From NCBI RefSeq assembly GCF_001447785.1, contig NW_015160269.1:62001-126000 (forward strand): a stretch of 64,000 bases of DNA, written 5' to 3'. A model generated the notes under the pieces. The model was not told the origin of the DNA. It searched no databases and saw nothing but the letters and a program-made list of their open reading frames with translations. This DNA is from Gekko japonicus (Eukaryota). Both the position numbers and the translations under genes were made by a program. Shown here piece after piece: positions 1-64,000 of the stretch (its first letter is position 1; every line of letters begins with the position of its first letter).

Positions 1-1479
1 CCTAGTGCTGCTATGTAGATTATTACAATGGAAACACATGCAGAACTCTCCCTCCAAAATTTACAGTGCAATTTTAAATGGAGTTATCCCTTTCTAAGTC
101 CATTCATGGGTATCAGCAGATGGACTCTGCTAAAACCTTATTACACTATTTCTACCAATTAGGCAATACCCCTGGTGTTACAATGTTAGAGCGTGAACTG
201 AGTTGAATCCAAACTAAATTTTTCATTAGCAGAGTGGAACTTTCCTGCCATCGCCTTCACACTGCAGCCCATAGATCCCTACCAAATGTTGCTCCTGGGG
301 GATAGGGGACCTTGAGGAACAACATAAGAAAGGTCTGCAGCCAAAAAGCGGAATTTGTGTCAATGGCTAGTTTTCTCTTGATACCAAAATTATGAATGAA
401 TACTTCTACCAACATCAATGGATTAATGATGATAATGAGCTGATACCAAAGACACACAAAGAACCTAAATGGTAAGTCTCAGTTCAAAGTTGCTGCTGTT
501 ATTGTTTTGCTTTTAGCCTAAAATTAGAGGTTGCAGCAGACAATCAATGGCTGCTGTGAAAAAAAAATGCCCAGATCCTGGTAGAAAGCAGAAAAGTGGA
601 CACACCTGAATTCACTGAGACACATCCAAACAGCTTGCTGAACCACCAGCTCCCTGCGTACAACCAAACAGATTTTCAAGGATACCTGATCATTGGCCTC
701 ATTCTCTATCCTTTTGGATGGTTTTAAAACACAATGTAAGGCATGCCATGTATTTTTATCAGTATCCCCTGGGCCTTTATCTTTCTATGGTTTCAGTTCA
801 ATTAATATAATGGGGAAACCAAAGGTGTAACTTTCTGAAAAGGTTCCTCAGCGCCTTCTGGAAATGGTCCCATGACAACAACAAAGAATCTCTAACGTAC
901 ACTAACAAGGCATCGCTTTGCTCTTTTTTTGAAAAGAGCGTGCTGGTGAGCAGCACAAAAGGTACAGGAACCTTGGAAATTTCCTCCAGCATTCAGAAAA
1001 CTAATCTTTGTGGAAAGGATAATGCAATAACATTTTTCTTGGCAAGATGACAAGTTTATTGTGTTTTGAATTAGGTGAATAAGTGCACCATGGTACTGCC
1101 ACCTGGTGGCTGATTTTCTGTAATAGCACATTTTTAGCTATGACTGATTGTCCAACTATATAAGTATGAATGCTGAATCATCAGTGCAAAATCCTTTCCA
1201 AAGCATGACTCCAACTTTGGCTCCTGTTATGCATGAACTAACAACCCCTTCTTTTACCCATTTTTACATGAAAATTAATAAATGGCTGTTTGCTGGTTCA
1301 AGGTTCAAAAGTTCTCTTACAGTTGGTCTTAATATTTTGTTGGATTTTATAAAAGGTACTAGGAATAAGGCCTGCTGTGAAAATAAATACAACGAGCTCT
1401 AGAAAGAGGCTCTGGGAGAGTGCCCCAGCCTTGGGCACTCAGTGTCAATTTGCTGTGGCGACGTCAGCAGGGTATAATG

Positions 1480-2329
1480 ACATAGAGTCCACCATTTTCT
1501 CCTGGGGAACTGATCTCTGCCATCTGAAGAGCAGTTGTAATTCTGAGTGATCTCCACCCCCCACGTGGAGATTGGCAACAATGGTTCCCCATGAGGGAAT
1601 GGCTGGTTTGGAGGGTGGAGTCTATGGTATTGTACCTGTCTGAGGTCCCACCCCTCCTGAAACCTCACCCTCTCCAGGCTCCACCCCTCAAATCTCCAGG
1701 AATTTCCCAACCTGGAGTTGGCAACCCTATCTCCCTCCCAGCCAACCATCAGCCTACCGTTATCTGACCCTGGTTTCAGCTTTCCATGTCCCCCCACCCA
1801 GAGAGCAGTTGTAATTCTGAGTGATCTCCAACCCCCACGTGGAGATTGGCAACAATAGTTCCCCATGAGGGAATGGCTGGCTTGGAGGGTGGAGTCTATT
1901 GCATTGTATCTGTCTGAGGTCCCACCCCTCCTGAAACCTCACCCTCTCCATGCTCCACCCCTCAAATCTCTAGGAATTTCCCACCTGGAGTTGGCAACCC
2001 TTTCAGGACTGGCCCCAATGAGTTTTCTCCCAAAGGCCAAAACAGGTGTGGAAAGGGCCTTTTACTGACAGAACTTGGTTGCCTGGCAACAGGCACTGAG
2101 GAGAAATTACAGTTGGCAGCTCTGATTAGGGAAATACCTGGAGATTTGGGAGATGGATTCTGTGGAGGGCAGCATTGGGGTGGGGGATGGAAGAACTCAG
2201 CAGGGGATAATGCCATAGGGTCTACCCTCCAAAGCAGGCATTTTCTCCAGGGGAACTGATCTCTGTCATCTGGAGATCAATTGTAACAGCAGGAGATCTC
2301 CAGGTCCCACCTGGAGATTGGCAACCCTA
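1480..2329. mobile_element. Cluster of hAT-like MITE copies (TAGGGTTGCCA/TGGCAACCCTA-terminated family) with a local duplication
   Basis: Recurrent motifs ggagatctccag...ctggaggttggcaacccta and gctttggagggtggagtctatgg. 1528-1729 and 1802-2001 are near-identical. More copies at ~14140-14500, 14905-15090 and 40570-41223. Confidence 0.75.
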
Positions 2330-3116
2330 GGGGAAAGTCAGCCACACAGCAGGGGGTTGAAGAGAATGGTTTGATGGTCACTGGCCCACCTCATTAGCCA
2401 GCCAGCCATGGTGGAGCCAAAAAGGAGAAAGAGCCATTTTAAGTTTATTTCGATAGGAAAGTGGCAAAGCTGGCAGTGGGCGGGGGAGGGGGTTATGCTG
2501 AAAGTCCTTGGTTTTTCTACTGACAGAAGTTGGTTGCCTACCAACAGCCACTGAGGGGACAGTTAGTCACGGTCAGTCCCACACAGGAGCCAAGAGAAGT
2601 GTCTTCCTCAGGAGAGAGTCCGGTTTTTCAGGAGCTGCAGCTCGTTTCCTCTAGGCCAGACCCTCCCTGGCGCTGCCACTGCTGCTGAAGAGAGGCGGGG
2701 GGGCCTTTGAAAGGTGCTGGGCAGCCTTCTCTGTGGTACATCCTGCTGAGCTATCACCCTGACAAAGCGCCGGACTTGTGGCTTAGGGAGAGGGGCCGCG
2801 AGGGGCAGCGAAGGTGAGTGCTTCCCCTTCTTGCTGCCACTCGCTAGGTCTGCCTCCTTTTCCCCTGTGGAGGGATTGCTGCTCCCTCGGCGGAGCGTCC
2901 ATCCCCTTCGCCGGCTCCCTCCAGACTGAGAGCGAGATGCTGGCTGCCAGCTCTGTGGGCAGGGCTGAGCCAACACAGTGAAGCAATGTAGCCAGGGGAT
3001 TGGGAGTCCACAAGAGTGGCAGCCGAGTGAGCCAAAGGCTGTGGTAGCGTGTCCAGGAGTAACACCAAAACACCTTTATTATATAGGAGAGATTACTTGG
3101 TTTTGTTTTTTGGAAA

Positions 3117-3357
3117 AAGAAGAGTTGGTTTTATATCCTGCCCTTCGCTACCTGAAGGAGTCTCAGAGCAGCTTACAATCACCTTCCCTTCCTCTCCCAA
3201 CAACAGACACCCTGTGAGGTAGGTGTGAGAGAGCGCTGAGAGAGCTGTGATTGATCCAAGGTCACCCAGCTGGTTTCATGTGGAGGAATGGGGAATCAAA
3301 CCCAGTTCTCCAGATTAGAGTCCTGCCATTCTTATCCACTACACCATACTGGCTCTC
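3117..3357 (-). mobile_element. tRNA-headed MIR-derived SINE (Squam3-like)
   Basis: Reverse strand begins GAGAGCCAG..TGGTGTAGTGG (box A), has a box B-like GGTTTGATTCC and a core CCTACCTCACAGGGTG, and ends in a CTT-rich tail. Older related copies at ~6155-6310(+), 13300-13458(-), 14600-14807(-), 23200-23410(-), 29310-29520(+) and 34230-34408(-). Confidence 0.8.
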
Positions 3358-4354
3358 ACAAGTCTAGGGAGAGAGTTCCCATAATGGAACACCAGATGCA
3401 CATCTGATCCAGAGTCCTTGTGCACCACGTATGAGAATCATGTGTGAATCAGTCCTCATGAGTCAGTGGCTTATGCGGGTAGATATGCTTCCTATTTCTT
3501 CCACTATGAGGACAGCCATCACTACAGAGAAACCAGTTTCTTTAGGACAGTGACAAATCTGTACCCAGTGATAGATTTGTTCCCAAAAATAGACATCTGA
3601 GACAAGAACAAGAGCCATATAGTTTTAAACAGTTCTCACTGGAATAGAGGATAGTGGAAGAAATGTTGATCAGAGAGAAAGATTATTTCTGTGCAACAGA
3701 AAGAGAAACCATCTGTATTTATTAATGATGCCAAACTTCCTTTGTTTGACCACAGAGCATTTTAAACAATTGGACTTTGCAAAACGTACTATCTTGTCAG
3801 AAGTGATTTCTAAAGCAATTTAACAATATTCTTATTCCATTGTCACACATTATTGTAGAATTTGACATTCACCTTACAAACTCATGAACACCGAATGTGA
3901 GAAAGGGAGAAGGCAGAAATATCAAAATTGGGCAGTTGCAGACTGAAGGGTGGTGATCTGTGTTTACCATTGTCTGCCTGCTCGCAAGAAGCCTGAACCC
4001 TATATCAGCCATTTTATTAAAGCTATACCATGAAATGAATCCACTTCTAGGCGATGCTATGGCACATAACATACTTATATGAAAACAATAAAATGACGGA
4101 TACTGTTCACACAACTCACAATAACTGAGAGAAAGCAGAGTTCTCACGACATGAGGAAATTGGCTAGCACACTGACTGGAACATGTCCCTGAATGAAAAG
4201 GGAGGCATCATGAAATATGGTTAATTAATTGCTGTTGCTGGGATCAACAGCTGAGGTGATGATACCACTTCCTTACTTAAGTAATAAAATATAAGGGCTT
4301 GGACTAGCAAACTAAGTATTCATCTGTGGTCTTTGAAGACACTGAGAATCAAGA

Positions 4355-4442
4355 ATGCATTCTAGAAGTCCCACTCACTTGGATGATAAGAACATTTGTG
4401 GAAGATTCAACCAACATCTGAACAAACTACTTGCTACGCACA
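4355..4442 (+). CDS. Candidate first coding exon of an unidentified multi-exon gene (MHSRSPTHLDDKNICGRFNQHLNKLLATH)
   Basis: ATG at 4355 with A at -3 and an in-frame upstream TGA (4343-4345). Open to donor CA|GTAAGT at 4443, ending in phase 1. A possible acceptor (ctttgaag) lies at 4338. Confidence 0.5.
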
Positions 4443-4665
4443 GTAAGTCTGCTTTTTAGGTAAACAAGCATTTCATGGGTTAGGGGAGAGTTGACTTCAG
4501 TCTTGGGTAATCAGCTTTCTTCATTATTATGGTCTGCCCATATTTTATATTTACAAAGTGTGAGTGCATACTCAAGCAGTTAAACAATAACAAGCGCTCT
4601 TGAGTAATGTATCTTGCGTAAAAAGAGTCTTGCTGAATTACACCAAGAACTACCTACTGGTTTAG

Positions 4666-4790
4666 GGGAGGGGCTGTGGCTTAGAACACCTGTTTTGCAT
4701 GCAGAAGGTCCCAGGCTCAGTCCCTGGCATCTTCAGTTGAAACGGTCAGGAAATAGGTGACTTGAGAGATCCCCAAGAGCTGAGGGCACA
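4666..4790 (+). mobile_element. tRNA-derived SINE fragment (Squam2-like)
   Basis: ggggctgtggct...ttttgcatgcagaaggtcccaggctcagtccctggcatc is a degenerate tRNA-Ala-like head. Confidence 0.55.
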
Positions 4791-4863
4791 TACTAGTTTC
4801 TCCCTTCCTCCATTTTATCCTCACAATCCTGTGATGTAGGCTGAGAAAGGGTAACCCAACTGA

Positions 4864-5305
4864 GGCCCCGTTCACACGAGGCGTTTTGGGCCGGGAGTGG
4901 GCCAGATTGGAGATGGAGCAAACGGGCACGATCCCACGCCAACATCTGGCTGGCGTTGTGCTCCCGTCTCCGATCTGGCCCTTCCCCCGATGCGGCGCAT
5001 CAAAAGTGAACCACCTACCGAGGTGGTTCATCCAGATGACGCGCCGCAAGCCGGGCCGTCGGATCGCCGGCGTGTCTTTGCGCCGGCGCATCCCCGGCTC
5101 CTAGCCGAACTGCGCATGCTCCGACATGCGCAGTTTGGCAGGCTCCCCGTCAGGGCCGCGTTTTCTCCCCGGCGTTTGATCGTGCCGGGGAGAAAAGGCG
5201 CCGCGGCCAGGGGATCCGTGGGATTCCGCCGCGGCGTCTCAACTTTGGCGTAGCTTTTAAAAGCTGCGCCTTTGGAGGCTTTTCCCCTGCCATGTGGATG
5301 GGACC
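4864..5305. mobile_element. CpG-rich PIF/Harbinger-like MITE inserted in a MIR-type SINE
   Basis: Imperfect TIRs GGCCCCGTTCACACG / CATGTGGATGGGACC, flanked by TGA and TAA. Internal palindrome at 5105-5138. SINE sequence continues on both sides. Confidence 0.65.
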
Positions 5306-6858
5306 TAAGTTTCATGGCTAAGGATTTTAACTTGGCTCTCCCCAGTCCTAGTCTGTCTTTAACTACTACACCACTGTGGCTTTTTATATAATCAAGGCAA
5401 CCAGGGGTCATTTCGTAGAAAAAGAGCTGCAGGAGCTTATTAGCATAACTTATTAGCATATGCCACACCCCCTGACATCACCGGAAGTGTGCACCAGCCC
5501 CTCTGACAGGCAGAAGCACCTGGGATCCATTCTTTCTCCCCTCTCCCTTCTTTTCGCCTCCAAGTCGGGCGAAGGAAAAGGGGAGGGGAAGGATCTCAGG
5601 CACTTCTGCCTGACAGAGGTGCTGGCGTGCCCACAGCCAGCCTGGGTGAATTATAGAATCATAGACTCATAGAGTGGGAAGGGACCTCCAGGGTCATCTA
5701 GTCCATGTAAGAAAGGGTCACAAGAACTAAGCACTGATGCAAACCTTCCTGCTCTACCTCTCGTGATTTGCCTAAGTTCACACAATCATCATTATGATCC
5801 TTTTAAAGTTGAAAGCATGATATAAATGCAAAGGACTATTTGTAAGATTATCTGTAAGACAGAAGACCAGGACGCATCTCACTTCTGGCAATCACTTGGA
5901 GAGACCCTATCACTCAGCTTCCATTGGCCCACACATACCCCACACTGGAATAAGAACATAATATCAGGCCATACCACATTGCAATAAAGCCCCTACAACT
6001 GTATACAGAAATACTGAGCTTCCCTACCATTTGCCACAACTAGCCCACCACACAACCAGGATCAAGACTCCTAAGTGGACCAACAGACAGGCATACACTC
6101 GTTTGAGAAACTGAGTATTACATTACAACACCTCTGGAACATTACAGATCAGTAGAGGCAGCACTGCACAGTGGTCAGAGTTGCAGATTGATGTGGGGAG
6201 ACCCAGGTTTGTATTCTCACTCTGCTGGCTGAGTGACCCCGGGCCAAATCTCCCCTTCTCTACCTAACCTACCCCACAGGGTTGTTGTGAGGATGAAATG
6301 GAGACTCATGGGCAGGGTCCCCAGCTTCCCTGGCAGGAACACTATGTTAAGAAATCTCTCACAATTATGCAGCCATAGCAGGCAGGAGGGAAGGAGGCGA
6401 ATACCTCCAGTGCCAGAGACTTGTAGAGGAAGAGTCAAACTTTGGGGACTCACCCGTGCACCAGAGGGCCAAGGCAGCAGGAGGCAAGAAGCCTGGGCGA
6501 GCTGGGCTCCTCCATGCCTGGCAGAAGATGAGGTGCAGAGGCGAGAGGTGGGCAAGCAGAAGAGGCACTCAGCCAGCCGCACAAGATGCGTGCAAAGAAA
6601 CTCCTGCCGCCCCAAGCTTCAGGGCTGCCTCGTTAAAGGAGTGCGGAGGCCAGACTCGCAAATGAGAAAAAGCAAGCTCAGGGTTCGTGGGTCACATTTT
6701 GGGCTGTGGAAGAGAAACCGGCTCCATTCCTGAAGTTCTCTCGAGTTCCTGCGCTTTTGGTTTCTGGACCAAATGCACCCCCGAAAATGGCCCATTCGGG
6801 CCCCTTTCAGGCTGCTGTGGGCCGAATCAGATTCTCTGATCTGAATAGCTTCCTGTAG

Positions 6859-7280
6859 TTCGGCCCCATTATATCCTATGGCCCACTGAAGTCAATGGTG
6901 AAAACATAGAGTATATTCTGGGGGCTGGAGGAAAGGGGGTTTGAGGGAGAGGCTCCAAAATCTCAGGGTAGCTGCTGGAGCCTCTCCCCAAGATACCCGC
7001 CATGTTTCAGGAACATTGAACCAGGGGGTCCAATTCGACGGGTCCCCAAGCAGGTTTGCAATCCAATGGAGGGGATAGGGGCAACCTGTTTTGGGGCCCA
7101 TAGGACTGGACCCCCCGGTCCAATGTTCTTAAAACTTGGTTGGTATCTTGGAGAGAGGCTCCAGCAGCTACCCTGCAAGTTTGGAGCTTCTCCCACAAAC
7201 TCCCTCCCCTCCAGCCCCCAGAATATACCCTATGTTTTCACCATTGACTTCAATGGCCCATAGGATATAATGGGGCTGAA
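6859..7280. repeat. Long inverted repeat (~195-bp arms, ~30-bp spacer)
   Basis: ttcggccccattatatcctatg..gaagtcaatggtgaaaacatag.. is mirrored by ..ctatgttttcaccattgacttcaatggcccataggatataatggggctgaa. Confidence 0.9.
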
Positions 7281-7413
7281 ATTGACATTCGGCTGGCCCT
7301 TTTTAGCGCCGAGCCTGAAAAAGGAGGGGAGGGCAGGGGGGAGGCTCTGCAGGCTGGGTTCCAGGCCCAGAGCCTGGAAAAGGCGGGGAGGGCAGCTCAG
7401 CAGCCCCCCCGTG

Positions 7414-8100
7414 GTGGAATTTGCCCGTACGAGTCCAAGGCGACCGCCCCGGGGCTCAGGGAGGCAAGATAACGTTTTGCTGCACCCCCTCCATGCGCGG
7501 GCAGGCATCGCAGCTGCCGCAGGGAACAGTGGCTATGGCGGCCATAACTTTTTTAAGAGCCCTGAAGGAGAGCTGGGGGTGCCAGAATGACCTCTCGCGT
7601 CATTCACACGTGATCACACACGTGAGGTGGAATTTGCCCCTATGAGTCCAAGGCCACCACACCGGGGCTCAGGGAGGCAAGGGAACATTCCGCCCCCCCC
7701 GCACGGGTGGGCGTCACAGCTGCCACTGAGAACAGCGGTGGTGGCCATAACTTTCTAAAGAGCCCCCAAGGAGAGCTGGGAGCACCAGAATGACCTCTCG
7801 CGGCAACGCCGCTCGGACATCACACACGAGAGGTGGAATTTGCCCCTATGAGTCCAAGGCCACCACCCCAGGGCTCACGGAGGCAAGGGAACGTTTCACA
7901 CACCCCCGCTCGGGCGTCGCAGCTGCCACTGAGAACAGCGGCAGCGGCCATAAGTTTTTAAGGAGCCCCTCCCGAGAGCTGGGGGAGCCAAAATGACCTC
8001 TCGCATGTCATCACATGCGAGAGGTGGAATTTGCCTGTTCGAGTCCAGGGCCACCACCCCGAGGCTCAGGGAGGCGGGGGAACATTTCGCCCCCCCACCG
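7414..8100. repeat. GC-rich tandem repeat, ~200-bp unit, ~3.4 copies
   Basis: Unit start GTGGAATTTGCC..GAGTCCA recurs at 7414, 7627, 7833 and 8024. Confidence 0.9.
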
Positions 8101-8392
8101 TGTCCCAACTGATGGCTGGTGGGAGCAGGGGGCGGGGCTTATGTGCCTGCCCCCTGGGCTCCTGACTGGCGGAGCGGTGCTCCAGTGCACTCTGGCAGGA
8201 ACCGAGGACTGAAGGCAACCATCCTGTATTTGAGAAGAAGGAAGGAAATCCCTAGGAATCTGTGTGCTTGAAGGAACTAGTAATGCAGTGCTTTGATTGA
8301 TTATGCTTTGGATTAGAACAAAGTAAAATAGTGTAGTCTCCTGATTCATGACATAGCACTTTTTTGTATAGTTGTCTGATAAAGCTTCTGAC

Positions 8393-11300
8393 TAGGGATG
8401 GACACAAACCAAATGATGAACCGGGTGCCATCCTGCCCTCATGAGCCACATGAACCTCCCACGAACCTTCCAGGTGGGTTCATGTGATTTGTGTCAGTAG
8501 ACACACTGGCACCGATTGGGGGGGGGGGCTTGGAGAAGGCATTTAAAGAGACCCCTTCCAAGGGGGGGGGAGCAAAAGGGACCACTGGGCTCAGAATGCT
8601 TTATAGTCAGTCAACTGCCCTCCCACCCTTTCCTGTGTTGGTTGGTGTGAGAGAGGCTTGGAGCTTGTTAAAAGCAGAGCAGATTCATTGCTTTCTGCCT
8701 GTGATCTGCTGCTGGGGTTTGAGTAGGTAGACTTAGGGCTCTGATCCACCAAGTCTCTTTGCTCATGCTGAGCACTGGGGCTTAGCTACTGGATGCCTTG
8801 GCAATGGGGGCTCAGATTTCATACCCCCCCTCCTGATTGTGATCTGCTCTTTGCTGCTGAGGTTTGGGTAGGTGGACTCCTAGTCTCTCTGCTCATGTTG
8901 AGCACTGAGGCTTAGCTGGTGGGTTCCTTGGACAAGGGCCTGCATTTATATACCCTCACAAGGCTTGGGTGTCAGGGGTGGTCTCAGAGCTCTGAGCCAA
9001 CCAGTCTTTGGTCACTTAGTTGGTGGGCTCCTTGGATGAGGGCCCACATTTATACCCACCCCTCCTGATTTTGATGACCACGAAGGTGGAAGTGGGTGGA
9101 AGGGATGCATACAGAGGCCCCTACCCCTAGGCACCAAACCCAGCCTGCCACACATCCCCAGAGCCCCACCCCACCAGGGTTCTTGGAGACTCCTTCCTCT
9201 GCTCCGTCCATGGGGCTCTCCCAAAAGGCAAAAGAGTTTTTAGCACTTCCCAGAGACCAGCAGTTGCTAAGAGTCTTTGGCGAAGACTCAGACAAAGTGG
9301 TTCAGAGAGTGTGGGGGAAGTATCCTCCCCTTCCACATCCCAACTCCTTGCTGCTTCTGCTGCTGTAGGTATCCCCCAGTGCCACCCAGCGCAGCACCAG
9401 AAAAAAGCTGTGCCTAGTCCCACCTGCTCCAAGTGTGGGACCCTGTTTACAGGTCACCCTCTGGAACCATTTCCACTCTTTCATACATATCTTTACAACA
9501 CCAGGTGTGCTATGCCCATGTCCACGGGGGCACAAAGCCCTAACATCTGTCTTCCTCTTTTCTCTGCAGGTACCTGCAAAGGGTACACCCCACTTTGTTG
9601 CTGCTGGAGGAAGAAGTGACTGGCAGTGGGAGGAGCCTTGTGGTAAAGGATGTTCTGGGGATGGGGAACAGCATCAGGGCCACCTGGGATACTGCCATCC
9701 TTGACCTGCAGTCCCTGCTCAAAACCTGCCAGCACCTGGCTGCCCACCTCTCATGCAGCATCAGGGGGAGGGGTATGAACCTGAACACTGGTTCATCCAG
9801 TACCTACCCACCCACTGGAACTCCGCCTATGCCATGATAGCCTGTCTGGTGGAGCAGAAGAGTGTGGTGCAGGATGTCATCTCCTCTGGGACCATACGGC
9901 ATGGGGAAGAGGAGCTTAGCATCTGTTCAAATGACTGGCTGACCCGCTCCCAAATGGAGTGTGTCCTGATGCCCTTCCAGGACACCACCGACATGCTCTG
10001 CACCCATATGGCCAGCCTGGGACAAGTCATCCCTTGATTAGAGGGCTGGACCAGGCACTGGCCTCCACACTGCAGTGGGCCCAAGGGGTCTGGGCCTTGG
10101 CAGAGAGGTTGTAGGTGGGCATCGCCACCAGGTTGCATCCTCTCTACAAAGAATGGGAGTACAAGCTGACCTGTATCTGTGACCCATGGATTAAAGGCAG
10201 CATTCCTCTCCATAATGCAGAGGTCATGGAGTGGAACTGTGAGCGCTGCAAAAAGGTGTGGAGGCTTCAGGCCAGCAGACGTGGTCAGAGGGAATGGCAG
10301 GTGGAAGAAGCAGCGGAGGAGAAGGAGGAACAGGATGAGGAGCTGCAAGAGCCCAGCTAGGCAGAAGTCCCACTACTGGTTGTCGGTAGTGAAGTGGGAG
10401 GTCACGCAAGGCCATCATCTGGGCTGACCTCTCTTGCATGACCACGAATCTCCTTTCCTGCCCTCCCACCAGAATGAGCAGGTATTCTTCCACCTGGGAG
10501 ACATTCTCTGTCTCCACCACTCCCACCTGAACCCAGACAGGGTGGACGAGTTGGCCTTCTTGAAAGACAACCTCCCTCTGCTGGGCCACCTCATTCTGGA
10601 CATGGTGGAGTCAGATCCAGGACTCTTCTTGTCCCTCCATGTCCCCCCATTCCTCCTCCTCTCTGGATGAACCAGACTGTGGCCTGTGGTTTGCGCCCTT
10701 GATGCTTGGATGGGAGGTTGGTTTCATCCGTTGGGTGGGTGTGGTTTGGGCCCACACCAAACCCAAACAACATCAATCTCATAATAAAACAGCTAACTCA
10801 TGAACCCGCATCCACCTCACAGCACACTTGTCTCATGGAACAACACCCACCTCTGCAAACATTTACCTCAATAAGAATCTACCTGTACAAGCAAGCCCCT
10901 GTTTGCGTACCCCTTTCCATTGCATTTGTACAATTCACAGACACAACAGGTGATCTCTTATCTGTTCAATGTGTTCCCCTAATGGTGAAAAACCAGAAAT
11001 TTCACCTAGGGATGGCTGTGACCAGAGGATCTATGTGTTTGGGCCTGAGGAAGCCTGGGAGTGTTGTGGGCACACTTCCTTATGGTGTCTGGCTGGATTC
11101 CCCACCAAGCTGTTGTGGGGTTATTTTGGGGAGCCACTGTCAAAAGTCTGTGGATGTCTGCTTTTGAGCCACCATGTCTACATACATTGTTGCACGCTTT
11201 TGGGTTTGGGTTTAAGGTGGACTCAGGGCTTTGTTTACATACATCATTGTACCCTTTTGGGTTTGGGTCTCAGGTGGACTCAGGGCTGTGAAAGCAGCTG

Positions 11301-12096
11301 CACCTCCCACCTGCTCCAATTGTGGGGCCCCATTTCCAGGCCACTGTTTGGAAACATTTCCACAACTGGTCTGTCTGTCATTTGGAACCTGCCTTTGGAG
11401 ACTTGGGGGGGGGGCTGCCAGCTTAACATGTGTGTTTTCATTCCTTTGCAGAGTAGAAGAATATACCCAAGGCGATGATGTGGTATGTTCTGGACTTATG
11501 TGTTTCAGCCCTAGGTGTGTGTGAGAGTTGTGGGCAGGCTTCCCTTCCTTGTGGTGTCTGGCTGAGATGTCTGCCAAGCTGCCATGGGGTTATTTTGGGG
11601 AGCCTTAGTCAAAACTCTGGGGATGCCTGGTCTGCCTTTCTGTCCTTTGGAACCTGCCTTTTGAGACTTAGGGGGTTGTAAGCATAGGGAGGATACTTGC
11701 CTTGCTTCCAGTGTCTGGCTGGGGAGATCTGCCCAGGTGAAGTTTCCCTGTGAGTTTGGTGTCACTGGCTTGTTCCTGGGCCATTCCATAGACTCCTGTA
11801 ACTGCAGTTCTCTTTTCCAGAGACAGCACTGGGGAGACGTTTCTTGGGGGGTCCATAACCAGGACCTCAAAAATGTAATCCACCCCCCAACTTGGAGGGC
11901 AGGTAGAGGAGAGTCAGCGGGAGATTCCCTGCAAGTTTGGTGTCTCTAGCACATGGGGGGGGGGGTTCTACCACATCATGAACTTCACAAACTAGTTCAG
12001 TTTATATGAAGCCTTTTTAGTTCATGACGGTTCGTGGTTTGGTTCGCAAGTCTGCCATGAACTGAACCACATTTTTCTTGTTCATGCCCATCCCTA
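8393..12096 (+). mobile_element. Decayed hAT (Ac/ZBED-like) DNA transposon with transposase remnant
   Basis: TIRs TAGGGATGGACACAAAC / GTTCATGCCCATCCCTA. Frameshifted transposase motifs at ~9600-10600: PTHWNSAYAMIACLVEQK (TRWNS..M..RL.EQK), DWLTRSQMECVLMPF, SLGQVIP and CICDPWIK (LLDPRFK-like). Confidence 0.8.
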
Positions 12097-12546
12097 TTTA
12101 CAACAAACACCAACTGTTATATAGAAAGTGCATGTGCCCTTGCAAGTTTGCAGAAGGCTTATATAATTGTTGTACTGTCACATTCATAGTTTAAAAAATA
12201 TCAGTGGGTTTCCTTCCCTGATGGTATTGTATTCTCTTTAAGGATATATACACATGTGTGTATGCACATCTGTATCCTTAAATATAACACCATCACAGAA
12301 AGTAAAGCCATATGTATATATTTAGCCTTGGTAGGTCAAAAGTACCCAAATCAATAACTGACCATGTTGTCTCCTCCTTGGTAAAAATTCCATTATAATT
12401 TATATTAAGGCTAGACAGTGATTCATGCTGTTCCTCTTGGCTCAGTATGCTACAAAATGGTCCTTGAGATAATTAACAATTAAAATTAAAGTACTTAAAT
12501 TTCACATCATCATCAAATATTGAATTGTTTGTAATCCCATCTGCAG

Positions 12547-12594
12547 CTGTGATTTATTTGCCTGTATTTTGTGTTCCACTCATCCATTGTGATG
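12547..12594 (+). CDS. Candidate exon 2 (TVIYLPVFCVPLIHCD), hydrophobic
   Basis: Acceptor cccatctgcag|, donor ATG|GTAAGT. 48 nt, phase 1 to 1, open in the frame continuing exon 1. Confidence 0.5.
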
Positions 12595-15401
12595 GTAAGT
12601 GATATTTGTATTTGATTTGCTTTTGAAGTTGCTCATACTTTATCCTTCCTTCACCAGTGAGCTTAAACAGTGACTTATTGTTTCATTTTTGGCTTACTCA
12701 TTATCCACACTCAGATTTCTTGTATTTTTTAAAAATGAATTATAACGGGTCTGGACTCGCAAACTTTTTTTTGTCCATGTGTGTGTCTTGAATAACAAGT
12801 GGGAACCTGCAAGAACTTGCAAGGGGGGGGGGATCTAATTTCTCCCTTCCCCACTAGTTCCTCTTTCTGTCCCTGAAAGCCCCCCCCATTTCTCCCCTTT
12901 TCCTGTTTCATTGTCTCCTTCCCATCCAACAGACAACCTACCTTTACCTGCCCTGTCTTCAGCTGCCCCCCCAGCCTTTGCCTAAGACCTCCAAACAGAA
13001 AATGATTGTAGCAGAGGACGCCCACCATGGAGAGAATAACAGTCATACATCTCTCCCAGTTATAAATCAAGACATTTCAATCCTCTTCAACAGTGACTGG
13101 TTAAACAGAACACAGAGGAGCCTACTGTTGGTTTTGAACACGTTCTTTTTTGCCAATAATGTATAACTGATACGAGCAATCTATTGGATATATCATTGGG
13201 TTATGACCACTAACCCATCTTTGTACTTTAATAAATGTAATATACAGTTTTTATCATATATAGTTGTGAATCACCTGGAGGTTGGCAACCCTATTGCCTC
13301 TTCTCTTTTTATTCTCACAATAACCCTCTGAGGTAGGTTGGGCTGAAAGCATGTGACTGGCCTTACATCACCTAGTGAACTTCCAAGGCAAATAGGTGAT
13401 TTGAATCTGGGTCTCCCAGACTCTAGCATAAAGCTCTAACCACTACACCACACTGGCTTTCCTAGGTTGAACAGTTACAAGCAGCTAGGGCTAGGTGAGT
13501 CATGTAAGTCGGGTAGTAGCAGGTAGCCGGGTGGTTGCTGCCAGATCTGACCTAGTAACTCCTCCCTCAAAAGCCAAAACAGCCCTGGAAAGGGACTTGC
13601 CCCCACCCCTGCCTTTTTATTGACAAAAACAGAGCCTAGAATGTTGTGGTTGTCTAGCAACAGGCACTGAGAACTTCTGTTTCTTAAAGCTACAGGCACT
13701 CCTTTTTTCATTTTTTAACCCCTCAATGTTTGTTTTTTTTTTTAGATTTCAGATTTTTTTGTATACCTGAGGCATTTTTCAGGTTTGTAGAAAGATCTAT
13801 CTTGCCCGTTCACAGCTCCAATCACCAAAATTTAAGTATCCTCACATTTAGCTGACTTGCCTATTTGTGGGACTGGCTACCCCATTCTCCCCACCTCTGG
13901 TTTTTCCCCTCTCCCCCTACTTCTCTCACACTCTTGCTCCTTCCTGCCTCCCCTTTTCTTTCTCTCTCTCTCTCTCCCCCTTCCATGCCTGTCACTTCCT
14001 TTCTGCCCTCACCCCATCACTCTTTCTGCCCCTGTCACTCTCCCAGCTTTCCACCTACTTCCTCAACCCCCACAGAAGCAATGGCAGCAGCCGGTCTCCA
14101 GGAATCACAACAGATTGCCCAAATACAGAGATCAGTTCCTGTTAGGGTTGCCAGCTCCATGTTGGGAAATTCCTGGAGTTCTGGGGGTGGAACCTTGGGA
14201 GGATGAGGTTTAAGCTTGGAAGTGACCTCAGCAGGGTATAATACCATAACTCCACCCTTCAAAGCAGCTATTTTCTTTGGGGGAACTGATCACTGTCATC
14301 TGGAGATCAATTGTAATTCCAGGAGATCTCCAACCCTCACCTGGAGGTTGGCAACGTTAGTTCTCCTGGAGGAAATGGCTGCTTTGGAGGGTGGAGTCTA
14401 TGGTATTATATCTGTCTGAAGTCCTTCCCTGCCTCAATCCCCACCATCCCCAGGCTCCACCCCTCAAATATCCAGGAATTTCCCAACCTAGAGTTGGCAT
14501 GCCTATCTCCTTCCCACCCAAAAGCCAACCTACCTTTCTCTGCCCTTCTGTCTTCAGCTTTCCGTCTTCTTTCCCCCTGCAGCTTCTATTGAGGAAAACT
14601 ATGGTCTTTCTCCACAATGGGGACTAAAGCAGTTTACATTATTTTCTCCTCCTTTTTATCCACACAGCAACCCTATGAGGTAGGTTAGGCTGGAAGTATG
14701 TGACTCGCCCAAAATTAACCTGTGCGCTTCCACAGCAAGATGGGGATCTAAACCGGGGTTTTGCAAACCCTGTTCTGAAGCTCTGACCATGATACTACAC
14801 TGACTTTCATAGGGTGGCTGGTGTTGAACATGGCAAGCAGCCAGGCCTAGTTGAATCATGCAAGTCAGGTGGTATCAAGTCATCCAGAGGGTGCTGCTAG
14901 GCCTAGGTTTGCCAGCCTCCAGGTGGGACCTGGAGATCCCCCAAAATTACAACTGAACTTCAGACAACAGAGATCTGTCCCCCTGGAGAAAATAGGTGGA
15001 TTCTGTGGCATTACATCCAGCTTTGGCCTCTCCCCTCCCCAAACTCTGCATTCCTCAGACTTCACTGCAGAATTTACAGTAATTCTCCAGCCTGGTCCCA
15101 GGCCTGGCTCCAAAATAGGCCTGTATAGTAGTTACGGGGTTGCAGTACAAAAGACCAAAAGTAAACCAATAGTACTGCACAATGTGCAAAAATATATTCA
15201 AAACCTTATAAATATACAAAAATACAAAGGACAATAATAAGTTTTTGGGTTGTTACAGGTGATAACTGGTGATGGACGAAATTCTCAGAAGTATCTTCCG
15301 TTTCGTGAGAACTTCTTCTACATCAATATTCATCAAGATGTCTTCATCATTTCCTGGATATTTCAAACGGACTCAACGATTCTCAAAAACAGCAACTGTA
15401 T

Positions 15402-15714
15402 TAGGGTTGCCAAGTCGACTCACCCCTTGGAGCGGGGGAGTCTTGCCAGCGTCCGGGAGGTCCGGTGGAGCGCGTGTGCGCCGGCAGCACATCACCGGAA
15501 GTGACGTGCGATGTTGCTAACGTGGCCGAGCTCGTCGGATGGTTCCCCCCCTGACAAGCTCAGCCACGCCCCCAACGTCAGCAACGTGGCTGCATCACCT
15601 CTGGTGACGCAGCTTCGGGGGCGGGGTTCCCCCTGGGGGCCAATTCCGCCATGGCAGAAATCGGGCCTCCGAAGCACGGGATTCCCCGCCCCCCAGGCCC
15701 ATTTGGCAACCCTA
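15402..15714. mobile_element. Young hAT MITE
   Basis: Perfect TIRs TAGGGTTGCCAA / TTGGCAACCCTA. Perfect 8-bp TSD AACTGTAT (15394-15401, 15715-15722). Many intact CpGs. Confidence 0.92.
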
Positions 15715-16540
15715 AACTGTATTCATTCTCCATATTTTCAGAACATAATGCAGAAAGCGGGCTAAATTGCTTTTGGTGGTGAGCAGAAAGCAGGGGGTGA
15801 AATGTCAGGTAACCATTTAAACCCCTGCTTTCTGCTCACCATGGCTTTTTGTGGGGAGTAGAAAGCAGTGGTTTAAATGGCTCCCAGCCATTTAAACCAA
15901 ACAGCTGTGCAGCAGGGAGCACAGCAACCAGTAGGCGACTCACCAGTGGGGGGCTCCCCCTCACTGGTGACATATTGATGTCACCATATGTGATGACATC
16001 ACTTCTGGTTGAGCCAGAAGTGATGTCATTGCAGCACAGGTGCTGCTGATTGTCCTCCATGGCCCCCAGTTTTCTCCCACTACCCAGCTGAGTGGCAGTG
16101 GGCTCAGCTGATGAGGGAGCATCCACAGCCTGAGGACTATGTGACCAGGGATGTGTAGGAAGAGACAGGCCTTTAGATACTGCAAATTTAGCATTTGTCA
16201 CCACTGTTTACCATTGTGTTGTTATCCCAGAAAGTTACATTCTGTATCACTGAAAATTCAGGAAGAAACCTCAACTTTACTTGCAGGAGAAATCTGGCCC
16301 CTCCATGTTTTCTCACATTCCATGCAACCTTTCAACACATACAGAGCAAAAGATCACAATGCTTCATTGTCGGGTTTGGCAACACCTGGCCACACAATAA
16401 TAGTGCCTGTCATTTTATCCCCTCTATCTCTTGCTGCCTTTATGGAATGGGCTATTCAGTTATTATTGCTTTACTGTTTCCAGGAAATTAGCATCCATAA
16501 CACAAACTCATGAAAACTGCCCCTTCCTTGCTGAAGAATA

Positions 16541-16689
16541 NNNNNNNNNNNNNNNNNNNNNNNNNNNNNNNNNNNNNNNNNNNNNNNNNNNNNNNNNNNN
16601 NNNNNNNNNNNNNNNNNNNNNNNNNNNNNNNNNNNNNNNNNNNNNNNNNNNNNNNNNNNNNNNNNNNNNNNNNNNNNNNNNNNNNNNNN
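16541..16689. other. Assembly gap (others at 34541-34584 and 57895-57979)
   Basis: Runs of N. Confidence 1.
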
Positions 16690-17011
16690 CATAGAACGAG
16701 GCATATTCACTGGCAGGTTGGTGACAGACAGTGGCGGTCTAAGAGGTTGAAACACCAGTAACTTGGCTGACAGTCAGTGGCAAAGCTTTGTGCAGTGCAG
16801 TTTATATCTTAAAGCCCCAGATTAGCCGTTTCCTGCTTTGTTATTTGCTAGGTTTCGAGTTTCAGTTACTGGGGGAAAGGGTGACTTCTTGTCAATGAGA
16901 TGGTCTCTAGGCTATGAAACAAGACAATTGGAAATGCTGCAAATGCGATGGGTTTCAGCTCAGAGACAGGCCTCTGTGGATAAATGATTTCTAACAGACA
17001 TCAAAATCATA

Positions 17012-17972
17012 TGTACCCCCAGTTTCTCCCACCAATCCTAGTGGAGGGAAGAAATTATGGGACCTGGGTGTGTTAATGGGAGGGTGTGTGTGTGTGTATG
17101 ACAAGAAAAAAGAAAGTAGTGGTGCCTCCAGCCCACTGGCCTCCATTTCCAAACAGGAGGGATAGCCAGTAGGCAAATAAAGAAGAAGAAAAAACATCAA
17201 ACACAACTCCTGGATGTCCAATCACCTATAACCAAACAAAAGTGGAATTTAAAACAAAAGTATGGTATAATCTAATGAAGAGGGGGAATTAAAACAGGAC
17301 ACACATATGCAAACTCAGATTTAGACAACAGAATGAGGAGTTGGAATGAAAAAAAATGATTAGAGTCCTTTACTCTCTCAAAGTCTCTCACACTCTGCCT
17401 GCAGTGCCTTGGCTGGCTGTGGTGGTGGTGGTGGTGATGCTGCTGTTCTTCAGGCTTTTGTGATGCTGCAGATCTCTGAAGGCTGCAGTTCTCTTGAGGT
17501 CCCTTCTCAGGTAACTTTCTTGCCTGCCCTCAAAATGAGATGGCTTCTGTTTCCCTTCCCCCCCTCAGAACTTTTTCCCCTCAGGACTGTCCTTTTCCTC
17601 AGCCCTCTCCTACGATTCCCCCATAGGGACAAAATACCTCCCTCCAAAATTCAATTAGAAGGCTAAACCCACAGGGTTACTGTTATGTATTGGGACTGAA
17701 TAATTCCAGGTCTGTCGCACCAGAGACTGGCTGAGCTTGAAGCACAAGAACAATAGCCTACCAGGACTCTGAAAGTAACCAATCAAGTAGTAATGTTATG
17801 TAAATAGCCTATCATTGGGAGTGGGGTGTGTTTGGGTGTGGCAATTGCATGCTATTAAACAGAGCTGAGGCTCTGGAGTCTTGTCTTGCTCTTGCTGAAA
17901 TCACAAATAAAGTTAAGCTGATAACTTGACTTGAGCCTGTTCATCCATGGAACCCACTATTTAACAGTTACA
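17012..17972. mobile_element. Probable older solo LTR hosting the 17681-17966 LTR near its end
   Basis: Termini TGTACCCC...GGGTTACA once the inner LTR and one TSD copy are removed. Flanks CATA/TATA resemble a 4-bp TSD. Confidence 0.45.
17681..17966 (+). mobile_element. Gypsy-type solo LTR
   Basis: TGTTA...TAACA termini, internal AATAAA and a perfect 5-bp TSD GTTAC. Same family as the LTR at 21002-21279. Confidence 0.92.
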
Positions 17973-18710
17973 TATACGTATTCTCTCCTGTCTCAGGATA
18001 GTCAGGAGCCATAAGGAATTTTCATTTGTGCAAACAGGTGTGGCACAAGCAAGAGCAATATGAGGACCTCTGAAACACGTTGCCAAAGTACTTCATCCAT
18101 GAGATGAAGGGAGTATTGTTCAAGATGTGGCTTCTGTTCAGTTCCCATGCCCACTCAGTCCGTGGTCACTCAGCAGACACCATCAACAAAAGCTCCATTG
18201 TGATGGTTTGTTTTGGTTCCATAGTTACCACAAAAAAAGAAGAGTGACATTCTTGGAACCCCCAAACTTTCTTGGCAACTATAGCCTGGTGGGCTTTAAA
18301 CATGCAGATTTCTATTTCTTTGTCAAAACTATGTGCTATAATTTGGCAATGGGCATGAAATTATTCCCCATGACCTAACTGGCATTAAATAACAAAGGAA
18401 TCCTAGGATGGTTCAACCACATTTCCTCACTGACCATTAATAGATCACTGTGATACTGTATAGAAATGTGAGCTCCATCCCGTAGCAACTACATTGTTTG
18501 CTCATCTGAGGATGAAAGAAGCAAACCAAAAGAAGCCCTTATCTTGCTAGGGGTTGGTCAGTTCTTCCAATTCGTGCCAGCCTTTGGTTTCATCCTTGAA
18601 GTGTAAACAAATAAGGAGGTGAAGTAACTTAGAGTGATTGTTATGTCGCAATCACCATTTGTGTACAAAGATATTGGCAGAAAATAAGGGGAATCCATAT
18701 TCCTCTAGAG

Positions 18711-19028
18711 CAGTGGTGGCGAACCTATGGCACACGTGCCAGAGGTGGCACTCAGAGCCCCCTCTGTGGGCACATGTGCCATCACCCCAGCCAGGCCCAG
18801 ACCATCATAAAAGTGTCGAATTCTCTGCCAAATAATTTTAAGTAAATGAAAGCATTTGGGATTGCTTTCCTTACTTTGTTTGGATCATCTTAAGTTAATG
18901 TATGAGTTGTTTTTCTAAAGTAAAACCTCAGTATTCAGGTTAAATTGCCGTGTTGGTACTTTGTGATAAATAAGTGGGTTTTGGGTCGCAGTTTGGGCAC
19001 TCGGTCTCTAAAAGGCTCGCCATCACTG
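18711..19028. mobile_element. hAT-Charlie-type MITE
   Basis: TIRs CAGTGGTGGCGAACCT / AGGCTCGCCATCACTG. Perfect 8-bp TSD CTCTAGAG, matching the Charlie NTCTAGAN preference. Confidence 0.92.
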
Positions 19029-19094
19029 CTCTAGAGTATATGAAGCTGCCTTATACTGAATCAGACTGTTGGTGTGTCAAAGTCAGTATTGTTG

Positions 19095-19427
19095 GGCAAG
19101 TGTCCCAACATGGTGCCCATGGTCACCTTGGCAACCACCAATACCTTTTTTTTTAAGAAAACGGGCAGGGTCAGGTGGGTTTTGCCCAGCAAAGCTTCTG
19201 ATTGGCCATAAGTGATTTGATTGGCTGTGTAGATTTTTTAAAAATGTGGCCTTGGCAGCAGCTGGCGCAACACAAAGATTTTTGCTGTGCGACTGAAAGT
19301 AAGCTGCAGCAGCCTTTTTGTGACTGCCTGTGCCTCCATTTTTGTGGCAGCCATTTTGTGGCTGTGCCCACCATGCTCTATCGGAATTCCAAAGTGCCTG
19401 CAGACTCAAAAAAGTTGGGGATCCCTG
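19095..19427. mobile_element. Older hAT-Charlie-type MITE; a second copy lies at ~30052-30395
   Basis: Both copies share ..cccaacatggtgcccatgg.., ggtgggcttttgccca..gattggc and the terminal aaaaaggttgggga(c/t)ccctg. Confidence 0.7.
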
Positions 19428-20224
19428 TCCTAGGGTCTCAGGGTGACGAGTTTCACCTCACCCACTGCCCAATCCTTTTAAAGTGCAGATGCTGGGGGCT
19501 AAACTTGGGACCTGACTATCTGTGAACCATAGGACAAAATATGGCAGGTGTTGAAAAGGGATGGACATAGGTGCTTGATGGTGTTTGACTATGGAAAAAT
19601 CTGCCTCAAGTCCAAATTGAGACTAAATTGCCTGGAAGTTCTTCCCAGCTATGCAGTAGTATGGTTTTATTATTCAGTGACTATTTAGTTTAATAAGAAG
19701 TCAGTTCAGAGATGGTTGCATGAGTAACACTGCTTTACAGGGCAGGACCAAGTTTCAGCCATTCTCTGTCCATAGCAAACTGTAGCCAGCAGTAGATGGA
19801 AGGAATGGGAGAAGGGATTGGGCAGACACAGGCACTGGCTGAAAATGGCAGAAAAGACTAATATGAGGGGAAAGAGACATGCCACAATCCATTCTTCCTT
19901 ATATCAAAAACAGTTGTAGTTGCTGTGGTAAGGATACCTTAGGAATGATTTTTAAACAAATTGGAAAGCATGAGAGAAAATATTGTTATGCAAGTCTTGG
20001 CTTTTTCAAGCATATACTCGTCCATGAATCACTGATCTAATAAACGGTGAAACATCTACAATGAACAGATTTGAATGACTAATAAATATGAATGAGTATG
20101 TTAGAACTTCAATTCTGCACAAAATAGTGCCTGCTTGTCAGGGAGAGATGGAAGGAATGGAAGGGAGACTGGATTATATCATGTGAGAACTTGAATATGA
20201 TTGATATTAGCTCTTTTCTTTCAG

Positions 20225-20391
20225 ATGGGAAAGAAGGAAAGGGCAATTGGGTGTCCAGTGTGGTATTTGATTTAGACCAAATATTTGTGAGAATATTCTG
20301 TGTTAAGAATAGGGCAACAGAAAAGTCTGCTGAAGAAACCATAGACCATCTTTTCTGGAAGCTGGAAAAATATAAGTCCAGAAAAGCATCT
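20225..20391 (+). CDS. Candidate exon 3 (DGKEGKGNWVSSVVFDLDQIFVRIFCVKNRATEKSAEETIDHLFWKLEKYKSRKAS)
   Basis: Strong acceptor gctcttttctttcag|, donor TCT|GTAAGG. 167 nt, phase 1 to 0. Lies within ORF 20191..20457. Confidence 0.65.
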
Positions 20392-20517
20392 GTAAGGGAA
20401 TTACAGATCTCTTGCAGCTTTGACCTTATGAGCTTTGACCTCCTTCTTATTCTGTGATTCCTTGTCAGAAATACATCCTGAAGTTGTATTCATGACTGGA
20501 TTCATAATTATTCTAAT

Positions 20518-23040
20518 CAGGCCCATAGCTACGGTGGGGGATTTCAGGGCCATGCCCTCTTAATTTACAGCCACGCCCCTCAAGTTTACATTACAGGAAA
20601 CGTGTTTTCTTAATAATTAACCCTGGCACTGCCCAAACAGCAAGCTAGTAGCCAGCAGTCAGCTGTCCCGTGAACAGACTTGGCTGGGCTCACTTGCCTA
20701 ACCACTAGAAAGCCTCACATTTCTTCACAAAGGCTAAGCATGCATTTTCTTCAGAAGGCAGAAACTCCACTCTGGGCCAAACCATCCCTCTGAGAAGGGG
20801 GAGTGCCAGAGACATGTTTGAAGGGTGGGAGGAAAAGTTTTCAAAGGAGCCACTCTCCTCCTGCCTGCCTCCTACTCCCTCCATCCCATCCACAGCTTAT
20901 AAGCACTGCTTATACAAGTCCCCGTTTGCTGGAGAGCTTCCCTGGAGGGCTTTAGCTGGAGACAGCAGAGAGCCTGAGGTGGGGAAACTCAGCAGGGGGA
21001 GTGTTATGTATTGGGATTGAATCATCCCTGATTGAATCACCCTAGAGACTGGCTGAGCTCGAAGCACAAGAACAATAGGCTGCCAGGATTCTGAAAGTAG
21101 CCAGTCTAGTAGTAATGTTATGTAAATAGCCTATCACTGGGAGTGGGGTGTGTTTGGGTGTGGCAATTGCATGCTATTTAACAGAGCTGAGGCTCTAGAG
21201 TCTTGTTTTCCTGTTGCTGAAATCACAAATAAAGTTGAGCTGATCACTAGACTCCATCCATGGAACCCACTATTTAACAGTGGTGACAAGGATGGGATCC
21301 TGTTGAGTCAGCCCAGAGCCCATCTGCAAGCAGCTGGCGTTCCAGGCGGGGACTGGTCCAGGATCACGGCGACGCAGCGACGCAGCATGGCCGGAGTCAA
21401 TCGGATAGAGGCCAGCGCAGCAAGTTGTTGCACAGTCGCGGTCTATGGGAGCTTCCCCTGAAGGAGCCGCTGTGGAGCCGCGCCAAACCACCACAAAGAA
21501 GCCACAGGAATATCAAAAGCCAGTGGGGTGCCTGGTAAGCAATCACCTTCCCTACATTGTGTGGCCCTAGCTAGGAAGTTTAAATACCCATGTAAACCAC
21601 TCAGAGCTTCCGGGATGGAGTGGTATAGAAATTGAATTAATATTGCATTGCAACCGGGACCATGGCTGCTGCTCCAGGACATGGCTCACCCAGAGCTTTG
21701 GGAGACCTGGGTGGAGTGGCTCAAGTACTTCGTACTCTTCTAGGACATCGAGGGTGAAGAGAAGAAGAAGGCTCTCCTGCTTAGTTCCTGTGGGATCGCA
21801 ACCTTGAGGCTAGTCCAGGGCCTTATTGCACCCACCACGCTCGAGGTGGCCACTTACGACGCACTCATCAAGGTGCGCACGGACCATTTCGTGCCTCAGC
21901 CAACCAAGATGGAATGTCCCATGGACTTCTACATGCACCAGCAAAAGTCCAATGAGACAGCCGCTGACTTTGTAGTGGACCCCTTCGCAGATTGGCCCCC
22001 ACATGTGAATTCCTGAGCTTCGATGATGCCCTCCTTGACTGGTTCGTGATGGACATCTAAGTGAAGAAACTCCACCAAAAACTCATTGGCCATCAAGTGA
22101 CTCTGAGTGCATCCACCGGCCACAGCCCTGCAGAACTCTTAATGGGCTACCGCCTCATGACGTGGCTGGACCGCCTGCACCCAGACTGAGCCCCAGAGTT
22201 GCACCATACTCCAGTGAGCCCGGAGGCCCCCAGAGGGTTCTTTCCAGCGAACTCTGTCTTTGCACGGAAATATTCCAGTGGTCCCGCGTGGATCCCGGCA
22301 AGGGTTACCCGAGTCACCGGACCCCTATCATATGAGGAATCGATGGATGGGGGCCAGCTACTATGCAGACACATTGACCAGCTCTGCCGCCACCTCCTGC
22401 CCACAGAGCCAGACCTGTCTTTTGCCGAGGAGGAAGATGATGTCCTGGAACCACTGCCGCTACCGCGGCAGACTGAGAACGCCCCCCCCCCCAGACAACA
22501 GCGTGCAGCCAGATGGCCGGGAAGAGGACGGTACTGCACCTGCTGCTTCGGACCTCCCGGACTCTGTTCCCGACTCGGAGGACTCCAGTGCGGGTCCTGC
22601 TTCACCAAGCAAGAGGGGGACTGGAAATGTACTTCTCAATGGTGTGTAAAGCAATACAAAGGCACAGCTGCCCCACAGAGCTCCTCTGAAGTTCCTATCA
22701 ATAAACTGAACTCCTTCCCTCTTCCTGGCTTCACAAATGGGGATTCCTCTCTTGTTCCCGTGCCTGTTGATCCAAGAGGACCTGCCTCTCAATAGCTCCA
22801 GCAGCCTTCATGGAATCTGAGGTAAGGTGAGAGGCTGGGCTGTTGACTCACCCAGGGTGCCTACAAGCAGGACAAGGGGCCGGGGGGGGGGGAGCCACCG
22901 CTGGTGCTGCTTTTGCTTTGCTTCACTTTAAAGGGTCGGGAAGAGAAGGAGGAGGTAATTAGACCAACTTTAAGTAGGTTAACTGTCTTCTAAAAAAAAT
23001 TCATGCCTCCCAAAGAAAAAAAATCCTGGCTATGGCCTTG
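20518..23040. mobile_element. Non-autonomous hAT-like element hosting the Gypsy remnant
   Basis: Ends CAGGCCCATAGC / GCTATGGCCTTG (imperfect TIR). The 8-bp flanks ATTCTAAT and AATCTAAG match at 6 of 8 positions. Confidence 0.5.
21002..22620 (+). mobile_element. Internally deleted Gypsy (Metaviridae) LTR retrotransposon: 5' LTR, PBS, gag N-terminus and integrase C-terminus, with no 3' LTR
   Basis: LTR 21002-21279. PBS 21281-21298 TGGTGACAAGGATGGGAT is complementary to the tRNA-Ser(GCT) 3' end with two CpG-type changes. Gag remnant WETWVE..KKKALLLSSCG..TYDALIKV.TDHFVPQP..QKSNETAADFV at ~21700-22010. Integrase tail VFARKYSSGPAWIPARVTRVTGPLSY..RHIDQL at ~22230-22390. Confidence 0.88.
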
Positions 23041-24332
23041 AATCTAAGCAACATGAAACACCTAGAAGAGCTTAAAAACAATTTTGCTTGATCAGGTCAA
23101 AGTACCATTTATTCACCTTTCTGTCTCTGAAAAAGGACTGCCAAATGCTCCTATAAGAGACAGCCATTTCCTGCTCATTGACTACAGCATCTGATTATTT
23201 GTTTATTTACTTAATTTGTACCCCACTTTTCTCCCCAGTGGGAACCCAAAGGGGGTTACAGTATTCTCCTCTCTTCCATTTTCTCCTCACAGCAACCCTG
23301 TGAGGTAGGTTAGGCTGAAGGTGTGTGACTGGCCCAATGTCCCCAGCAAGCTTCTTGACTGGTGGTTCAAGCCTGGTTCTCCCATATCCACATCCAAACT
23401 GTAACTACGCAGGTGTGCTGTAGATGAATACCATGTCTGAAAGTCCAAATTTTATTTTACTATGGAGTCTTATTCTCCATGAGTTGTCGATGTTTTTAAA
23501 ATCAAAAACAAAAGCTGGAAATACTCTCAACTGCTTATTAAAGAAACAAGAGCCATATACATTTCAAAGCTCTTCCTTGGGCCCATTCTGCACAATGGCA
23601 ACACATTGTTTGACTGATCATCCCTAGTATTCCTTACTGCAGTCATTAAAAAATTGTTTTTTTCAAAGTAATCTCTACTGTTGGGGTTTCCAGCACTGCA
23701 ATCCTAAACAGAGTTTATCTTAAGAAGGGTGTTACTGCATAGGATTGAAAGTGTCATTTTGAACTTCTGTTATTGTAAGGGCATTTCCAAATATTCACTG
23801 ATGTCTATGTGTTTTGATAAAACACAGTAATATAAATGGTAACAGCCCAAGACAACTAGTAAACCGGAAAACAGGCTGACAGTGCTTAGGATGAAATGAA
23901 ATACAATTTCTCCACTGTATTTAACAATGTTATTAATAGCTAATAACACATCCACACTGTTACATATTCTGTCTTTCATATGCGCACCCAAAATACAGAA
24001 AAAGTGGGTTCAAAAGTACAGAAAATAAGTGGGTTGACGAAACTCCCCGGAGTTGATTTTCGTTTCATTCACAGCTTCATCCAAACATACTGAAGCACCG
24101 TAGTAGTCTCTCTTGAAAATCTACTATTCATAGTGTCTTCACATGATATTCCATGCCATGCTTTCAAATACTAGAATGTATCCTCATCCATTTTACTGGA
24201 GAATCTTATCCCGGGCATACAAACAGATCAATACTAAGAACCTTGCCTGTGATAGTTTTAAATGAAAGGGAAAATAATACTTTTGAAACCAAGGCCCACA
24301 ATTAGTATTTATTTCATCAGCAATTTGCTTTA

Positions 24333-25474
24333 TTACAGTGCGTAGAAGTTGTTGCCTTGGAAACAGGTTCCTGAGGAGGTCCTGTTCAAATGAAAGTGAG
24401 TCAGGCTGGACCTAAAGTCAATATCAATAACAAATTAAAACTAAAGAGCTAGTAAGCCAGCAGACTGGACTAACTTTTTCTTTCTTTAATCATAGGTAGA
24501 TACAGACAGGTAATGCAGGATGAGAAAAAGCCAAGAACAGGGGATACTGTCTACTTGCTGGTTTGCCAGACTTGATTTATTTTTTTTATTATTTTCTCAA
24601 AAAAAAAGTGGGATACAGAATAAAATATTGAAACTATAATCAATATCTTCATCACCTTGAATATGATATTCAGATAATTCCAAAACTAAAACAAAGTTAA
24701 TTATTCCCATGGTACTGGTTTGCCAGACTTGAACAAGGAAACTGAATGCTTGGGGCAGGGGGATGTATTTAGAATCTGTATTCCAAGGTTCCTAAATAAG
24801 CCATGTTAACCTAAATCGTCAATTAAGTCCATATATTGCATGAGCTTTCAAATGATATGCAGCTGGTGCAGATTGCTTGAGCAGTCTGAGAGTGTTGATA
24901 GATTGAGATGGACAACACTTACTGCTTATGTGTGTGATCAACTCCAACAGAAAAACTATTTAAATCAGGCTTATAAATAGCCACTCACCTAGGTCGAGCA
25001 AGAATCACCTCCTGGTGAACAGATGAGGAAGTGTAGTAGAAGTTGGTTCTCTAAGACATTTATGTGACAAGGTTGATTTTTTTAAAAAAATGTGGAATTT
25101 TGCATTTCCAAGCAAAATCATGTTATTTGTAGAGGTTTTTATACATTCTTTTTGATGCTATTGGAATGCATCCTCCACAAATGTATGAATTAGTTGACAA
25201 CACAAAATGGAAAAATGCAAGAGGCTTGTTTTTATAGTCTGATAATATGAGGTGAGGTGTTAGTAGAGTATCATTTAAGATTTTGTACTGGGAGGAACCC
25301 AGCCACACTGTCACAATCCTGGTGCAGGTGGAAACTTTTATCATGCTTATTTCCAAGCTCTACAGGAAAGTCAGCTTCAGACGTTCAAACTTCATGACCC
25401 CCGGTGAACCTTTTTATTTGGGGGTTTGGGCTTGACACAACTCCCACCTTTAGTTTTAAAAGTTTTTCTCTCTC
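24333..25474 (-). CDS. Possible last three exons of an antisense gene (25448-25474, 24989-25050, 24333-24411)
   Basis: GT-AG sites and phases (0, 2) join to EREKLLKLK-RTNFYYTSSSVHQEVILARP-RSSLTHFHLNRTSSGTCFQGNNFYAL*. The donor at 24988 is consensus AG|GTGAGT. No homologue recognised. Confidence 0.25.
24496..24509 (+). CDS. Possible 14-nt micro-exon (VDTDS)
   Basis: Long pyrimidine tract actttttctttctttaatcatag|GTAGATACAGACAG|gtaatg. Phase 0 to 2, which is exactly what is needed to use the stronger acceptor at 33546. Confidence 0.3.
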
Positions 25475-25909
25475 CTGGCAGAAGACAGGCAGAAAGAGGG
25501 AAACCAATTGATTCTAAGTATTGCCCAAGTACCAACCATTTTGGAAATGCTAATGGACATCCTGGACTGAAATAATGAAATGCCCAGCTCACACATTTGC
25601 TGGAATCTGGCACCTATAAGGGACACAAAGGCTTGGGGGTGTGACAGGCCTGACTGTATCTTCTTAGGGATTTCAGGGATTTGACACATGTGGGGGTGGG
25701 AAAACAGAAAAGATAAATTCCCTTGGCACAAAGGGAGAGGAGACCTTTCTGTAGATTTGATCTGTTTGATTATATCTGGAGGAAGGAGCTCTCACACCTT
25801 AGCACCATCTTGATGGCCACCACTGCCTTAAGGAGCATACAAAGGGCTGGCTGCCCAGACAAAGATTCTGAGGTAACAGGAAGCATCTTGCAAATTTTAA
25901 TTTCTAATA

Positions 25910-26240
25910 CCAATTTGTTTATTATGGTCAAAGACCCAAGAAATAACTACATTTCATAAGGGTCAAAGACCCAACAAATAACAACATTTCATAACTAATC
26001 TTTAATGCATCCAAATATAACCAAATGTAACCAAATATCAAAATATACAGTCCAAAATTTTAGACCTAAAATTAGTAAAATGATTAGATATTTCTGTTTA
26101 GCAGCTTTTTCCGGAGTCTTATAGCTTGAATAGTAAATGTCGCCACTTTTAAAGAAATTTCTTGGTCCCTTCTAAGTAAAAAAGCATGCCTTAGAATAAG
26201 ATCAGCTAGGGCACGTATACGGTGTAGGATAGGAGAACTG
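25910..26240 (-). mobile_element. 3' end of a non-LTR retrotransposon (clade uncertain)
   Basis: C-terminus FLLRRDQEISLKVATFTIQAIRLRKKLL* followed by a T-rich UTR with a duplicated GGTCTTTGACC hairpin and AATAAA. Confidence 0.45.
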
Positions 26241-27472
26241 CATATTTGCAGCTTTCTTTTGTATTTCTTGCTCAGTCTGTTGCTGTGCAGACAGTATGTC
26301 TGTGGAATTTTTACTCTTAAATTCTTTACTATTTTGAATGCTGGTAATTGTTGTTTGTACCACATAGATCTTCAAACGTGCTACTTAAAATGGGCTCATG
26401 TGGAAAGGAGTTGCTAAACTGCTATTTCCCTGGAAGTGTGCAGGTACAGTACTGTGGTAACCAGTTGCTGGGTAGTAGAAGACACAGGTACCAGAAGGAG
26501 CCTTAAAAAAACAATGTAAAAAAGGAAGCTGGAGGTACTGCCCCTCTTGGCTGTAAAACAATCAGTTGTTGGTGGTATACCAAAGGATAATGGTTTGGTG
26601 AGCCAGGAGAGTGGGCATGTCAGCAGGTGGAGAGGCAGGACGTTTGCAGGGCACCTAGATGCCTTGGAGGGCCAAATGGCTCTTGTGGGTCAGTGAGGTT
26701 GTTTTGCCATAATCACCTAAAATAAAAAAAATCTCCTTTTATTGAATTTTTTTTTAAAAGATACATATGCTACATTTTGATCTGGTTCCTAAATGACCAA
26801 CAGCTACCCATGCTGTTAGTCAGCAAAGATTCTAAGGACAAGAGGAATTTATTACTACATTGCTATTGTGCCTTAGGTAATGTCCGCCCTCTTGCAGGCT
26901 GGCTTTGGATGTCCACAGATGACAATAAATCTCAGATGACGAGCAATTTTTCTTCACCAATTTGCTGACCCCTGAAAAGGCCTTTTTAAAAAAAACCTTT
27001 AGAATCTACTCAGGTTATTCTGAACTGGTTTGCTCTTCCATAAATTAATGACGAATCTGACACCCCTCCCCAAACATAGTGAACTTTTGGACATTATTCT
27101 GTTTAATAAGCTCCAACATGCATATCTGTTTTTAATCCTGTGGCAAAGCTGTGCCCATTGTAATCTGATAAGGGCCCAAGTAGTTGTTAAATACTGCACA
27201 GATAATTCTGTATGTCTTCATATGGCAACTGGAAAGATCCTTGATCATGGGAAACCATTACCACATGGGTTTCATTCACACATTGTGGGATATTGTGCTT
27301 TCTTTAAGTTACAGAAATCATTTGAAACTGGATTGTCTTGTCTGCACAGGAAAATTCAGTTGCAATGACTGCTATAGTGCAATGATAATGCACCATATGC
27401 AGTGATGCAGCCTTGGTAATCACTAGGTGCCTGCCTCTTTGGGGGGCTTAGAATAACATTTTAAGTCTAGTA

Positions 27473-27826
27473 AAAGGTAAAGGTAAAGGTTCCCTTGCTC
27501 GAAAGCCAGTCGAATCCGACTCTAGGGTCGGATGCTCATCTCTGTTTCAAAGCCGAAGAGCCAGCGCTGTCCGAAGACATTTCCGTGGTCATGTGGCCAG
27601 CATGACTGAACACCAAGGCGCACAGAACGCTGTTACCTTCCCACTGAAGTGGTACCTATTTATCTACTTGCAATTTCTTGCTTTCGAACTGCTAGGTTGG
27701 CAGGAGCTGGAACTAGAGACGGGAGCTCACCCCGTCATGCGGCACACTCGGGTCTCAAACTGCTGAACTACCGACCTTCCACAGCCTGCAGTTCAGAGTC
27801 TTAACCACTTGAGCCACTGCAGCTCC
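27473..27826 (-). mobile_element. Full-length Sauria SINE
   Basis: Reverse strand: GGAGCTGCAGTGGCTCAAGTGG head, CCAGCTCCTGCCAACCTAGCAGTTCGAAAGC core and (ACCTTT)n tail. Perfect 12-bp TSD TTAAGTCTAGTA. Confidence 0.93.
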
Positions 27827-30592
27827 TTAAGTCTAGTACTAATCTTTAAAAACTGGACAGTCAGAGAGATGAGAACTTGCCCAAGTAAATAAGTGTTTAG
27901 GTGTATAACGTTTGTGGCGAACCAGTTCAGCCATTATTGAGAGAGTTGGTTTTTTGTTTTGGCAGAGCAGGCTGTACCATTAGGCCAACTAAGGCAGTTG
28001 ACTCAAGCACTGGATTTGAGGGGAAGTAGTATCCTTCTTTCCCATCTGCTCATCAATAACTACTGCCTTGCGTGCTCACCTGTATCCTCTGCTGCAGCCT
28101 GCCCTTCCCATCCTCTGTGCCACCATCGCCACAACCTTTGTGTCCAATCAAGATCCAGAGAAACAAATCCTCATAGTCCTCAGTCCTCCTATAGTCTTTG
28201 AAAACAACACACCAAGGCTTCCTTCTTTCCTCTTGTGAGAGTTTGATTATCATTTTGGTTGCTTCAGCAACTCTGGTAAATCAGCAGGATTACCAGACCA
28301 ACCAAAATAATGACCAAACTCTTGTGAGAGAACAGAATCTTATCCCTGTAGGGCATGCATGGCTTCCATTGCTGCTTTTAAAGAGGGCTGAGGGGAGCAA
28401 GGAAGATTAGTTCCTCTGATTCTTGGGCAGAGGAGGGAACTAGAACAGCCTCAGGCAGCAAATTGTGTTGAATCAGCACGAGAGACCTCTTTAATTCAAG
28501 TCTCATCTCTGCTTAAGGTTGCCAGGTCCTTCCTAGTCCCCAGTAGGGGACTTTGGGGAGTGTTTTTGGAGGGGGCGGGGACATCCCCAACATGATGGCA
28601 TCATGCAGAAGTGATGTCATCATCACATTGGGGACCGGTGCCCCACACACCTGTACTCCAAGTCGCGAATTCACCAGTTGTTCACCCCCCTTCTTGCCAA
28701 AAGCATTTAAAGGGTCTCTTTAAATGCTTTTTGCAAGAAACGGGGGTGGTGGTGGTGGTGCCTGAACTCCAAGTGGTGAATTCACCACTTGGAGTTCAAG
28801 TGTGTGGCCAGCAGCCACCCATCTCCCTTCCCTCCTGCAAGATTTAAAAAGCCCTGCAGCTGACTGGCAGGCCATGTGCTCCTGCCAATCAGCTGGAGGG
28901 CCCTTTAAATCTCACAGGAAGGGAGGAAGAGTGGTGGCTGCTGGTGGCTGCTGTTGGGGGCAGGGCTTAGGGGTGGGGCTTGGGGTGGATCCCCGATTTC
29001 ACAGGAGTCTTTTTGTCAGGATTTTTCCTACCTTTTGATTCTGAGTATGTTTTGGCAGATTTTATTGACTGTTTTGTTGGCCTCCAGAAGAAGTTGAATC
29101 TTCCCTTTGCCTGATTAATTATTGTTAATCAAGGTCACCATTGATAATAAAGGAATGTTTTGCCTGACTTGCTGAACCTGTAAGTGGAGCCTGAAGCTGT
29201 GCATCCTGGCAGAGAACCCAGAGCCTGGACAACACAATGACAAATCACTGTCTCCCTGCCTCAGTTCCCTAACCTATAAAGTGAGACTAAAATGGGGAAT
29301 TGCAGAACAACCATGGTCTAGTGCTTGGACTAGGATCTGGGAGACGGTGACCCATGTGCAAATCCACATTCTACACTGGATGCCCACTGCATGTCCCTGC
29401 ACCTTCTCTCCCAGCCTAACCTACCTCATAGTTCTTTTGTTGTGAGGACAAAATGGAGGAGGGGAAAACAGTGTTGCAAACTATTTCAGGTCCCCACAAG
29501 GGAGAAAAGATCTAAATCAATAGAGATCTAAACAAATGAAAAAAAGAATAATGAGCTACCTCACAAAGCATTTGAGAGGGAAAATATTGCAAAGCGGTTT
29601 GCCAGAAACAGTATTAGTAATGTGGTAGAAAATCCAAGCCATTAAAGATTGCCAGAGCTTTTATAACTTAAATTTTAATATTCAAATTAAAATTTAAATG
29701 CTGTTATACCTCTGAAGCATCATGTACATCATTATGACATATACTAAAATTACTGAATTGTGTTGTTGTTGAAGTTGTATGTACAAGGATACACACACAC
29801 ACAATTGTGGCCAAATAGCTGTGAAGGGTGATATTGCTAAACAAACAAATGTAGATTGTACAACCGACCACAATTAGCATAAGCTGTGAGTATTAAATCA
29901 GCTACAAACCCTACCATAAAACCCTGTTTTGGTGCTACCAACAAGTCCTAGTTTGTTCTGTGTTAGATGTTACAGCTAACTGGGGTTTGATCAAACCAAA
30001 GTTTATTATGACATCTGAATGTAACTATTATGTATACTGAAAAAGTTACTGCCGGGATCCCCAATGTGGTATCTGTGGGCACAATGGCACCAGCCAACAC
30101 CCTTCCTGGTACCCACCAAGTCTTTTTAGCAAGTGGGTGAGGTCAGGTGGGGCTTTTGCCCAGGAAAGTTGTTGATTGGCCTTATGATATTTGATTGGCT
30201 GTGCAGATTTTTAAAAAGGTTTAAAAGCTGCCACCACAGTAGAAGTATGACTGAAGGTAAGCTGCAGCAGCCAATTCATGGCTTACTCTGTCTTCTGCAG
30301 CAGCTATTTTTGGGCAGCCAGTTTGTGCTTGTGCCCACCATGCTGTGTCAGAATTCTAGAAGTGCCCACAGGCTCAAAAAGGTTGGGGACCCCTGAGCTA
30401 CTGCATCACATTTTTCATTACAATGGATCTTTGTTTCATCAACAACTACGATGATGAACAACTTCACTCTAAGTCTGGTGGGTCATCAAAATACATGTCC
30501 AGAGATTTCAATACAACTTTCAAACAAATTTTAAGAAGCAAGGAAGAAAGACCTTGAACAGATTTTTTAAAGTATTAATTTAATTAATTTAA

Positions 30593-30878
30593 GAGAGCCA
30601 GTTTGGTGTAGTGGTTAAGTGTGCGGACTCTAATCTGGAGGAACCGGGTCTGATTCCCCACTCCTCCACTTGCACCTGGCTGGATGACCTTGGGCAAGCC
30701 GTAGTTCTGATAAGAGCTGTTCTTGAAAGAGAGCAGTTTCTGTCAAGAGCTCTCTCAGCCACACCTACCTCACAGGGTGTCTGTTGTGGGGAGGGGAAGG
30801 GAAAGGAGTTTGTAAGCCACTCTGAGACACCTTTGGGTAGTGAAGGGTGGGGTATAAATCCAATCTCTTCTTCTTCTT
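30593..30878 (+). mobile_element. Full-length Squam3-like SINE
   Basis: GAGAGCCAGTTTGGTGTAGTGGTTAAG head, box B, MIR core, L2-type 3' end and (CTT)n tail. Confidence 0.85.
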
Positions 30879-33577
30879 AATTTGACAGCTTTTAGCCAGA
30901 CTAGCTCGGTAATATGATGAGAGAAAAAAATAAATAAAAAAATAAAGAAGAAACCAGTCTCACGCCAACACTGTTATATCGTTTCTGAAGTGAAACTGTA
31001 AGTGGTATCATTGTGTTGGGGTGACACTCTAAGCCACATAGAATCCTAGAGTATTGTCCTGACACCATGATGTCACTTTCAGGCTTGTGCCGGAAGTGAC
31101 ATAACAGCATTGGTGTTGATGCCAGTTATGTTTTCCTTGCTCCTAACTCTCCCACTGGATATTTATTTATTTCATTTGATTTATAGACCGCACTCCCCCT
31201 ATATGTAGGGCTCGGGGCGATGAACAACATTTCAATAAATATATTTCAGAAAACCAGGTTTCAATAAATAAATACATTTACAGTCAACTTAAAACAGTTA
31301 AAACAACGACAAGCTCTAAGATTATTTCAGGTGGTGTTTAAAGGACCAGTTTCTGTCCTTGTCCCATGGGGGTAGGGGTTACAGGAAAGATGGGGGAGGC
31401 CAGGCTCAGTGGAAGGCCATGCCAGTTCTTAAGTTCTCCTTTAAAAAAAATTATTTTCTCAGTTCTTTTTTTGACTCACTTGCTACATCGATATTCTAAC
31501 ATTAATTAGGAACAGTCCTTCAACTTAGGTTTTCTTTTACTCTCAAAAAGATTTACTTTAATTAGAACCCATATTCTTCCCATTTTTTAAAATTTAGTGT
31601 GCCAAATTATTTTGTGCGTGGGCAAACCTTGGAAACAGTCATGTAGGCATTTGTATGATTTCCACAAACCTCCATTTCATATAAATTTACACTTGTGATT
31701 TATGCATGTTTGCATACATCTAAATGTCACGGTTTTACATATTCATACTTTGCTCACAGAGATCCAAAACACATGTTGGCTCTACAAAACCAGTATCTGG
31801 AACAGCATGTTTGCTTTTTAGGCCCAGGTTGCACTCTACAGCAAACATGCCAAGACCAAGTGATGGTTTCATGCTGCATCAGGACACTTGTCAGCTAAAA
31901 AGCAGTATATTAAACTCTTTCCTCTTCCAAGCAAAAGTTTCTACACTGATTCAGCCCAGCTCTACACTTCAGTAGACAGCAGACCATTTATTTATTTATT
32001 TATTTACAGAATGTATAAGGAAGGAGACCTCCTGCCCTGCTGTCCCAGTTGTCCACTGCCACTTGGCAGAGCAGTAAGGGGAAAACAGTGGTGGTGAAGG
32101 GGAACAGCATCAGACTGACATAGCAGTGTGACTTCTAATATGAACTGAGAAGTGACAGCATCATATTAGCATGATGTTCCAGGCTTACACCAAAATACAA
32201 TGGTAAAACCATAGAGTTTGGGTGGAATCACTTTTATGTTCATGCCAGAATATGCTGTGACAGCATCAGCTCAATGCCACTTTCATTGTCCCTGCACCCC
32301 AGAGGCTCCTGCTAGAGGGCTGGCAACCCGAAGTTTCCTTGTGTCAGACTGGGAGACGTGAATCCTTCATTCTCCCCTTTTTATCTCTTCTATCTCTTCT
32401 CCTATTTATTTTCACCTCCAGGTGAGGAACTATCTCCCCTTCTCCTTTTTACTGCTGGTGAATCTATTGTGGTGAAGTAATTTAAAGCAAACACAATCCT
32501 CAATAAGCACAAATGGGTGACCCACTAGTGCCACCACCACAGCAACAATCTTTTCATCCTCTCTATCCCCCCCAGTGTTTAGCACACCCCAAACCAGGCT
32601 GGAGAAGTGGTGTGTGGTAGAGGGTAAAGCATTTACAGAAAGAGGGAAGCAAAATGAAAAAAGCAATGTAAATAGTGACAAAGAAAGAATAGAAAGGAGA
32701 GAATGTGAATGGAATAGAGGAGGATGAAGGAGGAGGGCATTTTAAAATGGGATAGGAAGGAATGTGGAATGATCTGAAAGGGTGGCAGGCAAATGGGCAC
32801 CAGGAAACACATCGGAAGGCAAAATGACACCCATGGCTGCCACCCTGGGGTTACTGATTTAGACCAGAGGCTGAGGCAGACGGGAACTGAATTATTGGGT
32901 TCTTCTCACCAGTGCACTCTGCTGGAGATCATTATATATGCTCCCAGAGCAGAATGTCACAACAAAGAACTGGAGAATTAGTCACTGCAGTCTGTTACAG
33001 TTATTATAACTTTCGGTCCTTGTTAAACAATTCTTTGTTGTAAGTTTGCATTGTATAAGGCATAATCTTTATAGAATTATAATTTCAAAGGCATGGTTCT
33101 ATAATTGAAGTAGACACACTACTGAGCCTCTAATAGATAAGCAATTCAACTGCTTTTAATAACCGACTAGCTGGGTTCTAAGTGTGATGGGCATCAAAGG
33201 AGTGCCATTGTGTACTTTACAGGCCTCTCTGGACCTTTTGGCTGCCATACACAGAAACAACCTTTGACTTTTGTATCTCACCCTATGTTGCTAAGTAAAT
33301 GTTTGTTACATTCATATCAATAAATACACTACTATCCAGCTTCTGATTTCTAATAAAACATCAGTGTAAGAATTTAGCCTTTAAATCAATGCCCTACACT
33401 AACAGTCTTCCCACATATTTTAACTAGATTAGAAGCATTTTAGTTCAATTTGACTAATGATTCCCTGCAGGTGCAGTCACCTGCAAGTTTAAAGCTATGC
33501 AAAAAGTAAATCTGGTAATAATTCATAATAATTTTTTATACTCTAGTGCTTATTATGTGATGATTTTTATAAATCAG

Positions 33578-33699
33578 TGGGAAATAAGTATGCCTCACAT
33601 GACAATAGGCTCAGCTTTAACACGATTTGCCTCAAAGGAATTTCTTTTTGAGCAAAAGGAAATTCTGAAGAAATACTTTTCAGTGCACGTTCCAGCACG
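33578..33699 (+). CDS. Candidate exon 4 (WEISMPHMTIGSALTRFASKEFLFEQKEILKKYFSVHVPAR); may start at 33547
   Basis: Acceptor tttttataaatcag| (phase 0) or attttttatactctag| at 33546 (phase 2). Donor ACG|GTAAGC, ending in phase 2. Lies within ORF 33497..33703. Confidence 0.65.
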
Positions 33700-33951
33700 G
33701 TAAGCATGAAGCTAAACACTCAGGTGGCCTATTTTCTGAAGAAAAAGGAGGGGAATAAAATCTTTCCTCAAAGAATTATCTTGGTATTTCTAGTCATGTG
33801 GGTTTTTGAGCTGAAGTATAAAGAGTTCTTGCAGAGTTAATGCTCCCAGTTTTGAATAGCTTTTATACATTTTGGGAGTTTTATCAGTTCCACCCTCTTT
33901 GATAACATCTCCTTTATTTGCTTTTCATCACATACTTTGATACGATTTCAG

Positions 33952-34022
33952 GCACATGAAGAAACTTAGGCTCAACGAAACAGAATTTTTTCTTCAACAG
34001 AACTTTCACTTCAGGTTGTTTG
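33952..34022 (+). CDS. Candidate exon 5 (HMKKLRLNETEFFLQQNFHFRLF)
   Basis: Acceptor gatttcag|G, donor TTG|GTAAGT. 71 nt. Only the phase-2 frame is open, matching exon 4. Confidence 0.65.
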
Positions 34023-35802
34023 GTAAGTCTCTTCGGTCATTCCATCTTTTTTTTTTTTTTTTGCTTCCTTTGTCTGTTTTGACTAGTAAATGCTTGGATT
34101 GCCAAATCCAACCCCACTCAAATATGTAATATATACATTTGTATACCTATGCAGATAATTGTAAAATGATACATCAAAAGTCCAGATTGCTGTGTACTTC
34201 TTTCAGCTGGGAAATTTATGTCCTCATATCTATATTTTTACTCCACGATTTGACAAAGAAACTCAGGGCAGGATACATGTTTCTCTCCTCCTCCATTTTA
34301 TCCTCACTACTACCATGTGAGGTAGGCTAGGCTGGCACACCCAGTGAATTTCTTGGCTGACCTTCCTAGTTATGGTTTGACATTGTATCCACTGTATTGC
34401 TGGCTCTCTCATTTTTACTTTTCTTTCTCGAAAAGCTTTCTACCCTTCCTTCCCTCTACTGAAAGATAACAATTGTCAACTAGTCATAAAAATTATTAAA
34501 GCCAAGCTCTGCCAGTACTTCCAGAAAATTCTGAAAACTCNNNNNNNNNNNNNNNNNNNNNNNNNNNNNNNNNNNNNNNNNNNNTCCTGAGAACACAGTC
34601 CTAAAGTCTGATTCCAAGCCATGTTTCTGACAATAACTACATTAGACAGAAATCTGCAGCCTACTAAATGGCAACCCTTTGCTTCTATTAACACAATAAG
34701 ACCTCCTCTGAAAGAGTGGCCATTTCCTTTTCCCCATTGACCAAACTGTTCATGCATTATACCAACTAACACATCTCCCCATTATGGTGATTTCTCTGAG
34801 CACCAAATAATAGTAATACTATATTAACTGTCAATTTATGCTGAAACCTTCTGACAAAGGTTTTGGCTTTATTATCTCATTACTTTTTGCCAGCCCATCA
34901 ACTAATGACCTCCAAAATAAATCCAGCAACATAAGCAGGGCTTTAAATCTGTGAGACCGAACTATGGTTTTCCCTTGCCTGCATTTAGATCTGTTTATGG
35001 TTTAGGGCAGAACCGGACAGATTAATTCTAGTACATCGAACATCAGTCAAAGAGGTGACAGACTCCACACCAGAGCCTGTGCACTCCTGTTTAACATTTA
35101 GCCTGTACTTATCAGAACTACCTGAGAGCAACATGTGACTTAGATGAGGAGGCATGCTACAGCTGAACTAGGTGAAACCTTATTGGCATCTTGAGTCAGC
35201 TGACCTGAGGTTCTAAAGTATAGTTCAATGAAATCAACAAGATAGTGATTCCTATCAGATTTTGCCATAGGGTAAATAAATCTGACACCAAATGTGGGCA
35301 ACAAAAGGGCTTCGGTTGCTGCTACAGAGAATGCTCTAATGTAAGTTAGTATGCTCAGTAGTGTTAAATTGGATGGGGAAGCTGCTTCTGTTGCTACATT
35401 GGTTGGATACACTTAAAGGGCTAACTACACATTTCCTGTAAAACCACATAACAAAGCCCCAAAAAGAAAAGCACCTTTGGTTGGGGAAATTTAGAGGGAA
35501 TAAGCACATAGATTGGGAGGGCGGCTTGATTCTTTCCCTTACTGCCACTTTGCTTGAGATCATGCCATAGTACTCTCCACCCCCAGGGTTTTCCAATGTA
35601 TCCTTGCACTTACAGCATGTATTTGAGTTAATCATACAAGAAGTACCTGACTGTGTACTAAGATGTGCAGCATCCAAGTCAATTCAAAGCTGCACCTTCA
35701 CTATGTGCAGTAAACTGGCCTTCATTCCTTTGCCTGTGTGAGCATCTAAATAGATCCCGAAGAAACTCATATCATCTGTGCTCCCTTGCCTTTTCTTTCT
35801 AG

Positions 35803-35867
35803 ACAGCCTTGGGCTGTCCATTAATTCTGCTAAGGTTAAATGGATGCAAAAGTGGGACAGCACAATG
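35803..35867 (+). CDS. Candidate exon 6 (DSLGLSINSAKVKWMQKWDSTM)
   Basis: Strong acceptor cccttgccttttctttctag|, donor ATG|GTGAAT. 65 nt, phase 1 to 0. Confidence 0.55.
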
Positions 35868-35928
35868 GTGAATATGCCTCCTTCAAGTGTTTATAATGCT
35901 AGCTGTGTTGTCCAAAGGGTGATTTATT

Positions 35929-36523
35929 TATTTTATTTATTTATTTCTTCGACTTGCTACCTCGCTCTAGCCCCCGAAGGGGTCTCTGAGCAGCTACAGA
36001 TATTCATTATCCTTAATCTATGGCCACAATTCTTAGGGGTGGGGACATCCCTACCAGCACCCAGTGGAGGGGGGGGTTTCCTTTTCTCGGGTCGGCTCCG
36101 TCGTCTTCAGCTTCGGCTTCTGGCTCCTTTTTCTGGCGATCTTTTTTCAGCGGTGGATTGGTTGGCCCTTCTGCCACGCGGCATGCTCGGCGCGGCCATG
36201 GCTCTGTCCTCGCGGCTCCGCCCTGCCTGCGCCGCCACGCTCGTGCGTCGTCCCGGCTCCGCCTTCTCCACCGCCGTCTGGTTTCGCCACCGATGTATCC
36301 GGACATTTTCACTGCTCGCTGCTTCCGCTGTCCGCCGAGCTCCGACCCTCCAACGACCCCCACGATGGGGGAGGGTGCCCCCTACCATCTAAGGTAGGTT
36401 CCCATTTATCTACTTGCGCTTATTTTGATATTAATGGCACTTTCGAACCGCTGGGTTAGCGGGAGCTGGGACGAGGGCCAGGTGCTCAATCTGACCGCGG
36501 TGGGTATCGAACAGCTGAACAGC
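35929..36523 (-). mobile_element. Chimeric SINE-like retroposon: Sauria-SINE core, CpG-rich body and L2-type tail
   Basis: Flanking TGATTTATT repeats (35920-35928, 36524-36532). Segment ~36390-36475 matches the Sauria core seen at 51480-51560. The 3' end reads TGTAGCTGCTCAGAG..GGGGGCTAGAGCGAGGTA..(AAAT)n. Confidence 0.75.
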
Positions 36524-38179
36524 TGATTTATTCTCAACATTACCTTTTATTTTATTTTTTATTCAGCCTGGTGTGGTGCCCATTCCTTTGGCATTTTAAA
36601 TGTAAACGTAATCTGGAATATATTGCCTTATTCTGAACATCTGTAACCTCTATTGATTGACTCAAGTGGAAACTTAGAATTAAAGGTCTTTATTATTGAT
36701 GACTAAAGATTACTGCTTTGCAGTTTTCGTCCCAAGGAGGATATCCATCATTTTCTCCAAAGCACCTATCCATAATTCCTCTTTTTTCCTGAGCCTAGCA
36801 AACATATACTCATTTAAAGCAATCCAAATAGTTTAACACTAACCCAGAAACAGCCAGCCTTCCCTTTTATCATTTCAGGAAGCTAAATATAACTAGTTTG
36901 CTTCAGCATCTATTCATAGCAGGCTAGTTTACATTCATTGTTGGAAACAGGATGATTCTGAAGGGCTTGGGAAGCTGTGTGATAAGCAACCTTCTGAGAA
37001 CCCAACAGTCACAGTTTTACTTCCATTTCAGATACTCTCAGTCTTAGTAGGCTACTGAGGGGATCTCCAACCTTGTAGAGGCTGTGAATACTTTTGCATT
37101 AGGTCTCTAATTTTGAAAACAGGTAGGTGGGCAGCACCGCAGAATGGTTGCTGGGGGTGCAGCTAACCACAAAAAGGCTGTCATGAAGGCTGAAGCCAAT
37201 CCCAAAATGCTGAGAGGCATAACGGGTGCTTGCTGCAGACACAAGGGTGATGGCTCCAGGGCTCTTTTGAAACATCTGCTCCAGTCAGGTGGGGAAAGCT
37301 CAAGTTGCCTCTTTGCCTTGGAGGAGAAGGAAGTGGGCATCAGAAAACACATGGGTGTTACAGATTACTGATCTGCTGTATATTTTAAACTTCATGTAAC
37401 GAATCAGGGCAGCTTTCCCTCTGTTGTGCAGCAAGGAAACTACCACCAAGCTTTGAGCCATTAAAGTGGTTTAACTGCCAAACTATACATTATGAAGGAG
37501 ACACAGAGTTTCCAATTTTTCTTTTGTAGTGTTACTCTGACAATGGCAAAAGGCCATTTTCAGGGAAAATTCGGATAAGGAGGGACTGTTTAACCATTTC
37601 CCACAATGATTTTACCCTACAAACACCTTCCCACATTATTTTAAAAGCTTCCCCCCCAGCTAGGCTGTGAAAATGGGTACAGCTACAGGGTGTGTGTTTG
37701 TGTGTGTGAGGGGACATTTGAAAGGGAGGATCAATGGGGGCAGGAGGGGTTAAAGCAATACAATAGTGTCTTGTTTGGCCATAACAATATGTCAGAATTG
37801 TCAAGTCTTGCAGGACCAATATGGGAGGAAAGGTACTACCTCCTGAAAGGAATGGCCTGGCACAGGTTTCCATGCTATTTTACCATGTGAAGGAGGATCT
37901 TTATTTATCTGCTCTTTGAATCCTAGTATGTCTTACATGCTTTGTTTATGTTTGCCTTCATGACCTGGAGGTCAGGATGAGAAAGTATCACAAGGCTGAC
38001 TCTGAAGGCTGATTCACATTACAAAACCCTTGTGTCCATTATGTGGCTGCCACAGGTCTTGTACATCACATGTTCTTTAGGAGTTTTGTGCTCAAGAACT
38101 TTTTTAAAAATCTATTTTTTAACATTTATCTTTTATTTATGTGATATAACAACAATTTACAGTAGCACATACTATTAGG

Positions 38180-38597
38180 AAGCGATGGGCATGAACTGGG
38201 AAAATATAGTTCAGTTCATGGTTTGTCGCATGCCTTTTTGGCAAACCATGAACTTTCACAAACTTTTAAGGGCTAAACAAACCAGTTAGGTTTGTGTGGT
38301 CCATGATATGGTAGAAACCCCCCCCCCAGCATGCTAGACACATCAAACTCACAGGAGATCTCTGGCTGACTATTCTTTACCTCTTCTCCAAGTTTGGTGA
38401 GGATTGGATTTATGGGGTCCGAATTACACCCCCCCAAAAAAAGGTGCCCCATACTAATTGTTTCCAAAGGAGGAAAAACAACAGCAGCAGCAAAGCAAGA
38501 GCAAAAGAAGCCCAGCAGAACAGAATCAAAGTCCTTGAGAATCTCTGCAGTAAAAACTGAAGGTGTGTGTGTGGGGGAATTGAAAACAAATGAGCCA
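38180..38597. mobile_element. Terminal fragment of the TAGGGATGGGCA hAT family
   Basis: gatgggcatgaac terminus. Subterminal ccccccagcatgctagaca..caaact motifs are shared in reverse complement with 11930-12096 and 62830-62970. Confidence 0.65.
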
Positions 38598-39298
38598 GTA
38601 TCATAATGCCCCTATATAAATGAATGGTGCGACCCCATTGGAATACTGTGTGCAGTTCTGGTCACCACACCTTAAAAAGGATATTATAGCTTTGGAAAAA
38701 GTGCAGAAAAGGGCAACTCGAATGATAAAAGGGTTGGAACACTTTCCCTATGAGGAAAGGTTAAAGCGCTTAGGGCTCTTTAGCTTGGAGAAAAGACGAC
38801 TGAGGGGTGACATGATCGAGGTTTATAAGATTATGCATGGGAAAGAGCAGGTAAAGAAAGAGGTACTTTTCTCCCTTTCTCACAATACAAGAACCCGTGG
38901 GCACTCCATGAAATTGCTGAGCGGTCGGGTTAGAACGGATAAAAGGAAGTACTTCTTCACCCAAAGAGTGATTAACACATGGAATTCACTGCCACAGGAA
39001 GTGGTGGGTGCTACAAGCATGGACAGCTTCAAAAGGGAATTAGATAAGCATATGGAGCAGAGGTCCATCAGTGGCTATTAGCCACAAGGTATAGCTAGGG
39101 GCTCTGGGGCAAGTGATGCTCTGTCTTCTTGGTGCTTGGGGGGGGGGTCAACAGTGGGAGGGCTTCTAATGTCCTGGCCCCACTGCTGGACCTCCTGATG
39201 GCACTGGTATTTCTGGCCACTGTGTGACACAGAGTGTTGGACTGGATGGGCCTTTGGCCTGATCCAACATTGGCGTCTCTTATGTTCTTATGTTCTTA
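38598..39298 (+). mobile_element. 5'-truncated CR1 LINE
   Basis: ORF2 C-terminus LEYCVQFWSPHLKKD..LEKVQKRATRMI..YEERLKRLGLFSLEKRRLRGD..WNSLP. The 3' UTR ends in (TTATGTTC)n. Confidence 0.95.
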
Positions 39299-40256
39299 AA
39301 CCACTAGGCCATTCAGGTGAGACAGAGGCTGGGGAGCTCAATTAGATTACCATTAATTAGATTAGTGAGCTACATAAATGTAATCTAATTAAGAGCTTCA
39401 TCCTCGCTTCCCCAACAAAACTACCATCTGAAACTACCAATGGAACTGCTATAGGTACACTTTATTAAATGCTTGGGGTCCCCAGTTGCCACTCCAAATT
39501 GAGAAACCTATCCTTCAACCCATGAGCTAAGTGTATTGTTGCATCTTGGGAAATGTACTGTTATCATGGCCTTCACAGTCATTGGGCTTGCAGTGGGAGC
39601 CCAGCAACAACAAAATAGTTCCGGCTTGGAACAGAGTGATTCTTGAATTTTTGTTATCTTGGCAGTTTGTATGGTTACTATGGAAATGAGAGGGCATCCT
39701 GAAGTATGCTTGCTGGTTATGGTATTTCTGTCAAGGAGAGTTTAGATTGTGAAGGGCTTGGATGTTTGGGGGAGTAGTTTTATTAATATTTACTGAGCGG
39801 GGGCAAGAGAGGAGTTTGGAGTGTGTTGGCATTGAAATGATGTAAAAAGAAGTGAAAGATTGTCTGCTACTGAGGCGAGGTGCTTTAAGGGTGATGGTCA
39901 CAGGGCAGAGTAAGAGTTAGCATGCCAGGCATGGATAGGGGAAGCTTGGGGATGGGGGCTGCCCAGCAAGCCATGGGCTGACTCCAGCGAGGACACACAG
40001 CCATCAGGGAAAAGTGCACCTTGGGGCGGGTGGGGGATGCTGCCATCAGGGAGGAGGGCTGTGGGCAGAGGCCTGAGCATGCCCCTGCCACCCACCCCCA
40101 CCGCACTCCTGCAGCAGCCAGCTGGGAAGTATGCAGCATGTGAAGGCCCCATGAATCCCAACAAACCCAGCTGGAGGTGGAGAGGCAAGGGCGGCAGTGC
40201 TGGCAGAGATGTGGCAGGGCTGAGAGGTAGGGGAAGCCTGGGCCTCTTTTCTACAG

Positions 40257-40356
40257 TTGAAACCCATAGATCTCAATTGGTTGGAATATGTTAATTGGAA
40301 GTTAGTACTAGGTGCTTCCTCCTCTGCACAGCTGTGTGTCATCTTAAAATTACAAG
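40257..40356 (+). CDS. Candidate exon 7 (LKPIDLNWLEYVNWKLVLGASSSAQLCVILKLQ); in-frame alternative start at 40332
   Basis: Acceptor cctcttttctacag|, consensus donor AAG|GTGAGT. 100 nt, phase 0 to 1, open. Confidence 0.5.
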
Positions 40357-40684
40357 GTGAGTTTGCTTCGCTTAGCTGTGTCTCTTCTATCTCTGGGAAC
40401 TCTTTCTAGGCCACATTTTGAGGCCTGAAACAAAGATTTTAAAATGACCAACGTTTTTAGGGTATAAATGAAGTAAATAGAGAATAAATATAGCTGAAGC
40501 TGGGAGGCAGAAGAAAGGTAGGTTGGTGAATGGCTTAGAAGGAGAGAATGAGGCAGGGGAGGATATGGGGATTGCCAAGAGAAGGGAAAGAGGTTAGGAA
40601 ATTTCTAGAAATTTGGGGAGGGGGCTGGGAAGGGTCTGGTTTGAGGAGCGGAGGGACCTCAAAGGAGTATAATGCCATAGTCTC

Positions 40685-40888
40685 CAATGCTCCCTCTAAG
40701 CTGTGGAGTCTTGTGAGCAAAACTTCTAGTTTGTGAACTACTGGCATGAAAGTTGTGAGCAAGTGATTTGGCTACTGCATAAATTAGTTTGCTCTGGAGC
40801 CATCCTTCCTGAGCTAAGACAAAAATGTGTGAGCCGGAGGCTAAAAACTGTAAGCTAGCTCACACTAACTCAGCTAAGAGGGAACACT
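40685..40888. mobile_element. Small TIR element nested in a TAGGGTTGCCA-family MITE
   Basis: TIRs CAATGCTCCCTCTAAGCTG / CAGCTAAGAGGGAACACT interrupt the host motif aatgccatag..ccaccctccaaagc. Confidence 0.65.
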
Positions 40889-43088
40889 CCACCCTCCAAA
40901 GCATCCATTTCCTCCAGGGAAACAAGAGTTGCCAACTGTGATGTGGGGGCTGGAGATCACCTGGAATTACAACTGCTTTCCAGATAACAGATAGCAGTTC
41001 TCCTGAAGAAAATGGCTGCTTTGGAGGATGGACTTTATGGCATTATATACTGCTGAGGTCACTTCCTTCCTCAAACCTTGCCTTCCCAAGGCTCCACCTC
41101 CAAATCTCCAGGGATTTCCCAACCTCAATCTGGCAAACCTGAGGGGAAACTGATCTATGTAGTCGGGAGATCTGTTGTGATTTCAGGAGATCTCCAGCTC
41201 CCACCCGGAGGTTGGCAACCCTAGTAGGAGAGAAGGAAGCAGGAAAAGGAGAGACTATGGGGGCTTTCAAGAAAGGGAAACAGTGGGAGAGGGGGAAGTG
41301 AGATGCCTCCCGCAAGTCCTTGAAGGTTCCCACCTGTATAATATAATATAATAATAATATTGAAAAGTGGCATATAAATGTTTTAAATAAATAAGGAAAT
41401 AATAAACCGAAATAAATACAAATAATTAGCCAAAGAGGTAGATAACATGTTACACACTGGAATTCTGTAACTATCCCACATTTTGGACTGCTCCAGTCCC
41501 AGGACTCTATCTTTCTCCACTCTCCTGTTATGCTAATCCTTTCCCTAAACTCTTCTCTCCCACACAGCCTCCATGTGCCAACCCTCAGAACCTATCTGAC
41601 TCTCCATCAGTCAGATTGTAGCCCATCCCCCAGAACATAACACGTATTGTCTGGTTCAGGGAGCCACTCTTATTGGCTGCTATGTTGCAGGGATACTTTA
41701 CACATATACTTAAGTTTCCCCTGTCAGGGCAGGAAAATGGTGTGGTGGGGAAGGCTTCTGCCTCTGCTCTGCTCAGGCCAACTTGAGCCTGCACATACCT
41801 GGGAATTAATTCTTCAGCCTGGATCTCCCTGATCCTGTCTGTTGACTGGACCTATGGGGGACTTTGTAACATACGAATTCAACCTGATCCTCTCATTAGA
41901 GCCCAACATCAACAACGCATTCCCAGGATATTGATCAAGCCTAAATAATGTATCAGACTTGCCAAGTCTTGCAGAGTCAACAGTGGAGGAGAGGAGAGGA
42001 AGGTCTACAGCTCCAGAAAGGAATGGCCTGGCACAGACTTACCCCATTAGGATCAGACCACTCTTGACCCAGTGGAGCAGGCTACTCATAAGAGTTACCA
42101 AGCACTTTTTCATTGGGCCAAGTAGTGAGAGCCACCCAATCCAGAGAACAGAGTCTCTTTACAAGCACGCACAACCATGTTTAAGTTTACTATTTCTCAA
42201 ATAGGTTGTTTATGTGTGCTTTAATGATGCAAGAGTCAGGACAGAGAAAGTGCACGGGACCTGGTGAAAATGAACAGGACTAAGAGGATGAATGAGTATC
42301 ACCTACTTACTACTGATTGTATTTTGAGTTGACACTTTAGCTCACTTTGCGATGCAATAGTAGCAAAAGAACCTGATTGTTACTAAACATTAGGAAACAC
42401 TTCCATATCTATAACCTTTTTTAGAACACCCAGGAATGGTTCCGTCTTCACATCATGTATCTAACAGCCAGCATGGTATAATGGTTAGAGTGTTGGGCTA
42501 AGATTGGGGATGCACCAGTTCTTAGATTTTTTTTTACAAGGTTGAAGGCTTAAGGAGGTCCTAAGTGCAGGGCTTCAGCATCATCTACCTGTGCCATGTA
42601 ACACAGATGCACATAGAAGCCATCCCATACATGAAGTCTTATGAATCATGTGTAACACATGATTAAGCTTTCAGACCTCTACCTATGTGAATAAGCATTC
42701 TGGACAGATATTCTCTTTGTTTTGTTCTGTGTGTGGATATGCTGGGGGGGGGGGGGGTTATTGTTGCAAGTAGCCAGTAGATGGCATCATCTGCATTATT
42801 ATTGTGCCACAGTCTGACAAATGCAGTTTCTGAAGTTTGTGCAGCCTCCTCTCCTAGCGTGCCAGATATGGACAGTATGCAACGAGGCAAGTGTACAGAA
42901 CTGCATAGGTGAAGAAAATACTGCCAAACATTTTTCTACATATATCACTAAATGTAGGATTACAGATGACAGAGGAAAACATATGGGCTGAAACCTAGCA
43001 AATATTAATATGACTAATGCCCCCTGAAAACAGTAGAAGAAAGCCTTTCATAAATAACTTAAGTCCCATTTATTTCACTTGAGACGAA

Positions 43089-43364
43089 GGGCGATTTCTC
43101 ACTAGAGCTGCCTCGCAGCACAGCGCCGTTTGCCCCAACACAAACATGTCAATTTCACACCTGAGGCTGCATTTGACTCGGGGCTTCGCCCAATTTCCTC
43201 CGCATTTTCATGATCCTCAAAAACCAGGATTACGAAACTGCGGAGGAAATCGGGCGAAGCCCCGAGTCAAAATGCAGCCCCGGAGCTTTGGGTGTGAAAT
43301 TGACATGTTTGTGTCGAGGCAAACGGCGGCTGTGCTGCGAGGCAGCTCTAGTGAGAAATCGCCC
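43089..43364. mobile_element. Foldback PIF/Harbinger-like MITE
   Basis: Nearly the whole element is palindromic: GGGCGATTTCTCACTAGAGCTGCCTCGCAGCACAGC.. / ..GCTGTGCTGCGAGGCAGCTCTAGTGAGAAATCGCCC. Flanks are GAA and TAA. Confidence 0.85.
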
Positions 43365-43879
43365 TAAGTTTTGTCAGATAAGTAATCTACTTTCATGACT
43401 ATGATGTGGAAGTAAGGGTTCCAGATTCAGCAAAATCTCTTTATCAGCTAGAGTTCATATAGTTTCTGCTATAACTTTGGATAAATAATATAATTTCTTT
43501 TAATCTGCAATATCATCCATAATGGGTTTCTAAAAATATTGCAACTGAATGCGCTTTGTCTTCTACCTTTATCATTCTGTCACTTCTCAGTGGAAGTCTG
43601 GTAATTTAAAAAAATTACATCCTCATACCCTTCACCCTACATAAAGGAGTCTATTTATCTCAGCTGGCCAAATCAATCAATGAAAGACCTTAGAGAAAAT
43701 TCTGCTTCACTTGCAATTGTGCGATTGTTGATCATCAAAATACAAAGTAGTAATATTGGCTTACAACAGTATTACAATTAATTAGGTGAGTTTAAGTTCA
43801 ACAATATGGGAAATTTTCTAACTCTTTTAATGGAGCAAGTTATTTTCCAGAAGTATTGGCCCTGATTTGAATACTACTA

Positions 43880-46800
43880 GTGATCCCTCATAGATCACTG
43901 CCTTGACGTGGCAAGGGGGCTTGTGTGGTTCGATGAGGCGGTAGGCTATGCCGTGGAGGGGTACCCAGGACAGACAGGCCACAGCAGAGAACTCCACTGG
44001 ATCCACTGGAGAAGGAAATGGCAACCCGCTCCAGTATCTTTGCCAAGAAAACCCCATGGACAGTAACAAAAGGCTACAAGATATGACGCCAGAAGATGAG
44101 CCCCTCAGGTCGGAAGGTGTCCAATATGCTACTGGGGAAGAGCAGAGGGCAAGTACAAGTAACCCCAGAAAGAGTGAAGCGGCTGGGCCAAAGCAGAAAG
44201 GACGCTCAGCTGTGGATGTGTCTGATGGTGAAAGGAAAGTCCGATGCTGCAAAGAACAATACTGCATAGGAACGTGGAATATAAGATCTATGAATCAAGG
44301 TACACTTGATGTGGTCAAAAATGAGATGGCAAGACTGAACATCAACATCTTGGGAATCAGTGAACTAAACTGGATGGGAATAAGCGAATTTAACTCAGAA
44401 GACCATTCTATCTACTACTGTGGCCAAGAATCCTGTAGAAAAAAATGGTGTGGTCTTTATAGTCAACAAGAGAGTGTGAAAGGCAGTAATGGGATACAGT
44501 CTCAGAAACAACAGAATGATCTCAGTTTGAATCCAAGGCAAACCATTCAACATCACAGTAATTCCAGTCTATGCCCCAACCACTGATGCAGAAGAGGCTG
44601 AAGTGGATCGGTTCTATGAAGACCTACAACACCTCCTAGAATTAACACCAAAAAAAGATCTCCTCCTCATCATAGGGGACTGGAATGCTAAAGTAGGAAG
44701 TCAAAAGGTAACCGGAATAACAGACAAGTTTGGCCTTGGAGAACAAAATGAAGCAGGGCAAAGGCTAACAAAGTTTTGTCAAGAGAACACGCTGGTCATA
44801 GCGAACACCCTCTTCCAACAACCTAAGAGGCGACTCTACACATGGACAACACCGGATGGGCAACACCAAAATCAGATTGATTATATAACTTGCAGTCAAA
44901 GATGGAGAAGCTCTATACAGTCAGTAAAGACAAGACCTGGAGCTGACTATGGCTCAGATCATGAGCTACTCATTGCAAAATTCAGACTTAAACTGAAGAA
45001 ATTTGGGGAAACCAATAGACCATTCAGATTTGACCTAGATCAGATCCCTGATGAATATACAGTGGAGGTGAAGAATAGGTTTAAGGGACTAGATTTGATA
45101 TATAGCGTGCCTGAAGAACTACATTACATTGTAGAGGATGCAGCAATCACCACCATCCCAAAGAAAAATAAATGCAAGAAAGCAAAGTGGCTGTCTGATG
45201 AGGCTTTACAAATAGCAGAAGAAAGAAGGAAAGCAAAAGGCAAAGGTGAAAAGGAAAGATTTACCCAACTGAATGCAGATTTCTAGAGAGAGATAAGGAT
45301 GCAGATTTCTAGAGAGAGATAAGGAGGCTTTCCTGAATGAACAATGCAAAGTAATAGAGGAAAACAATAGAATGGGAAGGACTAGAGCTCTCTTCAAGAA
45401 AATTGGAGAAATCAAGGGATCATTCCATGCAAAGCTGGCCATGATAAAGGACAAAAACGGTAGGGACCTAACAGAAGAAGAAGAGATCAGGAAGAGATGG
45501 CAAGAATACACAGAATAACTATACAAGAAAGACCTCAGTGTCCTTGACAACCACGATGTTTAATCACTGACCTTGAGTCAGACATCCTGGAATTTGAAGT
45601 CAAATGGGCCTTAGAAAGCATTACTAACAACAAAGCTAGTGGAGATGATGGTATCCCAGCTGAGCTATTCAAAGTCTTAAAAGATGATGCTGTTAAAATG
45701 CTGCACTCAATTTGCCAACAAATTTGGAAAACACAACAGTGGCCACAGGATTGGAAAAGATCAGTTCACATTCCAATCCCAAAGAAGGGCAATGCCAAAG
45801 AATGTTCAAACTATCACACAGTTGCACTCATTTCATACACTAGCAAGGTCATGCTCAAGATCCTACAAGCTAGGCTTCAGCAGTACGTGGATAGAGAACT
45901 GCCAGAAGTACAAGCTGGGTTTCGAAGAGGTAGAGGAACCAGAGATCAAATTGCCAACATTCGCTGGATTATAGAGAAGGCAAGAGAGTACCAGAAAAAG
46001 ATCTACTTTTGCTTCATTGACTACGCTAAAGCTTTTGATTGTGTGTGTTATGTATGGAACTGAATGTATTGAGCTTGAGTCTAAGCAAGGTACTGTAAAC
46101 CGACCTATCAGAACAAGGGAAGTTCTGGAGGGAAGCAAACTGATTGGTCTTTATGTACTGAATATGATTGGATGTTGTCTGACTTGTGGGCATGAGTTGC
46201 CAAGCCCAGACTGTTTAAAAAGGAGCCTGTTGTTTGTCTCGTTCTGGTTCTTCTGACTTTGTGTTCAATAAAGCTGTTATCACTGTTCACCTGCTGCCTT
46301 GAGTCTCATATCTAACAGTGTGGATCACAACAAACTATGGCAAGTCCTTAATGAGATGGGAGTACCAGACCACCTCACATGTCTCTTGAGAAACCTGTAT
46401 AAGGGTCAAGAAGCGACAGTTAGAACCAGATATGGAACAACTGATTGGTTTAGCATAGGAAAAGGAGTACGACAAGGATGTACATTGTCACCTTGCTTAT
46501 TTAATTTATATACAGAGTACATCATGCGAAATCCCAGCCTGGATGATTCAGAAGCCGGAATTAAGGTTGCTGGGGAAAAGATCAACAACTTCAGATATGC
46601 AGACAATACCACTCTAATGGCAGAAAGTGAAGAGGACCTCAAGAGCCTCTTGCAGAGGATAAAAGAGGAGAGTGCAAAGGTTGGCTTGAAACTCAACATC
46701 AAAAAAACTAAGATAATGGCATCCGTCCCCATCACGCCTTGGCAAATAGAAGGAGAAGTTGTGGAAGCAGTGACAGACTTCACATTCCTGGGATCCAAGA

Positions 46801-47377
46801 TCACTGCAGACGGTGACTGCAGCCATGAAATTAAAATACGCCTGCTCCTTGGGAGGAAAGCGATGGCAAACCTTGAAAGCCTAATAAAAAGTAGAGACAT
46901 CACCCTGCCAACAAAAGTCCATATGGTCAAAGGATGGTATTCCCAGTAGTACTGTATGGCTGCGAGAGTTGGACTACAAGGAAGGCCGAGCGCCGAAGAA
47001 TAGATTCTTTTGAATTATGGTGTTGGAGAAGACTCTTGAGAGTCCCCTGAACTGCAAGGAGATCAAATCAGTAAAGCCTAAAAGAAATCAACCCTGACTG
47101 TTCCCTGGAAGGCCAGATACTGAAGCAGAAGCTCAAATACTTTGGCCACCAAATGAGAAGGGAGCACTCACTGGAGAAGACCCTGATGCTGGGAAAGATT
47201 GAAAGTCAAAGAAGAAGGGGATGGCAAAGGATGAGATGATTAGACAGTGTTATCGAGGCAACGAACATGAAATTAAGGAAACTCCAGACCATGATGGAAG
47301 ACAGGAGGGCCTGGCGTGGTGTGGTCCATGGGGCCGCGAAGAATCGGACTTGACTGTGCGACTGAACAACAACAAAA
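43880..47377 (+). mobile_element. Near full-length BovB (RTE clade) LINE, frameshifted
   Basis: 5' motif GGAGAAGGAAATGGCAACCCGCTCCAGTAT. Endonuclease: IGTWNIRSMNQG, GDWNAKVG, NQIDY, SDHELL. RT: VRQGCTLSP, FRYADN. Ends GACTGAACAACAAC. A 26-bp tandem duplication lies at 45273-45324. Confidence 0.96.
46046..46317 (+). mobile_element. Gypsy-type solo LTR inserted in the BovB RT domain
   Basis: TGTTA...TAACA termini, AATAAA and a perfect 5-bp TSD GTGTG. Removing it restores KAFDCV-DHNKLW. Confidence 0.93.
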
Positions 47378-50300
47378 GCGACACTTAAGTTCAGTTGTAA
47401 TCAATAGGGCTTAAATTAGTTCTATGGAACATTGTCCCATTGATTTTCAATAGGATTTTACTTCAGTTGGAACAGAACATTCCTTTATTTATTTATTTAT
47501 TTAAATAAGTTAATTGACATCGGAACTAACTGTTGCACAGTATTTTAGGGTTTTATTGTTTTAAATTATCTTTTAATGGTTGTTTTAATGGTATTATATT
47601 GAGAATTGTTGTAAACCACTCTGAATCTACCCGCAGGGAGGGTGGTATATAAATCAAATCAATAAATACATTTATATCCCATCTTCCACCCCAATGGGGA
47701 TGAAAAATGGCTTACAATATCATTCTGGTTCTCTGTGATTTCCTCCTGGTTAAACGCCACCTTACACATGGAAACAGACTTAACGCCCACCATTCTAAAA
47801 GCCTTTTGACTTGTCCCGCTAACAAGTCTCGACGCGAAAGCCTTCGTGACAGTCTGGTGCAATTTACAAGCTGGTCTATAAAGAAAAAAATCCAGGAAGT
47901 GGCAAGGCTTAATGGTGGTCTCCCTTTAAATGAATTGAAAGTTCTTGTTTTTCCTGATGTCCCACAAGAAGCCCTATGCATAAGATATACACTTAAGTCG
48001 GTGACGTCTAAATTAAGAGAGGCTAACATAAGATACAGATGGCTCCCCACAGGGAAGTTACAAGTCTCTTATAAAGGTTCATCCTACCTGGCAGTAAACG
48101 AGGAGTCGGGCTTGGAAATGCTGCGGGCTTTACACATTTCCGATGATAAGAAAAACTACTAAAAGAAAAGGAAACTACAAAACCCAGAAACCCCAGAAAC
48201 TACTAACAAGGTCGCTGCATGCAACACAGCGGAGTAAGAGTGGGAAGACATTGCAGACATCAAGTCAGATGCTTAGTCCAGCACTGCATATGGAAGACTC
48301 TAGTTTTGGCCTCTTGTCGGTCTTAATGCTTGAAAAGCTGTTTTAAATATTTGTTTCTTTTAAAACTTGTTATTGGTTTGTACTTTTTGCAAGGGGGGGG
48401 ACACGATGTTCTTTTGCTCCAGGTTAAGATAGTTGGGTTTCTGGACGCTGCCAGGCTAGTTTGCAGGTTCTGTGAACAGAGGGTGGGCAGTCTTCTTCTT
48501 CCAAAACCATGGGTATAGTAATTCAGCTATTAAAATATTAGGCAAGTTTATAAGAGGGAGTATATAGAATTGGTACAATTTATAGATATAATAGACTAAT
48601 AGATTATAGATTACTGTTGTTGTGTTTTTGTATAGTTTAATTTTTTCTGACTGTTATTTAACCTAGTGATTTTAACTGATATTGCACTGAGGTAACTCAA
48701 CTTAATTATTAACTAAGACCAACTGATTGTTTAAAAAGGGGGTTTTAAGTGATAAATTTATTGATTAATTACATTTTCTGAGTGTTTCACTGTAGAACAA
48801 CCATCTTCTAGTAATAAGACAGTATAATTGGATCTAGGACCTTTACCTTTTTACTGCATCTGGTTAACTTTTAGTGGGAGGGAGATTTATTTTTGTGTAC
48901 AGTTCTTTGGCACACCTCTAATTACAGCAAAGTTTGAATACTTTTGGGTTGTATTGAATTAACTTAATTGTCCAGTAATTTGGTTTCTGCTTCACACTAT
49001 TATTTCTCACAGGGATCTCTGGTTTGTAGTAAGTAAGTAAAAGAAAGTATCTTTTTGGTTAGTTGCTGTGATCTTATCTGTTTATACTTACTAATGACAG
49101 TGGCACATATACACCGCAGTGATGGTACTTAACTTGAAATTCTGTTCGGTGAATATAAGAGGCGTTAACAATCCTATTAAGAGAAAATGTGTTCTACAAC
49201 ATGTTAAGAAGATACATTTTGATATTCTCTTTATGCAGGAAACTCATTCGCGAAATATTGTGGAAGCAATTCTAAAAACTCCATTGTATCCTCTACAATT
49301 CCAAGCAGCAGGTTCTTCTAAAAGTAGAGGAGTAGCTATTCTCATAGCAAGAAACATTGATTTTGTCTTGCAAGATACTAAAATGGATCCTTTGGGATGT
49401 TATATTTTGATTAAAGGTTTACTTGACGGGAAACACATAACACTAGCTTGCTTGTACGCTCCCAACCAAGATCAGATTAATTTCCTGGACAGTGCTTTTT
49501 CTTCTCTCAAGAGATTTCAGGGTGGAGACCTTATTATAGGAGGAGATTTAAAATTCATTTCTAATAATGTATTAGACAGATCCCATTCACACTCTAGAAG
49601 ACCTAGCAAGCAACCTCATGCTACACAATTATCTAAGCTTTTTGTTAAATACCAACTTTGTGATGCATGGCGGCTGCTTCACCCTCAGGATAGAAATTAC
49701 ACCTACTTCTCTGCAAGACACAATGTCTTTACGAGAATTGATTATCTGCTAGTCCCTCATTCCTTATCCCCATACGTAGCTATAGCTTCTATAATGCCTA
49801 GACATCTAACAGACCAAGCGTGGTTAGAAGGTACATTGAGGGTAGATAAGTTAGCAAATAAGCACAACATGTGGTCTATGGATCACAGTATTTTATTGAG
49901 GGAGTCAGCGAGAAAAGCTATAGAAACAGACATCCAGAACGTTTTTAAGGCAAATACTTTGCCAGACATTTCAATCCCAATATTATGGGACTTGATGAAA
50001 GTTGTTTTACGTGGTTCCATGATTGCGATTCCCTCACATCTACGAAAGGAAAAAACCCGTATTAGGTCAGATTTGATGACGCGGATCACAGAACTAGAGG
50101 CGGAGCAAAAATGTATTGGAGGAAAGAAAACATCAAAAACTTTTAGTGGAAAGAAAATCACTTGAGGCCTTGGAAATTACTCAAATACAGAAGAATTTGT
50201 TGTTTCTTAAAGCAGCGACATTGGGTCAAGTCTCCTAAAAATATTCGCTTGTTGACCTGGAGGGTCAACAAAAGACGACAATCCTCCTTTATTGGCTCAA

Positions 50301-50455
50301 TAAAACAATCTAGTGGAGATATCTGTTTTTCTTCCAAACAAATTGCTGATTCGTTTGCTGACTTTTACAATAAGCTTTATAGTTCAGACAATCCTAGTGC
50401 GTTTGAAATTGAATCCTATTTAAATGCTGCGTCCTTTGCTCAACGTCTCACAGAT

Positions 50456-51746
50456 TTTTTTAAATAAACATTTTATTTGAGTTTTTTAACATATGAGAAT
50501 AATGTACATTATTACAATAACATTTAAAACCAGAATTTAAACAAGAACAACTTTAAACAAACATACATCTAACAATGAACTGCTTTGCTAAAGGTAAGAC
50601 TATTAGATTTTTTGTACTCTTCTTGAGCCTAAAGTATCCAGCCACTCTTAATAAAGACAAAATATTGTGAATTACACAATTGTTGAACGTTGTCCAAAAC
50701 ATATTCTGCATTTTCTAAAATTGGTGACCATCTGGAGAAAAATAGTTGGGGATCATAGGAAGCGTCAGAGTTTGCTAACTTATCTGATATTTTATCCATC
50801 AATATCTTCATGAGCCATGTTTTGAGTGATAAGGGGGAAGGATTCTTCCAATTAAGTGCTATCGTTGTCTTTGCTGCAGATAGTAGGAGAGACAGCAATT
50901 CTTTGCGATTTTTGGATATAGGAACTTCGTTCCAATAGTTTAACGATATTATTTCTGGGCTTTCTGGGATTTCGTAACCTGTTAAAATTTTAATTTCACT
51001 AAGAACTTGTTTCCAAAATGATCTTTCTGATTTGCCTTTCCACCAACAGTGTAGATAGGACCCTGTGGAGCCACAATTTTTCCAGCACATAGGTGATAAT
51101 TTTGGATTCATCAGATGTAATTTCAATGGTGTTAGTTACCATCTTGTTAATAGTTTGAAATGTTGTTGTTTTATATTAATAGACTTCGAGGTGGAGGCAT
51201 ATTGCCTCCCATTTGGATGCGGGAATGTCAATGGCGAGGTCAATGGACCAGGAAGATACATAGGATGGTAAATTGGAAGGGTCAGGTTCTAATAGAGATT
51301 TATATATTTTGGAAAGCATCCCTTTACTTGCATCATTTGAGGATAAAAGAAGTTTTTCAAATTCTGTTTGAGGTCTTTTGGAGCTGCGGTGGCTCAAGTG
51401 GTTAAGACGCTGAACTGCAGGCTGTGGAAGGTCAGTAGTTCAGCAGTTTGAGACCCGAGTGTGCCGCATGACGGGGGGAGCTCCCGTCTCTAGTTCCAGC
51501 TCCTGCCAACCTAGCAGTTCGAAAGCCAGAAATTGCAAGTAGATAAATGGGTACCACTTCGGTGGGAAGGTAACAGCGTTCCGTGCACCTTGGTGTTTAG
51601 TCATGCCAGCCACATGACCACAGAAATATCTTCGGACAGCGCTGGCTCTTCAGCTTTGAAACGGAGATGAGCACCACAACCCTAGAGTCGGATTCGACTG
51701 GCTTTCAAGCAAGGGAACCTTTACCTTTTTACCTTGAGGTCTTTTT
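50456..51746 (-). mobile_element. 5'-truncated L1 fragment, antisense, replacing part of the host ORF2
   Basis: ORFs 51176..51397 and 50629..51126 encode an L1 ORF2 C-terminus (CWKNCGSTGSYLHCWW, AAKTTIALNWK). AATAAA and an A-tail lie at ~50456-50480. No TSD. Confidence 0.88.
51380..51733 (+). mobile_element. Full-length Sauria SINE nested in the antisense L1 fragment
   Basis: Same family as 27473-27826. ACCTTT tail and a perfect 12-bp TSD TTGAGGTCTTTT (51368-51379, 51734-51745). Confidence 0.93.
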
Positions 51747-54096
51747 ACTCGGTGGAGGTACAGTACATGCTGCTTTTATTTGAAAAAATGGGCTTTGGCA
51801 CAAACTTCCTAAACATTCTTCGGTCTCTCTACTCTAATCTTGCATCTAGGGTTTGGATCAATGGGCAGCTATCTTACCCCTTCTATCCCTCAAGGGGAAC
51901 CAGACAAGGGTGTCTGCTCTCGCCCTTGCTCTTCACGCTCGCTGTAGAGCTATTGACAGAGGAGTTACGACAAAACAGGGAATTCAATGGCATCTACATG
52001 GGTGGTACTGAACATAAAGTTAATTTATATGCTGATGACTTGACATTGTATATCTCCAATCCGATTCAGTCCATAAGACACATCCAGCACATACTGTATG
52101 ACTTCGGGAAGATTTCAGGTCTACAAATAAGCCCAACCAAATCTGAACTGTACCCAGTATGGACTCAATCTGACACTCAAACACATTTGAAAAGACTTTT
52201 CCCTTATAAATGGGTCACAGATTCCTGGAGGCACTTAGGCATACAAATCCTGATTGATTTGAAAGACCTTTTGCGTTTCAATCATGTTAAATTATATAAG
52301 GACATTGGCTTACGATTAAAGGACTCTCTTAATTTTTTTCTTCCAGATCGCCTACACCTTATTAAAAGTTTCATCTTGCCAAGATTCCTGTTTCTATTCC
52401 GTACGCTGCCAATTCACATTCCTGAAAAACATCTTCATCTCTGGCAACGAAAGCTTACTTCTTTCCTGTGGGGGGAGGGAAATCCAGAGTTAATCAGAAC
52501 ATCATAATTAAACCTACCTCCTCAGGAGGATTAGATTTTCCATCACTTCGCACTTACCTTCATGTCTCAGCATTAGCTGTTGTTGTCCAGATGCAACAAC
52601 ATGATTCCCAACTGATATGGGTTCAGATGGAGCAAGATTATGCAAAACTCTTCACACTGCAGGAAATAGTATGGATGTCTCTGTCTCATTGTCCAAAATC
52701 ACTTCACAATAATCCTTTTCTCCTCACTGCTATTAAAATATGGGATCGCAGAAAGAAAAGGCTAATACCAGATATCTCCTCCTTATCTACTCTAATTAAC
52801 CAAGCATGGTTCCCTCCTGTGCAAGCAAGAGAGGCCTATGAAGTTTGGAGAATTCCAGGTTTTCCCCATCTAAACGATTTTGTCTCTCAAGGGAAGATAA
52901 GTGATAAAGCATACTTTGACTTACACTTGGACACACAACTACCCTCGCATTGATACTTACAACTAAAAAATTTAATGGAAACTCTTACATCCCAAGGGGT
53001 CTTTACCAAACCTAAATCAGCGAGCAGGTGCTATTATTGTATACCGATGGTCTCAAAGGGCTGATGGCCAAGCTATATAAGATATTATTAGACACTGACG
53101 GCAATCCTCCTCTGAAATACCAAATTCAATGGCAAACTGATCTTCAAATGGACCTAACAGAATCGCACTGGCAAAATATGGAACTCTCTGGCAAATACTT
53201 TGAAAGGTTTTAGCATTCGAATTCAGTCTTTCAAGACAATTGTTCGCTGTTACTACACCCCGGAAAGGTTGCATAAAATGAAACCTTCCCTTAGCCCTTT
53301 ATGCTGGAAAAACTGCGGTTACAGGTTCATTCTATCATTGCTGGTGGGAATGTCCTAAGATATACCCTTTTTGGTGTGAAGTCTTTAGTCAAATTAACTA
53401 AATTACTCTACTGAATTTGCCTACCTGTCCTGAAATGGCTCTTCTTAATCTTATGATCCCAGAAGCTGGAACTGCGGCTCTTAAAGAACTCACTTCGATT
53501 CTGCTTGCTGCAGCTAGAACAACAATCACACTGGTATGGAAAATAGCTACCTCACCAACTCTTCAGATGTGGAACAAGATTTGGGACCAATTCATTCTTG
53601 CCAAAATCACAAATGTTATCTAGCTATCTAACAGGGATACTTCTGCTTTTACTCGCTTTGATTCTATTTGGTTGCGGATGCTTCAATTCATGTTGGAGAA
53701 GAATATACTTCTTGCAAACACCTCTTACCACTCATGGATATGCCCATGACTCAAATTTGACTTATAGGGTTGTCACAGTCTCTTATAGCAGCTAGAACCC
53801 AATGCCTGTCTTATATAACTCTTGTACAATATCCAGCCTTGTTTATAAATGCAGTGCTTAGTCAATACAGATGAGAGGTGGCAAGTCATATGCATGAATG
53901 TAGTCACTAAGTTTATTTTTTTTTTTTTTGTTTTAAACTGCTGACAAGCTGTTAGCTTGTCTTTTTTTTTTTTGAATAATTTTTTATTTGCATCATAAAT
54001 TATTGTTACATTACTTTACTATCCCAATTCTCTTATGATACGTTTTCCCCCTTTTATGTCCCACCCCCCACAAGGTGAGCATCACATAACTACAAA

Positions 54097-57000
54097 TTAA
54101 ATTTTTAACCATGAGCACATTTTTTTCAATTTTTCAAGTATAACGGAATTAGCTTCTCCATTGTTTACCCACTGAAAGTATATAGACCATTTCTTTTTTA
54201 TCTCCTTCATTTTTCCATCCCATACCTTATTTTGTTTAATACATTCCAATATATCTGACTGGATATATTCGTATAAATAATCGTTCCATCTATCTAAAGA
54301 CCACTTCAAACTCTCCTTCCAACCATATGCAATCACAGCATGCGCTGCTAGTAACATTGCTTTAAAGATTTCCTGATTTTGTCTCTCAATGTTACCATTT
54401 CCCATTATGCCCATAAATAATAAATCTCCATCTATTTTAAGATCCACTTTACATAACCCTACTATCTTTCCCCGTACCTTTTCCCAGAAATCTCTAACCC
54501 TTGGGCATTCCCACCACAGGTGAGAGTACCACCCTTCCTTTGCACCACAGTGCCAACAATTAGGTTTCATACCTTTAATCATGTATGCCAATTGGGCAGG
54601 GGTTCTATACCATTTCCAAATTATCTTTCTTTCAAGCTCTCTATATTTTTCTAATTTAATTTTCTTCAAATTCACCATTAGTTTATTGATGTCGTCAGAG
54701 ATTATTTGTTTTTCTTTATTCCATTTATTTTTTAAGGTTCTTAATATAAACTCCTTATCTTTCACCAATTCAAGGTAAATTTTCCCTGCTAATCCTTTCC
54801 TTATTTTATCCACATATAATACCTGTTCTAAATTGTTGTCTTCCCTTTTTATAGCTTCTATATACCTATCTTGTTTAACCAAGTGTGATAGTCCCCTTAG
54901 ATTTAACCAATAATTTTCCCCTATTCTTTGATTCAGCTCCTGAAGTGGTAGGAGATTCCCTTGAGAATTGTACATATCCTTAACTCTAGTTATGCCTTCC
55001 CCCTTAAGGGCTTTCCAGAATTTCGCATTCATCTCCTCCTCCCAAATATACTTAAGTGGGATCCACTTTGAAGTCTGGGGCAACAGAATCGTCCTACACT
55101 TCTTCCAAGTCATCAAAGCTGATTTTCTTGGACCCATTGCTTTTCCTATCTCCTTTCGCAAATCTCTAGTGTATATTCCATAGCTACCCACCCCCTTATT
55201 AATTGCTGATTCAAATCTTACCCATTTATCCTCCACCATCCATTCCATCGCCATTAGTGCCTTCAACTGAAATGCGTCATAATAGGCTTGTAAGTATGGT
55301 AGTCCCCATCCCAAATCATCTTGAGGCATATACACCAATTTTTTTGATATTCTTGCTTTTTTTCTACCGAACACCCAGCTTTTAATCTTTTCATCCCATT
55401 TCCCTAATACTTTCTGGTCAATTTCTATTGGGAGTACCTGAAATAGGTATAACATCTTTGGTAATAGGAACATTTTTGCTGCTCTAATTTTCCCCAGAAT
55501 GCTCAGATGTTTGTTCTTCCATTCCTTCATTTTCTTTATTATCTTTGACCAGGTCTTACTGTAATTAATTTTATGTAACCTCTCTGTATTTTTGTCAAGA
55601 TATACTCCTAGATACTTAATTTTGCTAACATCTGATTTCATCCCTGTTAAAGCTAATATCTCACTTTTAGTATCCCTATCTACATTGAGAAACATTATTT
55701 CAGATTTTTTAATATTAACGCCAAGCCCCGAAATTAACTTGAAATCCTCTAGAATAATTAGCAATTCTCTTATTGCCTGCAATGGGTTAGTTAGTGTCAG
55801 TAAAATATCATCCGCAAAGAGGTTTAATTTAAGTTCTTCCTTAGCTATTTGGAATCCCTGAATTCTGCCACTATTTCGAATCCTATCTGCTAGAGGTTCC
55901 ATTGCCAATGCAAATAACATTGGGGATAGTGGGCAGCCTTGTTTTACTCCTCTCTGAATTAAAATTTCTCTAGTATGCCCTCCATTTATCCTAATTGCTG
56001 CTTTGCCATCCCTATATATTTCCCTTATTGTATTTAGGTATAGTCCACTGAATTCAAATTTTTCCAATACCTGCATTAGATAATTATGATTTAAGGTATC
56101 GAATGCCTTGTATACGTCTAATTTTAATAAAGTTAAATTTTTCTTATTTTTGCAAAATAAGGCATTTAATATATTTCTCAACGGGTGGGCTATAGATCTA
56201 TTTTTAACAAAACCATATTGGTCCTCCTTAACTAGTTTTGGCAGAATATTTTCCAGTCTATTGGCTAACACTTTTGCGAAAATTTTATAGTCCTGATTCA
56301 TTAAACTAATCGGTCTATACGAATTTACATCCAAAGGGTCCCTCTGGGGTTTTAATATTGGCACTATTTCAGCTTTCTTCCATGAATCTGGGGTTTTACC
56401 GCCTTCTAATATATAATTAAACAAACTTTGCATTTCTGGGATCAGCAGGTCCGCCATTTCCTTATAGTATTCCCCCGTGAATCCATCCAATCCAGGTGAT
56501 TTCCTATTTTTTAATCTCTTTATTACTTCTGCTATTTCCTGCCTTGTAATTTCTTTATTTAAGTTTTCCCTTTGTTCCGTTGTTAATTGCTTATCCAATT
56601 GTTCCTCAAATTTTTGACTTTCCCCAGAATTAAACAATTGTTGATAAAATTTAGCAAATTCCTCTCTTATGTAATCATTTTTGTAAAGCTTTTTTCCCCC
56701 ATCCCCCTTAATACATCCTATTGTTTGCTTTTCCTTTCTTATCTTTAAATAATTGGCCATTCTTTTCATTGTGTTTATATTAGTTCTTTGGTATTCATTT
56801 TTCACTAGTATTTCTTTTTTCCACAAAGATAGGGAGTCTAAGTTCTCTAAATCTTTTTTAAGTTTTTTAAGAATTTCTTGAGTCTCACTACTATAATTTT
56901 CCTGAAGTTCCTTTTGTTTTTGTCTAATTTCGCTTATTTTTCTCTTTCTTTCCTTATTATTTTCCCTACCAATTCTAATTTCTTTAGCTATATAGGCCCC

Positions 57001-57834
57001 CCTTATGACTGCTTTAGCCGCATCCCAGATCACTTCTTTCGGAGCTGAGTCCCTATTCTCTCTAAAGTACATTTCTATGTCTCTTCTTATGTCCATCCGG
57101 TCTTTTTCTGTTAGTTGAATATTGGGCTTAAATTTCCAAATTTTTCCTTTCTGTTCTTCATTTAATTTAAATTGTGCTATCAAAGGAGCATGGTCCGAGA
57201 TCCATATAGGCTTAGTTTCGGTATTTACTACCTCCATCTCATTTGTTTCCTTTACTAAAATGTAATCTATATGTGAAAAGGTCTTAAATCTGTTTGAGAA
57301 ATATGTAGGTTGTAAAGTTTCCCCCCCATAAGAAAATACATCTTTCAATTTCCACTTTTTAAGCTTTAAAGTTTTACTTTTCCTGAGATCATAATTAATA
57401 TCTCCTGCCACTATTAAATTCCCCTCATAGAAGTTCTGTAATCTCTGGAATATTTTATTTAAGAATTTTAGTTGGCCTGTGTTCGGTCCATATATAGAGG
57501 CCACTGTAAATTTCTTATTATTCAACTTAAATTTCAGAAAAACATATCTCCCTTCTGAGTCAGATATTTGGTCCAATATTTCCATTTTTAGATCAATATG
57601 TGCAAGAATTGCAACTCCTCTTGCCTTCCTAGTTCCTCTCGCTTCCCCCTTTACTTCCCATAATGGTGAATTTAACAAAGGTTTTTTGTCTTTTTTGCCT
57701 TTGTGGGTTTCCTGCAAACATACTATATTTATCCCTTGTTTATTAATCATCTTTTTTAATCTGTACCTCTTTAATTCCGAAGCCAAACCGTTTATATTCA
57801 AAGAAAGTAAATTAATTTTCTCAACCATTTTCAT
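54097..57834 (-). CDS. L1 ORF2p (APE endonuclease, reverse transcriptase, CCHC), 1245 aa
   Basis: Endonuclease: SLNINGL, CLQETH, SIYGPN, AGDIN, HIDYIL, SDH. RT: KSPGLDG, YRPISL, KAFD, QGCPLSP, LFADD, KYLGV. CCHC: CWHC..HLWWEC. Confidence 0.97.
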   Translation of the reverse strand: MKMVEKINLLSLNINGLASELKRYRLKKMINKQGINIVCLQETHKGKKDKKPLLNSPLWEVKGEARGTRKARGVAILAHIDLKMEILDQISDSEGRYVFLKFKLNNKKFTVASIYGPNTGQLKFLNKIFQRLQNFYEGNLIVAGDINYDLRKSKTLKLKKWKLKDVFSYGGETLQPTYFSNRFKTFSHIDYILVKETNEMEVVNTETKPIWISDHAPLIAQFKLNEEQKGKIWKFKPNIQLTEKDRMDIRRDIEMYFRENRDSAPKEVIWDAAKAVIRGAYIAKEIRIGRENNKERKRKISEIRQKQKELQENYSSETQEILKKLKKDLENLDSLSLWKKEILVKNEYQRTNINTMKRMANYLKIRKEKQTIGCIKGDGGKKLYKNDYIREEFAKFYQQLFNSGESQKFEEQLDKQLTTEQRENLNKEITRQEIAEVIKRLKNRKSPGLDGFTGEYYKEMADLLIPEMQSLFNYILEGGKTPDSWKKAEIVPILKPQRDPLDVNSYRPISLMNQDYKIFAKVLANRLENILPKLVKEDQYGFVKNRSIAHPLRNILNALFCKNKKNLTLLKLDVYKAFDTLNHNYLMQVLEKFEFSGLYLNTIREIYRDGKAAIRINGGHTREILIQRGVKQGCPLSPMLFALAMEPLADRIRNSGRIQGFQIAKEELKLNLFADDILLTLTNPLQAIRELLIILEDFKLISGLGVNIKKSEIMFLNVDRDTKSEILALTGMKSDVSKIKYLGVYLDKNTERLHKINYSKTWSKIIKKMKEWKNKHLSILGKIRAAKMFLLPKMLYLFQVLPIEIDQKVLGKWDEKIKSWVFGRKKARISKKLVYMPQDDLGWGLPYLQAYYDAFQLKALMAMEWMVEDKWVRFESAINKGVGSYGIYTRDLRKEIGKAMGPRKSALMTWKKCRTILLPQTSKWIPLKYIWEEEMNAKFWKALKGEGITRVKDMYNSQGNLLPLQELNQRIGENYWLNLRGLSHLVKQDRYIEAIKREDNNLEQVLYVDKIRKGLAGKIYLELVKDKEFILRTLKNKWNKEKQIISDDINKLMVNLKKIKLEKYRELERKIIWKWYRTPAQLAYMIKGMKPNCWHCGAKEGWYSHLWWECPRVRDFWEKVRGKIVGLCKVDLKIDGDLLFMGIMGNGNIERQNQEIFKAMLLAAHAVIAYGWKESLKWSLDRWNDYLYEYIQSDILECIKQNKVWDGKMKEIKKKWSIYFQWVNNGEANSVILEKLKKMCSWLKI

Positions 57835-57885
57835 TTGAACCTTTTATATATTTGTGCTCATTTCCATCCTTTTTTTCTTTAGTGC

Positions 57886-58764
57886 TCACCCCCANNNNNN
57901 NNNNNNNNNNNNNNNNNNNNNNNNNNNNNNNNNNNNNNNNNNNNNNNNNNNNNNNNNNNNNNNNNNNNNNNNNNNNNNNGACTCTCCTTCGTCTTCACTG
58001 CTAGTAGTAGTGTTGTTGAGGCTTTCCTGTGTCTCAAGATCTTGGTCCTCCAGATTTCCTGGGTCTAATGATGCTGTACTGACTCCCAGTCTCTCCAACA
58101 TTCTTCTTGCCTCTTCTGGGTTTTTTGCACGCAGCAGTTTACCTTCTCTGAATACCAAAATCACCGCTGGGTAACCCCATGTAAACAATATACCATTGTC
58201 AAAAAGCTTCTGGGTGTAAGGTTTCAACATTGCTCTTTGCTGCAGCGTCTCTGGAGAGAGGTCCTGTCTTATAATCACTTTGGATCCATTAAATTGCAAG
58301 TCCTTCTGTACTTTTAAGCTTTTATAAATATTGTCTCTTGTTTTTTCTCTTGCAAATGCCATAATAACCTCTCTTGGCTTTGTTCCTGGACCTGGTCTTG
58401 GACGAAGTGCTCTATGTGCTCTTTCAATTTCCTCCGGCCCGATTTTAATTCCACACTGTTGAAACCACTCAATGAGCTTTCCTTCAAGGTCTTTCTGTGC
58501 TATATCTTCTGGAATTCCTGATAAACGAATGTTTCTTCTCCTTTGACGGTCGTTTACAGAAGCTAATCTGTTAGTTAGCTCCTTAATTTTATTCTCATTC
58601 AATTCGGCCTTCTGAGCTGCTTTATCAGCCGTAATTTTTATGCTCTTAATTTCTGAGGCCATCTGTCTCAAGTCTTTCTTCAAAGCTTTAATATCACCCC
58701 TAACATTCTGTTCCAAGGTGGTAATTAACTGCGTTAAGTCTTTCAGTTCTTTTTTCGTCGCCAT
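57886..58764 (-). CDS. L1 ORF1p (coiled coil, RRM, CTD); C-terminus falls in an assembly gap
   Basis: Heptad N-terminus, RRRNIRLSGIPE, IERAHR, IRQDLSPETL and FTWGYP. ATG at 58764. Confidence 0.93.
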   Translation of the reverse strand: MATKKELKDLTQLITTLEQNVRGDIKALKKDLRQMASEIKSIKITADKAAQKAELNENKIKELTNRLASVNDRQRRRNIRLSGIPEDIAQKDLEGKLIEWFQQCGIKIGPEEIERAHRALRPRPGPGTKPREVIMAFAREKTRDNIYKSLKVQKDLQFNGSKVIIRQDLSPETLQQRAMLKPYTQKLFDNGILFTWGYPAVILVFREGKLLRAKNPEEARRMLERLGVSTASLDPGNLEDQDLETQESLNNTTTSSEDEGEXXXXXXXXXXXXXXXXXXXXXXXXXXXXXWG

Positions 58765-59445
58765 TTTCAATGCCTCTTGCTTCTCTCCCTTTCACCAGCC
58801 TTGTTTCTAGGGAGCACAGAGGTAAAAAAATGTCTCTCACCTTGAAATTTTGCTCCAAGCCGAGACTTTCTGGTTCTCCCCCACCTTCACAGATGTTTCA
58901 GGGTGTTTAGCAAAGTTTATCTTTCTTTTTGGCAGCTTAATAGTAAACTTATCCGGGAGGCAGCTTGAGAGCGTCTTAATCGGGTTGACGCATGCGCAAT
59001 TCCCCTAGTCACTAAGTTTATAACCCGTCCTTATGGTTCATAGGTTGGTCATGTTGTTTCTGCAGTTACTGTGGTTTGTTTTTGTATTTATCTGTTTGTG
59101 TATATTAACAAAAGTTAAAAAAACTTTTGTGGGGGAGGAGCTCCCATTATTAAAAGCTATGCAGTGTGCAGAAAACCAGAATGTGAAATACACAGATACT
59201 CTAGGTGGTCCTTCCCTTGGTAGACTGTGCTCTACCTTCTGTCCTCTCCTGGATTACACCATTGATTTTCAACTGGTAGGTCATGACCTGACCCAAGATG
59301 GATCAAACACAACTTTCTCGCCTTCCTACTTCCACTGAAACCCATAGTGCTCCTTCAAATGCTGCTTCTAGAAAACTGGGACTTCAGGGAATAGCATTTC
59401 AGAAGTAGGGATGGGCATGAACTGGCTCAAGAACAAAAGAATGTG

Positions 59446-61805
59446 CTGACTTCCGGTATGGCGTAGTGACGGGCAGCCGCGGCCGCGTTGAGCGCCGAGA
59501 CGCCCGAGTCCTTTTGCGCCTCTCAGGAGCCCCCTGGTTGCCGGGTGGGCTTCGCTGATCCTCCCGGAGAGAGGATTAGCAGCAAAGGGCTTTGTGGTGC
59601 CCCCCCCGAATCGGCAAATGAGGGTGTGTCTGCTACCGCCCTGAAGCAGGAGCACTCAATGGAAGAAGCATGGTCACCATGTTTCTACTAGCTACGGCCA
59701 TCCGTCTTTTTAATTTGGTGGGATCATAAACAGGAACAGAGCTAAAGAAAGTACATTGTAAAAAGAAGAAGAAAGATTGTGCACGAACGATGTTTCCTTT
59801 TGTCTTTTGGATAATGGACTGATTACCCCAAGCAGCTGGCTCCAATGATGAAGAAGATGGCCGGGAAAATGGACAGCAGCAGAGATTGATTAAGAAGGAG
59901 GGGTAAGAAAGTTTACATTGCTTGAACTGTTGTGCTGCTGGGAGGGATAAACGATAAGAAGTGAAAAAGCTACAAATTTTAAAAATCGTGTACGGAAGAT
60001 GAGTGAGCATGGAAAAATGGAGGAAGAAATAGAGGAGGATGAATTGGAGACTTGACTTAGGAACAATTCTCGAATTTTTTAAGGCGAGAAATAAAACAAG
60101 CAGTTAACATTGCATGTAACAACTTAATGAAAGACTACCAAAGATCAGACCAAGATGAGAACATAAAAGAAAGGCAGGCTCAGGGATTTATGGAAGTCCA
60201 AAGTGACAATCAAGAGAAGATAAGAGAATCTCAAATCAGTAATGTGATTAAAACCTGTGTCCTGGGGAAGGAAGTGACAAAAAAACCTATATTTGAAAAA
60301 GAATGTGAAGGAGAGAAGGAAAAGGAAAAGAAAGGCTCCGGTAAAGAAAATTAAAGTGGAAAAAAGAATGGTGACTGACCCCGCAAAAAACTGAAGATGT
60401 GGCTTTGAATTGGGAATTTGTGAATATAAATCTGCAAGACACTTGAGTGAAGTTCAGAGGGAAAAAGAAATGTTAGAAAGAGGAGAAAAAAAGGGAAAGG
60501 CAAAAATTATGTTGGATGTGATGTGGTTATTTTTATTATGTTTTGGATACAATGGCTGAAAAGGGGAAAAATGGATTTTCTTAAAGCAAATTTGGTATAA
60601 AGGCAATGAATTTGTAATTTAATTTGGATGATGTGATTTATAGCTATGTTTCTATTTTAAAGCAATGAATTTGTAATTTAATTTGGGTGATTTGTGTTAG
60701 GGAAGAAAAAAAAGGGAAAGGTAAAATTATGTTGGACATGAGGTAGCTGTTCTTATTATGTCCTGGATACAATGTTGAAAAGGGGGAAAATGGGTTTATT
60801 TAATGCAAATTTGGTATAAAGGTAATGAATTTGTAAAGTAATTAGGGTGATTTGATTTAAATATGTGCTATTAATTTAAGGTAATGAATTTGTAATTTAA
60901 CTTGTGTGATTTGATTTATAGGTGTGCTATTAAGTTATTTAAGTCTATTTATTATTATTTGATGAGTATGGATGAAAATAAGTGTATGAATGGACTTAGG
61001 TTAGGTTATATTTTGGTAGTGGATAGGGGTTAGCACAGGAGATGGGGTAGAGACAAGGAATTTAGTAAACTAAGAAAATATGAATATTATGGGCCTTTTA
61101 TTTCTTTGGTTTGTTTTTTGGTTTGTTTTTTATAGGCAGATATTGCTTTCCTTTTTACTGCTGGACTGAAAGAAAACATAATATCAGAAAAGAGGGTCAG
61201 AAGGAGGTCTTTGTATAGATAATGGAAGTGCTAAAACATCTTAAACATAAATTAACTGAAATTATAAGAGATAATTAAATGTTGATATAAGGGTTGATTA
61301 GGAGGTAGATTCTTTTGATTTCAGAATATCAATCATGTAAGATAATTGTAATTAGTTATGTAAGTTAACAATATGTGGTTTCCTAAAATATATGGATAAG
61401 TCAAGAGAAGGTGAAACTATCTGAACATAAAATATGGTTATAAAATCTTAATGGTATATCTGGTTCATTAGACATAGTGTGAATATAAATAAATATGAAT
61501 TGTTAACTTCTAGGTAGCACAAATAGAGAGAAAGGAATTACTTTTGCAATTAGATGGGCATTATTAAGCCGGTTTGATAGTAACATTATTGATACTAATG
61601 GAATTGTAATTTAAATCTACTATAAACTTTGTTGTTAAAGTAATGTATAAAATCTTATAATCGTGCCGTAAATTACTGGATAGGAAAAGGATAAAGAGGA
61701 AAGGATGGAGTTATTATTCCAGAATGAAATGTTACAGTGTACATGATATTTGTATATCCCATTGTGTGTTTGTCTGTTGAAAAATGAAAATAAACTGTTA
61801 AAAAA
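59446..61805 (+). mobile_element. 2.36-kb non-coding retroposon with L1-type insertion hallmarks
   Basis: Perfect 17-bp TSD AAGAACAAAAGAATGTG (59429-59445, 61806-61822). CpG-rich 5' end CTGACTTCCGG, and AATAAA at 61789 followed by an A-tail. No sense-strand ORF longer than 75 aa. Confidence 0.85.
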
Positions 61806-62971
61806 AAGAACAAAAGAATGTGACAAATTTTGGGTGATTTATGGTTCATGAACTGAAGTTTGTGGCAGGTCAACCCGCACAAACTTTCAAGTAGAAAGTG
61901 GTTAGTGAATGGATACATTTCCAGACAAACAAAACGTTTACCAAACTTCAAAGCAACAGATGGGTGATGGTGGAATTCTTCAGCCTTGGAAACACTGTTG
62001 TCAGTTTCAAACTAGTCTTGTCAGTTTCAAGAGGATTTTTTCTCCCTTTGCCCATGTTCCTTTGTGTTCCCTTCCCATTTTCTTGCACAGAGCTTGCAAA
62101 ATCCACCCCCACTTGGATTTGTTGTGACTCTGTGCTTTGAGAGCAGTCCTTTTATACTTCACTGCCAGCGGCACTGGGTTCTGCTGGGCATTCTGCACAT
62201 TGTAACTGGTTATACTGGACTTGCAAAATCTCTCCCACCCCCAATTTCTTGTGACACAGTGCTTTGAGATCAGTCTTTTTAAGCTTGCAGTGCCACAGTG
62301 TCATTGAGTTCTGCTGGCATTCTATACACTTAACTGGTTGTGCTGGGCTTGGAAAAATGTCCCTCTCCCTCAGTTTGTACTGCAGGGATTCTCTGGTTTG
62401 ACATTAGTTCTCTTTTACTTGCATTGCTACAGTGGTACTGGGTTCTGCTGGGTATTCTGCAACTGAACTGGCTGCAAATCCTACCTTGCTTGGATCATGA
62501 TTCTGTACTTCACATTAGTCCTCTTGAGCTGGCATTGCCACAGTGGCACTGGATTCTGCTGGGCATTCTTTGATTGCATTGGTTCTGCTGGCCTTACAAA
62601 AATGCCCCCTCTTCAGTTTCTACTGCAGAGATTCTGTGGCTTGACCTTAGTCCTATTGGGTTTGCACTGTCACAGTGGCACTAGTTCTGCTGGGCACATT
62701 GCACTGGTTCTGCTGGGGTTGCAAAAATGCCCCCCTTCAGTTTCTACTGCAGGGACTTTGATTCTATTCTGCTGGGCTTCTATTGCCCTTGGGGGGTTTC
62801 GCTGGTTTTTTCCCCTGCATTGAAAGCAATGGAGGATGGGGGCACCTTCTTTGGGGGGCCATAACTTGGATCTAAAAAATCCAGTCCTCACCAAACTTAG
62901 AGAATAGGTAGAGGAGAATCAGCTAGAGATCCCCCTGTGAGTTTGGTGTCTCTAGCATGCTGGGGGGCATT

Positions 62972-63335
62972 CTACTCATTCAGCAGCAGAAGGAATAAGG
63001 AGGCTATCGAGTAGATGCCTGCTGCCTCAACAAAGGCCTGGCAGAACTGATCCATCTTGCAGGCCCTGAAAAACTGTAATAGGTCTCGCAGGGCTCTGAT
63101 CTCAATTGGAAGCATGTTCCACCAGGCTGGGGCCAGGGCTGAAAAAGCCCTGGCCCTGGTTGAGGCTAGGCAGGCATCTTTCAGGCTGGGGACAACCAGC
63201 AGATGACTATCCGCAGAGTGCAAGGCTCTTTGGGGCACATATGGGGAGAAGTGGTCCTGTAGATATGTCAGTCCCAGGCCGCATAAGGCTTCAAAGGTCA
63301 GCACCAGTACCTGGAAGCAGATCCGGTACTTGATT
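62972..63335 (-). mobile_element. L2 LINE ORF2 3' fragment
   Basis: IKYRICFQVLVLTFEALCGLG.TYLQD..RALHS..LL.VP..RAFSALAPAWWNMLP.EIR is a typical L2 C-terminus. Confidence 0.9.
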
Positions 63336-63616
63336 GTCACTCAATTCATGAACAGAACCAGTTTGTTTAGCCCCTAAAAGTTTGTGATGGTTCATGAACT
63401 GGGTATGCCACGAACCCTGAACCAAACAACCTTTTCTTGGTTCGTGCCCATCTCTATTCAAGGGACATTTTGGACTGCAGCAGGAGAGGGGATGTGAGAA
63501 AGCCACATCCATCTATCCATCCATCCATCCATCCATCCATGGAAATGCTTTGGAAGATCCAACCCATACAATCAATGACACTGAAAAATGCCACTGACAG
63601 GAGTTAAGCTTTTCAG

Positions 63617-63798
63617 ATCTATTTATGCTGATAAAGCCAGCTTTTTCCAAAAATGGTTTAATAAGTTACTTCATGGGAAAGTTGCTGCCTGTCTCAGATG
63701 TCTGCTCAAAATTAGTTTCATTTGCAACATCACCAGGAAAGATAAAACAGATCATGAATCAACAAGAATCTGAACAGCAAAGAAGAATGCTTGAGTGA
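63617..63798 (+). CDS. Candidate terminal coding exon (DLFMLIKPAFSKNGLISYFMGKLLPVSDVCSKLVSFATSPGKIKQIMNQQESEQQRRMLE*)
   Basis: Acceptor gcttttcag|. The phase-1 frame is open for 59 codons to TGA 63796-63798, and AATAAA follows at 63859. Caveat: a second frame is also open (ORF 63588..63773). Confidence 0.45.
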
Positions 63799-63858
63799 CT
63801 ACCAAGAGAAGTTTGGGGCGGGAGAACAAGGAGAACTCACATAGCAGCTGTTGTACCC

Positions 63859-63864
63859 AATAAA
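63859..63864 (+). terminator. Candidate polyadenylation signal AATAAA
   Basis: Located 60 nt after the predicted stop codon. Confidence 0.35.
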
Positions 63865-64000
63865 ATGGTCTGGTAGTAAAATAGAAGACTTTTTTTATAA
63901 ATGGAAAAGGAAAATGGTTCCTTACTACATTTAGTCAGATGGGTCCTGGACTTTATGCAGATTCGCTACTGGGGGTGGAAATTGCCCAAACAGTGTTTCT

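Follow-up and report, generated by a model that had tools for sequence, protein, structure and literature searches.

Results

A 2.36-kb unit inserted into an older DNA element

In the window (the whole stretch of DNA analysed, 64,000 nt of Gekko japonicus), a unit of ~2.36 kb at 59446–61805 was bounded by a pair of target-site duplications (TSDs) identical at 17/17 bases (Table 1). An exact 17-mer repeat within 9 kb arose in 1/60 locally shuffled 64-kb windows and, unlike a bare repeat, the pair also brackets an L1-type head and tail. The hallmarks of an L1-mobilised retroposon, namely a TSD, an L1 endonuclease site and a 3' A tail, were all present; the TCTT/GA variant of the nick site is found in rows 8, 17, 44 and 70 of a table of L1-mediated insertions (PMC4859970). 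The perfect 17-bp TSD noticed earlier was thus confirmed, and TSD, nick site, L1-like 5' start and AATAAA with A tail agree with a full-length, L1-type target-primed insertion. The unit is a genuine insertion with L1 hallmarks and a complete 5' end.

The unit sits 23 bp inside the left end of a DNA element that is probably Mariner-like, judging from its TA flanks. Related termini also occur at 38181 and 12095 in the window, and the copy near 38181–38563 is 73–77% identical to this element. Excision of the unit in silico restored the left end of the element, indicating that the TSD arose by duplication of target DNA and, given the 73–77% identity between element copies, that the insertion is younger than this old DNA element. 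The window contains three N gaps, with zero N inside the unit, and no second copy of the unit was found within the 64 kb.

A full-length lizard clade-2 L1 lies head-to-head with the retroposon, ~420 bp away. The C-terminal part of its ORF2 was 40% identical to an Anolis protein, its 5' end differed from the lizard clade-2 consensus by two mismatches, and its AATAAA-to-tail distance was 9 nt. With this L1 intact, L1 machinery was evidently available in the recent past. No similarity between it and the unit was detectable, and descent from either L1 in the window was rejected in the absence of a significant sense-strand BLASTN or TBLASTN match, so that the comparison with local L1s proposed in the earlier note came out negative.

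Table 1 Features of the retroposon and its surroundings (positions in the window)
Feature	Position	Strand	Remarks
Left TSD, 17 bp	59429–59445	+	Junction TC/AAGA, giving bottom-strand nick site TCTT/GA
Right TSD, 17 bp	61806–61822	+	Exact match to left copy
GC/CpG-rich head, 265 bp	59446–59710	+	BIC segmentation, CpG map; putative internal Pol II promoter like that of an L1 5'UTR
GACTTCCGGT followed directly by ATGGCG	59448–59463	+	Lizard clade-1 L1 5' consensus minus 9-nt spacer
10-bp hairpin just after GGGTGGGC word	59554–59580	+	By-eye likeness to motif-plus-hairpin in the Anolis clade-1 heads compared
A-rich purine block, 795 bp	59711–60505	+	A 0.42, C 0.11
Tandem duplication with a 219-bp period and units 83% identical	60471–60918	+	TRF and unit alignment
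G/T-rich, C-poor block, 1294 bp	60506–61799	+	C 0.07; composition like L1 3'UTR
Polyadenylation signal AATAAA	61789–61794	+	5 nt ahead of tail
Short A tail, 6 A (8 with first AA of TSD)	61800–61805	+	
Non-autonomous DNA element with TA flanks and terminal inverted repeats (TIRs), older than the unit	59406–63456	.	TIRs 15/19 identical
Full-length lizard clade-2 L1 (context, separate element)	53917–59005	-	ORF1 and ORF2 open, 16-bp TSD
Neighbour L1 ORF1, open, assembly gap inside	58764–57886	-	
Neighbour L1 ORF2, open	57834–54097	-	

The 5' head resembles that of lizard clade-1 L1

As had been claimed, the 5' end was CpG-island-like: 59446–59650 had a GC content of 0.654 and 18 CpG, with a CpG o/e of 0.82 as compared to 0.27 for the window. 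The RNA fold of the head had a z of -2.84, and 1/200 shuffles was equally stable. The 10-mer GACTTCCGGT begins at base 3 of the unit and is its sole occurrence on both strands of the window. ETS/YY1-type words like this motif occur also at the starts of host CpG islands. The same 10-mer stands at the start of 7/9 Anolis clade-1 L1 consensuses, and the lizard clade-1 5' end is given as GACTTCCGGTG-N8-ATGGCG (PMC5381506). Both clade-1 terminal words were present in order from base 3, with the 9-nt spacer missing and no exact match to the spaced consensus. The likeness of the head to the clade-1 consensus and the uniqueness of the 10-mer in the window argue for clade-1 descent; some zebrafish L1s and opossum L1 begin with a similar motif, so that it is not lizard-exclusive (PMC5381506). 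Beyond the terminal motif, the head was compared by eye with the first 400 nt of each Anolis clade-1 consensus from the same source, and both the GGGTGGGC word with its hairpin and the GGGTAAGA word at 59901 resembled features of these heads, a by-eye likeness that serves as a lead only. The L1-like Pol II head proposed earlier, with its presumed promoter function, can hence be linked to the 5' consensus of lizard clade 1, less the spacer.

The small-RNA head with Pol III boxes that marks tRNA, 7SL and 5S SINEs was lacking. No tRNA was found in 59446–61805, no Rfam family was detected there (a single match had E=2.9), and the unit carries 17 runs of T4 or more and no B box, which upholds its distinction from tRNA SINEs.

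Body composition, internal duplication and 3' end

BIC segmentation divided the unit into 59446–59710, 59711–60505 and 60506–61799. The body had a GC skew of +0.45 and 9% C, while the maximum skew among 213 background 1-kb windows was 0.31, and, scored with an L1-sense Markov model, 9/12 tiles lay above the 99th percentile of the 438 background tiles, which had also been used to train the background model. Strong strand bias is a feature of lizard L1 (PMC9099904). In composition, the middle block was like L1 ORFs and the distal block like an L1 3'UTR.

The first 1035 bp (59446–60480; GC 0.436, 30 CpG) fell inside the ranges given for Anolis clade-1 5'UTRs in length (792–1465 bp), GC content (39.5–49.7%) and CpG number (13–64), the 5'UTR of L1-AC15 having a single CpG island at 1–248 (PMC5381506). 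No homology was found for 59711–60505; this block is either the continuation of a long 5'UTR of clade-1 type or an ORF that has decayed. The distal block was longer than the 3'UTRs listed for Anolis clade 1 (194–570 bp); 3'UTRs beyond this range are listed for armadillo and one zebrafish family (PMC5381506).

TRF placed the tandem duplication at 60486–60913 (period 219, 82% matches), and 186/224 aligned bases were identical between its units, which are thus 17% apart. It contains four subrepeat units with a period of 59 bp. All six subrepeat pairs were similarly alike (35–38/44 identical) and gave no order for the nested duplications. Of the earlier description, the duplication of ~218 bp held and the subrepeat period of ~57 bp is corrected to 59 bp.

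The AATAAA at the 3' end was likewise confirmed, and the A tail in part, being just 6 nt, or 8 nt when TSD bases are counted. The 5-nt spacing between signal and tail is below the 10–40 nt used as a criterion for cleaved Pol II ends (PMC9311842) and near the spacing of the neighbour L1. The RNA structure of the 3' end showed no unusual stability (z +0.60).

Search for hidden coding sequence

The six frames of 59446–61805 yielded no Pfam family, bar one match at E=7.4, in line with the earlier statement that the body has no recognisable domain. The longest sense stop-free run was 97 aa, which was equalled in 71/500 shuffles. For ORF2, 150 relatives of the neighbour ORF2 C-terminus were collected; 23/153 proteins, forming a second squamate-like cluster that we infer to be clade 1, were selected, and a full-length Varanus ORF2 was added. 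With the ORF2 C-terminus profile, the best HMMER match in the six frames had E 0.35, and the frameshift-aware search reached 16.5 bits (shuffles 15.1 ± 2.0, 15/100 as high; controls 116 and 129). A codon-level ORF2 model was matched by 17, 32 and 51 of 100 shuffles. In simulations, the frameshift-aware search recovered every intact remnant of 30 aa, every 60-aa remnant with 10% decay and every 100-aa remnant with 20% decay (20/20 each), whereas detection was weak for 60 aa at 20% (8/20) and 100 aa at 30% (12/20) and failed for remnants of ≤60 aa at 20–30% decay.

Of two candidate ORF2 remnants, the first was rejected and the second not accepted. The region 61080–61410, picked from words seen by eye, was put forward as a decayed ORF2 C-terminus; the HMMER E of 0.35 and the shuffle comparisons (15/100 and 17–51/100) speak against it, and its look-alike words were out of order along the ORF2 profile. 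The 97-aa run was considered as an ORF2 pre-RT linker. A profile of the whole ORF2 gave it a borderline score of 21.1 bits (shuffles 16.5 ± 1.6, maximum 22.1 of 40), and pairwise tests on 13 ORF2 linkers gave 17–286 of 300, mostly at chance. In the protein collection, 0/22 candidates of lengths 115–368, the range searched, were homologous to this run.

ORF1 was assessed by threading, a codon test, Pfam, the ORF1s of the window and the protein collection. Threading an ORF through 59711–60505 required 8 disruptions, and 63/200 shuffles needed as few; simulated ORF1s at 5% and 8% decay had 3.3 and 4.4 disruptions on average (95th percentiles 5 and 7), the test no longer separating ORF1 from shuffles at decay of ≥12%. 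The codon signal of this block had a z of 1.6 (5/100 shuffles), or 2.4 for a stretch picked post hoc, in a test that loses power at 20% decay. The unit had no match to the ORF1s of the window. Of the marks of an autonomous L1, ORF2 (endonuclease, reverse transcriptase) was thus undetected and ORF1 (coiled coil, RRM, CTD) was not open. A recognisable host ORF, as in a processed mRNA pseudogene, was found neither by Pfam nor, for the 97-aa stretch, in the protein collection. The earlier claim that ORF1 and ORF2 are absent therefore holds for ORF2, which was undetectable; for ORF1 there was no open or readable frame, and a decayed clade-1 ORF1 is still compatible with these tests.

Age of the insertion relative to coding loss

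The 17/17 match of the TSDs allows a pair divergence of up to 16%, or ~8% per copy. If the duplication were as old as the insertion, the 17% between its units would be met beside a perfect TSD with P=0.04; the duplication is thus probably older than the insertion. The tails of new L1-mediated insertions measure 8–178 nt among the rows listed in PMC4859970, and a tail of 6–8 nt implies that the present insertion is probably not fresh. To call it recent was accordingly an overstatement: the TSD is perfect, but the bound of 16% divergence and the short tail weigh against it. That coding capacity was lost before insertion is probably correct, considering the 8 disruptions, the remnant simulations and the duplication divergence set against that of the TSD. 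Taken together, the TSD bound, the duplication divergence and the short tail suggest, without amounting to proof, that the unit was inserted from an RNA that no longer coded for protein.

Discussion

Origin of the unit

In its mode of working, the unit is an L1-mobilised non-autonomous retroposon and not an autonomous L1, a Pol III SINE or, as it stands, a HAL1. As to its origin, we incline, on balance, to a derivative of lizard clade-1 L1 that is non-autonomous and free of ORFs, had no coding capacity before insertion and was copied in trans. A source copy would have yielded a Pol II transcript starting in the CpG head and polyadenylated at its own AATAAA; ORF1p and ORF2p of an active L1 would have bound this RNA in trans, and target-primed reverse transcription would have followed at the nick site. 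L1 accepts any polyadenylated RNA, its poly-A recognition being relaxed (PMC5786205). A less supported part of this scheme is that the source lineage lacked both ORFs since long ago and kept cycling as RNA, which could account for the strong strand bias in L1 sense and for an internal duplication that predates the insertion. The derivation is weakened by the single copy in the window, the missing spacer, the occurrence of the motif in opossum and zebrafish L1, the loose age bound, the short tail, the borderline whole-ORF2 profile score and the failure of detection on short decayed remnants.

The best surviving alternative, which we regard as rather unlikely, is a one-off deletion of both ORFs in an autonomous L1 of clade 1 whose UTRs were long, the duplication stemming from the parental UTR. 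Splicing, a template jump in reverse transcription, a later genomic deletion or assembly collapse could have caused it. The agreement of the first 1035 bp with the Anolis clade-1 5'UTR ranges fits such an event, as does the single copy; spliced L1 retrocopies are known as dead ends (PMC5860796), and lizard LINEs are fragmented by large deletions (PMC3787681). However, such a deletion must have spared fewer than ~30 codons at the end of ORF2 and no ORF1 start that can still be read, and the 3'UTR of the parent must have measured 1.29 kb or more, as compared to the 194–570 bp listed for Anolis clade 1. The three N gaps in the window suit a collapse of the assembly, but none of them lies inside the unit.

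The middle block is of about ORF1 length and, with a GC skew of 0.34, an AT skew of 0.29 and C of 0.126, is close to the neighbour ORF2 (0.29, 0.23 and 0.12, respectively). These values and its weak codon signal (z 1.6; post hoc 2.4) would fit a decayed HAL1-type element with a short head, an ORF1 at ~59711–60505 broken after insertion and a long 3' region, and in mammals L1 has given rise to HAL1 more than once (PMC5753468). Such an origin is doubtful, since the 8 disruptions exceed the 95th percentile at 8% decay, the maximum per copy set by the TSD, and neither the window ORF1s nor Pfam nor the protein collection (0/22 candidates) provided a match. A processed copy of a host non-coding RNA starting at a CpG-island promoter is very improbable: L1 mobilises cellular RNAs with identical hallmarks (PMC4859970), and both the lack of detected L1 protein homology and the single copy would fit, but the AATAAA just 5 nt from the tail, the L1 terminal motif at base 3 and a strand skew in L1 sense that extends over 2.1 kb and lies well beyond the background argue against it.

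For the ORF-less clade-1 derivative, the unit, as the one copy examined, may belong to an undescribed freeloading family. Membership of a multi-copy family is a tentative proposal, somewhat below an even prospect, and that the unit is a rare product of a dead-end source seems quite unlikely. Equally tentative is the candidate family itself: squamate descendants of clade-1 L1, ~2.4 kb long, that kept the Pol II promoter and the 3' end, lost both proteins, possibly via a HAL1 stage, and were long propagated in trans with internal repeats of their own.

If this is true, the unit is a naturally occurring exception to the requirement that ORF1p be self-encoded. It would show that a long RNA made by Pol II is able to compete in trans for the L1 proteins while supplying no ORF1p, and its promoter and 3' end would form a minimal natural substrate on which to ask which cis features count in an L1 system outside mammals where several clades coexist. 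A one-off deletion would make the unit an ordinary L1 fossil, and the absence of a family an unusual one.

Comparison with known systems

The unit shares with the lizard clade-1 L1s (Anolis L1_AC1–AC15; PMC5381506) the 5' motif, a CpG head followed by a purine-rich region, an AT-rich, low-C 3' region, AATAAA, an A tail and a TSD. It differs in being 2.36 kb instead of 6.2–6.7 kb long, in its undetected ORF1 and ORF2 and missing 9-nt spacer, and in its 1.29-kb distal block with a tandem duplication, the Anolis clade-1 5'UTRs being without such a duplication as far as that source describes them. SpIREs (PMC5860796) similarly have L1 ends, a TSD and an internal loss; unlike the unit, the human SpIREs described there are missing portions of the 5'UTR or of 5'UTR/ORF1 rather than the two ORFs in full, and they represent dead ends. 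SVA and Sadhu, which are grouped as unclassified long retroposons (PMC4494074), are also long, non-coding and LINE-moved, SVA being ~2 kb, Pol II-transcribed and L1-mobilised with internal repeats; SVA consists of Alu, VNTR and retroviral segments joined together, and neither is described with an L1 5' end.

Non-autonomous LINEs have been split into ORF1-present forms, represented by HAL1 for L1, and ORF-absent forms (PMC5786205). Like HAL1 (PMC5753468, PMC5786205), the unit is probably L1-derived, lacks a detectable ORF2 and probably depends on L1 in trans; unlike HAL1, which encodes ORF1p and is described in mammals, it has no open or recognisable ORF1. With the ORF-absent bipartite LINEs (Bov-A, RTESINE, RIME, and Vingi and R2 derivatives), it shares LINE-like 5' and 3' ends, the lack of an ORF and probable Pol II transcription. 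Those examples are a few hundred bp long and non-L1, whereas the unit is L1-type, the LINE descent of its 3' part being judged from composition and end structure. The 2018 survey reports ORF-absent forms for RTE, Ingi, Vingi and R2 only (PMC5786205), and a search of the literature at the level of listings returned no ORF-less L1 family and no squamate description. A replicating ORF-less L1 derivative would thus fill the ORF-absent place for L1 in that scheme.

Repeats surrounding the insertion

The ORF-less insertion lies within an old, TA-flanked DNA element (59406-63456) that contains an internal degenerate array (62093-62755) with units of ~130 bp, and termini related to those of this host element were observed at 12095 and 38181. 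Further features of the window are listed below.

Features of the window
Feature	Position	Strand	Remarks
Full-length lizard clade-2 L1	53917-59005	-	Open ORF2, 1245 aa; TSD, 16 bp
Second L1 lineage	47700-53600		More divergent than clade-2 L1
L1 3' piece, in ORF2 of second L1	about 50460-51360	-	
SINE-like repeat, in ORF2 of second L1	51380-51735		355 bp; flanking repeat, 12 bp
Broken LINE, presumably RTE/Bov-B-like	43945-47400	+	Endonuclease and RT pieces, several frames
ORF2 C-terminal fragment, presumably CR1-like	38620-39081	+	Adjoins another host-element copy
GC-rich tandem repeat	7413-8096		Period 203 bp; 3.4 copies
Imperfect palindrome	6859-7280		420 bp; adjoins tandem repeat
Palindrome	43088-43365		
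Palindrome	28643-28944		
Broken reading frame	9800-10650	+	Resembles hAT transposase C-terminal region (by eye)

The end of ORF1 in the clade-2 L1 is broken by an 85-N gap. At the 3' end of this L1, two A tracts were found ~30 bp apart, an arrangement that resembles a short 3' transduction. In the second L1, an AT-rich spacer of roughly 930 bp separates ORF1 from ORF2, which is split by the two pieces listed above, and the SINE-like repeat showed 94% identity with 27474-27826 in the window. The family names of the two LINE fragments and the likeness of the broken reading frame to hAT transposases are assumptions.
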